Shown here: positions 1-64,000 of the stretch, piece by piece | How positions within the stretch are numbered: the stretch's first letter is position 1 | Layout of the letters: each line of letters begins with the position of its first letter | Assembly (NCBI GenBank): GCA_950097015.1 | Contig: CATNEN010000041.1 | Location: 930,001 to 994,000 of the forward strand | Length of the DNA: 64,000 nucleotides | Source: Macrostomum hystrix | Lineage: Eukaryota; Animalia; Platyhelminthes | Reading direction: 5' to 3' | Program-made: the position numbers and the translations under genes | Notes under the pieces: generated by a model | Database searches by the model: none | What the model was told of the DNA's origin: nothing | What the model saw: only the letters and a program-made list of their open reading frames with translations

Positions 1-840
1 TCTTTTTGGACTTTCCTGAAAGTCCTTGCCAGTCGAGTTGACAGGCAAGAATGTCAAGAATGAACCAGCTGTCCGCTGTGACAGGGGCTGAATCATCGTC
101 TAAAGCCGCATAAAATGAGCATTTGTGCGAGAACTTCAGCCGTCATTTTCCTGGGTCTCTTGGTAAGATTGCTGACGGAGTGTCAGTGTGACAGTGACAG
201 CAGCTGACAGCTAACAAAGGCGCTGCTTTACCTGGAGGAGGTGGGCAGTCAGAGGATCTGGCTGAAACTGGGAGGGTACCAGCTGAAATTGTCGGCTGGA
301 AGTTTTTGCTACCAAATGAGCCAGGAAAAGGAATGCAATGAGAGACGGAGTGCACAAACACGGATGGGTCCGGTAACCTTGGAGAGGGCTGGAAGTCTGA
401 TCACTTTCCAACTGTCACCAACCAGCCGAAAATGAAGCTGCGGGCTTCGGTAAAAGACACGCAAACAACTTGGAGATGGAGTGGTGAAAGTTCGTTCTGG
501 CACATGTCCAAATTGTATTTTTGCTATTTAAAACTCTTTGGTAACAATGAAAACGAGCGGTCGCACTTCGTGAAAAGCCGAAAAAATGCGCAGGATTTTG
601 GTGCTGGATGGGTTGGGGTGGTAATACACATGGGGTATTTTCAGCTGGGCTTCTACTCGTAGTCTATAAGTAGCTCGTAGATGGCGAAGTTGCATGCAAA
701 TGTTACTGTGTAGCTTGTGCACAGAAGCAAAGGAAGCAGAGCTTAAGCGAGAGCCGAAGGCAATAAGGAGGTCAGTGGCGCTGTACGTGGCATTGCTAAG
801 TAATGTTGGGAGACAACAGGCAACGGGAAGTTGTGATTGG

Positions 841-2949
841 CTACACGCTGGACACCATGCCGATCTGCACCGATCGGGACCGCTTCACCGGGTCCCCGCC
901 CGCGGAGCTGCAGGTGAGCGTGGAGGCGGACATTGTGATGCCGCTGTTCAGCCGGTTATCGGTTGTCATCGCTGCTGTCGCCACAATGTTGCTGGCCGCT
1001 TCGTCATCCTGTTGGTCTACTGACTCTCGACCGGCCGGCGAGTGTCGTATCCGCGGCGTCGGAGACGGCGGAGGCACAGGCAGTGGCGGTCTGCGGCTAT
1101 TCTCCACCAGCCGCGTCATCTCTTCTTTAGGTGAGAGCGCTCGCCGCAGCTGTCCGTAGTAATGTCCGTTTTGCCGCACTGATCGCTTCCTTCGGAAAAT
1201 GGCGTCCAAGCCAAGGAAGTCTAGCATCAGATCGCAGAACTCGAACACGGTGATGAGTGAGGCGCCAACCCAAAGTCCGACGCAGCCGCCAACGTCTGTC
1301 AGGAAGCGGCTGAGCGGGTATTCCTCATCCTCCAGCATCTCGTCTGCGAACAAAGATGAAGGCACGATGCGCAGATACATGAAGTTTCTCTCCACAAAGT
1401 CGATGTTCAGCAGTTCGAACAGGCCGCGCATCAGCACCTCGGTGATGTTGAGCTGCTGCGTAGTCTCGTTTAGTTTTAGAGCCTTGGATGCAAGGTCCGA
1501 CGTACCGTACTTTTTCATCTCATTTTTTTCCATTCCGCTGAGCAGTCTCAGCCAGCCGCGATGTGTTTTGCGCTCGATAACTGCTGGAAAGTTGGCCTGG
1601 CTAATCACAGTCGAGTAAGTAGTGTGCTCGCAGAGGTCTTTGTAGCACATTTTGAGCGGATTCGCTTGCTGAACCTGCATATGCATGCGCCCTGCGCACT
1701 CGCTGTCGTTAAAGTGCTGGTCGAACCACTTGAAGTCACGGCAGAAGGGAAATTTATAGTCGTCATACTTTAGCGGGTACTCGTGACCGACGCACTTACA
1801 GTTCTGCTTGATTGCAGTCTGTGTGATGTTCTCCACACAGTCAGTGCGCGTCTCTTTGTACATTCGTCGTTCGCGCGTTTCAATATCTACGTAGTCATAA
1901 ATGTCTCTGTGCGACTCGCAGAGCTGCAGCTTGCGCAGATGCTGTTTCCGGGTCATGTGTAGGTCAACCTGAGCGTATTTGTCAAGCAGGAAACTCTCAC
2001 CGATCTGCGGGTATGTGCCGGGCTCGTGCAGCATCAGCAGTACTCCGCTAGGCATCCCAATGAGACCATGGGCGTCAAGGAACTTAAACTCATCGGGGTA
2101 TTCGACTCCCTTGTACAGCAGAAGGAATAAGTCCGGCCGAAAGCCGCTGCTGAAGGCCTTTCTGTTGGAACGGCTGATTGCGTCCCTGCCCAGTTTTGTG
2201 ATGTTTAGCTGGTAGCACGCCCCATAAGGCCAGCGCCTGTGGGTGATCCACGAGCTCGAGCAGCTGTCCTTGTTGGTGCCCATGTACCTACAGTCTTGGA
2301 CAAATACCTCATGCGGAATACTGTACAGGGTTATGTTTTTCTGCATGTAGAGGTAATCGGAAATATAAACGCTATCTATGACGCCAGAGAAGACGGACTT
2401 CTTCCAGTTCTTCATTTGCGCCGCACGCTGCTTGTAATACTTTTTGTCTCTGTCATAACTCTTGATGGTATGCACTAAATCTCTGAAGTGCTGCGTATCT
2501 CTGGGTGGAAAGAAGATCGGATTGATGTTGCACACTGTGATGTCTGGAAACTTGAACGACAAATGGTCGTGCTTGACGTTCGTGAGCACCGGTACTTGAA
2601 TGTACTTCACAGCGATGTGGTACAGGTTCGTGAGAAAGCCGCAGCTGGCGGCCGTGAAAATCAGCATCCAGAAGATGCGACGCCGGGCGCTCTTGGCCTG
2701 CGCGATGTGGTTGAGGCCGTGGATGGTCGACCGCTTCGAGAACGCGAGAACCATCTGGCCGATTTCCTCCGCTGAGGAGGGTGACCTCGGCTGAAGGGGA
2801 TCGTTCAAGCTGGTTACCCCGGCCACGCAGGAGACACTACGGTCTACGCTGCCTCCGACGCAGCTGCTGGTGTCAACTTTGGTGCCACCTTTTGGTGTCA
2901 ACAGTAACTGCTGCTGCTGCTGCTGCTGCTGCTGTGAATTCTTAAACAT
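841..2949 (-). CDS. DEG/ENaC/ASIC-family amiloride-sensitive cation channel, 702 aa from first ATG (MFKNSQQQ...), uninterrupted ORF
   Basis: Family motifs in the translation: pre-TM1 STIHGLNHI (HG motif), TM1, FPDITVCNINP, YGACY, Cys-rich thumb, TM2 FLTDVGGCVGLWVGASLITVFEF with the GAS filter. The ORF-track start at 3054 is TTG; the first ATG is at 2949. Confidence 0.93.
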   Translation of the reverse strand: MFKNSQQQQQQQQQLLLTPKGGTKVDTSSCVGGSVDRSVSCVAGVTSLNDPLQPRSPSSAEEIGQMVLAFSKRSTIHGLNHIAQAKSARRRIFWMLIFTAASCGFLTNLYHIAVKYIQVPVLTNVKHDHLSFKFPDITVCNINPIFFPPRDTQHFRDLVHTIKSYDRDKKYYKQRAAQMKNWKKSVFSGVIDSVYISDYLYMQKNITLYSIPHEVFVQDCRYMGTNKDSCSSSWITHRRWPYGACYQLNITKLGRDAISRSNRKAFSSGFRPDLFLLLYKGVEYPDEFKFLDAHGLIGMPSGVLLMLHEPGTYPQIGESFLLDKYAQVDLHMTRKQHLRKLQLCESHRDIYDYVDIETRERRMYKETRTDCVENITQTAIKQNCKCVGHEYPLKYDDYKFPFCRDFKWFDQHFNDSECAGRMHMQVQQANPLKMCYKDLCEHTTYSTVISQANFPAVIERKTHRGWLRLLSGMEKNEMKKYGTSDLASKALKLNETTQQLNITEVLMRGLFELLNIDFVERNFMYLRIVPSSLFADEMLEDEEYPLSRFLTDVGGCVGLWVGASLITVFEFCDLMLDFLGLDAIFRRKRSVRQNGHYYGQLRRALSPKEEMTRLVENSRRPPLPVPPPSPTPRIRHSPAGRESVDQQDDEAASNIVATAAMTTDNRLNSGITMSASTLTCSSAGGDPVKRSRSVQIGMVSSV
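2908..2934 (-). repeat. (CAG)9 polyglutamine tract in the channel N-terminus
   Basis: (ctg)9 on the + strand, in frame with the DEG/ENaC ORF (SQQQQQQQQQLLL). Confidence 0.95.
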
Positions 2950-4528
2950 TCTTGGAGCAATTAAATAGTGCAGTCGAAGGTCTAGCGCCTGCTGGAGTGT
3001 CCCGTGCTGCTGGCGATCGCTCCCGCGCTGCCGCCCTTTCTGTGTGTGACGCAATTTGAGTCACGGCAGTTTCCTGACGGACCACACACTCCTGCTGCCT
3101 ATTATGCGCCTCCCACTGTGTTTAGCTCCAGTACTTGCCTAGTCGCCGGCGAGACAACTTTCGGAGAGGAAAGAGCGGAGGGAGGCGAGCTTTCAGTGGA
3201 CTGGCCGGGGAGCGCCTGCCGTCCGCAGCCAATAGAAAATTGATCAACTCCGAGGCTGACGGCGGCTCAGTGCGGTGCATGGAGGCGCTGCGGGTGCGGG
3301 ATGGAAGGCTGCCAGGAGGACCGGCACAGAGGTCTGGCGAACCTGTCAACAAGTGTAGGCCTGGCTGGGGCTTCACTTCCAGTGGACTGCGTTCCGCTGG
3401 CCGAGCCTCTCTACTGATCCGAACTTTGCCCACCCTTGCCTCGGCAGTGCCAGCTGTCCAACTTCTGCGCGCTGGTCGATGTCTCTGGGGTGGGAAATTT
3501 GTCCCAGACGGAGTTGAGTTCCTCAGGCTGTTGTACCAAAGCAGACCACATGAGGCGCAAGTGGCAATACAAGTCTGCTTTCATTTTCATGCCGCACTCT
3601 GTTGCTCGCTGTTGACTAAAATGCTACGAAGAGCTGTCATTAAAGGGAAAAGTTATGCGATTGTCGGGAAAGTGTCGATAACTTTTAAAAACAATATTCT
3701 AGTCAAAATTTTATAAGGTTATCCTCTTTGCCTGAAATGCTCAAATGTTTTGTTTACTGAACTGGTGCACTGAACTACAAGCATGCAGGTGAGTGCTACC
3801 TGGAGCAGCTCGCTGTTTACCTTTCACAAACTCGACAAGTCCTCTCAAATTGAGTTTTGCTCTTGCGGCTGTCTGAGCCTGGGCCCCATCAGTGCCTAAA
3901 TTTAGCGCTCTGCAACTCAGCGGCTCGCACTGGAGGTCACTTCTGAGTAGGTCTCGAGTTGCCGGCACTCGGGCGAGGCCCAAAAGAAGAGCGAATAGAC
4001 AAACAACAAAAGGAAAATGACCAGACCTGTCGATCGGGGAGCTGCGGCCACTCTTGGAGAAGTCGCGCACTTTTGCTGGGACAGCGAAAAAGCAGAGTCG
4101 AGAGAAAAAAATCTCGGACTGCGGGCCTGTCTATAATGAGCGCTAATATCTATCAGAGGAACTGACAAAAATGGGGACGTAGGAGCAGAGGATATTATAT
4201 TGGCATCCACTAGAAGAAGACCGGAAAATAGAAAGAGATGCTATATTTTGATTCCGACGTCTTAGCGGACAGAAACGCAGAGGGAAGCGATAATGAAGGA
4301 GATTAGCAGCGGTGGCGGGAGGACGCCAGCCTCCTGACTGTGCTGCGCGGACTCCTTGCGGCGCAGTCGTGGAAACCGCAAAGCCGCTGCTGCTTGGATA
4401 ATCCGGCAGTGTTTCCCGACCTTCATCCAGCAGGCTGCCGGGCCCTCAAAGCCTTCCGCTATCAGAGAGGATCGAGTTTCGCGTCTCCGATGCTTGCTTT
4501 TTTCCTTGCGACTTCTCCTTCCCCTCAC

Positions 4529-4675
4529 TGTTCCCCATAGAGACCCTGCACTTGTGGCTGAGGAGGGATTGCGCATGACAGCAGCAGCAGCACCACCAAC
4601 ACCAGCAGGCAGGCTGTGTAGTGACAGCAGCTGAGATTCACTATACGCTGCAGGACTGGTCATGCGAAGCCTCAT
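4529..4675 (-). CDS. Possible upstream coding exon of the DEG/ENaC gene (MRLRMTSPAAYSES...SLWGT)
   Basis: ATG at 4675; phase-0 donor ACA|GTGAGG at 4528; compatible phase-0 acceptor CACACAG|AAA at 3040/3039 inside the open frame upstream of the channel ATG. The acceptor pyrimidine tract is weak; inference only. Confidence 0.35.
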
Positions 4676-4935
4676 TGGGTTGAAGAGTTCAGCGAACTGC
4701 AATTGCTATGGCTAAACCTGTTTGAATCATAAATTACTTCTGAAATTAAAAAATGCTTAGAGCTCACTGAGTTCACTTTCAGCCTACGGATCAAAGCGAA
4801 TCGCTTTTGTCAGATGTTGGGATTCTGATGCAGGACCTCAGCTGTCTCAATCATCAGCAAGTCGGGGAATAGTAATTTCGGTGACTTCTAGGCTTTAAGA
4901 ATAGAAAAATGTAGAAATGCAACTGGTCATTGTCA

Positions 4936-5304
4936 GGGGGTCGGTGGCAGAGCGGTTAACGCGTTTGCCACTCGCACCACAGTCCCTAAGTTCGATTCCA
5001 CGGCGAGGCCACATTTATTTGGGGCGCAGCCGCGGAGGGAAGGCTTGGGGGCTTGTCGTGCAATTTACGCCCTTGAGGGCCAACCTCCAAGGCACAGTTC
5101 GAGTGTACACTGCCTGACGATGAGAAAGTCAGGGCAGATGTACACACCTGTGTGAGCGTATGCCTGCGTACGGTATCTGTGTGCGTGTGTGCTCAGGAGT
5201 CAGCGAAATGGGCAGAATTGCCTCCTTGCTGGCTGCGGGTCTAGTGTCACCAAACTATGTGTCATTGCCCGCAGCTCTCCTGCAATTATTATTATATTAT
5301 TATT
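4936..5304 (+). mobile_element. tRNA-derived SINE, full-length copy 1, with 15-bp target-site duplication
   Basis: Pol III A box (GGTGGCAGAGCGGT) and B box (GTTCGATTCC), (ATT)n tail, flanking direct repeat AACTGGTCATTGTCA at 4921-4935 and 5305-5319; three more homologous copies in the window. Confidence 0.88.
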
Positions 5305-8300
5305 AACTGGTCATTGTCATTTTCATGATCCCACTCATATGATCCCACTCAGATCCCACTGCAGATCCCACTGCAGATCCCACTGGTGGCACTGTCAGGA
5401 AATGTCGCCAACACGCGCATAAGTCAGCGAGTCCAGCTTTAATTCGATATGCGCCGCAGATGCCTCCGAGTCCGGGGCCCATGGAGACTGGGGAGGAATT
5501 ATTAATTACAAAATTAGTCGGCCTGTGTATCCAGCTGGTTGGACAGAAAGTTTTAATTCAACACTCGACCCCGACACTCGCCAGCGCCGCCTCCGCTGCT
5601 GCCGCTTCCAGGCAGTCTCTAAATAAGAATAATATGCGCGCAGCCTCGGCGGCAATGTGAATTTCTCCCACCCACGAGTCGCTCCTCCCAATGTCCCCGG
5701 CTCCTCTCGCCCTCCGCTTCTTTATCTTTCCCACCGCTCCGCAGCAACAAAAAGCAACTCTCCATGCAGCAGGCCGAGCTGCATCGCCAGACGAGAGGGG
5801 CAGGCTAGTCCCCTGCGTCCGCCCAGCCCCAGGCCGCGACCTCCTCTTGCCGAGCTGGAGGTGCCGCATTGAGAACTGGCACATGTGCTTTGACAGACAG
5901 AATTTAAGCGACCCGGATAGCGAGAGAGAGCCCACAGCGAGAAAGTGCAGCGATTCGGCAAAGAAGCGACTAAGGGCGAGGGCGAGAAATTTCCACTCGG
6001 GGCGATTGAAGCACCTCCACCCTGCGCCGCGGCATGAGATCGCGATCGACTTGGCCGGGAACTCTGCAGCGGCCTAAACAAATCCTGACAGGCCTTCCCT
6101 CCCTCCTCAATGGTGACTGCGAGAATCATTCATCTGAGGAGGAAGTGCCGTTTTAAGTCTTGTAAAAATTTTTATTTCAGACACGCGGATCGGCGCTCCC
6201 GTCAAGAGCCCGACTCCCTGACGATTTTCCATCATAAAAGACACGCGAAACCGCTTTCTCACCCTCCTCTAAGCCGCATGAGCCAGCACCCACCTCTGTG
6301 CCCAGGTCTGCCTTCAGGTGCTCAAAACCCACCGACCCCTCCTGAGCTCTCTCAATTGTGTTTGCAAAAACTGACGCCTGTCGAGGACTGGGGCAGAGAG
6401 CGGCTGCCTTCGCTCAGTGCGGCTTCCCCTATCACGAAGGGCTGGATTTTTTTCTTCTTGGGATTAGAACGCATTGGCAAAGTGTTTTGTCCAGCGGTTG
6501 GAGGAATTGTCAGAGGAAGTCAATCTGGGGACTAGCTACAATGTTGTCTGGCGGACTGATTGCCAAGAACCTTTTGCCTTTACAGGTTGTCAGCCGCCAG
6601 TCTGAAGCAGCCAGCATTCAGATAGTGCTTGCAGCTTGCATTGTCTCCTATAGGGAATCCATCTTGTAGCCCGAATGCCACAGAGTTCGCGTAAATAACG
6701 GCGGTCAAGACAGACAGGCTCCGTTGTCCCTGGACAGTCCAGTTCAATGTCAACGAATCTGTGAGTGCGCCTTCTTTAGTTGGTGAAACGGTTTTGTCGA
6801 GTCTTGTCGCTATTGTGACCTGGTTGTATCCTTGCTGCAGTTGTACTGCTAGCTTGCAATGCAAAAAATGAAATTGCATCGGTTTCGCAGCCGTTCACAG
6901 CGAGTATCCACACCAGGAGGGCATCGATCATGATGCCGTGCACTCGTGCAGTAAACATGAATGGTTTTGGATGCACTGGGTGTCGATTTTTCTATGGCGA
7001 AATGAATTCGGAAAGATGGCAATTTGCTTTGAACAAATGATAATGTGTTTACTTTATTTTCTGTTACTGGGCATGGGTACAGTCGCGTATGCAGCAGCTG
7101 TTTGCATGATTCATCGCACCGCCCAAGTACTCCTACTAGAAGCTAGGTGTAGCTGAAAAGTGCAAAACTACACTTACAGACTACACAGTGCGGTTATAAC
7201 TTATAAGTATTGATTTTAGAAATACTGTTGCGAAATTTTAGAACTTTTTAGAACTACTACCACACATTTAATTATACTAAAGCCACAAAAATACTGAACG
7301 AAGTACGATACCGCGTACTAGCGACGCTCAATAAACATTGACACAAGATTCAAGCGAATTATCAAATTACTAACAGTAGAGACAGTGGGATATACATGAA
7401 ATGAACAGTCTATAAGTGAGTGAGCTAGTATGACTAGTCATTTAGCCATGACACTTCCAGATCTGTTAAAATTGTGCTTTTGCTATATTTTATTTATTAA
7501 TATTTATTAAAGTTGGACCATGTGCTTTCAGAAATAACAACTCAACAAACATTAAATTACGGACACACTTCAAAATTGTCTTTGTTCTAACGAAACGTAG
7601 TGAGTCGCGTGCGCTAGTCACATGAATGTGTTGAGTTCATTAGCAACAAGTGGAAGCTAAATAGCCGCAGCGACGTCAAGCACCCAGGTCCAACGAGATC
7701 TCTTTGGATAGTGACTAAACTAGAGCATGTTTGGTAGTTGTGAATAGCTAATTTGCTAACATTTAGCTTTTAGTATAGTTACTATCTGTGATGCAAGACT
7801 AATTTCGGTAGACTCAAGTCTCGAGATTTTGATATATAGGTAGGCCCTAAATACTTTTTAGCAGCCCACTGTTACTAATTCTTGAAATAGCCTTAGGGTA
7901 GGCCTAAACAAAAACAAATAAAACTTACCGCGCCTAATTTATTTTTTATTAATTCGCATATACCTTTTATTTCGGCTAAGCTCTAGTAGTGTAGCAAAAC
8001 AATTGGCCAAAGTTCTTATCTTAAAGTTGTAGGGCCTGTGATATTTTTTGTCCAACAAAGACAAATATGCATCAGTTCACATCTCGAAGTTATTTTTTAT
8101 AATTCTTTTTAGGCCAATTCAGTTACGTAGGAATTAAATTAGGCTAGATGCAGAAAAGGTAGATGTATAGGCATTGTAGCTAAGTCTAGACTTTAGTAGG
8201 CCCTATAGGTTGGAGCACATTTGGAGCACCACTTGGAGCACATTTTTTCAATGTTAGTCATCAATCCAACATATGTGTAGACTATAGGGGCCTAGTTAAG

Positions 8301-8424
8301 GTGTAAGAATTTAAGAAACATTTTTGCAATCCTCTAGTTTTGTTCATTTAGTTATTTATTACAAAAGATAAAGAATTTGGCAACATTTTAATGAGCAAAT
8401 AATTAAACTTTAAGTTTCTAATAA

Positions 8425-9250
8425 ATGGACAGTGTGTGGTTACGTATATGGCAAGATACTTGCTCATGTGGGAGGTTTCAACTTTCAAATGATTTGGCAG
8501 TGCTATGTCCTATGGCCCATTTGCAGCAGAGGCATGGTAGGCTAGTACGAAGCTCGTATGTGGCTAGGTTTATCGTGAAGATATACAAGAAAGAGTTAAA
8601 CAAGGGTGGGAACATCCTTTTCCTTTGGGAACAGGAAGTTAGAGGCAATGCCTTGAAGACTGTTCCAAAGATAATTGGTGGTGGGTGGCTGAAAGGGTAG
8701 AAGTTAGGGTGGCCTTGGTTTGACATCAGTGTCCAATGCTATATGGAAAGCAGGACTGAAGACTGCTCACAGACAGGGAGAACAGAGCACTCCTCATGCA
8801 GGTGAGACTGAGAGATGGGTGCACAGCTGTGACAGCCAGATAGGCTATGATATGCAAAGCCAAATTCTGAGCCACTTGGAGTATGTTCCAACTCAAATTG
8901 CTAAGGAGTGGGGTCCAGACTAGCAAGCAGTAGTTGAGCACCAAGCACCCAAGGGCTTTGTAGGTGACAGTTAAAGTTTCCTTATCCTACCCCCAGCTAT
9001 GGCAGAGCACAGAGGATATTATTAGTGCTGTGGACAGAGTTAGCAATTATTTTGGAGTGAACATGAAACTTGAGCAAGGTGCAATAAGCCAGGCTGGTCC
9101 CATTGAGATAGAGAGCAGGAGCAGTGGGGTATTCATGAGTAGTGCTAGTGAAAATTGTGACAGTTGACTTAGTTGGCAAAAGAAGCAAATTTTTGCTCTG
9201 AGGGTAGGTGCAAAGGCAATCTGGTAGGGCTGAAGCATAGCATAAAGCCA
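8425..9250 (+). pseudogene. Degenerate, CpG-poor coding-like segment in an AT-rich island, possibly a transposon relic
   Basis: Locally GC-richer than its flanks yet with very few CG dinucleotides; one frame reads protein-like but is interrupted by many TGA/TAG stops. No family recognised with confidence. Confidence 0.25.
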
Positions 9251-10433
9251 GCTGACAAGAGGGCCACTGGTTAAGGATTGTAAAATCATTGGTGTCAAGA
9301 ATCTAAGTCAAGAAATTCAGAGACAAGACAAGATAACAAAAGAAAAAAAGACAAAAATAAAATTCATTAACATCATAAAATGCATTAACATTTTTCGTTG
9401 CATTTTTATTTCTCTTTAAAGTTTAAATGGTATGGCTTATGACATAATAGTTAAATTTTCATATCAATAATAAATATATAGCATTAAATCTTGTCTAAAG
9501 TTTCTTGAAAAAGCTTTAAAAATGCCAAGATCTTATTTTGAATCTTGTCTTAACAAGATTTTGTTACAGATTTTGTTACACCTCTAGTCTGTTGCTTTTG
9601 ATGTTCAGGTTGTATAGGACAATTGTTTGTGATTATTGTGAATGTTGGTCATCGTAAGCAATGTATGTCATTGCTGCAATATGACCAACCATACTGTGTC
9701 TTCAATAGCTGAAAAGTAAAAATGGTGTCAAAATAAATATAGCAGGAAACTGAAACATTTCCATTCATCTTCAAATTCTTTGTCCTTGTGCAGCAATATT
9801 TATTGGCATGGAAACTGAATAGTGAATATGTTTTAAAGCTCTTCTGTTTATTTTAGTTTATGTTTATTTTTGGCATTAAAAATTTTTATGTAGCTCAAAT
9901 TAAATTAATATGAAAGGGCTCAGTGTCATATTAAATTTAGTATTAGGTTTAATCTTTATAGCTAAATTAGCTAACAAATTAATTTTTAGGTTAAATAATA
10001 TAATAATTTTGAAGTAAATCCACCTATACTAAATCTTTAATCAGGTAAAATCAGGTTTAATCAGGGAAACGTTTTATTGGCATATCTGCCTTATACTGTG
10101 TAAAAAATTCATTAAGCTAAAAACATTTTTGCACACATTTTGTTTGTAAGGCCTAATTGATATATAATTTAGTTAATTTTTTGCAAAAACTAAAACGTTA
10201 GATTTTTGTTAGTCAGTTTCATAAAATAAAGCTAGTTAGGGTTAAAAACATCACATTCAACAAGGTTTCCAAGTCTGTTGTAAATACTAGCACTGGGTAG
10301 CTTTGTACATGATACAATCTGTCTACAGACACATTTTACTTCTTTATTTCCTGTCAGCTTTGATGCTGAATTTAAATAGAGGCAATGAATTGCTCAATGT
10401 TGCATGTCATCTGCATGAACTGCACCCTTTCAG

Positions 10434-10910
10434 GCAGAGCTGGATTACTGCCTCTTGGAGGTGTCCACGGCGGTGTCGGATGCCGAGCTTCGTCAGCTGA
10501 ACTTGGCGCCTGCCTTCGACATCCAGCCAGCTGGCCCGGCCGCCGCCAACTGCTCTCAGGTTGGCCTCGACAATCTGGACGGCTCGCCGGCCGAGGCAGC
10601 CAAATCCAGGCTGGTGCACAGGCGCATGCCGGAGCGCTGGGTGCTCGAGCCCCTCCGCCCCGTCTGCCGCCCGCTGGTCATTGTGGAGAGCGTCGTCTCC
10701 ACGGACTCGGAGGCCGACTGTCCTCGCTGGCGCTCCCTGCGTCAGGTGGCCTCCGTCTGCCGACTAAGGCGGCGCTTCCTGACGCCACAGCCGCTGCCCC
10801 TGAAGCAGCCGGCTCCAGCCGCAGCCGATGTTGCGGTGACGGCTGTGGAGGACGCAGACACCCACCAGGAGCGGCACCGGGCCAAGTCCAAGAAGAGAAA
10901 GCAGCTATAG
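10434..10910 (+). CDS. Terminal coding exon of an unidentified gene (AELDYCLLEVSTAVSDAELRQL...RAKSKKRKQL*)
   Basis: Acceptor CCCTTTCAG|GCA in phase 0 with a 158-codon open frame, strong GC3 bias versus AT-rich flanks, NLS-like basic C-terminus. Upstream exons not resolved. Confidence 0.55.
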   Translation, partial: AELDYCLLEVSTAVSDAELRQLNLAPAFDIQPAGPAAANCSQVGLDNLDGSPAEAAKSRLVHRRMPERWVLEPLRPVCRPLVIVESVVSTDSEADCPRWRSLRQVASVCRLRRRFLTPQPLPLKQPAPAAADVAVTAVEDADTHQERHRAKSKKRKQL

Positions 10911-11392
10911 AATTTCATTTTAGACACCAGAACTCGTGAAAACCGCCACTTCATGTCTGAACCTGGGTCAGGGCAGCTGCACAGAGTCCAGTCTGGTGCA
11001 CACTTTCGTATGCAACCTGCTGTGTCATGTTCCAGCCACAATTTCACTAGCTTGGAGGGACCCGATGGAATTGATGACTTCGAAAGACATGGAGAGGTTG
11101 AAAAGTTGATTATGGACATTGTTTTGCAAATAGTAAATTTAGATTAATATACAGGTGTAAGTACAATATTTATACATAATCTATGCAGCTACCCAGACAA
11201 TTCAGACTGCAGGTTTCCTTTCCCGCTACATTTCCTCGTGCTAGAAGCATTTTTCGGATCGAATTGCTTTGCACTGATCTGCTTTCAATAAACAAACTGT
11301 TAATTAATCAATAGCAAAAACTCTGCCGACGAAATTTTCTAACGCGACTTCGATTTTTTGTTGCTTTTGTGTTCATTTGTGAATCTGAAGCT

Positions 11393-12021
11393 ATGGTCAT
11401 TCTGGGATAGTTGAGGAGCCTAAAGAATGGTCATTCTGGGATAGTTGAGGAGCCTAAAGAATGGTCATTCTGGGATAGTTGAGGAGCCTAAAGAATGGTC
11501 ATTCTGGGATAGTTGAGGAGCCTAAAGAATGGTCATTCTCGGATAGTTGAGGAGCCTAAAGAATGGTCATTCTGGGATAGTTGAGGAGCCTAAAGAATGG
11601 TCATTCTCGGATAGTTGAGGAGCCTAAAGAATGGTCATTCTCGGATAGTTGAGGAGCCTAAAGAATGGTCATTCTCGGATAGTTGAGGAGCCTAAAGAAT
11701 GGTCATTCTCGGATAGTTGAGGAGCCTAAAGAATGGTCATTCTGGGATAGTTGAGGAAACTAAAGAATGGTCATTCTCGGATAGTTGAGGAGCCTAAAGA
11801 ATGGTCATTCTCGGATAGTTGAGGAGCCTAAAGAATGGTCATTCTGGGATAGTTGAGGAGCCTAAAGAATGGTCATTCTCGGATAGTTGAGGAGCCTAAA
11901 GAATGGTCATTCTCGGATAGTTGAGGAGCCTAAAGAATGGTCATTCTCGGATAGTTGAGGAGCCTAAAGAATGGTCATTGTGGGATAGTTGAGGAGCCTA
12001 AAGAATGGTCATTCTCGGATA
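11393..12021. repeat. 34-bp minisatellite, about 18 copies (ATGGTCATTCTGGGATAGTTGAGGAGCCTAAAGA)
   Basis: Near-identical head-to-tail units read directly; no spacers. Confidence 0.95.
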
Positions 12022-12039
12022 GAATGATAGAACTTTTAT

Positions 12040-12638
12040 AGAACTATAAAATCTCACCCAAACAAGTCCTTAGAACTATATAATCTCACCGAGACAAGTC
12101 CTTAGAACCATAAAATCTCACCGAGACAAGTCCTTAGAACTATAAAATCTCACCCAGACAAGTCCTTAGAACTATATAATCTCACCCAGACAAGTCCTTA
12201 GAACTGTATAATCTCACCCAGACAAGTCCTTAGAACTATAAAATCTCACCGAGACAAGTCCTTAGAACCATAAAATCTCACCCAGACAAGTCCTTAGAAC
12301 TATAAAATCTCACCCAAACAAGTCCTTAGAACTATATAATCTCACCGAGACAAGTCCTTAGAACCATAAAATCTCACCCAGACAAGTCCTTAGAACTGTA
12401 TAATCTCACCCAGACAAGTCCTTAGAACTATAAAATCTCACCCAGACAAGTCCTTAGAACTATATAATCTCACCCAGACAAGTCCTTAGAACCATAAAAT
12501 CTCACCCAGACAAGTCCTTAGAACTATATAATCTCACCCAGACAAGTCCTTAGAACCATAAAATCTCACCCAGACAAGTCCTTAGAACCATAAAATCTCA
12601 CCCAGACAAGTCCTTAGAACCATAAAATCTCACCCAGA
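12040..12638. repeat. 32-bp minisatellite, about 18 copies (AGAACTATAAAATCTCACCCAGACAAGTCCTT)
   Basis: Head-to-tail units read directly; abuts the 34-bp array. Confidence 0.95.
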
Positions 12639-13369
12639 CTTCACCTAAAATTTCACCTAAAAAAGCTACAACGCGCGAATATTGTACCGCTTGCTATTCT
12701 CAATGTTTATTTAAAACTTTTTTAACTGATTACAGCAGAAATATGTTGTATTGGATTGTTTTTTAATAGCCAATGGTTACTGTTTGTTGAAGTCTAGATG
12801 TACTTTCTAGAGTAAGTTACAAAAACAATGAAAAACAAAGTATATATACTGTGAAACTATTACGTTGATCAATTAGTTCATTAGCTTTGGATTAGAAAAA
12901 AAGAGAAAAATTAGTCAGATGGTGGCTACATTCCGTATGTACAGCGAGCCGCTGCTACAAAGAACACAAACGGTCACGTCATCTAAACTACTTAGTCAGT
13001 AGTTACTCAGCATCAAACCAGAACTTTGACAACGCTACTAGGATGGAAAAAATGATAAAATTGATTAAACAGAACAATGTATTAGGATCAAACCTTTCTG
13101 CTTGCAGAAATCAGCTCTTTTTGTAGCAAAAAGTCTGTTGCCAACTTGCCATATTTGCAATGTCCAAACTTTGGTCATTAAAAATTCACAATAATGCTTA
13201 AATCGTTACATACTAACTCAGTACACAAAGTCACAGGCTTTAATTACTATTAGTTCGATCGCAAAAAGTCTAAATCACGCTACTCATGACGTCATTGACA
13301 GTAGCAATGCAAGCAGAAGTTGCGAGCGCGAGCAAACCCCAAATCACAGTTTAAAGCTGAGCCATGCGG

Positions 13370-16300
13370 CTAGGCGTTATACTCGCTCTGGCTGGCAAGG
13401 TGCGGCGCGATGCTGGTGGAGGTCGGGAACGGGTCCTGTGGCATCTCGCTGTACCGAGCATCATAGCCGTACTGCGGATTGGCCAGCTCCGGGTAGAGCA
13501 GCAGAATCTTTCTGTCCAGCGCCGTCTCCTTAAAGCTGTACACAAAGTGGAACATTGTGAACAGGCCGCACACGGAGAACAGGATGCTTCCCAGCACGGT
13601 GATGATGAAGCTGTCACCAAGGCGGAACAGCGGGTTTGAGGCCATCTTGTTGCTCAGGCAGCCGCCCATAATGCCGCTGACCACGCCCCCGAACACGCCT
13701 GAGGATGAAAGTTCAGTTCACATTTTAGTAACTCTCTTCTATTAACTGTCCATCAGCATCTGCATGTGCTTTGTACTTTATACCTCACATCATTTTCTGT
13801 CTCTCGGCCTGTCTCCAAACCATCAGTGACTGTAGCCCTGTCTCACAGTTCTACCTCTCCTCAATCAACCCTCTCCCTCTCCATCTCCCACACCCTCTCC
13901 CTCTCCATCTCCCACACCCTCTCCCTCTCCATCTCCCACACCCTCTCCCTCTCCATCTAGCACACCCTCTCCCTCTCCATCTCCCTCTCCTTCTCCCTCT
14001 CCTTCTCCCTCTCCGTCTGCCTCTCCATCTCCCACACCCTCTCCCTCCCCGTCTGCCTCTGGTCTCACCGGCAGTGATGGAGAAGCCGCCGGCCATGACG
14101 GTGCAGAGCTTGCCCAGCCGGTGCCTGGCTGAGAAGGCGTGCACCGCCTGAGCCACCAGCGCGCCGACGCCCGTCAGGATGGCGAAGATGGCGCACACTT
14201 TGGCCTCCAGCAGGTCGCCCTTGCCCTTCACTCCGTTGCCTGCAAAAAATGGTGAGGGTTGGAAAGTTTGTTGTGTTGTGACTGGCAACACAACGATTTG
14301 AGAATCCCGTTCAGAATGTTGGGAATTCTAATAGGATTTAATGCTTAATCTGTGATTTTGGGTTTGGGATCTGGGATTGTGGGTATGGGATCTGGGATTG
14401 TGGGTATGGGATCTGGGATTGTGGGTTTGAGATCTGGGATTGTGGGTTTGAGATTTGGAATTGTGGGTATGGGATCTGGGATCTGGGATTGTGGGTTTGG
14501 GATCTGGGATTGTGGGTATGGGATCTGGGATTGTGGGTTTGGGATCTGGGATTGTGGGTATGGGATCTGGGATTGTGGGTTTGAGATCTGGAATTGTGGG
14601 TATGGGATCTGGGATTGTGGGTTTGAGATCTGGAATTGTGGGTATGGGATCTGGCATCTGGGATTGTGGGTTTGGGATCTGGGATTGTGGGTATGGGATC
14701 TGGGATTGTGGGTTTGGGATCTGGGATTGTGGGTATGGAATCTGGGATTGTGGGTTTGAGATCTGGAATTGTGGGTATGGGATCTGGGATCTGGGATTGT
14801 GGGTTTGGGATCTGGGATTGTGGGTATGGGATCTGGGATTGTGGGTTTGGGATCTGGGATTGTGGGTATGGAATCTGGGATTGTGGGTTTGAGATCTGGA
14901 ATTGTGGGTAGGGGATCTGGGACCTGGGATATGATTACAGGCAGCTTATTACAGCCATAGGACGGCTGTCTGAGCTTGTGTGGAAACCGGGACCTGGGAT
15001 ATGATTACAGGCAGCTTATTACAGCCATAGGACGGCTGTCTGAGCTTGTGTGGAAACCGGGATCTAGGATATTTCCAATTCAGCGAATTCTTTTAGACTC
15101 GGGAATTCAGGGCTTTGGAATTCGAAATCTGCGATAAAAAAGTTTATTCGTACTTTTCGATGGATATTTGTGGGATCGAACTCATAAAGAAATCCCATCA
15201 ACGACCGCTTGAGCTTGAGGCCCGCTTGAATGCCCAGTCTGAGCATGAGTTTAGCGAGGTTGTCCTGGATTTTTCCAGGATTTATCGAATTTATTTTCCG
15301 ATATTAGAGCGAAAACTTCGAAGAAATCTAATCTGCCTGGCCTGCATCATGGGCCAGGCTCTCAGCTGCTCTCAAGTGTCTCTTGGCCACTTTCAACTGC
15401 CGCTGCTCCCTCTCCGCCCTTCAAAGGAATTTGCAACTGTCTGCCATCCGCTTTTATCTATTCGAGTGCTCGTCCCAAAATATTTTTTCGCTCTATAACC
15501 TTTCTTGAGCATCTTCCTTGTTTACCTTATTCCCTTTCCTTACTAATCCTCTTTTACAATCTCCTCTCTCACAATATCATATCTCACAATCTATGAATGA
15601 GAGATCTCTCTGAGATTCCCAATCTCTCTTCCCTAGCTCTCCAATCTCACAGTCTCCACTCTCCCAACCTCCTCTCTCCCAACCTCATCTCTCCCAAACT
15701 CATCTCTCCCAACCTCCTCTCTCCCAACCTCCTCTCTCCCAACCTCCTCTCTCCCAACCTCCTCTCTCCCAACCTCATCTCTCCCAACCTCATCTCTCCC
15801 AAACTCATCTCTCCCAACCTCATCTCTCCCAACCTCATCTCTCCCAACCTCCTCTCTCCCAACCTCATCTCTCCCAACCTCATCTCTCCCAATCTCCTCT
15901 CTCCCAACCTCCTCTCTCCCAACCTCATCTCTCCCAATCTCCTCTCTCCCAACCTCATCTCTCCCAACCTCCTCTCTCCCAATCTCCTCTCTCCCAACCT
16001 CATCTCTCCCAACCTCCTCTCTCCCAACCTCCTCTCTCCCAACCTCCTCTCTCCCAATCTCCTCTCTCCCAACCTCATCTCTCCCAACCTCATCTCTCCC
16101 AACCTCATCTCTCCCAACCTCATCTCTCCCAACCTCATCTCTCCCAATCTCATATCTCCCAAATCTCCCCTCTCTAGCTAAATATCCCCTCTCCCAATCT
16201 CCTCTCTCCCAACCTCATCTCTCCCAACCTCATCTCTCCCAATCTCCTCTCTCTCAATCTCCTCTCTCTAAATCTCATATCTCCCAATCTCCTCTCTCCC

Positions 16301-16691
16301 AATCTCAACTCTTGCAATCTTATCTCTGCCAATCTCCTCTCTCCTAATCTCATCACTCCCAATCTCATCTCTCCCAATTTCCTCTAATGTACCGCCAGTG
16401 GCCCACTAGAAACATCTGGTGAGTCCCATTGAATTCCAGTTCCAGATCTCACAGCTCAGCGGACTCACCCGTGGCGCTAATCTCAGGCCACCACTGCTCC
16501 GAGTTCCAGATGCTGGCTCTGATGAAGCTTGGGTTGTCCCAGTTGTTGATGAGGTTCTCCAGCACGCCCTTCTGCTTGTCTAGGCGGGTGAGCAAGCCCA
16601 TGCCCCAGAAGGGGGTGACGAGGCCGATGAAGCTGAGGATGAAGCCGATCACAATCAGACCGAATACGGTGGTTCGCACTGTGTCCGGCAT
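13370..16691 (-). CDS. Claudin/PMP22-like four-TM protein, 240 aa, 3 exons (16691-16469, 14239-14069, 13698-13370)
   Basis: All junctions are GT-AG and phase 1 (total 723 nt). Four hydrophobic segments with claudin-like topology, TPFW after TM1, cytoplasmic C-tail. The GLW/Cys-Cys signature is degenerate (ASIWN, no loop Cys), so family assignment is topology-based. Confidence 0.8.
13868..14055. repeat. 18-bp CT-rich intronic minisatellite (CTCTCCCTCTCCATCTCCCACAC-like)
   Basis: Tandem units in intron 2 of the claudin-like gene. Confidence 0.9.
14345..14918. repeat. 21-bp (3 x 7) GGG-rich minisatellite (TGGGATCTGGGATTGTGGGTA/T)
   Basis: Tandem units in intron 1 of the claudin-like gene; explains several spurious ORFs. 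Confidence 0.92.
14919..15060. repeat. 70-bp tandem duplication
   Basis: GGGACCTGGGATATGATTACAGG...GGAAACC starts at 14919 and again at 14989. Confidence 0.9.
15655..16380. repeat. 15-bp minisatellite (CTCTCCCAACCTCAT/CCT)
   Basis: Tandem units in intron 1 of the claudin-like gene. Confidence 0.93.
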
Positions 16692-18114
16692 GATGGCCCC
16701 TGGTCTGATGTGTTTTGCCGAATGTCTTTAGTCCTGGAAACCGACCTGCTCTCTGGTTGAAGTCAGTCAAGTCTTTGCCTAAAGCTATGAAATTCACTTC
16801 CGGGGTTCCTGCTCTGCTTGGCCAGTGGGGGGCTGCGGCTGGGGTAGAGCCAGGCGGGGTGGCGGAGGGGTGGTGCTGCGTACACGGGCGCGGCGGACAA
16901 TCAGACTGTGGGGTGGCGGGCGAGAGGGCTTCTACCTTGCCGCCTGCCTGCCCCCAATTCCCTCACCTGCGTACACGCACGGTCTAGCCAACACCCCACA
17001 ATCTCAGGTTGAGCCAACTGTGCCATGTCTTGGCCTGTCCGTCCTTGGGGGCGTTTATGTCAAGAGGTCTGGGCAGGGCGCGTCAACTGCAGGCCGCATG
17101 GAACTCAGTCCTGCCCTGGCCCGTACTGTGCTCACCGCACAATGTACACTAACTCACTTACTTCTCTAACCCCCTCAATGACTGCAGAAGAATAATGATT
17201 TGCCTGAATGCATTTGCTGCTTTAGTTAATCTTCATTTCTGCCTGCACGCGAAGAGCTGTTCGGCGGAGCAGATCGGGCGGGACAGAAGCATGCTCCACC
17301 GGCTTTTGGAGCAACCCAGAATTGGTGTGCGACCTTCATGAGTTTTGTGTGAGCACACCAGCAAGATATGAGAGACAAGAGAAGATGGGTAACGGAAATT
17401 CAGGGAAATCGAAAGTATCTTTTAATTCTGGAGTCAATTTTTCATTCTCCGTAGTTACTGAGTGCACATAGCTTACTACTGAAAGTAGCTTATTACATGA
17501 CTGCAGATTACAGCCTTGGCTTAGCACGCGGATGCTAATATTCATCCCAGTAGCCTGTTTCTTCTTCCAGAGTTGCAGCAGCTGCGTCTCTTAAATTTGA
17601 ATGCGCTGCGAAAAATCTCAGAGGCGAAGTTGCAGGTGAAAATCACGGTTGAAGGACCGTGATGAAGGCCGAGCTGATGAAGGATTCTGGCTGACTCACC
17701 TTGTTTATCGGCGCATTCCGTGATGCCGGCATGCAGACTGCGTCATCCGTGAGTGTCCAGAACTCAGCCAGCTCTGAGCACTGCACCATTGTGCTAATAG
17801 TGTACAAGCGGACTGCACTAGAGACAGTGGATGCACAAGTTTCAGCACAGGGCACAATAAGAGCTACCCATGAGTATGGGGTAGTGTGTATTTAAATACG
17901 CCTCACTGTGAGACTGCACACTGAGCTGTTGCGGCAGGGCGGTCAGAAATATTCAAATTGTTGCCTTCATTACAGCCCTGAGCAAAATTATGAGACTGCC
18001 GGCAATATGCCGACCTCTGCTGCTGGCCTCTCTAATCTTCTGCTGCTGCTGCTTCTCAGGTGAGCGGCTCAGCAAAGGCCTAGATTTGATATAAATTTTT
18101 CACTTCAGTGTTTC

Positions 18115-18248
18115 ACTGACTGACTGACTGACTGACTGACTGACTGACTGACTGACTGACTGACTGACTGACTGACTGACTGACTGACTGACTGACTGAC
18201 TGACTGACTGACTGACTGACTGACTGACTGACTGACTGACTGCCTGAC
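18115..18248. repeat. (ACTG)n microsatellite
   Basis: Pure tetranucleotide run about 50 nt upstream of the acceptors at 18295/18307. Confidence 0.95.
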
Positions 18249-18307
18249 TATTTTATTTGTTAGCAGTGTTAACTTGACAAGTTTTTGTTCCTGAGCCAAT
18301 CATGCAG

Positions 18308-21113
18308 CAATTTAACTCCCAAGTCGCACAGCACGGCATTGCCTCACTTTCTGTCTATGGCACGGCGATGACGGACTGCAGCGGCAGGACTCACCTGTGG
18401 GTCTTCTGGCCCAGCGCCAACGCCACTGACTGCGCTCAGTCCGCAGACGTCAAGCTCTGCTTAGAGGACATGAAGCATGAGCAAGGCATCGCCAATGCCA
18501 CTGTTTTTGGCCCGGTGAGATCCGATTTCCTGGTGTGACTTTCCAGTTTGCCAGCGTGACTTTCTTTCTTTCTAGTGCGACTTTCCTGCTGGCTAGTGTG
18601 ACTTACCTGTTGACTATAGTGTGACTTTCCTGTTGACTATAGTGTGACTTTCCTGCTGGCAAGGGTGACTTTCCTGTAGATAGGGTGACTTTCCTGTGGA
18701 TAGGGTGACTTTCCTGTGGATAGGGTGACTTTCTTGCTCAGTCGAGGGGCAGTACATATGTTCGCGTTTGACATGCCTTCACAGGAGAAGCTGCAGACGT
18801 CACCGGGCCAGTTCTATCGACTCATGCAGCTGCCCTTAACTGGCCGCATCCTGCACTGCTCGAAGGCCTTCAATGTGCTGGTGAGCTGTCGGCTCAAGCT
18901 GCATCCGAGTCAGATTCCCATTTCCTTCAGCCACGCACCCGCACCCGCACACTCCGCCCTTTCAGCTCGAGCTCGCGCCATCGAACCAATCGGGCTGGAG
19001 GCAGGACACGAAATGCAGTGGCGATTTCAGCAGGTCCGCCTGCTTCATTCGCTGTGAGAGCCGGTGCACAATCTGCCTATTGGGCTCACTCTGTACTTGT
19101 GAAATTTGACTGCGGGAAAATATTGGAAGGATTGAAGGTCAGAGCAAAGGAGAGAGAAGGAGTGAATAAAACTGAAGAGTGAAGAGAGAGAAGGGAGAGG
19201 AGAGAGCGGAGGTAGAGGAGAGAGCGGAGGGAGAGGAGAGAGCGGAGGGAGAGGAGAGAGCGGAGGGATAGGAGAGAGCGGAGGGATAGGAGAGAGCGGA
19301 GGGAGAGGAGAGAGCGGAGGGAGAGGAGAGAGCGGAGGAAGAGGAGAGAGCGGAGGGAGAGGAGAGAGCGGAGGGAGAGGAGAGAGCGGAGGGAGAGGAG
19401 AGAGCGGAGGGAGAGGAGAGAGCGGAGGGAGAGGAGAGAGCGGAGGGAGAGGAGAGAGCGGAGGGAGAGGAGAGAGCGGAGGGAGAGGAGAGAGCGGAGG
19501 TAGAGGAGAGAGCGGAGGGAGAGGAGGAGCGGAGGGAGAAGAGAGAGCGGAGGGAGAGGAGAGAGCGGAGGGAGAGGAGAGAGCGGAGGGAGAGGAGAGA
19601 GCGGAGGGAGAGGAGAGAGCGGAGGGAGAGGAGAGAGCGGAGGGAGAGGAGAGAGCGGAGGGAGAGGAGAGAGCGGAGGGAGAGGAGAGAGCGGAGGGAG
19701 AGGAGAGAGCGGAGGGAGAGGAGAGAGCGGAGGGAGAGGAGAGAGCGGAGGGAGAGGAGAGAGCGGAGGGAGAGGAGAGAGCGGAGGGAGAGGAGAGAGC
19801 GGAGGGAGAGGAGAGAGCGGAGGGAGAGGAGAGAGCGGAGGGAGAGGAGAGAGCGGAGGGAGAGGAGAGCGGAGGGAGAGGAGAGAGCGGAGGGAGAGGA
19901 GAGAGCGGAGGGAGAAGAGAGAGCGGAGGGAGAGGAGAGAGCGGAGGGAGATGAGAGAGCGGAAGGAGAGGAGAGAGCGGAGGGAGAGGAGAGAGCGGAG
20001 GTAGAGGAGAGAGCGGAGGGAGAGGAGAGAGCGGAGGGAGAGGAGAGAGCGGAGGTAGAGGAGAGAGCGGAGGGAGAGGAGAGAGCGGAGGGAGAGGAGA
20101 GAGCGGAGGTAGAGGAGAGAGCGGAGGGAGAGGAGAGAGCGGAGGGAGAGGAGAGAGCGGAGGGAGAGGAGAGAGCGGAGGGAGAGGAGAGAGCGGAGGT
20201 AGAGGAGAGAGCGGAGGGAGAGGAGAGAGCGGAGGGAGAGGAGAGAGCGGAGGGAGAGGAGAGAGCGGAGGGAGAGGAGAGAGCGGAGGGAGAGGAGAGA
20301 GCGGAGGGAGAGGAGAGAGCGGAGGTAGAGGAGAGAGCGGAGGGAGAGGAGAGAGCGGAGGGAGAGGAGAGAGCGGAGGGAGAGGAGAGAGCGGAGGGAG
20401 AGGAGAGAGCGGAGGGAGAGGAGAGAGCGGAGGGAGAGGAGAGAGCGGAGGGAGAGGAGAGAGCGGAGGGAGAGGAGAGAGCGGAGGTAGAGGAGAGAGC
20501 GGAGGGAGAGGAGAGAGCGGAGGGAGAGGAGAGAGCGGAGGGAGAGGAGAGAGCGGAGGGAGAGGAGAGAGCGGAGGGAGAGGAGAGAGCGGAGGTAGAG
20601 GAGAGAGCGGAGGGAGAGGAGAGAGCGGAGGGAGAGGAGAGAGCGGAGGGAGAGGAGAGAGCGGAGGGAGAGGAGAGAGCGGAGGGAGAGGAGAGAGCGG
20701 AGGGAGAGGAGAGAGTTGAGTATTGTCGCCGGAGCGAAGAGTAACCCGTGGCATTCCACATCCGTGTCCCGGTGCCAGTGGCCGCTGACCGGCCCACCTG
20801 CAGCGATGGCGGTGACTTAGAGGGCAACTGCAGCATGAACAAGGAACTGCCGGCTGACATTCTCCAGCTCCTGCTGCAGCGGCGGCGGCAGCAACAGCTC
20901 GCCTGCGCCTCGCCGAGCCCCCCGAGCACCACCTTGGTCGGGCCGGTTGTCGGGACGACGGCCGCGCTGCTGGTGATCGCCGGCTTCGGCTTACTGGCCT
21001 GGGCGCTGCTGTCCAACCGGCTGGACCCGCCCATCGAGACGCGGCACTGGGAGCCGAAGGACCTGGTGTTCGTGGACCCGGACAACATCGAGTGCCGCCT
21101 GCTGGAGAACTGA
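18308..21113 (+). CDS. 3' part of a single-pass membrane protein with a short cytoplasmic tail; exons 18308-18514, 18785-18880, 18966-19033, 20804-21113; 5' exons unresolved (candidates near 17571-17880)
   Basis: Four exons chain with consistent phases (0, 0, 2) and GT-AG sites. Cys- and NxT-containing ectodomain, TM VVGTTAALLVIAGFGLLAWALL, about 35-aa tail ending ...ECRLLEN*. Confidence 0.65.
18535..18735. repeat. Degenerate 19-22-bp repeat (GTGACTTTCCTGT...)
   Basis: About 9 diverged units in an intron. Confidence 0.8.
19190..20715. repeat. 18-bp GA-rich minisatellite, about 1.5 kb (GAGAGCGGAGGGAGAGGA)
   Basis: Highly homogeneous intronic array; source of the three 550-650 aa low-complexity ORFs on the minus strand. 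Confidence 0.97.
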
Positions 21114-21605
21114 GCGGGGAAGCTTTGGCCTTGGGCTTACGGCTTCAGTTTGCCGGTGTCGTTTCACTTTGACGCAATCGGAGAAGTGTAGATATTCAAG
21201 AAGGATTGGATATTTGATGATTTTAGGTCATAGAATTGCAATGCTGCAAAACGATGAGGATTTCAATCCTTTAACTGGTGCGTTCCCATTGTTTCCACGC
21301 TGCATAGGTCCGATAAATTATTGTAATTATGACAATTACAAGTACTGACATTTGAATGCTGCAATGGTTGCCTTGGCAACCAACACTAAACAATAACTGT
21401 GCAAATGTATTAATCGCCAAAGCACTCAGTTGGACTCAATTCCAACAATGTCTTGTTGGTGTAATTGGTGTAACATACACATCTGCCATGCCACAGGTAG
21501 CGGCTGGTGTCGCTAATGACAACATTACACTTTATTGTGCAGGTAGTAAGCACCTGCGATTCAATCACTTACTGAGGCTTTTCACTGCCGAAATCCCAAA
21601 AATCC

Positions 21606-22243
21606 GTTAAACATTGGCTAGTTAGACACTACCTGTTAGACATGGGCTAGTTAGACACTACCTGTTAAACATTGGCTAGTTAGACACTACCTGTTAGACA
21701 TGGGCTAGTTGGACCCTACCTGTTAGACATGGGCTAGTTAGACACTACCTGTTAGACATTGGCTAGTTAGACCCTACCTGTTAGACATTGGCTAGTTAGA
21801 CCCTACCTGTTAGACATGGGCTAGTTAGACACTACCTGTTAAACATTGGCTAGTTAGGCACTACCTGTTAGACATTGGCTAGTTAGACACTACCTGTTAG
21901 ACATGGGCTAGTTAGACACTGCCTGTTAGACATGGGCTAGTTAGACACTGCCTGTTAGACATGGGCTAGTTAGACACTGCCTGTTAGACATGGGCTAGTT
22001 AGACACTGCCTGTTAGACATGGGCTAGTTAGACACTGCCTGTTAGACATGGGCTAGTTAGACACTACCTGTTAGACATGGGCTAGTTAGACACTGCCTGT
22101 TAGACATGGGCTAGTTAGACACTGCCTGTTAGACATGGGCTAGTTAGACACTGCCTGTTAGACATGGGCTAGTTAGACACTGCCTGTTAGACATGGGCTA
22201 GTTAGACACTGCCTGTTAGACATGGGCTAGTTAGACACTGCCT
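21606..22243. repeat. 29-bp minisatellite, about 22 copies (CCTGTTAGACATGGGCTAGTTAGACACTG/A)
   Basis: Head-to-tail units read directly. Confidence 0.95.
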
Positions 22244-22245
22244 AG

Positions 22246-22505
22246 GTACCTGAGCTCGATTCCGCGGTGAGGCCGCATTAAATTGGGACGCAGCCACGGA
22301 GAAAAGGTTTGGTGGCTTGTCTTGCAATTCAGGCCGATGAGAAAGTCAGGGCAGATATACACACATGTGCGAGCGTGTGCCTGAGTACAGTATCTGTGTG
22401 TGTGTGTGTGCTCAGGAGTCAACAAAATAGGCAGAATTGCCTACTCGCTGGCTGCGTGTCACCGAATGATGTGCACCGCAGCCCTCCAGCAATTATTATT
22501 ATTAT
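22246..22505 (+). mobile_element. SINE copy 2 (5'-truncated, internally deleted)
   Basis: Homologous to 4936-5304: CTCGATTCCGCGG, GATGAGAAAGTCAGGGCAGAT, GCTCAGGAGTCA, GCAGCCCTCCAGCAATTATTATT tail. Confidence 0.85.
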
Positions 22506-22525
22506 ATGGGCTAGTTAGACTCCAA

Positions 22526-23810
22526 CTGTTAGTCAGTGAATGGCTGGTCAGACCGCACCTGTTAGTCAGGGAATGGCTGGTCAGACAGCACCTGTTAGTC
22601 CGTGAATGGCTGGTCAGACAGCACCTGTTAGTCAGGGAATGGCTGGTCAGACAGCACCTGTTAGTCAGGGAATGGCTGGTCAGACAGCACCTGTTAGACA
22701 GGAATGGCTGGTCAGACAGCACCTGTTAGTCAGGGAATGGCTGTTCAGACAGCACCTGTTAGACAGGAATGGCTGGTCAGACAGCACTTGTTAGTCAGTG
22801 AATGGCTGGTCAGACCGCACCTGTTAGTCAGGGAATGGCTGGTCAGACAGCACCTGTTAGTCAGTGAATGGCTGGTCAGACAGCACCTGTTAGTCAGGGA
22901 ATGGCTGGTCAGACAGCACCTGTTAGTCAGGGAATGGCTGTTCAGACAGCACCTGTTAGACAGGAATGGCTGGTCAGACAGCACTTGTTAGTCAGTGAAT
23001 GGCTGGTCAGACCGCACCTGTTAGTCAGGGAATGGCTGGTCAGACAGCACCTGTTAGTCAGTGAATGGCTGGTCAGACAGCACCTGTTAGTCAGGGAATG
23101 GCTGGTCAGACAGCACCTGTTAGTCAGGGAATGGATGGTCAGACAGCACCTGTTAGTCAGGGAATGGATGGTCAGACAGCACCTGTTAGTCAGGGAATGG
23201 CTGGTCAGACAGCACCTGTTAGACAGGAATGGCTGGTCAGACAGCACCTGTTAGACAGGAATGGCTGGTCAGACAGCACCTGTTAGTCAGGGAATGGCTG
23301 TTCAGACAGCACCTGTTAGACAGGAATGGCTGGTCAGACAGCACTTGTTAGTCAGGGAATGGCTGGTCAGACAGCACCTGTTAGTCAGGAATGGCTGGTC
23401 AGACAGCACCTGTTAGTCAGGGAATGGCTGGTCAGACAGCACCTGTTAGTCAGGGAATGGCTGGTCAGACAGCACCTGTTAGTCAGGAATGGCTGGTCAG
23501 ACAGCACCTGTTAGTCAGGGAATGGATGGTCAGACAGCACCTGTTAGACAGTGAATGGCTGGTCAGACAGCACCTGTTAGACAGGAATGGCTGGTCAGAC
23601 AGCACCTGTTAGACAGGAATGGCTGGTCAGACAGCACCTGTTAGACAGGAATGGCTGGTCAGACAGCACCTGTTAGACAGGAATGGCTGGTCAGACAGCA
23701 CCTGTTAGACAGGAATGGCTGGTCAGACAGCACCTGTTAGACAGGAATGGCTGGTCAGACAGCACCTGTTAGACAGGAATGGCTGGTCAGACAGCACCTG
23801 TTAGACAGCT
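22526..23810. repeat. 32/33-bp minisatellite, about 39 copies (GGAATGGCTGGTCAGACAGCACCTGTTAGTCAG)
   Basis: Head-to-tail units with 32- and 33-bp variants. Confidence 0.95.
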
Positions 23811-24789
23811 GCAACGCTGCTCACACATAACTAAGTAAGGCATTTGATTCAGCAGTTGTTGCATTTGCTGGCAGAAACAGATAGACAGACAGGTGCTCGC
23901 GCGGATCCGTGTGTATTTAGCAGAGCAATGAGCGGAGCGGGATGTTGACACAGGCATGAAGCCGCATAATAGATAACGGATAGTCAGGAGCTTATAAAAG
24001 AGTTCAAAGTAAGAAACTTTCATAAAAGTACAGTCGCACGCAAGCGGATAAAATATGTGAAGACTTTAAAGAAAAAAAGGTTCCTGAAGTCCAGAAGAAG
24101 AACTACAGTCGATCTTTGTAGCAAAGTACATTCTCAGCTAAAAAAGTACAAGTACAACGAAAAGGTCAAAGTCTGCTCAACTCTGCGCTGCTGCCTGTGA
24201 GAATGTGGGGCCCTTACAAAGCCAAACAAAATGAGTAAACGGCGAGAGTAACCATACCTATATTTGAAGCAACAATAGACTCGTCATCTTGCTATTGTAA
24301 ACCCATTTCATTCGACTGAATAATTCGTCCATGAAAAATGAATAATTTGGTTGAAAATTGAAAGCGAAAATGACAAGACACTCGAAAATAGTTTAGGATT
24401 TTGGTCATTCGCTTGTAATTAAGCTGAATTCAAATATAGAGGAGCATTTTGGCAGGCTGCAAAGCTTAAGCACATAAAAACTGCTTAAAAAGATTATCAG
24501 CAGTTCATGCTACTTATTGTAAGGGCCACGCCCGCAAAAAATGAGAAAAACTGCCGAATCAGAAGAGCTATGCACTTGAATCACAGACAGGCATAATCAG
24601 TGAGATCAGAGCAGCTCCATAAAATTATAACAAATATTTACAGGTAGAATCAGCCAATTATCTTTAATACACTCTAAATAAAATAATGTAGACATGACTC
24701 AGTTGCGCGGATAAGACTTCAAATGACAATGAGCGATAGATCAACAGGGATGAGGTAGGGCTGCCATTTCTTGGAAGTAAAGATAGTAA

Positions 24790-25070
24790 GCCCCGGATCG
24801 ACTGGGTGTCAGACTGGGTCAGGGTGTCACACTGGGTCAGGGTGTCAGTCTGGGTCAGGGTGTCAGACTGGGTCAGGGTGTCAGACTGGGTCAGGGTGTC
24901 AGACTGGGTCAGGGTGTCAGACTGGGTCAGGGTGTCAGACTGGGTCAGGGTGTCACACTGGGTCAGGGTGTCAGTCTGGGTCAGGGTGTCAGACTGGGTC
25001 AGGGTGTCAGACTGGGTCAGGGTGTGTTATTTTGGGTCAGGGTGGGTCAGACTGGGTCAGGGTGTGGGTC
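24790..25070. repeat. 18-bp GGG-rich minisatellite (GGGTCAGGGTGTCAGACT)
   Basis: Tandem units read directly. Confidence 0.92.
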
Positions 25071-25151
25071 AAGCAGTGTTATGTAAAACATAAACAGGGA
25101 TATGTGAAAACGGGGAGGATGTGTGAGGGTAGGTCAGTGGGTCATAGTGGG

Positions 25152-25643
25152 TCAGAGCAGGCTCGCATCGCTGGTCAGCCGCAGACGCGCTCCGGAGCCG
25201 GCAGAGCCAGGCCGAGATGCGGAGCCGCCGGCGCCGCCGCTGTCGGAGTGTTCGTAGGAGGTCGGCCGGCCGGAGCGGTGGACCAGGGCGGCCACGCGGA
25301 GTGTCTCGGAGGCGTACTCACCACCGCAGACTCCGGCGGAATAATCGTCGGAGGAGGACACAGCCAGCCGGTCATAGTCCGGGCTGCCACCGTCCAGCAG
25401 GGAGCCTTCGATGGACCTCTCCATGAGGGGCGTCATCGCGACCTGCCTGCCGAGACTGACGACTCCAGCGGCCGTTTCCAGAGGCGGTGGCGGCGGAAGA
25501 GTCGGTGGCCGAAGCTGCACCGGAGGTGGCGGAGGCGGCAGCCGCTGATGTTGTGGCGGCAGGGGCGGCTGCGGGCGCGAACTGCGCATGGAAGCTGCCG
25601 CGATGTCCACTGGAGCGGAGGGAGACGGCTTAAGATGAGCCAT
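25152..25643 (-). CDS. 163-aa Pro-rich, Tyr-motif ORF (MAHLKPSPSAP...DYDRL...DDYSAG...TSDASLL*); separate gene or detached terminal exon
   Basis: GC3-rich ORF with poly-Pro and acidic-context tyrosines resembling the adjacent adaptor gene; acceptor-like TTTTAG about 40 nt upstream of the ATG. Confidence 0.5.
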   Translation of the reverse strand: MAHLKPSPSAPVDIAAASMRSSRPQPPLPPQHQRLPPPPPPVQLRPPTLPPPPPLETAAGVVSLGRQVAMTPLMERSIEGSLLDGGSPDYDRLAVSSSDDYSAGVCGGEYASETLRVAALVHRSGRPTSYEHSDSGGAGGSASRPGSAGSGARLRLTSDASLL

Positions 25644-26063
25644 TGAAGTCCCAGGATTCAATGATGGCGAGTTATGCAATTATCCCTAAAAGTACATCGC
25701 TGGCAACAAGTCCTGGATTTTATTAGGGGCCATTGTGCTCAGTTTTAAATAAGCAGATAAGCGGCAAGCCAGTTGACAGCTATTGATAATTATTAGACAA
25801 CACAAAATTGCAATAAACTGGCATGCAAGACTTTTCTTGGAAAGAAAAAAGTAAAAACCAAGGCAATCTTGACGACATGGAAGAAATATCTCAGCCTGAG
25901 GGCGGTGCATCTAGGCACTTCTAGTTAATACACGGTGCGATGAGACATAAATAATTTCATTTAAACAAAACAACTAAAATGCTCTGCGGCGGTCGCCAAT
26001 GCGGAGCTGCGCCTCACCAGTGAAGCCAGGCGGCACAGTTCAACAAATCTCAGGCTGACGACC

Positions 26064-27978
26064 TCAGCACAGCTCGCAGTCGTCTGATTGAGTTGAGCAA
26101 AGTAATGGCAGACTAATAAAGTAGGCTCAAACTTGAGTACAGTCTAAAGTGCATGAATAGTTAACACTTGATCGATGGCGAAGTGCACTCAGAGAAAAGT
26201 TCGAAAAACTAAAAGTGCAAATGAACTACAAAAAAGTGCAAATTCACAGTGCATTAGCACTTGAAGGAGTGCATTGGTCCTAAAATTTGGAACTACGACT
26301 CGTGCCTGTAAAGAACTGAGATTGTTAGGATGTACTTTAACTGCTTCAAATGATGCACCAATGAAGCACTTAAAGCGTTACCTATTGAAAGTGCATCAGA
26401 GGCATAAAACTACTTCGAGTAGATCAAAGAAAGGCCCGGGGTGGCCTCACCGTCACTGTCCATGTGGCGAAAGTTCTGCATCTCGTTGAGGATGCTGAAC
26501 CCGGTTGCCTGCCGGCCGCTGAACCTCCGGACGGCGTCTCTGGGCGACCGGCCGAACCGGCCAGACGGCTGCGGCGGGAGTCGCGGCGGAGCCACGGCCA
26601 GAGATGACAATGAGTTGGACACGGACTCGCGCATGCCTGCCAAGCAAATCAAAGGCTTTTAGTTAGCGCGCTACTGTCAGTAGTAATGTCAGTTGGTGAC
26701 GAGTGTTGCATTTTCGTAGTATCAAGCTTTGATACGAAACATATGGTCTCACCGTCTGTGATAAACTCTGAGTACAGGTCTGAGTAGGAGTCCCCGACCC
26801 CAGCGACGTCGGCACCGAGGCCCAGGCCAGCTCCGCGAGTCTCGGCATCGTACAGGTCCTCGTAGAGTGAGTCCTCGGCTGCGGCTCCGGCCCGGCTGCC
26901 ACCGGCTGCTGCCTGGGCGCCGAGGTGCAGCGGGCGCTGAAGGTTGGCCGCGGCGGAGGCGGGCCGGCCGCCTGTAAGCGGCAGCGCATTGCGGGCGCGC
27001 AGGCTGGCCAGGGACTCCCTGACAGTCACCCGCTGGTACTCGCCGCCTGCAGCTCCGCCTTCGCGACGCAGGTCATCAAGTATTGGCCGAAGGATTGGCT
27101 GCTGCTGCTGTTGCTGCGGCTGATGAGAAAACGCAGCAGTGTCTGCAAGTTTTTGTTCATTTTTATTTTTCGTGTACATGATTTTAGTAAAATCGGACAA
27201 CGCATTCGCTCAACAGTACAGAGACCAAGCTTACTGCCCCTGGGGAAAGACCACGGCGGCATCTCAACAGTACAGAGACCGAGCATACTGCCCCTGGGGA
27301 AGGACCACGGCGGCATCTCAACAGTACAGAGACCGAGCATACTGCCCCTGGGGAAGGACCACGGCGGTATCTCAATAGCTCCCAAACCGAATGACCGATT
27401 TTCGTGAAAGTCCGCCCTATGTAGTTTCCGCCCTTCACAATGAACTGACTTTCAGCATCGTCAAGATATTCAGCGATTGTTGCCGAAGACACTCTTGACA
27501 AGGACAGCTACATTGCTCTGCGTAAACCTGTACAGTACTCGTAAATTCATATTGGCTCAATTATAAAAAAATTAACGATATAATCAACAGAATCTGCTTA
27601 ACGGTTTGCAATGCCCCGTGTGCTACACTGCAAGCTCCTTCAACCTGGGCTATCAAACCCAGTGTGCCCCAGGACTCGCTACAATGCGAACGCAACGTGG
27701 GTGAGGGCGAATAACACTTTGCTAATCCAATAGGCAAGCATGCGAAAAATTGCAACAATGTCGCTTATTTAGTGAGAGAAGAGAGAGAAAAACATTTTTC
27801 ACTAGCGGAACGTGAGGAGGTGACTGACTGAGGAGGTGAGGAGGCTGGTGGCGTGCCAAATGACCGATGGATTTGAAGCATTGCGGGGGCCACGTGACTG
27901 AAATGTCTGCCAGGAATAGGGCAAAAAAAGAACCCGAGGCAAGTCTAGGTCCGATTTTGTCTGAGGCTGAGGCTTACT

Positions 27979-28074
<96 letters not shown>

Positions 28075-28125
28075 GGCAGACAGACAGACAGACAGACAGG
28101 CAGACAGACAGACAGACAGACAGGC

Positions 28126-28194
<69 letters not shown>

Positions 28195-28663
28195 GGCAAG
28201 GCAGGCAGACAGGCAGGCAAGGCAGGCAGGCAGACAGGCAGGCAAGACAGGCAGGCAAGGCAGGCAGACAGGCAGACAGACAGGCAAGGCAGGCAGACAG
28301 GCAGACAGGCAGGCAAAATCAGAGGCCTAGTTCAGGCAAGGAGGCAAACACAAAGCATATTTTGAGTAGTTCTCTAACAATTTTATGCCCAGCCGCAGAG
28401 GAATTCCTATTACGCACGTGACCTCAGTGGATGACCCGGCCCTGAGCTGGGCGACTGTGAGCGTCGGCCGCCCTCCCCACCCTGCAGCGCGGAGTTCATA
28501 TAAAAAATGTAGGATATGGGATATTGGATTGAAATGGCAGCTGTTAAAGCCAAGTGCCAGGCTGAGAGGAAGCCCGGGAGAAATTTGAGCTGCTGCTGTG
28601 TGTGTGTGAGTGTGTGTGAGTGTGTGTGAGTGTGTGTGAGTGTGTGTGAGTGTGTGTGAGTGT

Positions 28664-28694
<31 letters not shown>

Positions 28695-28717
28695 AGTGTG
28701 TGAGTGTGTGTGAGTGT

Positions 28718-28748
<31 letters not shown>

Positions 28749-28812
28749 AGTGTGTGTGTGTGTGTGTGAGTGTGTGTGAGTGTGTGTGTGTGAGTGTGTG
28801 TGTGTGAGTGTT

Positions 28813-28858
<46 letters not shown>

Positions 28859-28876
28859 TGTGTGTGTGTGAGTGTT

Positions 28877-28912
<36 letters not shown>

Positions 28913-28943
28913 TGTGTGTGTGTGTGTGTGTGTGAGTGTGTGT

Positions 28944-29008
<65 letters not shown>

Positions 29009-32000
29009 TGTTTGTGAGTGTGTGTGTGTGTGTGTGTTTGTGAGTGTGTGTGTGTGTGTGTGTTTGTGAGTGTGTGTGATAAGCCAAGCCAGGCAGTCCC
29101 AGAAGGCCAATTCTCATAGTTCAGTGCGAGGGGATTAGGCGGTGGATTATCGTGTCTGTACCTGCACAGTCAGCGGCCCAGCACCCGCAGTGGGTCTCGG
29201 GGCGCCTGAAATCGATCCCATTCTCGGCTGCATTGGTTCGCCCATCAAGGCCGAGTTGCCTCCGCTGGTCGAAGTCGAAGGATGCCCACTTGAGAAACTC
29301 GATTTCACTCCAACTGAATGGGAAGAGCCTCTCTAATTATGGGATCGAGGTTGAGAAGCGGATTAAGGAGGGCCAGGCTTCAGAGCCGCACTGTGCGGAG
29401 TCAATTAGGCGGTCCCAGCTCCCAGTGCTGCTGGGGCTGGAACATCTCGCCCCTGGTATCGGGACGGCTTCGATGAAGGGGATATTTCTCCCATTTCAAT
29501 CCCGGGAATCTTCTTCATCACGCCCGTTTGGGACAGGCCCCTAAATTTGTTCTCCCCACTTCCCCCTAGAAAAGGGGGCCACGGCGCTGGCCACGGCAGC
29601 AACAAGGCGACCATCCATCAGCTGCGACCCGCCCCCACGCCATGGCTTGCAAGACTGGGCGAACTGAAACACAAAAACACATTCAACGGAGGCAGCAGGA
29701 AAAGCGGCGGCTGCACTTCAAACCCAGCGGCTTCATCGCCCTCCGCGCCAGACTCTCTACCCACTCTCACACTCTACCCACTCTTACACTCTCCCCTCTC
29801 ACACACTCTCCCCTCTCTCACACACTCTCCCCTCTCTCTCACACTCTCCCCTCTCTCACACACTCTCCCCTCTCTCACACTTTTTCTCCCTTCTCGCTCT
29901 TTTTCTTTCTCTGGCTCTTTCTCCCCTCCCACCCACTCTCTCCCCAAGTTGTGCTACAAGCCTGACAGCGAGGGACATAATAGCCAGCAAAAAGCTGTCA
30001 AAAGCAAAGCCCAAACCAAGCAGAGGGTATGCAAGCATTCAGCTGCATAGGCAAACAGCTGAATGGGCCCACTTTGCCCGCCTCGTTCACGTCAACCCCG
30101 GCATGGGGGCGAATTAAGCTGACAGGCGCACACAGGGAGGGGCCGCACAGGCTGATAGCAGATATGCGCCCCTCCATTTGCTGCTGGCTAAAGTGCAGGG
30201 CGCAAATCCAAGGCCAGCATCCGAGGCGCAGTGGATATCTGCGGCTGGCTGGGAGAACCAGCTTGCTCACCGAGAAAGCTGCTAATGCTGCACCAAATCA
30301 CTCAATCACCCATCGGCCTCCTAAAAACTGCTAACCCAACCGAATGCCCTCCCACAGCCACCCCGACTGTCCGCCTTGCTGAGAGGCAATCAGATTTCCC
30401 TAATGCGGTGGCTTTTTATTGTGGGACACCCGGAACAGACAGACTGACACCCGGAACAGACAGGCTGACACCCGGAACAGACAGGCAGACACCCGGAACA
30501 GACAGACTGACACCCGGAACAGACAGGCTGACACCCGGAACAGACAGGCAGACACCCGGAACAGACAGGCAGACACCCGGAACAGACAGGCAGACACCCG
30601 GAACAGACAGACTGACACCCGGAACAGACAGGCTGACACCCGGAACAGACAGGCTGACACCCGGAACAGACAGACTAACACCCGGAACAGACAGACTGAC
30701 ACCCGGAACAGACAGACTGACACCCGGAACAGACAGGCTGACACCCAGAACGGACAGGCAGACACCCGGAACAGACAGGCAAGACGGGATGAACCAAAGT
30801 CATTAGTGAGCAGTACTCAAAGCAGTCCCTGGGACAATAGAATGACAGAAGCAGAGCAGCCGCAGACAGCAATGGTAACTGGACTCAAACTGCACTTGGC
30901 GCGAATCACTCCCTGCTGTAAAGTACATCCTTACTCAGCGCCACATTGGGAGTAGCAACTTTGCATGATTCAATGGGTACTCAGGGCACTCAGGGTGAGG
31001 CAGCGGGAGTTAGAGCTGGGTTGGACCGCGTGGAAGGACCGCCCAGCGACACAAATTCTTCTCTCGACCTGCCCCAATTGTGAACAATGGCAGAGAAACA
31101 ATGCGCCAATCCCGCGGGTCCGGACAGCCGCTCACGGAGGCCCGCAGGCAATTGTGGGAGAATTGGTGGGCTAAAGCATGACTTTCACTTCTTTTTTAAC
31201 GGTTCCGCACTTCAACAGCGCCTCAGCGCGCATTGGCCCAGTCATTCAGCTGACACACCCAGCCAACGCGTGGCTCTCTTGCTGTTGGGACACTTTCTGC
31301 TCCCAACTATGCGAGAGCGGGCCTGAGCCTCTTGGCCGCGGCTCTGCACCGGCTACCGGTCTGGTACATCTTCTTTGTGGTTCCCTCAATTCCCCAATGC
31401 ATGCGCTCACCGTATTTCCCCATCCTCAGCCAGAAATCCCATATTCCTCATCTCTAAACACCAAATCTATTCCTCAAATCCCTATCCGAAAATCCCTTTC
31501 CTAGATTCATACCCTTAAAACTTTTTTCGGAAATCCCTGTACTCCAGATCAAGCCGAATTCTAAATTCCTACAGTTCTTTCTCTTAATCATTTGTACTTA
31601 AAACCATTTCCTAATTATATTAAAATTAAAACATTTCGAATCCCAGTTCCAGTCGCAAACTCGCTCTCAAAAAAGTATCATATTTCCTAAAAATTCGGGT
31701 TGTCGGGGCACAAACCTGCGCCAGCCGCGTCCAGGTCGATGTTGGAATAGTAGGCCACCGGCTCCTGCAGGATGCGGTCAACCTCCTCGCGCCGGTAATT
31801 CCGGTCCGGCAGCGGCGGCGGCTGGCCGCCCGCACTGCCGCTCACCGACAGCTCCGCCAAAGCGGCTGCCGCGCCAACCTCGGAGGCTGGCGCCGAATCC
31901 GCCGTGTTATTCAGCGAATTCGGCAGCGTCTTGCAGATGCTGGCGTACACATTCTGCTGCTGATGTTGCTGCGGCGACGGCTCAACTGCGTGCCGCCGAC

Positions 32001-35000
32001 GCGAAACTGGCGTTGGCGTGGCTGTCGCCGGCTCGTCGTGGGCTCCGCTGTGGCGGCGGATGGCCGAGTAGAGCGGGTCGATCTCGCTGGTCAGGTCGCT
32101 GTCTATGGTGTAAACCGACGCGGCGGCTGGCAGTCGCGGCGAGGTGCCACCGGCTCCGGCGGCAGCGGCGCGGGTAGTCGCCGCGGCCAGCGTCGGTAGA
32201 TCCGGGGTCGTCTCGGACGCGGCAGCGGAAGAGGCCTGGCGGCCGGAGCCGAAGCCGAGTCGATGGGCGATGCCCGGCAGCGGGAAGTCCTGCAGGTGCC
32301 GCTTGAGGAGGCTGCGGCCGGCTGCCGCTGCGGAGAGATGAGGCGCAGGCTGGGGAGGCTGGGGCGGCAGCGGCAGCGGTGGCTGCTGCTTCGGGGGAAC
32401 TGGTGGCAGCTCGCGGTCCGGGTGGCTGCGGCTAGACAGAACGGACTGCTGAGACTCGAGCCTGGAAGTGGGGGCGATGGACGCTGAAGCTAAGGGGGCC
32501 CGTCTGTGAAGACAAAATAAAGATAATCGATGGCTGTGTATTTGAGACGCGGATGGTCATGGAGAAACAGTGCTCATTTAGTGCTGTCCATAAGTGCAGT
32601 AGTCGCTAATTGGCATCGGCCTTGGGAGCCATGATGAGCGGCTCATTCATTCAAAACTCGCATGCAGAGCGAAGTTCGATTTGCGTGTAGGCGAAAGGAG
32701 GCGCAGGATTTGTGAGAGGGCGGATTAGTGAGAGGGCGGATTTGTGAGAGGGCGGATTTGTGAGAGGGCGGATTAGTGAGAGGGCGGATTTGTGAGAGGA
32801 CGGATTTGTGAGAGGGCGGATTTGTGAGAGGGCGGATTTGTGAGAGGGCGGATTTGTGAGAGGGCGGATTTGTGAGAGGGCGGATTTGTGAGAGGGCGGA
32901 TTCGTGAGAGGGCGGATTTGAGTGAAATACGGTCGCGCCAATAACGCACCTGGGTCTGGGCAGCTGGGACGCGGAGTCGCTGGGGGCTGTCGACTTCCCG
33001 GTGTCCGCAGTCGCTGCGCCAGGAGCGTCGGGGCGCCGCAGGCGGGCCACGAAGCTGTCGCGAAGACTGCCGAGTCGACGCCCGACCACCGAGCGACGGT
33101 CCCGCCTGGCCGCCGTTGACGCGGGCGCCGCAGCTGCCGGGGCCGAATCGCCGAGACTGGCCGGCGGCGCTGCAGACTCGTAGATGTCGGAGCCGGCCGC
33201 GTCACGGCTGCGAGCGTGGGGGAGGCGAGGACGGAGGGGTTGGTTCAGTTGACTACGGGAAACCTTACAGTTTTTCTTACCTATCAGGATGTGAACGCGA
33301 TTAGATATTTAGGGGGATATTGGCGCCGAATTAGGGATCCAGAATCAAGGACTGACTCATCTGGGATCTGGAGATAAAGGATTGATAATGAGGGGTTAAG
33401 GATTAGCGGGTTGATTGCCGATTAGAGCAGACGGGGATTTGAGACTGGTTGCTGATCGGTTTGCAGGATTTGGAATTGTTTGCGAAGTCTGGGATTTGAG
33501 ACTGGGTGCTGATCGGTTTGCAGGATTTGGAATTGTTTGCGAAGTCTGGGATTTGAGACTGGGTGCTGATCGGATTGCAGGATTTGGAATTGTTTGCGAA
33601 GTCTGGGATTTGAGACTGGGTGCTGATCGGTTTGCAGGATTTGGAATTGTTTGCGAAGTCTGGGATTTGAGACTGGGTGCTGATCGGTTTGCAGGATTTG
33701 GAATTGTTTGCGAAGTCTGGGATTTGAGACTGGGTGCTGATCGGTTTGCAGGATTTGGAATTGTTTGCGAAGTCTGGGATTTGAGACTGGGTGCTGATCG
33801 GTTGGCAGGAATTGGAATTGTTTGCGAAGTCTGGGATTTGAGACTGGGTGCTGATCGGTTTGCAGGATTTGGAATTGTTTGCGAAGTCTGGGATTTGAGA
33901 CTGGGTGCTGATCGGTTTGCAGGATTTGGAATTGTTTGCGAAGTCTGGGATTTGAGACTGGGTGCTGATCGGTTGGCAGGAATTGGAATTGTTTGCGAAG
34001 TCTGGGATTTGAGACTGGGTGCTGATCGGTTTGCAGGATTTGGAATTGTTTGCGAAGTCTGGGATTTGAGACTGGGTGCTGATCGGTTTGCAGGATTTGG
34101 AATTGTTTGCGAAGTCTGGGATTTGAGACTGGGTGCTGATCGGTTGGCAGGAATTGGAATTGTTTGCGAAGTCTGGGATTTGAGACTGGGTGCTGATCGG
34201 TTGGCAGGAATTGGAATTGTTTGCGAAGTCTGGGATTTGAGACTGGGTGCTGATCGGTTTGCAGGATTTGGAATTGTTTGCGAAGTCTGGGATTTGAGAC
34301 TGGGTGCTGATCGGTTTGCAGGATTTGGAATTGTTTGCGAAGTCTGTTAAAAGCACATCGCAATTTGCCTTCGCAAGTTGCAAGTATTTTGTGACCTCCG
34401 CGAGATTCAAACAAAATGAAAGGTCGGCCGAGCCCCAATCAGCTAGCCAACCGAATTCATCTCCAAGAAAGTGTCTGGCTTCGCATTCACCCCAGACAGT
34501 CGCAGCATGATGCCTCGCAGGCGGTTCAGGCCGGACACAAATAGCAGCTTCTGACCCGCTGCGCAGGTGGCTTCCCTCAGTCGGGCAGGTTCAATAGCGG
34601 GAGTGAAAAAGCAAGAATAGCCCAGGTGCAACATTCCAGGCCACGGGATCCGGTCTTATCTCGGCTGCCAAATCTGACAGAACAGGCGAGGCGCACCAGG
34701 GCTTCATTCCCATGGGGCACACAGCACATTGCGATCCTCCGTGCAAGCCCGCTTGCTGCGGACTGGGCAGCACAGCTGGGTCTTTTATAGCATTCAAGTT
34801 CATCGGAGTCCAGTCCGAGTTGTGCTCACTGGATCCATTCCAAGGATCAAGGTGTGCTCAGTCCATTCCAAGGATCAAGGTGTGCTCAGTCCATTCCAAG
34901 GATCAAGGTGTGCTCAACTCATTCCAAGGATCAAGGTGTGCTCAGTCCATTCCAAGGATCAAGGTGTGCTCAACTCATTCCAAGGATCAAGGTGTGCTCA

Positions 35001-35761
35001 ACTCATTCCAAGGATCAAGGTGTGCTCAACTCATTCCAAGGATCAAGGTGTGCTCAACCAATTCCAAGGATCAAGGTGTGCTCAACTCATTCCAAGGATC
35101 AAGGTGTGCTCAACCAATTCCAAGGATCAAGGTGTGCTCAACCCATTCTGAGAATCAAGGTGTGCTCAACTCATTCCAAGGATCAAGGTGTGCTCAACTC
35201 ATTCCAAGGATCAAGGTGTGCTCAACCAATGCCAAGGATCAAGGTGTGCTCAACCCATTCTGAGAATCAAGGTGTGCTCAACTCATTCCAAGGATCAAGG
35301 TGTGCTAAACCCATTCCAAGAATCAAGGCATGGTCAGCTGAGAACATTAAAAAAGCAAGCGAGGTGAAAAATTATAAAGAGGATGGCTCATTTAACATAA
35401 AATTACATCTCGGTTGCTAAGCGTTTCTAACGGAGCCGAGGCCAGTGACTCACCTGCAGTAGGACTGATTATCCTGGTTGCCAACAGGTCGCCAGTCAGC
35501 AGTCGGCAGCTGCTGGCCCAGCTTTCCATTCCTGTGGCTGTTATTGTTGCCGCTGCTGGCTCGGCTGTTGGGCGCGCGGCCGCCCTCAGTGTCGGGTTCG
35601 GGCAGCTTGACCCGACCATGCAGCAGGCCCTTAAACCGGACGCACAGGCAGAGGCCGGTCATGAGTGACAGGCAGCTCAGGGTGCAGGCCAGCAGCAGGA
35701 GGGAGACGGCGGACTGCAGACTCTGCGAGCTGGCGGCCCCGAGAGGCCCCGGGCTCTCCAT
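26064..35761 (-). CDS. Single-pass transmembrane adaptor-like protein, about 649 aa; exons 35761-35454, 33207-32950, 32503-31716, (29332-29162 optional), 27142-26753, 26636-26451, 26083-26064
   Basis: Exons chain with GT-AG sites and consistent phases (2, 2, 1, 1, 1). About 17-aa N-terminus, TM AVSLLLLACTLSCLSLMTGLCLCV, then a disordered tail with PPVPPK/PPLPDR and many Tyr motifs (IYES, LYSAI, VYASI, YYSNI, LYEDLYD, SYSDLYS). The last exon is the least certain. Confidence 0.72.
27210..27375. repeat. 54-bp repeat, 3 copies
   Basis: TCAACAGTACAGAGACC...GGCGGCATC starts at 27210, 27264 and 27318. Confidence 0.92.
27976..28315. repeat. (GACA)n/(GGCA)n compound microsatellite
   Basis: Read directly; intronic. 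Confidence 0.95.
28595..29077. repeat. (GT)n/(GTGTGA)n microsatellite
   Basis: Read directly; gives the spurious THTH ORFs. Confidence 0.96.
30424..30780. repeat. 21-bp minisatellite (ACACCCGGAACAGACAGACTG)
   Basis: About 17 tandem units; intronic. Confidence 0.93.
32706..32920. repeat. 16-bp minisatellite (GTGAGAGGGCGGATTT)
   Basis: About 13 units immediately downstream of the donor at 32949 (minus strand). Confidence 0.92.
33434..34346. repeat. 57-bp minisatellite, about 16 copies
   Basis: GGGATTTGAGACTGGGTGCTGATCGGTTTGCAGGATTTGGAATTGTTTGCGAAGTCT units; open in three frames, hence spurious 310-340 aa ORFs. Confidence 0.95.
34833..35330. repeat. 28-bp minisatellite (CATTCCAAGGATCAAGGTGTGCTCAACT)
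   Basis: About 18 tandem units in intron 1 of the adaptor gene. Confidence 0.94.
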
Positions 35762-38700
35762 GGCTGGGGCGACTGTAAGGAGTTTTCGATGGGGCTGCTG
35801 TGAAGCAAAGCCTGCAGGGCAGCCCTGAATACCGGGTTATGGTGCCTGAACGACGAGGGGTGGCCTGAATATCAGGGGAAAGGTGTCTAGAGGACTCAGT
35901 GAGCTGATTCCTCAGTGAGTATCAGTTTTAAGTTAGGGGTTCACAAACGTACTGAAAATTATCAAATAACTTTAGAAGATGGGCCTACTCAGCAATGAAA
36001 GGTAAATTAAAAATGATACTATACTGAAGTAGTAAGCAAAGTAATCAAGAGATAATGCTTGATAAATACATTCTGTCCAATTAAATAAACTGCCTTCTTC
36101 TTAACAAGTTTTAGAACTTACTCATTGTAAAATTTTAACAGTAAGCTGGCTTTATAATATAAAATAATAAAAGAAAAAACATCATCCCTGCATATAATAA
36201 CTTTTGGGGACACTATATTACATTGAGTTACGAGTATTAAGCTTTGACAATATCACTTCTTTAACTAATCAATTTAATATCATCAATATATGCTCGCAAT
36301 ATATTGATGTCTAAGTTAAAACAGTAAAAACTTATATTAAATTTTAAATACAATATTTTCTTTTATTTAACTTACATTGTGTACAAAGTTAATATAAGGA
36401 ACAAACAATATCTAATACTGAGCATTATATTGAAACAAGTTAATAGTTAGTATGTTATGAAGTTTTGTTAACTATGCAAAAACATAGAAATTTAATTTTA
36501 ATTACTACCTAGCCATTGATTGTACATAGCTACATGATAAAATTGAATATTTATATTATTTACATCTGGCAAAACAATCTGCTAGAGATTCATATTTCTA
36601 TAAGTCAAAGTTTTCAAATAAGCTGTTATAAAAAACAATATTTTTATGCTAAATAAAACATAAGTCTTTCAAGCCAAAAGACAAAGCCAAAGAAACTCAA
36701 TTAGGGAAAGCCAGAAGTAAAAAAAGCCTAAGAAACATATAAAAAGAACCAATATAGAGTAGGCCAGTGGCTGAGTGGCATACTGTCTAGAATCTTGACC
36801 TGGTCCTGGAAAATGGGACATATTTTCATCAACTTAGTTAATAAATTTATGAACCAATTTTTAGATATAAAACAAGAATATTTTTTTCGTAGGGCCTATC
36901 TTTCACTTTAAATTTGTACGAGTTTCTATAACTCTTTCGCTCGCAAAAGCAATCAGTTTATGGTGGGTTAATATTTACAGTGTAAGTGTAAGTAGCACCG
37001 CACTGACCCAATTGAGGCACTTAATCGATATTAATAGTACCACAGTAACAATGGTGCTCATAAAACATGATAGAACAATAACGTACACTGAGAAGTTTGT
37101 AAAATTGTCTCATTTCAAGTCATTGGACGCAGGACGAATGTGCTATGCTCTAAACTGCGTAGTAAATCACGAGACGAAGCTATAAAAACTCATCTAAAAG
37201 TGATTTTAATTTTCTGCCAAACAAAACTAGTTCATGCAGGATACTGGCTTTAACAAAAAAGAATATAGCTGTTAAGACGCCTTAGGAATTTTTTTATCCT
37301 TATAGATCTCAACACTATCAATTTTTTTTCATACTTTCCACTTCCTCATCTGAGCTTGTCGAGTTATTTTTTGCACACTATCCTAGCTCTCTCTTCTGAA
37401 CTTTCGGACCATCTCGCGACTCATTGTGCGGACTAGCTGATCAGCTTGCACATCATAATATCAATTAAATTAGAACAAAAAATCACTACTTTGGTTCTAA
37501 ATGTTCACGGAGCATCGAACTGCAATCTCTATATATTCTGTAATGCCACGGTTAAGATAATATTTTTATCACCGCATGCGCAAAATGACATGTCATAAAA
37601 ACTATCAAAGACATATTAAACCAGAATGTCTAGTTCAAGAACAACTACTGCACATGGTGGTCCTTGATCTAGTTCTAATAGAAGAACTTCAGAATCCGTA
37701 ACTTTTTCTTTTAAAAAGATGGCTTTTGCTGACGCTGGCTTTGAAACATAATATTGAATAATAACTTTATGTTATGAAATTAAAAAAAGCAGAATCAGAC
37801 ACTGCTGACCAACTGGCCCAACACCAGAGGATGGTTGTAAAAGTTCATCCACTGTATACGCATAGCAATAAAACGCACATCTTGGATAATTTTTTCGAAC
37901 TGTGCATAAAAATTTTTACTTTCCTTCAAAATAAAATCGAAAACCAAATGCCTTTATAGTGGCACCCTATTTATGTAATTTTAATTCCGATGCAATTCGG
38001 AAATTTTTTTTCCTATTATAACTAAAAAAGGACAGAATAATACTTAAATCAAGGATTCATTGCTTCGCCTTTCTTTATCTGTCGTGATCTTTTGCCTTAA
38101 AGGGAGCTTTAACTTTTATCTGTATTCTCTTATCTCTTGAGCAAAGCTTTTTCTCCAAAAGGCTAACGCGAGCATGCCACACACTGTAGCAACATTGGTC
38201 TTTCCCATAGGCAATAAACAAGTTATGGTATTGCTGTTTCACGCACAAATCGCTCAGCTGGAGCAGATGAAGCGTTGAGCACCCCGTGGCAACTACTACA
38301 GCCCGCATACAGATTGGACTTGCGAGCCAACTCAATGACCTACATGTACGCTGCGTGCCAAGCTGTTAGTATCGTATTTTATTAAGTCCTCGCATTCTCT
38401 TTGAGCACTCCGAATAGAAAATATCTCTTTATGGCTAGAGCAGCACTGCTCCAATCTTTGCCTGCTCTGTTTGAGACACACGCCGAAAATTGAGTTCGGA
38501 GCAGTGAGGCGCCTGCAGTGCAGCAAATGGCTGAGAGCCCAACGGGGTGGCCCTCACAAACGCCCTCTCTGTTTTTCTCTGTCTCTTGATCTCTCTGTAT
38601 TTTCCACTTCAAACTCATCTTGCGAGCTGCCAAATGGCCGCCGGAAAGCGACATCTTCTGCGCCTGCACTGTGCCAGAGACAAAAGTTTAGCGTGCCCAA

Positions 38701-39506
38701 GCAGCCGAGCACAAACAAGTCGAACAGGCCGCTGTAGAACGCGGTTAGGGCTAGCACCATGGAGTCTATAAGAACCGATATTTGCATTGCTAACTCAGAA
38801 AGCCATGCAACTTTATTCCGTGTTTGCTTATAATATTTTTAATGAGAAAACCACCATTCTTGTCTCACAAAGTCACTGGTTGAGTAAACCTTGCGATTTG
38901 CAGCTGCTTTGTGTACTTCAGTTTGAAAGCCCATAGAAATCAGTGCCAGTTTTTCTACTCTGCAATTAGAACACAGGACTTAGCTGCCTTGCTAGCCTCC
39001 ATTGGCAACGGCGTCATCGCAACCCCTTCCTCTCCTGACAACGGCATCTCAAATCCCACGCAGAGTCGTCAGCCTCACCTGGTCCTCATCATGGAGTACG
39101 CTTGATACTGAGCCCACACAACAGCCTCGCCCATCTCACACCAAGCGAGCTCACCTGCCCCGCCTTTGCTGGGGCACACGGAATGCCCGGCCACCTCTCT
39201 CCGCGGAGCATCTGCAGCTGGCGAAGCCACTGCGTGCGTGCTCTTTTCAACGCTCGCAGCCACCCCCGACACCGCAGCCTCAACCTCCTCCTCTGTGCAC
39301 TCCCTCCGCCCGCACCAGGCTGTTACCCCTGGCAACTGGCAAGGTGAAGGCGGGTAGAGACGAGCGCGTAGTTCTCAGCGTTGCATGCTATAAAGCAAGC
39401 TAAATAGAGGGCCCTACAGAGTGTGCAGCTCTAAGCGGTCTCTCGCGCATAGAGATAGCCCTAGCCTAGATTCAGATTAGACATTGAGGCAGAGCGCAGA
39501 CCCGGG

Positions 39507-39863
39507 ATGGACTACTACAACAACTGGCTGAGCGAGAAGCCGCAGACGTCCAACCAGATCTACGGCTACTATATGCGCGAGGAGATGCGGATGCGTCGAC
39601 AACGCCTGGAGTGCCAGGAGCGCGAGCGCGAGGAGGCCCGCATGCGCCGGGCCCGAACCGCGCCCAACCTGCTGCTGCCGTATCCCAGCCAGCACCGACC
39701 GCCCTTCACCTGCACCAGCAGCCGGCCCACAACCTACTTCGTAGCACCGCCGCTGCCGTCCATCTACGACCGCCGACAGGCGACAAGCGCCGGAGCGCCC
39801 CGGGGCAAAGTGCTGCAACTGTGGAACACGCTTAGCGGCGTCACCGTGCAAGTCCGCAGTTGA
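39507..39863 (+). CDS. Hypothetical 118-aa basic, Tyr/Arg-rich protein (MDYYNNWLSEKPQ...)
   Basis: ATG in good context (GGGATGG), strong GC3 bias, acceptor-like TTCAGATTAG about 27 nt upstream, short charged helix (EEMRMRRQRLECQEREREEARMRR). No family recognised. Confidence 0.6.
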   Translation: MDYYNNWLSEKPQTSNQIYGYYMREEMRMRRQRLECQEREREEARMRRARTAPNLLLPYPSQHRPPFTCTSSRPTTYFVAPPLPSIYDRRQATSAGAPRGKVLQLWNTLSGVTVQVRS

Positions 39864-40439
39864 AACGGCTGACGCACTGGTTCTGTCAGATATATTGCTA
39901 CAAGTGTTCTCTTTAAAATTTGTAAACGGCTTATTTATTAAGAAATTGACTTATTGTGATCCAGCGAGTCCAATGAACATTCTGCATTCCATTTTTAATC
40001 CACAAATCGTGTCCAGCACAGGGACTACTTGACTCAAAAAAGGCTTGGATAAAAGTTTTTTTTACTGATTTTAGCGCAATCAATAACAGTTTGGTCGAAC
40101 CTTGGTTCAAGTTTGGCTTGCTAGTGCACTATCGGAGCCCTCAGAGCCCTTATCACATGCTCAAGCAGTGTGTTCCTTGTAAATTGCTGCCCGCTTCTTG
40201 TTTCGGCACTCCTTGATTTGGGCATCTCTTGAATTTTTGTCTTACGTTTCGTGTTTTCGAATTCTCAACCGCGATTTCGTGTCGCATCTTGATTTTTCGT
40301 TTGCAGCCCCTTTTATGAATGATTCCGATAACTTACTTTTGCTTTATACTCGTGTTTTCCCACCGACTAGACTGCTCTTGACGCTTAAATAAAGGAACTT
40401 TCAATTCACTCGTCAGTGAGCATTGTCTTCTGCGAAGCC

Positions 40440-40862
40440 TCAGATTGCTTGTTTGACTCAGTGCTCAGGTTAGTTGGGTAAACAGTTATCGCTCAGATTG
40501 TTTGTTTGACTCAGTGCTCAGGTTAGTTGGGTAAACAGTTATCGATAGATTGTTTGTTTGACTCAGTGCTCAGGTTAGTTGGGTAAACAGTTATCGATAG
40601 ATTGTTTGTTTGACTCAGTGCTCAGGTTAGTTGGGTAAACAGTTATCGATAGATTGTTTGTTTGACTCAGTGCTCAGGTTAGTTGGGTAAACAGTTATCG
40701 CTCAGATTGTTTGTTTGACTCAGTGCTCAGGTTAGTTGGGTAAACAGTTATCGCTCAGATTGTTTGTTTGACTCAGTGCTCAGGTTAGTTGGGTAAACAG
40801 TTATCGATAGATTGTTTGTTTGACTCAGTGCTCAGGTTAGTTGGGTAAACAGTTATCGATAG
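40440..40862. repeat. 52/53-bp minisatellite, about 8 copies
   Basis: AGATTGTTTGTTTGACTCAGTGCTCAGGTTAGTTGGGTAAACAGTTATCGAT units. Confidence 0.94.
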
Positions 40863-42050
40863 CACATCGCTAAGTTTCAGGTGGTCTCAATAAACTCATC
40901 GCAAAATGCTAAGCACTTTGCTAAGCAGTTAAAATAGATTGTCTGATGCACGCAAAACACGCAATCAGTGCTTTCACTACAGCCTCAGATCCTCCAATGG
41001 GCATAAGTATATCACGGATTCGGACACTTTTATTCTGAGCGACCACCGAGACTGAAAACAAAGTTGTACAGATTTGAGAGAATTTTTTTTGCGTTTTTTG
41101 TTTTAAAATATAAATTAAACCACGTCAATCCGTACGAGTAGTATCGAAAGCGTTTAGACTCTAAATATTCTCAAGGGCAGATTAATTCAGTTTTTTACGC
41201 AAGCCATTCTTAGTTGTGCTTGCTTTTTGGCATTCTGTACTGATTTGGTGAAGCATGGGCGCCACAAACACTCGGGCTGTTTGGAATATGCATTCGTAGC
41301 CTTTGGAAGTGTCGAGACTGGGAAGCTCTGGTCTCTGGCACTTCCCTCGGAGCCACAGCGAAACCAAAACTGCAAACCGCACAGCGGCTCATTGGAGCGC
41401 GCTAACCAGTTGTCCAGGTGTTTGGTTGCAATTCCTCTACCCAAACAAGCGCGTTACCTGCTCCGCTACAAGTTGCAAGGTCACTGACTGCCAGTCCAAA
41501 ACTATGCGATACCTTAATGCTACCTTGAACAGGTGAGTTTTGTGTTGTGCCATTGCACACTGAAGCCTGGGCAATAATAAATGCAAATGCTTCTGCCTTG
41601 GCTGTTCATTGTGCTGCAGTTCATTATGAAGCAATTTAGTCTGTTAAAAAATATGCAGCACTTGCGGTTAAAGTCTGTGAAAGCTTTCACCTGGTGCAGG
41701 ATTTCAACTTTATTCACACCGTCCTGAATGAGCTTTGCATAATAAATTTCAAATTAATTCTTGCTATGAGAGCGCAGATTTCACTGAAAATACGGCTCGT
41801 AAAATTTATTTGGAGATTCAGAGTCTGTTAGTAGCGAGTAATTTAAAGCCAGCGCTACGTGCGAAAATCTAACCAATGCTTACTGCTAGCTGAAACTGCG
41901 CCTGCAGTGCAGGTGTAACTGATTCATAGAAATGAGTTGCGGATGCTCTCAATAATTTGCTGGTTGACAGCAGGATCAGAAGACATGCGCTACAGAGCAC
42001 ATGACTTCAGGACTGAAATAAGTCAGGGAAATGTTCAGGATGAGGCGTAG

Positions 42051-42387
42051 AATGATAATAATAATTGCATGAGGGCTGCGGGCAATGGCACATCATTTGG
42101 TGACACTAGACCCGCAGCCAGCGAAGAGGCACTTCTGTCCATTTCGCTGACTCCTGAGCACAGACGCACACAGATACTCTACGCAGGTATACGTTCTGAC
42201 TTTCTCATCGTCAGGCAGTGTACACTCTCACTGTGCCTTGGAGGTTGGCCTTCAGGGGCGTAAATTGCACGACAAGTCCCCAAGACTTCTCTCCGCGGCT
42301 GCGACCCAAATAAATGTGGCCTCGCCGCTCAGGGACCTTGGTGCGAGAGGCAAACGTTCGACCGCTTTCCCACTGATCCCGAGCCCC
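42051..42387 (-). mobile_element. SINE copy 3
   Basis: Reverse complement matches copy 1 from the tRNA-like head (GCGGTCGAACGTTTGCCTCTCGCACC) to the ATT tail, with small internal deletions. Confidence 0.85.
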
Positions 42388-42987
42388 AGATGGGCAAATC
42401 AATGTTGTTGTGGGTTCGGGCTATGGGTAGTATTTTGCAGCAGTCGGAACTGTGTTATCAGCGCAATATTTTTTGCTCAGTAGGTTTACAGAGACAGCTT
42501 ATCAGGAGGCCGACCTCGCCATGAGCCGAGCACCCGCCTCGTGCCTGCTGGAATTCAGCCGAATTGTGTCTCTGCCATGAGTGTGCAGTCTTTACTCTGC
42601 CAAGCCCAAAAATGTTTGTGAGGAGTCGAAAAATTAGGAAGAATTATTCGCTCTTGGCGCAAAATGCGCACCTGCCGTCCTACCTGCCGAGGCTCAATCA
42701 GTTGGGGCGGAGGTCGACTGCCCGCGAGGTCTGACTCACAAGCCATAGGCTGCGGCCTTATCAGCTCCACTGTTCGTTCACGACACTAGGGGAGAGGGCG
42801 CCACCCCTTACCTACAACTTGGCTGTCCTGCACCCTCCCTCTATTTATGCTCGTTTGGTGATTAAAGTGCCGAAAATGAACTCCTGCCCCGCCCACTGAC
42901 CGGGACTGCGAAGCTAAAACGCGAGCAGCAGAAACACCAACAAACCGTGCCGGGACACGCTCGAGTTCACAAGCTGCAGCCAGTATC

Positions 42988-45900
42988 ATGTTTCGGCTCT
43001 GGCTAGTGGCCACTCCGTTGCTGCTGGCAGTGCTACTCGGACGCGGCGGTTGCAACACAACCAGCGTTGAAGTTCTGCTACCCGATGGTCAGTGCCACGA
43101 TCGCTTTTGCTTCTGTTCCGTTAGAAAATTCCAAGCGATTTGCATGATGGCATGCGTCACGAGGACAAACTTGCGGACGTGACAGCCGGTATATACTCCT
43201 GGAAATAAGGTTTCAGTTATTCAGCAGATAAGCCATTGAAAAACTTTCAGATACGAACTTCAACAAGTATAACTTCGTCTACTTGTCAATCAACAGTGTT
43301 GAACTGATTGACAGCGTAAGTAGCAGCTTGGCGCCCGAGAAGTTCGATGTCGACAAGAGCTCCGCACCCAACCAGATCGTATTCAAGGCCGATGTTCCTG
43401 ACGGGACGTACTTAATTCAAGTGGCATCGGGATCCGACAACCACCAGCTGACTTTGACGGTCTCTCGCCTTCCGGTCAGCGTTGTTGACCAGGCTGTATT
43501 TATTTGGGGTGAGTGAGCTTTCGCTCATAAATGAGAAAAAATACGAGCTTAGTTAGCACTTGTATGACTTTTGTGCAAAAAATTACGTCCCTTAGAATGG
43601 CGATTTGCGTAATGGACCACACCTGACTGCCTTTACATATCCTTCACAGGACCGACTACCGATGTGAACTCTTTTCTCAATCGGTTGAGTAGCAGCACCC
43701 GCCTCTCCCTGTTGAGCGGGTTAAATGAAAACTTCACGGAGGCAGCAGTGCTAATTCCGACTCCAAATATTCGGGTCCGCACTTTCATGCCCCTGTGGGA
43801 AGCGTACGACCTGATCAAGAATGAGACTGAGGGCACCGCGATCGAGGTCATGCCAGACCGTTGCACCAACGTCTCCGGTCAGCTGTGCCGCAGCCGGCTG
43901 TCATTTCCAATAGGCTTTATGTCTGTGCGCAGGGCTGCCGTGCAGCTGGGCAGTGACAACAACTTTCTCGGCTTCGAACTGAGCTTGGTGGCCCAGACTG
44001 CCGAGCAAATGAGCGCCGAGCCCTGTCTGCCGACCACCTGCCTGAATGGCGGTTCCTGTGATCCCAGCTTTGTTGGTGTCGGATTCAGGTGAGTTTTTAC
44101 ACCCCGTCGCCCCGTTAGAGTTTTTTTCAAATGAATAATGTCATGAATGAAGGCTAAGGATTCATCTAATTATCAGCGATGTCTGTCGTACACACAGATT
44201 CACATTCAAGCAGCGCATAGGAACTTTGATTTAACGAAAGTGGCAACACTAAGAGCTTCTTCTTCTGGTTGTTTCGACATTACTGTATGACTATGCAAAG
44301 CAGTCGTTGCGATAAAGTAGATGGTGAGACATTGCAGATGTTTGGTTATTTCTGCAAATATTTTTCGTTTTACACAGGTGCATCTGTCCAACGAGACCAG
44401 ACATCCAGTGGGGTCCCAGGTGCGAGCACCCAATGAAAAGCTACAGTACTGCGAGCACTGGTGGCGATCTGGCCTACACTCGTCACTGGATTGGCGGGCT
44501 GCCCCATTCATCAGAGTCTTTGAGCATCTCATTTGAGATGCTCGGAACGACTCGATCAGATCGAAATGAAATCATAGTTTTGAAGAGCTCAACGAATCTT
44601 ACTGTCCAATTGCTCCGTTTTGCACTAATACCAAGTAGGAATGTACTGAAAGTATCCGGCAGCCTCATTAGCGCAAATGATTTAGACATTGCTGCTGATC
44701 AAATTAACTTAGGGAGCTGGTTTTCTGTTTTCTTTACGCTAACTTCGACAAAGGTAAGACGACGAAAGGCGATTGTTTTGACAAAAAAATCCGTCCGAGC
44801 GTGTTTTTACATGTGAGTGTCTCGCCCGATTGCTTTTAGAGTTCCGTAGTTGTTTGTCCTAAGAGTCTTCCTATCGTTGGTGGATCATCGGACCCGCTTA
44901 AATGCTTTGATAAGGAAGGCGGTGCTGGCGGCCGCATCACAGACTTTTCGAATTATTGGCTGGAAGTCGGTAAGGGTTTCCTGGGATGCATCCAGACCGT
45001 CTCCGTGAACGGATATCGCGTTGACATGGCGGCTTCGAGAACAGTTGCTATGTACCCAGCAGATGTAAACAACCATTGCTCACAACAATCATGTACCGTT
45101 CGGCAGCCAAATGCTCAGCCCGTGTGCGGAATCCACTCAGCTTGTTATGGAGTATACAAGTCTGGGAATGCTCCAGTAGAGTGTTACTGCAGGTGCCTCG
45201 GTCCAAAAAGAAAGTCGATCGAGAAGGTCACACTAAGTGGACAATGTGACGCAGCAAACGTGGAATCAAACCTGTGCATACAAAGTGAGATTTCATTACT
45301 TGAATTATTCGTTTACTGTTCTCTGGTCTTCTCTGACTAAAATTAAACATAAATTTCAGCCCCACTGGTAATCAGTACAACATCCGACGGTGTGAGCACA
45401 TGGCATGTGAATTCGACTGACCACCTGACTGTGCCAGATGTGAACTCAGCGACCATTGAGATGGAGCTTCGGACTCGTGTTGCCAATGCAAGCGGTGTTC
45501 TGAATGCTAGATTAACAGACAATTCCAGAGCCACAAAATTTACTGAAAGCCTTGATGTAAGTTTTATATTGCTCAGGTTCGCATGAGAAACTTTGAAGAA
45601 GAATACTTTCTCAAATGAAATCGATTGAATTTCAGGTATCGCGTGGTTTTCTGCAGCTGTGCATCAGCGGCATAATAACGCAGTGCTTCCCGTTTCCACC
45701 CATCCGAGTTGACGACGGCGAGTGGCACTCGGTGTCTGCCGCAACTCACCTGCAATTGCTGGTTCTGACGATTAACAGCGTGACCCTACTGCATGACCTG
45801 GGATTCAGTGTGGCTGGCATTACGAAGCTGGAATTAAATGCAACGATTGCTAATAGTAGGCAATCGCATAAGCACCTTCATTTCGAAATAATTCAATAAA

Positions 45901-47171
45901 GACACAAAGACGAAAACTAATTTAATGGCACCCTGGCTTTTTCAGGCCTGTTGCGGAACATACGTGTCTCTGGAACGTACATGTCGACCACCACCAACGG
46001 CACGGATCAATCAAGAGACTCGCCAAACGGGCTGGTGATTGTTCCACGCCTGGCAAGCGGTGCAACGGTTGGCACTGAAGGTGAAGATCCAGCGCCACCT
46101 TGTAACTGTACTTCGAACGAAAACTGCACGAAACAATGGGGCAAGACAACCTGTGAGTGTCTGTCCGGACAAGAGAGGGATGCTAGCAACAGCTGTGTTG
46201 CGGTGAACCCGTGTGTAAAATTTAAAATTTCCTGTCCAAGTGGCGGCTCGTGTCGACCGATTGCTGGCGACCCGGGATTCGAGTGCCTCTGTGCTCCGGG
46301 TGTCTCCAGCCGCATGTGCCGAGTCGGCGGTGATAGCACGTCAGCACCGGCCACGGCGGCTGTTCAGTGGTGGATCTGGCTGATCAGTGCCATTGCGGTC
46401 CTACTTTTACTGCTTGTCTTGGTTTTTATCATTTTCTTTCTTCGACGTCCATTCAACAAATCTAAGGCTGCGGCTTCTAGCGGAGGGGTCGATCATGAGA
46501 TTGAGAAGATACATGAAGGCATGGGCGAGAGCAGCGACTACGACGGGGTGCGTAAGTACTCACTTCAACTTCGTTTTCTCCTTTCCTATAAAAGTAATTG
46601 AAAACCCATCCAAAAACGCTTCTAATGCTGGCACCGCAGCACCAGAGGACTACAAAGGACCCCTCAGTCTGCACTTCACACCTCAGAAAGACAGCAACGG
46701 TGGGCTGCCAAACTTTCAACCGGTTCACACGGCGACGCCTGGTGAGTGATTGTGTGGCGTGATTGGGTGTGCTGCTGTGAGCTGGTGTGAACAGGTGTTA
46801 ACTGTTTATTTTGTAGAAGAAATTGGGCACGTCGGCAGTGTCGCACTGCCAGTCGCATTCTTGACCAGGGACTTAATCCCCATCGCAAATGTAAGTACCT
46901 CCAAACACTGACAGTACCGGCGCCCGAGTCTCAGCGCCCCATCGGGACACTCAACCCGCCTGTCAAGACAGACGGCGTGCCGGACCCGTCAGTTCTGCCA
47001 ATGGGCGACGAAACGCTGAACTACGGCTACGAGGACACGCGCGACGACGACGCTTCTGACCTGGACCGAGTCAGCCTGGTGTCAGCGGACACTGACTTGT
47101 CCATGGACCTTAAGTCGACACTGGACGCCTGGGGGCCGAAGTTCAACTCCCTGTCCGATATCTTGACCTGA
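42988..47171 (+). CDS. Classical (type III/non-chordate-like) cadherin-related protein, about 999 aa: signal peptide, one degenerate cadherin-like repeat plus NC region, EGF-LamG-EGF-LamG-EGF, TM, catenin-binding tail. Exons 42988-43087, 43251-43508, 43650-44088, 44378-44753, 44840-45284, 45360-45556, 45636-45855, 45946-46551, 46640-46741, 46915-47171
   Basis: Ten exons chain in phase to exactly 3000 nt. EGF (PCLPTTCLNGGSC...RCICP...WGPRCE; PCVKFKISCPSGGSCRP...FECLCAPG), LamG (GFLGCIQTVSVNG; VDDGEWHSV), TM WWIWLISAIAVLLLLLVLVFIIFFL, EGMGE juxtamembrane motif, and C-terminal LNYGYED...LDAWGPKFNSLSDI typical of the cadherin cytoplasmic domain. Confidence 0.88.
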
Positions 47172-48231
47172 TGAGCATAACTGTTTACTGCGGGTATCTT
47201 CTATGAGCCTAAGATCTTTTACAAGTACGGACAATTTCAGATAACAATTAAACAGCGCACTTGTAGCATTACTGGTGTGTTAATCGGAGGTTTTTCGGTC
47301 TTAATCCTATCAGTTTGAAAGCTTCAGTAGTCAAACTTAAAAAACACATTCCAGACTTAAAACGCTTTTTAGAAAGTTTTCGTAAGTTATCGAGCATAAT
47401 TCGGCATAAGTCTTGGCTTCATAATCAAGTGCAAGATAAATTAATTATTTTTTAATCGCGCAATTATACTGGTTAGAATGAAAAGCGGCACGGGTCTTGT
47501 AAAATATAATTGATTAATTTCAGCACTTCTGAGTTCTGAAGAATAGTTTAGTTTTGTTTAAATCTACACTCTGCCGCTTGTATTGCCAGTTCCCCGCTTC
47601 CAAGGCTTTGGCATGTGGCTAACTGTCAGGCAAAGCCATTGCGCCCAGATGGCTGCGTCAGCCTCATTGTTCGCCTTTTCTACAAAAACGCTTTAAATTG
47701 TTACGCCTAGCCTGCGCCTGTGTTTTCTCACAAATCAAAGCAATCAGTTTTACAACGCATCTGTACTTTTCATTCTCTTGATTCATCATGATTCTCGCGG
47801 TATATTTACGTGTTTTAGTAGTAAAAATATACTTTAGTTAATTTACTGTAACATTACAACGCATGTGAGTTCAGTTTGTCCATATTCGTCTAGGCAAGCG
47901 AGACTGAGTTAAGCTGTAGCTTATTTGAATTTAAATCCGACCAAATAGCGTCAGAAACTTTATGCCGAACCCGAGTAGTAGCAGCGTAATCAAACTATTT
48001 GAGTCACTTTTCAAACGAGCCCTGAGCAAATTTTCTTGCTTGAATGATCTACGCTTTTCCGGCATTCATTCTGTATGTTCAGTGGCTGGAGGGCAAATCG
48101 TTTGATAATCAATAATAGTATACCTTCCAGCATGCATGGCCGTGGAACGCCGATGCCATTGCAAACATTTTCAATTGATTCGTCAAAAGCTTCTTCATAA
48201 AATCGTTTAGATAACGGATCTTGATAATTAA

Positions 48232-49550
48232 AGCGTCCATTACCGATGGATCTTCAACAGATCATCTGTTACCCATTGATGGTTAGAGCGTCCATTCCCG
48301 ATGGATCTTCAACAGATCATCTGTTACCCATTGATGGTTAGAGCGTCCATTCCCGATGGATCTTCAACAGATCATCTGTTACCCATTGTTGGTTAGAGCG
48401 TCCATTCCCGATGGATCTTCAACAGATCATCTGTTACCCATTGTTGGTTAGAGCGTCCATTCCCGATGGATCTTCAACAGAACATCTGTTACCCATTGAT
48501 GGTTAGAGCGTCCATTCCCGATGGATCTTCAACAGATCATCTGTTACCCATTGATGGTTAGAGCGTCCATTCTCGATGGATCTTCAACAGATCATCTGTT
48601 ACCCATTGATGGTTAGAGCGTCCATTCTCGATGGATCTTCAACAGATCATCTGTTACCCATTGTTGGTTAGAGCGTCCATTCCCGATGGATCTTCAACAG
48701 ATCATCTGTTACCCATTGATGGTTAGAGCGTCCATTCACGATGGATCTTCAACAGAACATCTGTTACCCATTGATGGTTAGAGCGTCCATTCACGATGGA
48801 TCTTCAACAGATCATCTGTTACCCATTGATGGTTAGAGCGTCCATTCCCGATGGATCTTCAACAGATCATCTGTTACCCATTGATGGTTAGAGCGTCCAT
48901 TCACGATGGATCTTCAACAGAACATCTGTTACCCATTGATGGTTAGAGCGTCCATTCCCGATGGATCTTCAACAGATCATCTGTTACCCATTGATGGTTA
49001 GAGCGTCCATTCTCGATGGATCTTCAACAGAACATCTGTTACCCATTGATGGTTAGAGCGTCCATTCCCGATGGATCTTCAACAGATCATCTGTTACCCA
49101 TTGATGGTTAGAGCGTCCATTCACGATGGATCTTCAACAGATCATCTGTTACCCATTGATGGTTAGAGCGTCCATTCTCGATGCATCGTCAACAGATCAT
49201 TGTTGATCAGAGCGTCCATTCCCGATGGATCTACAACAGAACATCTGTTACTCATTGATGGTTAGAGCGTCCATTCCCGATGGATCTTCAACAGATCATC
49301 TGTTACCCATTGATGGTTAGAGCGTCCATTCTCGATGCATCGTCAACAGATCATTGTTGATCAGAGCGTCCATTCCCGATGGATCTACAACAGAACATCT
49401 GTTACCCATTGATGGTAGAGCGTCCATTCCCGATGGATCTTCAACAGATCATCTGTTACCCATTGATGGTTAGAGCGTCCATTCTCGATGCATCGTCAAC
49501 AGATCATTGTTGATCAGAGCGTCCATTCCCGATGGATCTTCAACAGATCA
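48232..49550. repeat. 55-bp minisatellite, about 24 copies, built of short inverted repeats
   Basis: GATGGATCTTCAACAGATCATCTGTTACCCATTGATGGTTAGAGCGTCCATTCCC units; shorter deletion variants near the 3' end. Confidence 0.95.
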
Positions 49551-50642
49551 TTGAAAGGCTTAGAATGTCCATGGACTTGTTCACAAAGTCCATGCTGCAG
49601 GATCCAGTCCTCGCATGAACGAATACTAACGGAGATGAACAAGGACTGCCTCGTCTTCCTGGTACGTTCAGATAGCTTCAGATAGCGAGCCTGCTTGAAT
49701 AAAGGTCACAGTTCTCCCGACGAGGCCCACAGCAGGTGCAGCTTTAGCTGGCAATTGCTGGCTCGAATAGCAGTTGTATTTTTTCTACAATTACGATGTT
49801 GTTGAAGTGTATGTTGAAGCTTTTCTGCGTGGATGCACTTATGGATGCCTGATGCTGTGAACAAGCCTTCAAGCCTGCGCTGCTTGCAAAGGCCAATGCG
49901 ATCTGTGCATTTCTATTGTGACGCAGAGCGGAATGCCAGTCGCACACTGCAGCAAGCAATATGAGACGCAATATGGAAGCCAAAAGGCATTCGTCTTCAC
50001 AATAGCACCCAACTTTTCCATTTTTTCATACACGAACTAGAAAGAGACCGCCAAGAAATTGTGGCTTCGTTTTGCTCAATTTGCAGCTCGACACAAAGAT
50101 AATTCTTTTTCGCCCCAACACAAAAACTTGCTACATAATTTTTCTGTTTCATTGGCGCTGCAAACGGCAATAGAAGGCAAGGCTATATTTGGGCCAGCTC
50201 TGTCTGCCTGCCCACTCTCTCAGGGGCGTGACTCAGTCAAGCCCAAGTGCAAGCAGTCCGCCCTGACGTACTGAAGTCTCACAGAGGGGAGAGAAGGCGA
50301 TTGGCCCTTTAAGCCGAGCAACAGAGCAGGCAGCCAGGGCGGTTGTGTAGAATTGCATAGGCAGAACACAGCGCAGTTGATTCCGTACTTGCCCCTCTGC
50401 GTGGTCTGTCGGGGACTCCCAGTCGCTAATTTTATCTCGGCAGGGCTGGACTGCGCGCTCTTGTGTCCCTGCGGCCAATCAGCGACGAATTCACGGCGGC
50501 CGGTGAAGCGAGGCCGGTCTGTCTGCCTGTACATCATCAGCAACTGGCCTGCATCTTTCTCAGGCCACTTTAAAGCTGGGGGCTCTAAAGTTCTGGTCCA
50601 AGAGGTGGCAAATCGAGCCGTCCAGCTCTCTGAGTAGAGGCG

Positions 50643-53600
50643 ATGGTGTCCGCTGTATTGCTGCTTTGCTGGACGATCGCCTTCTGGCCTTTGTCAGCCG
50701 CTGTGGAGGTGAGTTTCAATGATTTGACGTCTCTCTGAGGTTCTTTAGGGTCCTACCTGGTTCAACAGGTTGGCAGCTTGTCTGAGAATGCTGCAACCTA
50801 AATAATGCTGATGTGCATTTAGAAAATTTCAGTACATTTTCCAATGAATAAACAATAAACTTAGCAGGATCCTGTCTTTGGTGCAACGACCTGCTTAAAT
50901 GCATGTCAGCAATACTCCATAAAATCTGTGTGGTTAGTTCGCACTTTCCGTCAAAAAAGACTTTGTATCTTGCCCAAATTAATCAGGATAATGTCTGTGC
51001 CTCATTGACCAAATGAATTCGCAATTGCCGCAATAGTGCGGGCAAATAATAGAACGAGTGTTTATCTGCTATTTCCAGACTGCTTATCTTGTTTGGTGAA
51101 GTGCGAGAGTTTTTGCAAGAAAATGACATTTCGAAAATCATTGTAGTCCCTCTCGTGGCTGGCATAGTATGCCCCCTTTAGGGAATTTACCTGTCTGCAG
51201 TTTCGGGCAAAGTTATGCACAGAATTCAAGGTTTTTCGTGCGCAATGAGCCATAGAAGCGCCAAGCCTCGGCTCTCGTGTAAACAAAGCGTTGCACCCGT
51301 GTCTGGCAGTTTAATGCGCCCGTAGTGTATGTTTTCATCCGAGCCTTCAATCAGTTGAAGCCCCCGCCCCAATGCTTGTTGCCTTTTCAGAGCTCCGCAC
51401 ACAAGCCGTCGTTCTCTGCGACCCTGCTGTACATCTACGCCCCGGACCCGGGTAAGCCTGGCTACCGGGGCTCTAGCGCACCGTCTAATAGGCTTCGCAA
51501 TGCCCAGCTCGAGGCGTCGGGATAAAAAGTGTGGTAATGCACTTTTTATGTCATTCCCGTCCTCCCTCCCCATCCCTCCTGCAAAGCTGTACCGAACAGC
51601 GGCGGGTGGTAAGCGGCCGAAAGTTGATGCCGGGCCTTAATTACAAGCCCAACGCCAGCATCAACTCCCCAGAGCATTTTCCTTAAACAGGACATTGCAC
51701 GACGTATGGGCCGCTGGAATCAAAAGCGTCTTACTGTACTTTTGGAACTGTCTGCACAAGGATCAGATGCTGGTGCCAGATCATGGGGAGTATACAAAAG
51801 TGTAAATAAATCATTCCAGTTGAATGGCGCAGTCTGACAGGCAAGCAGCTGCAGGACAATGGCACTCTGCTGATCAGACCCGGCGTTGCCTACAAAGTCT
51901 GGTGCGAAGTCCTGCCCGAGGGCTTGCCGAAAATTCGGGCCAACATTCCTGGCGTCATCGCTTATCGACCGGCAAGTAGCGGTCTGTCTTATCAAGCAGC
52001 TCTCGGGCTAATCTAACTTGATTAAAACTCCAAACGAATGGGGCCTCTTGGTACGCAGCCAAAGCCTGCGTGGTCAGTCGAACCCGCAGCCAGTAGTAGT
52101 TCGTAGTAACCATTCGATAAGAATTTCGGTTTACTCATGCGTTTGCTCGTGCCTTTGCTTGAGGTGTCGGCTATTTGGGCAGAATGTAGAGCTAGCTTCT
52201 TTTTTCACAACCGAATGCATATCACCCACAGGCTCCATTCGGCACGATCGCTCACGTGGAGCTTCAGCGCAACCTGGCTGACACTCTAAAGTCGATCGAG
52301 GCCACTTCAAAGACCGCTAGGCTCTGGTGCGACTACTATAGAGGGAAAGAGAAAATGAGACTGGGAGTCACTCTGAGACCGCTAAGTGAGTATAAAACCC
52401 ATTGGGTGATAATAGCTGTTCTCAAAATGAAAAGATTAGGATTCTGTAATTGATAACATATTTCAGTTGCTGCCAACACAACATGCGACTATTCCACTGT
52501 GAACGGGCTCGCAGCCGAAGGCACTCTAGTGAATTTCACTTGTACATCAACCTCGGGCTTTCCGCGCTCAAGGCACAACTGCAGCATCGTCAGCAAAAGA
52601 AGCGGCATTCGCCCTGTGGCTCAAGTGGCCTCTGTGACCAGCGCTGGTGTAAGTCAAGTGGCCTCTGTGACCAGCGCTGGTGTAAGTCAAGTGGCCTCTG
52701 TGACCAGCGCTGGTGTAAGTCAAGTGGCCTCTGTGACCAGCGCTGGTGTAAGCCAAGTGGCCTCTGTGACCAGCGCTGGTGTAAGTCAAGTAAGTATTTT
52801 TTAAATGAAGCCCACTAGTTTTTCACTTGTTTCCGTGATCCCCTGTGTCACGTATTGCATTTTGTCCTCGGCTGTTTAAGCTTTCGAAATTCCGACCAGT
52901 GTCTGCCACTGAATTTATGAATTTATCTCTGATGGGAGCATAAGCGGACCATAAACCATAAACATAAACGGGACCATAAACAATAAACATAAACAGGACC
53001 GTAAACCATAAACATAAACGGACCATAAACCATAAACATAAACGGGACCTTATACCATAAACACAAACGGGACCATAAACCATAAGCATAAACCGGACCA
53101 TAAACCATAAACACAAACGGGACCATAAACCATAAGCATAAACCGGACCATAAACCATAAACATAAACGGGAACATAAACTACTTAAGTACCCCAAGAAC
53201 GTCTAAAGTAGCTCGTAACGTATAAACACGACGCAAAACTCGTGTTTTCCGCGAAAAGTAAAATGCGAATCTCCCGCTTTGTTTTACACGGTACGGTAAT
53301 GTGTGTTAGTGGATTGTATAACATTCTGGACTTCTATATAGAGTTTTGTTCTGTTTTCCTATAGCATTAAAACATGCAGTATTTAACGATAGTTGAATTT
53401 AACTGTTGCATTTTATAGACCAAGCAAACGTATACCCAGGCATACCTTAAAAGCACAGAGGGCACACTCAGCTAGACTGTGTGCGTCAATAAGCCCTGGA
53501 TGCTAAATTATGCTCCTACTAAGCTCGGATACATTTATGAAGGTCCGAGCGAAAATATATATTATCAAGTGCATCCGTTTAAATTTGAAATCATTTATAA

Positions 53601-55975
53601 AAGTGGCCTTCAAAATTTTGGCTCGTTAGACAGTTATCTCGCTTTCGCATTGTTTGCAGAAAGAAACGGACGTGACAATATTCTCGTTGCCAGTGAATGA
53701 AGACAACCGAAATGCCAGCATAGTGTGCACTGTTGAGCAGAGAATCGAGTACAAAGGCTTCATCGAGTCATTCGAGCAGAAAGTTAGACCGACTGGACTT
53801 TCTGGATTTTCTTGTGAGTTTCTCTGGCACACACAATAATCATAATTGCCGGTGAGCTGCGGGCAATGGAGGCAATTTGGTGGTACTAGACCCGCAACCA
53901 GCAGGGAGGCAATTATACCCATTTCGCTGACTCATGAGCACACACGCACACAGATACAATACGCAGGCACACGTTCACACAGGTGTGTACATCTGCCCTG
54001 ACTTTCTCATCGTCAGGCAGAGTACACTTTCACTGTGCCTTGGAGGTTGGCCCTCAAGGGCGTAAATTGCACGACAAGCCCCCAAGACTTCTCTCCGCGA
54101 CTGCGCCCCAAATGAATGTGGCCTCGCCGAGGCCCCCTCTCTGACACACAAAAGGCAAAGCAGAAGCACAGTTCCATCAAGAACTAATTTGCTTGCACTA
54201 ATTCAATCTTTCAGTTGCCTCTGAGTCGGCGAAGCGCTGCGACCGAATATTGAAGGGCGACTACAGCGTCACGATCCAGTGCAGGTCCGGGGTCGGCATA
54301 CCGGAGACGGAGCACAGGTGTTGGAAGACCAGCAGGGCCAATCAGTCGGGGGCTGCTCCACTGAGGGCCATGGTAGGCTTTCTACGTCGTTTTGCTCAAC
54401 GTTATCGTAGTTTTCCTATTTCGTAACGACGATAAAACAATAGTAGAGAATAGAGAGAATTTGAAATTGCACCTGGCCCAGGTGGGCCATTATACAGCCA
54501 GCGGCACACTGGCACAAGGAACTGAGGCACTGGGGAATCAAGTTTCTTGTTCAATAACAACAACAACAATATACTCATACGCCTAAGTTAGAGTGTCAGA
54601 AGGCTTAGTTCAAGGCCTGGGCGCGCGCACATAGGCAAGTCTTCCGGCAGTGTCCGGCTAACAGGCAGTGGACGTACCCTCCGAGTTCGTGCCTCTCCCC
54701 GCCGAAGTGGGGCCTGCAGCCTCGGCGCTGATCAGGTGGCCTGCCAGCTGTAGTTTATAGACAGACAAGCTTCAGCAAAGATGTAGAGAATTTATTCAGC
54801 TTTCTAATGAAACAAACATTTTTTAAAAATCTTGCACGATATGGAAGCTATCAGTGTTTTTCTCCAAGGTAGATCCGAATTCCCTATCTGCTTAGTGTAT
54901 TTTCGGGATAGGCGGTCAGCCTACACGGCTCCGGAAAAGGGGATTTGTCTCTCCAGCTCCATGCTCTAACCACCAAGCTAAAAGCTCCCTGGGCAGTCCA
55001 AGATATAGTAATTAAACTTAAACAAAAAAACTGAAAAATGTTTAAAACGATATATCCAGTGCTGTTGTCCAGCATTTCCAAAGCACCATTGTAAGCTGCT
55101 TTTCCAATATTTTATAGATTCAAAATGAGACATACGTCACGGAGTTGACGTTCGACAACAACTGGGCGGACCAAGGCTCAACCGTGACTTGCCTGCTGCA
55201 GCAGGGAGCATACTACGCCAAGCGCTTCATCTTGGACATCCCAGGCTTCAAGCAGTCCGCGAAGACCTGTCGATTCTCGCAGCTGATGGACGGCGGACTT
55301 CAAGCGCATTGTTTAACTGGCAGTGGCCTGCCATCATCGCGGCATGTCTGCACAATTCAGTCCAACGGTTCTGAAACTGTCTTACAGCCCGACAATACGG
55401 TTTGAAATTTTGCTTCCGATTCATTTTAACAAATTTTACTTCATTAGGAATGAGTAACTTTTTAGCAAAAAGTACATTGACTACACTTTAGGTGAGTCAC
55501 AACGGCACTCAGTCTACCAGGTTCCTGGCATCAGCGGATGCACTTCTACCTGGATCGAGTGTGCTCTGTACTCTCAGTCAGGACGAATTTGAGCCAGCAG
55601 TTTTTATCCATCGTGTACCAAGTAAGTCTTCCTGAGACAGTGCAGGGGCCAGGCAGGAGCACGGGACTCACCAATGTGCTTGCACTTCTTCCATTTCAGA
55701 GTTCGTTGAGTCCAGAAAGCTGTGCCTCTTCACTAACTCCAGCTGGGAGGTGAGAGCCACCTGCGAATTCTCCTCGGGCCATCCGGTCACTCAGTCGGAT
55801 TGCCAGCTTCACGTGGCCAACAGCTCAGTGATGCTGCGTCTGCAACTCGATAGAAAGGTTAATTAATTACAGATATTAGCATTTAGGACTGACTTTATGG
55901 CAGTAGATGGATGAATGGATGGATGGATGGATGGATGGATGGATGGGTGGATGGATGGATGGATGGATGGATGGG

Positions 55976-56006
<31 letters not shown>

Positions 56007-57783
56007 GTGGATGGATGGATGGATGGATGGATGGATGGATGGATGGATGGATGGATGGATGGATGGATGGGTGGATGGATGGATGGATGGATGGATGGAT
56101 GGATGGATGGATGGATGGATGGGTGGATGGGTGGATGGATGGGTGGATGGATGGATGGATGGGTGGATGGATGGATGGATGGATGGATGGATGGATGGAT
56201 GGATGGATGGATGGATGGATGGATGGATGGGTGGATGGGTGGATGGATGGGTCGATGAAATAGATCGGGCTTCATCGAAGGTCGTTGGTTATCAAGGGCT
56301 AGCGGAGTATGTGGAGTATGTGAATTCGTATTGACCTTCGGGTAGTCCCCCTTGGTTTCTCTAATCCCGGTCTGCGTATCGATTATTTCCTTCCCCTGTG
56401 AGCCCCTCCAGTCTAGCCTACCCTCTCGTTTCTCTTACCTCTCGAGTTGGAGGCTTTGGCTCGCGCTCACCCCTTCCTTTGCTCGCGCCTCGCTTGTTTG
56501 TGCCGCCATTTAATAAATGGTATAAATTGTATTCAATTAGTCTTGTTTCGCAGCATTTGGCCTTCCCGCTCCATTCGCTCGACCCATGCACCAACAGGTA
56601 CATGATGGATGGGTGGATTGATTCATTGATAAAGACGTCTTAAAGGGTTTATACGAGCGTAAAATTCGGAAGAAAAAAAAACTGTAGGAGTAATTTGTTG
56701 TGAGCTTTTCAAACTACTTTAAGTGCAAATTCCGGCCTAAGGTCCCAATTCACTCAACACTGGGAAGACAGATGGGCGCGAGATGAATGCAGAATCAGAA
56801 ACAGAATGCTAAGTAATTGGGGCATACAATTAACGGGACAGGTAACACAAAGCAGCAGGGCTTGTTATGCGCAGTATTTTGTTTCGAAAGAGTTGGTCCC
56901 ACGCATGCAGTGTCATGAGAAATATTTGGCCCAAGTTACATTCTTGTGATCTTTGCACTGCAGAGACTGAGCACCGCAGCACAGCTGTTCAGCAACAGCT
57001 ACTCGGTGAGACTCCCTGGTCCTGGCGTCTCGCACGCTGGTGGTAGCATTGTCTGCCGGTTGCATCAGGACACGATGTTCGCTAAACTGTTTGTCTACCA
57101 CTTTACGGAGTACAGTGAGCAGAATTATTTGATTTGTTTGTTGTGCTTGTCGAAGCCACTCTGACATTTTCATATTATAAGCCACCTCTCTGATTAGATC
57201 GAAGTCCAGCTCAAGGTCAGGAGTCCAAGGCCCAATTCGAAACAAGGACTACTTAAGTAACCTACTTAATAACCGATACTTCAGTCGTCCTTGATTCGAA
57301 ATTTCAGAGCCGAACGCAACCGGACTCGAGGATCCGGAGCTGCGAATGTCAAAGCAGACGATTCTGACTCTGAGCCTCGCCCTGGTTGTGGCTCTGCTGC
57401 TAGTGCTGCTGATGTCGCTGCCCGTTCACGCCCTGCGCCGGTGTCTCAGTCGGAATCGAAAGAACACCGGAGTGACCGTCTACATTGGCCAAGGTGACGG
57501 CCTGTTGGCCACGACTTCTCAGCCCCAACGAAGCATTCCGAAACCACTGAAGCGGCGAGATCCAGCACAATCCCCAGACTACGACCTGTACGATATCGTC
57601 AGCAGCCGTCGTGGCGGCTTTCGCCGTCGGGACGGCATGCCCGACATTGACCAAACGTCCATGTTCGAGTGCGGATACTCCTCAAACATGGCCGTCGCCA
57701 ACAAGCGCAAGTCGGTGCTGGCTGACGCGCTCATCCGGTGCCAGATGGAGCTCGATAGAAGGGAATATCGATTCTCTGTTTAG
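50643..57783 (+). CDS. Immunoglobulin-superfamily single-pass membrane protein with about 5 atypical Ig-like domains. Exons 50643-50708, 51391-51451, 51691-51801, 51841-51971, 52232-52385, 52467-52648 (or later donors to 52789), 53660-53813, 54215-54372, 55118-55399, 55492-55621, 55700-55857, 56964-57114, 57308-57783
   Basis: Signal peptide [19 protein letters not shown]. Repeated half-domain exons ([16 protein letters not shown] / [11 protein letters not shown]; [16 protein letters not shown] / [10 protein letters not shown], etc.) chain in phase. [24 protein letters not shown]; tail with DYDLYDI and C-terminal RFSV. Exons 2-3 are tentative. Confidence 0.8.
52622..52795 (+). repeat. 33-bp repeat x5 spanning an exon end, each unit carrying a splice donor
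   Basis: CAAGTGGCCTCTGTGACCAGCGCTGGT|GTAAGT units at 52622, 52655, 52688, 52721 and 52754, then CAA|GTAAGT at 52790. Confidence 0.92.
52947..53180. repeat. About 25-bp AC-rich repeat (GGACCATAAACCATAAACATAAAC)
   Basis: About 9 diverged units; intronic. Confidence 0.88.
53835..54131 (-). mobile_element. SINE copy 4 (5'-truncated), in an intron of the Ig gene
   Basis: Reverse complement matches the copy 1 body including the intact GTGTAC-TCTGCCTGAC...GTCAGGGCAGA-TGTACAC hairpin; possible imperfect TSD (CTCTG..ACACACAA). Confidence 0.85.
55906..56256. repeat. (GGAT)n microsatellite
   Basis: Read directly; intronic. Confidence 0.96.
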
Positions 57784-58399
57784 CGGCTCGAATCGAATCG
57801 TATAGAATTTCGCTTCCTAATTTCTGAAAGTATATTCACGTATATACAAAAATGTACTTATCTTTAATGAATCAAATTACACCATTCGCAGATGAAACGC
57901 TAGTGCTAGCTAGGACTAGACATGTTGATGTTCGAGCATAGTTTACGATAAAATCGATACAATTTTATGATAAATCACGAGAAGTCACTCAAACATGCAA
58001 ATTTAATTGAATGCGTGCGTCATAGCTATACCTTTTAGAGTCAATTCAGAATTACTTAGCTCTCAAACAAGTTTTCTGTTTATAAATGCCTTCTCTTCTG
58101 AGCACTCTCCCAGAAACCTAGGAATTTACAAGGTTCTCGTGTTGGTCTTTCTACCATGTATTAGTGTATTTTCCGTTTACCAAGTGAGTAGCGTTGTTGC
58201 CCGTTTTTCCTATTCACGTTAACAGTTAATTAGGTTTTTATTTGGCACACAAACCAAGAGTCACAAAGATTATTCCATTTTCGGACCAAGCAAACACATT
58301 ATTTTCAATAAAGTCGCATATATGCTACCCCTGAAAATTTTTCAAGTGTTATACTTAATATCTGAACGGATATTGAAGATAAATCAGTTCTCAACAATG

Positions 58400-58640
58400 A
58401 CTCCGAGACGCGACTAGTCAGGGCTCTGAAATTTTACAGCCGTGTTCACAGATAATGTTTCCTTCCAGATCTGGGTTTTCAGCTTCTTTTGACCACCAGC
58501 CACCAGACTCAGTGAGGTGACGAAAAGTAACTTTTAAAATGGAAGATACCAGAGTGGGGGGACTCGAGGGTCTACAACTCCGAGACGCGACTAGTCAGGG
58601 CTCTGAAATTTTACAGCCGTGTTCACAGATAATGTTTTCT
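58400..58640. repeat. About 60-bp dispersed direct repeat (two copies, about 58400 and 58578)
   Basis: ACTCCGAGACGCGACTAGTCAGGGCTCTGAAATTTTACAGCCGTGTTCACAGATAATGTTT occurs twice; possibly a subterminal repeat of a DNA transposon. Confidence 0.85.
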
Positions 58641-59587
58641 TCCTTATCTTTGCTCTCAGCTGTATATGATGTAATAATCCTGCTAAGCGCAAAATTTGAG
58701 GTTATATTTTTAGTTTTGTTTGCTGAAGTTTACGATTATTATAAAAATAAGAATTTATGCAAACACATTCAGTGAGGTGAGTTTTGAGTTGTGATTTTAG
58801 TAGTTGCGATTGTTAATAAACCGTTTTTTGTATTCTTTTACTTAGTTGGATGAGTAAATTTGTTTTATTCTATGAAAAAAATATTAGAAAACTTTTTGTG
58901 AAAGTTAACGATTTTTGTGTGTTGTGCGCAAGTCCGTCGATATTTATTAATTTTATTCGCAATAATGATATTTTCGGACCGATATATATGTTTTTCATCT
59001 GTTAGAAGTCTTTTTATTAGTTGCTTGTCGATTTTTTGTTGGCTATAACATAACTTGTTTCTGGTACTGGAAGTATAGAATTTACTGAAAGTATAGGCCT
59101 AGACGTAAGTCGTGATAGTACCTGAGGCTATTGTGATTTTTTATTTTAGTAAAAAGGTTTTTCTGGAAGAAGTTAGAAAGAGTCCTAAGGACTAGGAGCT
59201 TATATGCCGCATAAGAGATAGTACTAGGGGAGTTGATGTTAATGAGGTGGACCAGATTAAGAGAGTGCAGAAGAGAGAAAATATTTCGGCATAGGCCTAG
59301 TTCTACTTTACTTCGTTATTTTAATTTCATGTATTTTCTTACTCTTACCACAACCCTTTCAGGAAGTTTCAGCCATTATGGCTAGTTGCCCAGCTGCACC
59401 AACAGTTATTTGCCCTGCAAATGAAATTGTTAATGTTGCTGAGGTTTTTAACTATACTAAAAGAAACAGCTATCCTGCATTTTCGTTCGTTAAATTATTT
59501 TTTCACGTGGAATTAATTTTACATGATCTCACGAGTTCAGCACAGGCAATAAAAAATATTATGGGACATACAGAACACCCGAAAAGT

Positions 59588-59860
59588 TTAAGAAACTTTA
59601 AGAAACGCTAGGTGGCTTCTCTCGAAAAAGGAGCCCTTCCTTATCCTTATGGACTCCTGGCCGTGACACTCCTTGCAAGCCCAAGCCCAGCCATCCACAT
59701 ACCGGTCACCCTGACGACGCTGAAGGCGCATTTGAGGTGCAGCAGGGCAATGGCACCGACGCTCATTTGACAGCAGCCGGTATTTGGCCAGCCAGCGCAT
59801 CAGAGACAGTGTGTCAGTGGTCAAAAAAGCCAAGTCCCGCATCCTTATGAGCGGCAGGTC
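59588..59860 (-). mobile_element. Merlin/IS1595(ISXO2)-like transposase N-terminal zinc-finger fragment (no DDE domain seen)
   Basis: MRWLAKYRLLSNERRCHC...MRLQ...DGWAWACKECHGQESIRIRKGSFFERSHL matches the C-x-C...W-x-C-x2-C...SIR-x-GS-x-F pattern I recognise from Merlin-type transposases; truncated by a stop immediately after. Confidence 0.7.
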
Positions 59861-60029
59861 GCATAGTTCCCCAGTAGGTCTTATCTCAGCTGGTGGGATG
59901 ATAGTAGGCCCCTAGTGGGAGCAGCTGGACGACCCACCATGTGGATGTGCAGTGTGGCTGAAAAAAATGAAAAAATGCAGGATAGCCAAAGAAACTTCGG
60001 AATTTGCAAGATGGTGGAAGCCAGTTGGG

Positions 60030-60205
60030 ATGACTTTACCACCATGAAGTGCCTTGCAAAGCATCACCTGATTTCCTACCAGGAAAGATGCACTTGATGT
60101 GACATAGACATGCCTCTGCAACATAGATAGGGACACATGTTCGTCAATGGCTATGCCTAGGCTTGCCAACAATGTTTGGCACAGCACTCCATCACATGCG
60201 GATAA
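60030..60205 (+). pseudogene. Second, oppositely oriented and decayed Merlin-like zinc-finger fragment
   Basis: Translates as MKCLAKHHLISYQERCT*CDIDMPLQHR*GHMFVNGYA*ACQQCLAQHSI, which aligns with the minus-strand fragment. Confidence 0.6.
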
Positions 60206-60499
60206 AATAAAATGGGGTAAAACAATTTAATGAAAGGCAGAATAATATAACAAAGTAAACTAGAACTATGCTAATATTTCTTCCAGGGGTCATTTAGATT
60301 TTTGTTTTTTCAAAGAGAGAAAGAGAGTAGTTGGGTTGATTTTTTGTGTTCAAGTTTGAGCCAATAGATTAGGCTTTTCTTTTTAATTATTTCTGATTTT
60401 GGGTTGACACCAAGTTCATTTAGAACGACTTTGTTGCTAGTACTTTTAGGTAGGAAAAAGTGTATTTTAAATACTTAAATATTTAAATATTTTAATTTA

Positions 60500-60760
60500 A
60501 TTTAAATTTTACCACAAATACCAGATCTGTGGACTTTATAACAGAGAGTAGCAAGGTGTAGGCTGTCAAATGCCCATTGTAGTCTACAAAACAGACAAGG
60601 ATGATGAGTTTGTTGTATAATGAGGTAGAAATAATATTGTAGAGGTTAAAGCACTGGTTAATTGTGCTATGATTAGCTTTGAAGCCATATTGTATGTTCA
60701 AGATTAAGTAGTTGTTTTCTGCAAGGCTATCAAGTCATGTTTTGAAATGTTAAATTTGAA
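60500..60760 (-). mobile_element. Decayed non-LTR (CR1/L2/Jockey-like) reverse transcriptase fragment
   Basis: LAENNYLILNIQYGFKANHSTINQCFNLYNII...VCFVDY-(frameshift)-AFDSL matches the QxGFR..ST...D..KAFD RT motif region. Confidence 0.72.
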
Positions 60761-62214
60761 TGAAACTTTTTAATGAAAAAAAGAAACTCAACTAGTGCAA
60801 CTTAGTTATATTTTTTGTTGCAAATGGTGCTTGGCAAATAGAAAAGCTATGAATAATCATTAGAAACTATTTATTTTACTGAATTTAAGTAATTCTTTAG
60901 ACTAGACATATTTTTATAATGTAATTCATTTGAATTTAATAAGAGTTTTTTTAAATACCTGCATTTTTAAGTTTGTTCTTGATATGTTATTACTATCCAT
61001 TCAATGCTGTCACTCCTAAATTGTATTTTTTGCATAGCCACTATTTTAAACCCCTTTTGTTAATACAGTAAGCATTTTAAAAGCTTAAAAATAAGCAAAC
61101 AAATAAACTAAATTCTAAGCTTACTGAGTTTTGTCACACTTGTGATGGTTATTATTCATATGATATAAATATTGTGGTGCCTACTGACAAAACCCTTAAG
61201 CCATTATGTAATAAATAGGATCATACATGCGCAACACCTGGCCAAACCGGCCGGGTGAAACGAGTGCCAAGCAAGGTAAGTCGCAAAAACCAATCAACCA
61301 AGCGCAAAAAAATCAAAGGGGGGACCAAAGGACAAAAAAGGAAGGCATGAAGAAAGAAAAGTGTTGTGTCTTGGCCTAATGGCCGACGGAGAGAGATGGG
61401 ATTGGGTCCACTGCCCGAGACACCCAGGTCCTAGCCCAACCCTGCCTAGGCCTATTAAGTCTGATTGGTTCTGCAAGAGTTCGCAGAACCAACCACCCTG
61501 GGACTAGCGAGAGTTCACTTGTCTCAGGTCCCTAACGGAGCGAAAGTTCACTCAGTCTTCCCACCGGCCCAATGTGGCACTCCCGGAAGAAAGAAGACAC
61601 GAACTCACCTATGCTTTCTAACTCAAGCTGATAGCGGAACGGCATGTATTGGCGGTGCATGAATAATGAACAAGATCTCATTGTTCTTGAATCTATGGAT
61701 GCTAGATCTATTTAGATCTAAAAATGTTGAAATGCACACTTGAAGAATTTAGGAATCAGGAAATTCAATGCAGACAAGAACAGTAAAAAATATGTTATAC
61801 AACTATTTTCTACTAAATGCAGACTTTTACACAAATGCCAAATGGAATCAAGTCTGAGAGTAAAACACATTCGAATGGAATGTAGTGGATTGTGGCATGC
61901 CCCACTTGCTAGCAGTGCTTGCATATATTTGTCACGCCACATGAGTTGTAGCAAAGTGTCATAGCTCAGTCACACCACAACAGATATTTGGAAGTCACTC
62001 TACATGCTTGTATGCTCTATAAGCTTCGACTGGAACCGGGTGCCAGGAATAGCAGAAATCTTGAAATAAACATTTGGACCGTCCATTGATACCTGTAGGA
62101 CGGATAATAGTGGCTGGTTTTTTTTAAACGAAGTCAATTGTGTCTTCGTAGCATTAGAATTTCTATATAATTAATTGGCTAGAGTCAGTTTTCCGTCAGT
62201 AATTTTCAGCGGAG

Positions 62215-64000
62215 ATGTCAGGCCGGGCAGCGCCATCAAAGCCTTCGGCCTTGGTGTCGGCGGCTCTCCAGCAGCACCTGCTGCAGCGGATGGGCGACTT
62301 CGGTAGCAGCGGTATGCCGTTCCGCCTGCCCAGCATCAACGCCAGGCCCTGGGGCGCTCAGGGACCATCCAGCGGTGGCAGCAGCAAGGCCAGGCTGAAG
62401 GCCGTGAAGCCTGTGGTCGACACCGGACTCAGTGAGTTGCTGTGGATTCCTGAAAACAGGACCCTGAAAACAAACTCGCCAACATTGAAAGCCGCTCTCT
62501 TAAATAACAGTTTGTTTATAATGAATAATGCCTAATATAAACGTGAGAACTATGCTCAACTTGGCCTGCAAATCATTCCTTTAGGAAAGCCGCGCCGAGA
62601 GAAGCCCAAAGACGACCCCAGCGCGACATTTGCCACGCAGCTGCTGCTGAGCAAGAAGGAGAAAGTGCTGGACGCGAAGCGAGTGGAAAAACCAAATTTA
62701 GGTAGGACCTGATTGAAAATTGTATCAGAAAATTACTCCCAGATCCTAGCTGGTTCTGTAATTAGCCATTCCATCCCTTGAGATCCTTCGGCTTTAGTTA
62801 CCTACCAGACCGAGTGCTGAAAGTTTAGGGTTCAGCAGCCCCACTCCCAGATCCCCAGGTTGTAGCTGCCACACTTCCAGATCCCCAAATTGTAGCTGCC
62901 CTACTCCCAGATCCCCAGGTTGTAGCTGCCCCACTCCCAGATCCCCAGGTTGTAGCTGCCCCACTCCCAGATCCCCAGGTTGTAGCTGCCCCACTCCCAG
63001 ATCCCCAGGTTGGAGCTGCCCCACTCCCAGATCCCCAGGTTGTAGCTGCCCAACTTCAGATCCCCAGGTTGTAGTTGCCCTACTCCACGATCCCCAGGTT
63101 GTAGCTGCCCCACTCCCAGATCCCCAGGTTGTAGCTGCCCCACTCCCAGATCCCCAGGTTGTAGCTGCCCCACTCCCAGATCCCCAGGTTGTAGCTGCCA
63201 CACTTCCAGATCCCCAGATTGTAGCTGCCCCACTCCCAGATCCCCAGGTTGTAGCTGCCACACTTCCAGATCCCCAGATTGTAGCTGCCCCACTCCCAGA
63301 TCCCCAGGTTGTAGCTGCCACACTTCCAGATCCCCAGGTTAATTACGCTGATTTAAGCATGCCCATCTTTGTTCGCAACTTGAACAGCCCAGAGACTCGG
63401 TCTGGTGGAGTACGAGCGTCCGCAGGCTCTGTCCGAGGAGGCCTGGCAGTCGCTGAAGCGTCGCCCGAATGTTCAGGACGCCATTCAGGAGCCCTGCGTC
63501 ATCTGCAAAGAAGACTTCGGCCTGCAGGACCAGGTGCTGCTGTCTTGCTCGCATGTGTTCCACAAGGTGAGTCTACGTATCCAAAACGGAGTATATTTGA
63601 GTATCAATCGGTCTCTTGATCATGATTATATCCCGATCCCTATTCAGGAATTCTCCCGATTTCAAGCCTCCGGTGGGATTTATCCCTTATCCCCTATTCC
63701 AAATATTTCCGGCAGGAGTTCCCTCATCTCGCGGTTAGTGACCTGCCCTGATTCCCACTCTCTGTTTCGATCCATCTGTCAGGCCTGCCTGGAAGCATTC
63801 GAGCGGTTCTCCGGCCGCAAGTCCTGCCCGATGTGCCGCAAGGAGGCTTACGAGAAGCGCCAGATCTACGACGGCGAGTATCAGCACCTGGTCAGGTGCG
63901 CCACAAGGTAAGGAAATTGGGCTCTGGGTGATTGTTTGATGGACATTGAGAAACACTTGCACCGGTGCTCCCTGGCTTCGCCTCGCAGAATCCAGGCCGC
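62215..64000 (+). CDS. RNF32: RING finger protein 32 orthologue (5' part; continues beyond the window). Exons 62215-62431, 62585-62701, 63388-63566, 63783-63907, 63989->64000
   Basis: In-phase exon chain. N-terminal AALQQHL and VVDTGL, LAQRLGL, RING-H2 CVICKEDF...[31 protein letters not shown], followed by IYDG...CATRIQA (IQ motif), as in RNF32. Confidence 0.92.
62835..63340. repeat. 30-bp minisatellite (TGTAGCTGCCCCACTCCCAGATCCCCAGGT), about 17 copies
   Basis: Tandem units in RNF32 intron 2. Confidence 0.94.

What the first reader, a model, noticed from the sequence alone, without database searches (positions are those of the whole stretch)
26064..35761. PAG/LAT-like palmitoylated transmembrane adaptor architecture in an invertebrate
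Seen: no signal peptide, about 17-aa ectodomain, one TM ending in C-L-C followed by basic residues, then about 600 disordered residues with SH3-type motifs (PPVPPK, PPLPDR) and about 12 tyrosines, many in YxxI/L/V context (DIYES, PLYSAI, NVYASI, AYYSNI, EYQRV, SLYEDL, SYSDL). Known: this is the defining layout of vertebrate pTRAPs (PAG1/Cbp, LAT, NTAL, LIME), and YSxV/I and EPIYA-like motifs recruit Csk/SHP2 SH2 domains. Inference: a convergent or deeply homologous Src/Csk-regulating raft adaptor that homology search would miss.
Basis: partly seen in the sequence, partly recalled or inferred. Interest (0 to 1): 0.7.

Follow-up and report, generated by a model that had tools for sequence, protein, structure and literature searches.

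The report
Flatworm membrane-anchored tyrosine-motif adaptor gene
A Macrostomum flatworm expresses a gene, found so far only in that genus, for a protein built like the vertebrate membrane adaptors PAG/Cbp and LAT: a tiny outside stub, one membrane anchor with two cysteines, and a long floppy tail of conserved tyrosine and proline docking motifs; it shares no detectable sequence ancestry with them and its function is untested.

Summary
The gene lies on the minus strand. RNA contigs of the same species join exon 1 (start codon, 17-aa N-terminus, TM helix, C-L-C, R-F-K) to exons 2 and 3 at GT..AG introns and run on into exon 4. They carry the Macrostomum spliced leader 12 nt upstream of the ATG, so no upstream exon adds an ectodomain to this mRNA.

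Two corrections. The gene has six coding exons, not about four. The protein is about 781 aa with 17 tyrosines.

All six exons are under purifying selection against M. lignano (dN/dS 0.19), while the introns cannot be aligned. Sixteen of 17 tyrosines are kept in the orthologue and 13 of 17 in a paralogue whose other residues are 37% identical. Also conserved are the juxtamembrane C-x-C, a class I SH3 motif (RELPPVP) and a class II one (PPLPxR). The class I PDZ-type C-terminus (-SLL) is identical in the orthologue; the paralogue's last-exon reading frame ends -SVL. Pfam and AlphaFold2 show no folded domain beyond the TM helix.

Three large protein searches found relatives only in Macrostomum, and no PAG, LAT, LIME1 or SCIMP Pfam model matches.

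Verdict: the protein has the build of a transmembrane adaptor, closest to PAG. Homology to PAG is not shown. Palmitoylation, phosphorylation and Src/Csk binding remain inferences.

The parts
35454..35773 (-). Exon 1. The spliced-leader acceptor (ttacag|G) is at 35773 and the ATG at 35761-35759. It encodes 102 codons plus 2 nt: the N-terminal stub, the TM helix, C-L-C and the basic juxtamembrane stretch.
   Evidence: RNA contigs of runs X2-X4 lie on 35454-35773. Their 24-nt 5' overhang equals the 3' part of the 35-nt Macrostomum spliced leader.
35639..35710 (-). Transmembrane segment, residues 18-41 (AVSLLLL...GLCLCV). The N-terminal side has net charge about 0 to -1 and the C-terminal side about +3, which predicts N-terminus outside and C-terminus inside.
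   Evidence: Hydropathy peak 2.2. The equivalent helix 12-47 of the orthologue is modelled with pLDDT 92-97.
35642..35650 (-). Juxtamembrane Cys38-Leu-Cys40, a candidate S-acylation pair. It is followed by R-F-K.
   Evidence: Both cysteines are conserved in the orthologue (GLCLCVRFKG) and the paralogue (GLCFCIKIRS), while the two other TM cysteines are not. Acylation itself was not tested.
32949..33207 (-). Exon 2 (86 codons). It holds DIYES and a basic amphipathic helix, GRRLGSLRDSFVARLRR.
   Evidence: Joints 33207/35454 and 32460/32949 are seen in contigs of three runs. The AF2 helix 147-165 of the orthologue has pLDDT about 84.
31716..32460 (-). Exon 3 (248 codons plus 1 nt). It holds six tyrosines and both SH3-type motifs.
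   Evidence: Contigs cover it at 99-100% identity. dN/dS is 0.17.
32389..32415 (-). R-E-L-P-P-V-P-P-K: a class I SH3 ligand form (RxxPxxP) overlapping PxxPxK.
   Evidence: RELPPVP is identical in the orthologue and the paralogue. The consensus is from PMC8152464.
32059..32118 (-). Conserved block S-V-Y-T-I-D-S-D-L-T-S-E-I-D-P-L-Y-S-A-I, with two tyrosines.
   Evidence: Nearly identical in the paralogue, SVYTIDSDLTSEADPLYTSL.
31801..31818 (-). P-P-L-P-D-R: a class II SH3 ligand form (PxxPxR). It is followed by NYRREEVDRILQ and YYSNIDLD.
   Evidence: Conserved as PPLPSR in the orthologue and PPLPRR in the paralogue.
26753..27142 (-). Exon 4 (2 nt plus 129 codons plus 1 nt). It holds five tyrosines. 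EYQRVTVRESLASLRARNALP lies at 26979-27041 and the acidic cluster EDSLYEDLYD...DSYSDLYSEF at 26763-26876.
   Evidence: The 5' end comes from the RNA overhang at 31716, which matches 27142 onward. The 3' end (G|gtgaga) is inferred from frame, from exon homology with L001 and L002, and from the limits of conservation.
26451..26636 (-). Exon 5 (2 nt plus 61 codons plus 1 nt). It holds MRESVSNSLSSL...ILNEMQNFRHMDSD, with acceptor ttggcag|G and donor G|gtgagg.
   Evidence: Inferred. The same exon limits occur in M. lignano models P0006 and P0005. The peptides read through the donor are not conserved in the three loci. There is no RNA of this species over it.
25152..25609 (-). Exon 6 (2 nt plus 151 codons plus TGA at 25154-25152).
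   Evidence: P0006 joins HMDSD to VDIAAAS.... Nucleotide identity to L002 is 74% and dN/dS is 0.19. A homologous exon lies downstream in the paralogue locus L001 at 37115-37345.
25155..25166 (-). C-terminal A-S-L-L: a class I PDZ-ligand form (S/T-x-hydrophobic-COOH).
   Evidence: Identical in the M. lignano orthologue. The paralogue's exon 6 ORF ends S-V-L. Binding was not tested.

Best explanation
This is a real, expressed, spliced-leader trans-spliced six-exon gene of a Macrostomum flatworm. It encodes a type III (N-out, C-in) single-pass membrane protein of about 781 aa. The protein has a 17-aa extracellular stub, one TM helix with a conserved cytosol-facing C-x-C, and a cytosolic tail of about 736 aa that is intrinsically disordered and made of conserved short linear motifs.

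The most likely mechanism (inferred):
- The cysteine pair is S-acylated and helps place the protein in the plasma membrane.
- Src-type kinases dock on the RELPPVP and PPLPxR motifs through their SH3 domains.
- These kinases phosphorylate the acidic-context tyrosines (YESA, YSAI, YASI, YSNI, YQRV, YEDL, YSDL, YSEF, YDRL).
- The phosphotyrosines recruit SH2 proteins such as Csk, Src-family kinases and Grb2/SHP2-like adaptors.
- The -SLL end may tie the complex to a PDZ scaffold.

In function this would be a transmembrane adaptor of the PAG/Cbp type. It arose independently or has diverged beyond recognition.

Shown here: gene structure, expression, topology features, lack of a folded domain, and motif conservation under purifying selection. 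Inferred: acylation, phosphorylation, partners and membrane location.
For: - Splice joints and the SL overhang appear in RNA contigs. The SL sequence is confirmed in PMC8629364.
- TM hydropathy and flank charges fit an N-out anchor.
- The AF2 model of the orthologue has a TM helix at pLDDT above 90, two short helices, and 615 of 770 residues below 50.
- Pfam gives no domain for the window exons or the four full or partial homologues.
- dN/dS is 0.19 over six exons at dS 0.8, and only the exons align.
- 16 of 17 tyrosines are conserved in the orthologue and 13 of 17 in the paralogue, whose other residues are 37% identical (P 0.0012).
- 8 of 17 tyrosines are YxxPhi (P 0.005) and 13 of 17 have D/E at positions -4 to -1.
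- The C-x-C, RELPPVP and PPLPxR motifs are conserved. The -SLL end is identical in the orthologue, and the paralogue's exon 6 reading frame ends -SVL.
- The TRAP definition and PAG's features (10 Tyr, two SH3-binding proline regions, a C-terminal PDZ ligand, two juxtamembrane palmitoylation sites) come from PMC4861716 and PMC3492796.
- Language-model look-alikes include LIME1/PAG, SCIMP, vaccinia A36R and HCMV UL135 clusters (leads only).
- Csk and Src-family kinases are conserved throughout animals (PMC3492796).
Against: - There is no experimental datum on acylation, phosphorylation, partners or localisation.
- No homology to any TRAP family was detected.
- The atlas scores are mostly below 0.9, where chance hits are common.
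- YxxPhi motifs also fit clathrin-adaptor sorting signals.
- The AF2 alignment is shallow (10 rows), so low pLDDT is only weak evidence of disorder.
- Exons 4 (3' end), 5 and 6 lack RNA support from this species.
- The family is seen only in one genus, so it cannot be a general invertebrate solution for Csk recruitment.
- The window's YSNI is YSSI in the paralogue and YSAI is YTSL, so the +1 to +3 positions drift.
Confidence: 0.6

Rival explanations
1. Trafficking protein or cargo. The YxxPhi tyrosines are unphosphorylated sorting signals for AP-1/AP-2 clathrin adaptors, and the protein cycles between the membrane and endosomes, or organises that traffic, rather than scaffolding tyrosine-kinase signalling.
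For: Eight YxxPhi motifs are present. Palmitoylated single-pass proteins with short lumenal parts are common in the Golgi and endosomes (general knowledge). One atlas look-alike, A36R, is a trafficking and actin-tail protein.
Against: - One or two sorting signals are the norm, not 8 to 17 conserved tyrosines.
- Nine conserved tyrosines are not YxxPhi.
- Acidic residues before most tyrosines and the two canonical SH3 ligands fit kinase substrates better.
- A36R itself works through Src phosphorylation (general knowledge).
Confidence: 0.15
2. Membrane-cytoskeleton or junctional scaffold that works mainly through proline-rich/SH3, PDZ and helical motifs (for example in nerve or epithelial cells). 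On this view the tyrosines are structural parts of binding motifs rather than phospho-switches.
For: - Three proline-rich regions and a -SLL end.
- Conserved helical blocks (RRLGSLRDSFVARLRR, REEVDRIL) with higher pLDDT.
- The best atlas look-alike is a Semaphorin-6A tail cluster (0.90).
Against: Tyrosine is the residue type most selectively conserved, and it lies in acidic kinase-substrate-like contexts. This reading does not exclude the main one, since PAG does both.
Confidence: 0.15
3. A receptor with a real ectodomain. Other transcripts would start further upstream and splice into exon 1, so the short-stub form would be only one isoform.
For: SL trans-splicing can occur at internal acceptors. 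Only three small RNA data sets were looked at.
Against: - All contigs that reach the 5' end carry the SL at 35773.
- No conserved block lies upstream of exon 1 in the alignment with L002 up to window position 36500.
- The orthologue and paralogue models begin at the equivalent Met.
- The reading frame upstream of the ATG has no hydrophobic or signal-like stretch.
Confidence: 0.05
4. Not a functional protein: chance ORFs in GC-rich repeat-laden DNA, or a decaying gene.
For: The region is GC-rich, with long ORFs in several frames and tandem repeats. UniProt M. lignano models are frame-shifted and carry inconsistent names.
Against: - Spliced, SL-capped RNA is present.
- dN/dS is 0.19 in the spliced frame in all six exons.
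- Intron positions are conserved in a paralogue.
- The transcript-guided NCBI models P0005 and P0006 are clean.
Confidence: 0.02

Closest known systems
PAG1/Cbp (vertebrate Csk-binding transmembrane adaptor, Pfam PF15347)
   Same: - Type III topology with a very short ectodomain.
- Two juxtamembrane cysteines.
- A long domain-free tail with 10 or more tyrosines in Y-[SAE]-x-[ILV] contexts.
- Two proline-rich SH3-ligand regions.
- A class I PDZ-ligand C-terminus (PAG -TRL, here -SLL).

PAG's features are taken from PMC3492796 and PMC4861716.
   Different: - No detectable sequence homology (Pfam E>1).
- C-x-C spacing instead of PAG's pair of cysteines just after the TM.
- Almost twice as long.
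- No exact YSSV Csk site in the window protein. The nearest are YSAI, YASI and YSNI; the paralogue has YSSI.
- Found only in Macrostomum.
- No experimental data.
LAT / NTAL(LAT2) / LIME1 / SCIMP (other palmitoylated TRAPs)
   Same: A short stub, a TM helix, juxtamembrane cysteines and a Tyr-motif tail. LIME1 and SCIMP clusters appear among the language-model look-alikes.
   Different: - LAT and NTAL work through several YxN Grb2/Gads sites. Here there is only one YxN (YSNI), and it is not kept in the paralogue.
- Those proteins are much shorter (about 150-300 aa), immune-cell specific and restricted to vertebrates.
- No Pfam match.
Viral membrane-anchored adaptors: vaccinia A36R and HCMV UL135
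   Same: An N-terminal membrane anchor and a disordered cytosolic tail with Src-phosphorylated tyrosines or SH3 ligands. They are atlas look-alikes at 0.83 and 0.88.
   Different: They are unrelated in sequence, viral and much shorter. The atlas scores are in the range where chance hits occur.
M. lignano hypothetical proteins BOX15_Mlig002805g1 (P0006) and BOX15_Mlig024999g1 (P0005)
   Same: True homologues. P0006 is the orthologue (65-80% identity per exon, same six exons). P0005 is the paralogue (about 40% identity, same intron positions).
   Different: Both are uncharacterised. The P0005 model stops by reading through the exon 5 donor. The UniProt versions (P0001-P0004, P0009, P0010) are fragmentary or frame-shifted and carry unsupported domain names.

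Membership tests
Transmembrane adaptor proteins (TRAP class, functional definition) | Extracellular part of only a few residues and no cleavable signal peptide | tested here: met
   17 residues precede the TM segment. The hydrophobic stretch is 24 residues long, starts at residue 18, and is followed by a +3 flank. The SL at 35773 excludes upstream coding exons in this mRNA. No SignalP-type predictor was available.
Transmembrane adaptor proteins (TRAP class, functional definition) | Single transmembrane helix near the N-terminus | tested here: met
   There is one hydropathy peak of 2.2 in exon 1. AF2 models helix 12-47 in the orthologue at pLDDT 92-97 and no other long helix.
Transmembrane adaptor proteins (TRAP class, functional definition) | Juxtamembrane cysteine motif that is palmitoylated | tested here: inconclusive
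   C38-L-C40 sits at the cytosolic end of the TM helix and is conserved in the orthologue and paralogue. Actual S-acylation cannot be tested with these tools.
Transmembrane adaptor proteins (TRAP class, functional definition) | Long cytoplasmic tail without an enzymatic or folded domain, carrying several tyrosine motifs | tested here: met
   Pfam gives nothing. 615 of 770 residues are below pLDDT 50. There are 17 tyrosines, 16 and 13 of them conserved.
Transmembrane adaptor proteins (TRAP class, functional definition) | Tyrosines are phosphorylated and recruit SH2 proteins | not testable with these tools
   Only the sequence context is available: acidic residues at -4 to -1 for 13 of 17 tyrosines, and 8 YxxPhi.
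PAG1/Cbp family (PF15347) | Sequence homology to PAG | tested here: not met
   hmmscan against Pfam-A at E<=1 gives no PAG hit for the window exons or for P0001-P0003 and P0005. phmmer and profile searches return only Macrostomum proteins.
PAG1/Cbp family (PF15347) | Csk SH2 docking site of the YSSV type | tested here: inconclusive
   The window has YSAI, YASI and YSNI, and the paralogue has YSSI and YTSL. These are similar in form. Binding was not tested.
PAG1/Cbp family (PF15347) | Two proline-rich SH3-binding regions and a C-terminal PDZ ligand | tested here: met
   Met as motif forms only. RELPPVP is RxxPxxP and PPLPDR is PxxPxR, both conserved. The -ASLL end is identical in the orthologue.
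LAT / LAT2 family (PF15234, PF15703) | Sequence homology and multiple YxN Grb2/Gads sites | tested here: not met
   There is no Pfam hit. The single YxN (YSNI) changes to YSSI in the paralogue.

The most novel reading that the evidence does not exclude
Macrostomum flatworms carry their own PAG/Cbp-like adaptor. It would be acylated and membrane-anchored, phosphorylated by Src-family kinases docked on its SH3 ligands, and would then recruit Csk through Y-S/A-x-I sites. This would be the first palmitoylated transmembrane adaptor outside vertebrates. It would be either an independent invention or a PAG relative diverged beyond recognition, and it would give a testable answer to how Csk reaches the membrane in an invertebrate.
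Probability: 0.2. Interest if true: 0.75.

Novelty: new variant of a known kind. Interest (0 to 1): 0.5.

Why it matters
Csk and Src-family kinases are conserved from choanoflagellates to humans (PMC3492796). The membrane adaptors that bring Csk to Src (PAG/Cbp, LIME and others) are described from vertebrates, and my literature searches turned up no invertebrate member.

This gene family copies the PAG layout feature by feature and is uncharacterised. It sits in a flatworm genus that includes a laboratory model (M. lignano, with RNAi and transgenesis), so the question can be tested directly.

If the family is an analogue, it shows that this layout evolved more than once. If it is a hidden homologue, it pushes TRAP origins back to early bilaterians.

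It also shows that a domain-free, fast-evolving protein can still be given a testable functional hypothesis from conserved short motifs.

Its restriction to one genus, as far as the searches see, limits how general the result is.

Tried and rejected
- **Pfam scans** of all exon ORFs and of four homologues gave nothing.
- **The look-up of encoding contigs** for the UniProt models P0001 and P0002 returned 'not on record'. The NCBI models P0005 and P0006 did give loci.
- **Reading frames of the UniProt M. lignano models.** These models switch frame in places (for example TSTS where DIYES should be).
- **The ORF at 25155-25679 as a separate downstream operon gene.** It has its own ATG at 25642, an AATAAA at 25719-25724 and a ttttag acceptor near 25687. 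I rejected this reading because P0006 joins HMDSD to VDIAAAS, the acceptor ctccag|TG fits phase 1, and the paralogue locus has the same exon.
- **The read-through C-terminus ...GEATPGLSLIYSK** as the main end. I rejected it as the conserved form because the read-through peptides differ in all three loci and all three keep a G|GTRAG donor. A short isoform is not excluded.
- **The spliced-leader AUG as start codon.** It is out of frame by one base.
- **UniProt names** of the M. lignano fragments (Velvet, SH2, Cadherin_C, RING-type, PUM-HD, protein kinase). No such domain is found in the sequences that were scanned (P0001-P0003, P0005). P0004, P0009 and P0010 were not scanned.
- **Search for relatives outside Macrostomum.** I used phmmer against 1.84 billion representatives with exon 3, a profile search with A1, and a region search with exons 5-6. 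None were found.
- **Literature search** for the M. lignano gene ids gave no paper.
- **Earlier scan notes.** A words search found none on this gene, and the look-ups by place listed none.
Full report
**What is there.**
- The finding lies on the minus strand of a repeat-rich, roughly 50-58% GC stretch.
- Exon 1 reads: Met at 35761, then 17 residues, then a 24-residue hydrophobic segment ending G-L-C-L-C-V, then R-F-K-G-L-L-H-G-R-V-K.
- A 19-residue Kyte-Doolittle window peaks at 2.2 over residues 21-39.
- The N-terminal flank carries one acidic residue and no basic one. The C-terminal flank has net charge about +3. A long hydrophobic segment that starts at residue 18 with this charge pattern is a signal anchor with the N-terminus outside, not a cleavable signal peptide. 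This is an inference from the positive-inside rule; no predictor was available.

**Organism.**
- A word search with the exon 3 ORF found only two Macrostomum lignano proteins.
- Earlier notes of this scan also place the genome in Macrostomum.
- Synonymous divergence from M. lignano is about 0.8, so the window comes from a different Macrostomum species.

**Transcript structure.**
- Four public runs hold exon 3.
- Their contigs were laid on 31600-37599. In three runs (X2-X4) they skip 33208-35453 and 32461-32948, both GT..AG on the minus strand.
- These runs are therefore RNA-derived, although their kind is not on record.
- This fixes exon 1 at 35773-35454, exon 2 at 33207-32949 and exon 3 at 32460-31716.
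- The phases (2, 0, 1) select exactly the frames that carry DIYES, PPVPPK, PLYSAI, NVYASI, PPLPDR and AYYSNI.
- Beyond 31716 the contigs continue with letters that match the window from 27142 onward, just after an acceptor cttgcag|. That puts exon 4 in the frame of EYQRV, SLYEDLYD and SYSDLYSEF.
- At the 5' end the contigs carry 24 letters that are not in the window. Together with the G at 35773 these are the last 25 nt of the 35-nt M. lignano spliced leader printed in PMC8629364. PMC10468722 reports that the leader is highly conserved in the genus.
- The mRNA is thus trans-spliced 12 nt upstream of the ATG (context GCCATGG), and no upstream exon can add an ectodomain to this mRNA.
- The leader's own AUG is out of frame and opens a 32-codon ORF that overlaps the start.

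**The 3' part and the sixth exon.**
- A phmmer search of 1.84 billion representatives with exon 3 returned four proteins, all from M. lignano. Profile and region searches added P0006 and a few fragments.
- P0006 (770 aa, NCBI BOX15_Mlig002805g1) is the clean orthologue. P0005 (722 aa, BOX15_Mlig024999g1) is a paralogue.
- Their loci (L002, L001) show the same intron positions as the window.
- In P0006 the sequence HMDSD is followed by VDIAAAS.... This is the ORF at 25155-25679 of the window, entered at an acceptor ctccag|TG at 25609 in phase 1.
- All three loci have a G|GTRAG donor after HMDSD. The peptides obtained by reading through it are unrelated.
- The paralogue locus has a homologous exon (MTPLMERSIEGSL...DYERLSVL) 1.5 kb downstream of its annotated end.
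- I therefore place exon 4 at 27142-26753, exon 5 at 26636-26451 and exon 6 at 25609-25155, with the stop at 25154-25152.
- These three junctions rest on conservation and canonical sites, not on RNA of this species. My single read-laying run could not reach them.

**Is it coding and constrained?**
- blastn of window 24500-36500 against L002 gives exactly six blocks of 70-74% identity, which coincide with the six exons. The introns do not align.
- Nei-Gojobori dN/dS is 0.15-0.32 per exon and 0.19 overall.
- The frame-shifted UniProt models do not survive comparison with the NCBI models. Together with dN/dS this settles the frames.

**Nature of the protein.**
- Pfam finds nothing in any exon or homologue at E<=1.
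- AlphaFold2 on the orthologue with a 10-row alignment gives a TM helix (pLDDT 92-97), a helix over the RRLSGLRASFLARLRR block (about 84), a short helix at REEVDRIL, and 615 of 770 residues below 50. The alignment is shallow, so this is weak support for disorder.
- The cytosolic 736 residues are 71% P/S/A/G/Q/E/K/R/D.

**Conserved blocks** between the window, the orthologue and the roughly 40%-identical paralogue:
- GLC[LF]C[VI][RK]
- [DG]IYE[ST]
- LR[DE]SF[VI]ARL
- DRELPPVP
- LL[KR]RHLxDxPLP
- SVYTIDSDLTSExDPLY
- [NH][VI]YASI
- PPLPxRNYxREEVDRILQ
- YYSxI[DE]LD
- EYQRVTVRESLASLRARNALP (identical in all)
- DSLYED[LI]Y
- DSYSDLYSEF
- LNExxxFRHMDSD
- MTPLMERSIEGSL
- DY[DE]RL

**Tyrosine statistics.**
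- Of 17 tyrosines, 16 are kept in the orthologue (other residues 71%; P 0.024).
- Thirteen are kept in the paralogue (other residues 37%; P 0.0012).
- Eight are YxxPhi against 17% expected (P 0.005), and 13 have D/E within four residues upstream.

**Other motifs.**
- RELPPVP fits the class I consensus RxxPxxP and PPLPDR fits the class II consensus PxxPxR (PMC8152464).
- Exon 6 adds RPQPPLP and RLPPPPP.
- The C-terminus -D-A-S-L-L is identical in M. lignano and has the class I PDZ-ligand form.

**Comparison with the known.**
- TRAPs are defined by a few extracellular residues, one TM domain, usually a juxtamembrane palmitoylation motif, and a long tail of tyrosine motifs (PMC4861716).
- PAG/Cbp adds two juxtamembrane palmitoylation sites, nine or ten tyrosines including Src-SH2 (YEEI/V) and Csk-SH2 (YSSV) sites, two SH3-binding proline regions and a C-terminal VTRL PDZ ligand (PMC3492796, PMC4861716).
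- The flatworm protein matches each of these as a sequence form. It matches PAG better than LAT, because it has only one YxN site and that site is not conserved.
- It fails the membership test: no PAG, LAT, LIME1 or SCIMP model matches, and all detectable relatives are in Macrostomum.
- Language-model look-alikes of the paralogue include a Sema6A-tail cluster (0.90), HCMV UL135 (0.88), LIME1/PAG (0.85), vaccinia A36R (0.83), PAG (0.79), LIME1 (0.78) and SCIMP (0.77). This is a suggestive list of membrane-anchored adaptors, but the scores are ones that chance can reach.

**Verdict.**
- The PAG-like transmembrane-adaptor architecture is real, expressed and conserved.
- The mechanism (acylation, Src docking, tyrosine phosphorylation, recruitment of Csk or other SH2 proteins, PDZ tethering) is the best-fitting inference at about 0.6 for the general adaptor role and about 0.2 for the specific Csk/PAG-like role.
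- The rivals are a trafficking role for the YxxPhi motifs and a non-phospho cytoskeletal scaffold.

**Rule compliance.**
- I never joined the window's exons for a search or a fold. Database proteins P0005 and P0006 served as full-length proxies.

Noticed in passing
window 35759-35775 (minus strand); L002 9990-10015: The spliced leader ends in AUG. In this mRNA that AUG lies 14 nt before the main ATG and is out of frame, opening a 32-codon ORF that overlaps the start codon. The same 14-nt spacing would hold in the M. lignano orthologue if its acceptor is the cag just before the annotated transcript start.
   Followed up: partly
window 27209-35328 (introns 1-3 of the gene): The introns are largely tandem arrays: 57 nt x16 (33434-34346), 28 nt x17.6 (34835-35328), 16 nt x13 (32706-32920, within intron 2, starting about 30 nt from the exon 2 donor), 21 nt x17 (30425-30780), GT-rich 10-mers (28600-29079), (GACA)n (27979-28312) and 54 nt x3 (27209-27375). 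They create long spurious ORFs in all frames.
   Followed up: partly
window 25719-25724 (minus strand), inside intron 5: An AATAAA lies about 690 nt after the read-through stop at 26410-26412. It could end a short isoform that terminates ...LIYSK instead of using exon 6.
   Followed up: no
proteins P0001-P0004, P0009, P0010 (UniProt M. lignano entries): Fragments of this one gene family carry six different automatic names: Velvet, SH2, Cadherin_C, RING-type, PUM-HD and protein kinase 'domain-containing'. The three of them that were scanned (P0001-P0003) have no Pfam hit; P0004, P0009 and P0010 were not scanned. Several models switch reading frame compared with the NCBI models.
   Followed up: partly
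L001 35674-35698 and 37115-37345: The annotated M. lignano paralogue model (PAA67047.1) ends by reading through a perfect G|GTAAGT donor. A conserved last exon lies 1.5 kb downstream, unannotated.
   Followed up: partly
window 19048-21144 (minus strand): A 2-kb tandem array is open in all three minus-strand frames (PLSPLPP / SALSSP / SLLSLR repeats) with strong GC skew. It lies downstream of the gene and looks like satellite DNA rather than coding sequence.
   Followed up: no
window 24804-25065: An 18-nt tandem repeat (14 copies) starts less than 100 nt after the stop codon of exon 6, inside the presumed 3' UTR.
   Followed up: no

What the first reader, a model, noticed from the sequence alone, without database searches (positions are those of the whole stretch)
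42988..47171. 'Headless' classical cadherin: catenin-binding tail and EGF/LamG stalk but almost no cadherin repeats
Seen: a signal peptide (MFRLWLVATPLLLAVLLGRGG) splices in phase directly to a single degenerate cadherin-like beta domain (FDVDKSS...PDGTYLIQV...LTLTVSRLP), then NC region, EGF-LamG-EGF-LamG-EGF, TM and a cytoplasmic domain with p120-type EGMGE and beta-catenin-type YGYED...WGPKFNSL motifs; the model totals 999 aa. No DRE/DxND/LDYE calcium motifs are visible. Known: non-chordate classical cadherins normally carry many EC repeats before this stalk; EC-less forms were reported from amphioxus. Inference: an independent loss in this lineage, giving a Ca-independent LamG-mediated adhesion molecule or a dominant-negative catenin regulator.
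Basis: partly seen in the sequence, partly recalled or inferred. Interest (0 to 1): 0.8.

Follow-up and report, generated by a model that had tools for sequence, protein, structure and literature searches.

The report
Flatworm classical cadherin without cadherin repeats
This flatworm makes a cell-adhesion protein that keeps the stalk and the catenin-binding tail of a classical cadherin but has no recognisable cadherin repeats; a build so far described only in amphioxus, here shared with another Macrostomum species and with flukes.

Summary
Spliced transcript contigs from three runs of one study define a 10-exon gene (42988-47171, + strand). It encodes exactly 999 aa: signal peptide, a 225-aa N-terminal region, EGF-LamG-EGF-LamG-EGF stalk, one membrane span and a cadherin-type cytoplasmic tail (Pfam PF01049, just above its cut-off). 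The contigs start at 42888-42908 and the first ATG is 42988.

No cadherin repeat was found by any test. Pfam, my own repeat profile and tblastn with repeat-bearing cadherins all failed, in the protein and in all 64 kb of the window. The tblastn control worked.

The genome is a Macrostomum-type flatworm, not amphioxus. M. lignano has the same build at 49-54% identity, in several copies, two of them in tandem. Fluke homologues of 735-788 aa, including about ten Schistosoma species, start directly at the first EGF. The loss is therefore old within flatworms, not particular to this lineage. By phylogenetic position it is independent of amphioxus Bb1/Bb2-cadherin.

Whether the N-terminal beta domain is a decayed cadherin repeat stays open: the models are poor and show only a generic Ig/cadherin-like sandwich. 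Function is inferred: calcium-independent, catenin-linked adhesion.

Nine literature searches found no report of this in flatworms. I rate it a new member of a known kind, interest about 0.6.

The parts
42888..42987 (+). 5' untranslated part of exon 1, as far as the transcript contigs reach
   Evidence: Contigs start at 42888, 42890 and 42908 with record position 1. No ATG before 42988; in-frame genomic TGA at 42877-42879.
42988..43050 (+). Signal peptide (aa 1-21), in exon 1 (42988-43087)
   Evidence: Hydrophobic N-terminus after the first ATG. Exon 1 joins 43251 through a GT..AG joint in three runs.
43051..43657 (+). N-terminal beta-rich domain (aa 22-122; end of exon 1, exon 2, start of exon 3). 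Fold unresolved: an Ig/cadherin-like sandwich is predicted at low confidence.
   Evidence: Seven predicted strands, pLDDT 50-66. Weak Foldseek hits to Ig, cadherin and dystroglycan domains. No Pfam, profile or hhalign similarity to cadherin repeats. 64% identical to M. lignano P0042, more than LamG1, EGF2 or LamG2.
43658..44023 (+). Second N-terminal region (aa 123-244), in the position of the NC region of non-chordate cadherins; predicted alpha/beta, fold unknown
   Evidence: No hit to Pfam Ig_Shg (PF24811) or any other family. hhalign against type III cadherins is negative. pLDDT under 40.
44024..44426 (+). EGF-like domain 1 (aa 245-282), split by the intron 44089-44377
   Evidence: Aligns to the Pfam EGF stretch 332-363 of type III fragment P0048. 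tblastn hits of crustacean cadherins at 43991-44077.
44427..45076 (+). Laminin G domain 1 (aa 283-470)
   Evidence: Collinear hhalign with LamG 395-576 of P0048 (98.3%) and with the fluke LamG1, which passes Pfam.
45077..45280 (+). Cysteine-rich EGF-like domain 2 (aa 471-538)
   Evidence: Cysteine pattern; collinear alignments.
45281..46094 (+). Laminin G domain 2 (aa 539-728)
   Evidence: Weak Pfam Laminin_G hits on exon 7 (E 0.036). The same stretch passes the cut-off in M. lignano orthologues (27-30 bits). Aligns to LamG 697-828 of P0048.
46095..46322 (+). Two EGF-like domains before the membrane (aa 729-804)
   Evidence: tblastn and phmmer hits to the EGF regions of N-cadherins. 70% identical to M. 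lignano.
46374..46439 (+). Transmembrane helix (aa 822-843)
   Evidence: Strongest hydrophobic window of the protein.
46440..46740 (+). Juxtamembrane part of the tail (aa 844-914) with the HEGMGESSDYD motif; spans the intron 46552-46639
   Evidence: Joints 46551|46640 and 46741|46915 in three runs. The motif resembles the p120-binding EEGGGEED-DYD core of classical cadherins (my own knowledge). 61% identical to M. lignano.
46741..47171 (+). Catenin-binding part of the tail (aa 915-999: LNYGYED ... WGPKFNSLSDILT) and stop codon
   Evidence: Pfam PF01049 E 1.9e-5, 25.1 bits against cut-off 24, profile positions 4-58 of 60. The WGPKFN-SDI motif is shared with the tail ORF of a type III cadherin contig. 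69% identical to M. lignano.
47172..47400 (+). 3' untranslated region; continues about 410 nt beyond 47400 in contig record 8
   Evidence: Record 8 is 3719 nt long and reaches position 3309 at 47400.

Best explanation
This is an intact, transcribed flatworm gene for a descendant of the non-chordate (type III) classical cadherin. It has lost all recognisable cadherin repeats. It keeps the membrane-proximal EGF-LamG-EGF-LamG-EGF stalk, the membrane span and the p120/beta-catenin-binding tail. It also carries a conserved 225-aa N-terminal module of unresolved fold.

Shown: the gene structure, the open frame, the transcript 5' end, the absence of repeats by sequence, and the collinear homology of stalk and tail to type III cadherins. 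The same build is shown in M. lignano and, without the N-terminal module, in flukes.

Inferred: by analogy with amphioxus Bb1/Bb2-cadherin, it sits in adherens-type junctions. There it would bind like molecules on the neighbouring cell through its LamG/EGF or N-terminal module without needing calcium, and couple to actin through beta-catenin and alpha-catenin.
For: Transcripts and frame.
- Nine GT..AG joints and a 5' end at 42888-42908 in three runs.
- A 999-aa open frame.
- First ATG at 42988, and an upstream genomic stop.

Absence of repeats.
- Negative with Pfam, with my own profile on the six-frame window, and with tblastn.
- The tblastn positive control scored 1e-12.

Homology.
- The stalk is collinear with type III cadherin fragment P0048 (hhalign 98.3%, E 1.4e-14).
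- The tail passes the PF01049 cut-off.
- The nearest Atlas clusters to the M. lignano orthologue are neural-cadherin and DE-cadherin.

Conservation.
- Full-length alignment at 49-54% identity to three M. lignano proteins that start with their own signal peptide at the same position.
- Two tandem M. lignano copies are hemmed in by other genes.
- The N-terminal beta domain, the last EGFs and the tail are the best conserved parts.

Flukes.
- Collinear from LamG1 to the YGYE motif (hhalign 99.4%).
- They run signal peptide straight into EGF1.
- 784 aa in about ten Schistosoma species.

Precedent. Amphioxus repeat-less cadherins mediate Ca-independent homophilic adhesion at junctions (PMC3216324).
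Against: - Function is wholly inferred: no binding, localisation or adhesion data exist.
- The tail is divergent. It is barely above the Pfam cut-off and has no phmmer hit to solved cadherin tails. M. lignano tails fall below the cut-off and fluke tails have no Pfam hit at all.
- The transcript evidence is assembled contigs from one study. Contigs drop rare isoforms and cannot show a true start.
- One M. lignano paralogue (P0001) appears to lack the catenin-binding tail, so not every family member can work through catenins.
- I could not test whether flatworms also keep a repeat-bearing classical cadherin.
Confidence: 0.6

Rival explanations
1. The short form is only one isoform. As in C. elegans hmr-1, a distant upstream promoter would give a long, perhaps neuron-specific, transcript whose repeat-encoding exons splice into 43251.
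For: hmr-1 does exactly this (PMC3216324). Contigs drop rare variants.
Against: There are no repeat-like exons in the 43 kb upstream or anywhere else in the window. The only joint into 43251 comes from 43087 in all three runs. In M. lignano the tailed paralogue starts about 3 kb after an opposite-strand EF-hand gene and about 7 kb after another paralogue, with no repeat signal in 25 kb. The 60-kb S. haematobium locus is also negative.
Confidence: 0.07
2. The protein is real but is not a homophilic adhesion molecule. It would be a LamG-based receptor for matrix or another ligand, as in neurexin or dystroglycan-binding LamG proteins. Alternatively it would be a membrane sink that regulates free catenins.
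For: LamG domains commonly bind heterologous ligands (my own knowledge). The Atlas look-alikes of the fluke protein include neurexin and crumbs clusters. A tail-less paralogue exists in M. lignano. The weak fold matches of the N-terminal module include dystroglycan domains.
Against: The one studied precedent with this build, Bb1/Bb2-cadherin, is a homophilic junctional adhesion molecule. Tail conservation of 69% between the two Macrostomum species argues for a kept catenin link.
Confidence: 0.25
3. The locus is an unexpressed or decaying partial duplicate of a full-length cadherin.
For: None found.
Against: The mRNA contigs are fully spliced, with an intact 999-aa frame. The gene has its own signal peptide. 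Conservation over the full length with M. lignano.
Confidence: 0.01

Closest known systems
Amphioxus Bb1- and Bb2-cadherin (Oda et al. 2002, 2004, as summarised in PMC3216324)
   Same: Classical-cadherin cytoplasmic domain, an ectodomain made of LamG and EGF modules shared with type III cadherins, and no cadherin repeats.
   Different: A different phylum (a spiralian flatworm against a cephalochordate), so very probably an independent loss. The Macrostomum protein has an extra conserved 225-aa N-terminal module of unknown fold. Adhesion, calcium independence and junctional localisation are shown for Bb-cadherins only. I could not fetch Bb sequences, so no alignment or tree was made.
Type III classical cadherins (DN-cadherin, echinoderm G-cadherin, crustacean neural-cadherins P0009, P0016, P0035; fragment P0048)
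   Same: A collinear EGF-LamG-EGF-LamG-EGF stalk, a membrane span and a catenin-binding tail.
   Different: They carry many calcium-binding repeats and, in P0048 and DE-cadherin, a Pfam Ig_Shg domain before the stalk. Neither is detectable here.
C. elegans HMR-1A
   Same: A shortened epithelial classical cadherin with its own small first exon.
   Different: HMR-1A still has two repeats and shares its gene with the 14-repeat HMR-1B. No long form is seen here.
Fluke proteins annotated 'Neural-cadherin', 'neural-cadherin 2' or 'Hmr-1p' (Fasciola THD28670.1; Schistosoma XP_051072248.1, TNN09060.1 and others)
   Same: Homologous and collinear from LamG1 to the YGYE tail motif; no cadherin domain.
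   Different: They are 735-788 aa and begin at EGF1 straight after the signal peptide, so they lack the N-terminal module. Their tail lacks the terminal WGPKF motif and has no Pfam PF01049 hit.

Membership tests
Cadherin superfamily / classical cadherin in the strict sense | Tandem extracellular cadherin repeats (PF00028) with calcium-binding motifs | tested here: not met
   No PF00028 hit. No profile, tblastn or hhalign hit. No D.ND., LDRE-type or DRE motif.
Cadherin superfamily / classical cadherin in the strict sense | Conserved cytoplasmic domain with p120 and beta-catenin binding regions (PF01049) | tested here: met
   PF01049 at 25.1 bits against cut-off 24, E 1.9e-5. EGMGE...DYD and YGYED...WGPKF motifs are in the expected order. 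Binding itself is not testable here.
Cadherin superfamily / classical cadherin in the strict sense | Single-pass type I membrane protein with a signal peptide | tested here: met
   N-terminal hydrophobic leader and one strong hydrophobic span at aa 822-843.
Non-chordate (type III) classical cadherin | Membrane-proximal EGF-LamG-EGF-LamG-EGF complex | tested here: met
   Collinear hhalign to P0048 (98.3%). Pfam LamG hits in the orthologues. Mapping.
Non-chordate (type III) classical cadherin | NC / Ig_Shg region between the last repeat and EGF1 | tested here: inconclusive
   A 122-aa region lies in that position. It has no PF24811 hit, no profile similarity, and a model of pLDDT under 40.
Repeat-less classical cadherin-related molecules (Bb-cadherin kind) | Classical tail plus LamG/EGF ectodomain and no cadherin repeat | tested here: met
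   See the rows above.
Repeat-less classical cadherin-related molecules (Bb-cadherin kind) | Calcium-independent homophilic adhesion and localisation at adherens junctions | not testable with these tools
   Needs cell aggregation assays and localisation experiments.
Repeat-less classical cadherin-related molecules (Bb-cadherin kind) | Common descent with Bb1/Bb2-cadherin (orthology) | not tested
Independence is inferred from the positions of the two phyla and from repeat-bearing type III cadherins in the lineages between them.

The most novel reading that the evidence does not exclude
Rhabditophoran flatworms as a group, from Macrostomum to flukes, have replaced the repeat-bearing classical cadherin by this repeat-less LamG/EGF molecule as their only catenin-binding junctional receptor. 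Their adherens junctions would then work without cadherin repeats or calcium. This would be a second, independent origin of the amphioxus solution, and the conserved N-terminal module would be the new adhesive face.
Probability: 0.3. Interest if true: 0.8.

Novelty: new member of a known kind. Interest (0 to 1): 0.6.

Why it matters
Repeat-less classical cadherins have been treated as an oddity of amphioxus. A second, independent and apparently ancient case would show that the EGF/LamG stalk can repeatedly take over adhesion from the cadherin repeats. The case spans free-living and parasitic flatworms and is supported by transcripts.

It would also give a tractable system for asking how such molecules bind, since RNAi and transgenesis exist for M. 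lignano. It would change how flatworm epithelial junctions and the adhesion-only beta-catenin paralogues of flatworms are read. Public annotations call these proteins 'Neural-cadherin' or 'Hmr-1p' although they have no cadherin domain.

Tried and rejected
Amphioxus origin. The many minisatellites made me suspect an amphioxus genome and a plain rediscovery of Bb-cadherin. Earlier notes and the best hits to M. lignano rejected that.

Alternative exons. I considered a 74-nt in-frame exon at 46817-46890 and an acceptor at 46595. The contigs use 46640 and skip 46742-46914.

Structure.
- Two AlphaFold jobs on the N-terminal module gave pLDDT 47 and 40.
- Foldseek gave only weak matches (E about 4e-4 at best, TM 0.2-0.3) to alpha-dystroglycan N-terminal and proteolytic domains, CELSR1, protocadherin repeats and titin Ig. 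I treat these as a lead, not a result.
- The first job also cut the second domain short.

Profile comparisons. hhalign of the N-terminal region against crustacean cadherins, P0048 and a repeat alignment was negative. The only local match aligned the mature N-terminus (SVEVLLPD) to the last strand and linker of a repeat, at E 0.28.

My own repeat profile proved weak on the control (E 0.048), so I rely on Pfam and on tblastn with its control.

Searches that added little.
- The alignment-based protein search returned only M. lignano proteins and one type III fragment.
- The Atlas search on the N-terminal part gave nothing.
- phmmer of the tail against solved structures gave nothing.
- Rfam and tRNA scans of 36-50 kb gave nothing.
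- One literature search was wasted on the term 'BBC'.
- The run SRR7638773 that holds P0048 could not be assigned to an organism.

Full report
**What is at the locus**

Reading 42700-47400 and translating the frames gave a chain of open segments with good splice sites. Laying assembled contigs of public runs on 41500-47400 settled the model. Runs X4, X5 and X6 come from one study and are not on record as RNA. Each holds one contig of 3.3-3.7 kb that lies on the + strand sequence with nine joints. All joints are GT..AG, so the contigs derive from spliced RNA.

The exons are 42988-43087, 43251-43508, 43650-44088, 44378-44753, 44840-45284, 45360-45556, 45636-45855, 45946-46551, 46640-46741 and 46915-47171. 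Introns are 75-289 nt. Three short contigs of a fourth run from another study lie inside exons 4, 5 and 8.

**The 5' end**

This is the point on which the claim stands or falls.
- The three long contigs begin at 42888, 42890 and 42908 with no extra letters in front.
- The only joint into 43251 comes from 43087.
- The first ATG in the covered stretch is 42988.
- It opens a typical signal peptide.
- The genomic frame is closed by TGA at 42877-42879, and no AG lies between that stop and the contig starts.

For this transcript, 42988 is therefore the start codon. Contigs cannot prove a transcription start and they drop rare isoforms, so a rare long form is not excluded.

**No cadherin repeats**

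- Pfam finds no Cadherin domain in any exon.
- A repeat profile built from 35 repeats of crustacean neural-cadherins finds nothing better than E 11 in any six-frame ORF of 20 aa or more in the whole 64 kb, and nothing in the spliced protein. That profile turned out to be weak on a control.
- tblastn with eight long cadherins hits only the stalk.
- tblastn with their repeat-only parts gives no hit better than E 0.26 in the window. The same queries find the last, degenerate repeats of an unrelated type III cadherin contig (L001) at 1e-11 to 1e-12.
- The ectodomain has none of the calcium-binding motifs.

**What the protein is**

- The C-terminal exon matches Pfam PF01049, the cadherin cytoplasmic region, at E 1.9e-5. 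The score is 25.1 bits, just above the curated cut-off of 24, over nearly the whole profile.
- The juxtamembrane part carries HEGMGESSDYD. From my own knowledge this resembles the p120-binding EEGGGEED-DYD core.
- The last residues, WGPKFNSLSDIL, match the WGPKFNKISDIY of the tail ORF of L001.
- From aa 250 to the membrane span the protein aligns collinearly with the EGF, LamG, EGF, LamG, EGF stalk of type III fragment P0048 (hhalign 98.3%, E 1.4e-14; mapping).
- For the M. lignano orthologue the nearest Atlas clusters are neural-cadherin and DE-cadherin.
- The tail is divergent: phmmer finds no solved cadherin tail.

**Which organism, and who else has it**

I first suspected amphioxus because of the many minisatellites. 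That would have made this a rediscovery. Earlier notes of the scan call the genome a Macrostomum flatworm. My exhaustive HMMER search with exon 8 found one strong hit, M. lignano PAA54150.1.

The spliced protein aligns over its full length to three M. lignano proteins at 49-54% identity. This is therefore another species of that kind, or a distant paralogue. Each M. lignano protein has its own methionine and signal peptide at the same position. The longer annotated N-termini of P0042 and P0043 continue upstream of that methionine and look like translated leader.

On the M. lignano contig L004 two paralogues lie in tandem. The second starts about 3 kb after an opposite-strand EF-hand gene. There is no repeat signal in those 25 kb.

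**Flukes**

A weaker hit from the same search led to fluke proteins of 735-788 aa. They come from Calicophoron, Fasciola, Trichobilharzia, Heterobilharzia and about ten Schistosoma species, and are named 'Neural-cadherin', 'neural-cadherin 2' or 'Hmr-1p' by their sources.
- They have LamG and EGF domains and no Cadherin domain.
- They are collinear with the Macrostomum proteins from LamG1 through the membrane span to the YGYE motif (hhalign 99.4%, E 5e-22).
- In the complete models (Fasciola, S. haematobium) a signal peptide runs straight into the first EGF.
- The 60-kb S. haematobium locus shows no repeat signal.

These are gene predictions and I did not see their transcripts.

**The N-terminal 225 aa**

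This module is absent from flukes. It has no family hit and no profile similarity to repeats, to the NC/Ig_Shg region or to anything else in type III cadherins.

Two AlphaFold runs on M. lignano orthologues used only five alignment rows and were poor (pLDDT 47 and 40). Both place about seven strands in the first 100 residues at pLDDT 50-66, followed by a helix-and-strand region.

Foldseek gives only weak matches: alpha-dystroglycan N-terminal and proteolytic domains, CELSR1, protocadherin repeats and titin Ig. An Ig/cadherin-like sandwich followed by an alpha/beta domain is therefore a lead and no more.

The beta domain is 64% identical between the two Macrostomum species. That is more than LamG1 (44%), EGF2 (43%) or LamG2 (53%), and close to the tail at 69%. 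It is therefore under constraint and is a candidate for the binding face.

**How it most likely works**

The architecture, the transcript and the conservation are shown. The rest is inferred. The one studied precedent is amphioxus Bb1/Bb2-cadherin, which has a classical tail, a LamG/EGF ectodomain and no repeats. It mediates calcium-independent homophilic adhesion and sits with beta-catenin at embryonic adherens junctions (PMC3216324). I propose the same mechanism here.

Flatworms have adhesion-only beta-catenin paralogues (PMC5643146). That would fit a kept catenin link.

Rivals are a non-homophilic LamG receptor or catenin sink (0.25), a hidden long isoform of the hmr-1 kind (0.07), and a dead duplicate (0.01, contradicted by the transcripts).

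**Novelty**

Nine full-text searches found no description of a flatworm classical cadherin, repeat-less or otherwise. I also read passages of six papers.

A planarian transcriptome paper collected flatworm sequences by their PF00028 domain. In its tree, the only cluster it reports as shared by human, helminth and planarian sequences is the calsyntenins, and it names no flatworm members in the classical cluster (PMC6109357). This is compatible with, but does not show, the absence of repeat-bearing classical cadherins in the phylum.

The library lacks most subscription journals, so a prior report cannot be excluded. I file this as a new member of a known kind: repeat-less classical cadherin-related molecules, in a second phylum.

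**What remains open**

- Whether flatworms also keep a repeat-bearing classical cadherin.
- Whether planarians and tapeworms have this gene.
- The fold and origin of the N-terminal module.
- All of the function.

Noticed in passing
window 42050-42330: A stretch of about 280 bp just upstream of the gene is held by hundreds of contigs at 90-99% likeness. Summed depths are 3,000-10,000, against 19-30 for the gene, and the contigs show many loose ends and rearranged joints. It looks like a dispersed, highly transcribed repeat. There is no Rfam or tRNA hit.
   Followed up: partly
window 841-3054, minus strand: An intronless 737-aa ORF matches the amiloride-sensitive sodium channel family (PF00858, E 3.6e-56).
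   Followed up: partly
window 11393-35328: An exceptionally dense run of minisatellite arrays, for example an 18-mer repeated 85 times at 19183-20715, a 33-mer 39 times at 22526-23808 and a 57-mer 16 times at 33434-34346. Most of the long ORFs there come from these arrays, and the ORFs I scanned had no Pfam hit.
   Followed up: partly
L004 10001-15370 (M. lignano contig NIVC01002960.1): The upstream tandem paralogue (P0001, 865 aa) ends 24 residues after the membrane span. No tail exon is found before the next gene. This copy therefore seems to lack both the cadherin repeats and the catenin-binding tail.
   Followed up: partly
L001 (Logan contig of SRR7638773), 251-3496 and 3865-4314: A type III cadherin transcript fragment from an unidentified organism. 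It has last repeats, Ig_Shg, EGF and two LamG domains. Its catenin-binding tail sits in a separate ORF, so there is a frame break or an unspliced piece in the contig. Its tail motif WGPKFNKISDIY is close to the flatworm one.
   Followed up: partly
window 46595-46639 and 46817-46890: Two in-frame alternatives with usable splice sites are not used in the contigs: an upstream acceptor for exon 9 and a 74-nt candidate exon. They could be minor isoforms of the cytoplasmic tail, or nothing.
   Followed up: no
P0031 (UniRef A0A1I8H4E9, M. lignano, 2795 aa): One M. lignano gene model fuses the repeat-less cadherin (residues 1176-2016) to a RING-domain protein. This is probably an annotation merger.
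   Followed up: no
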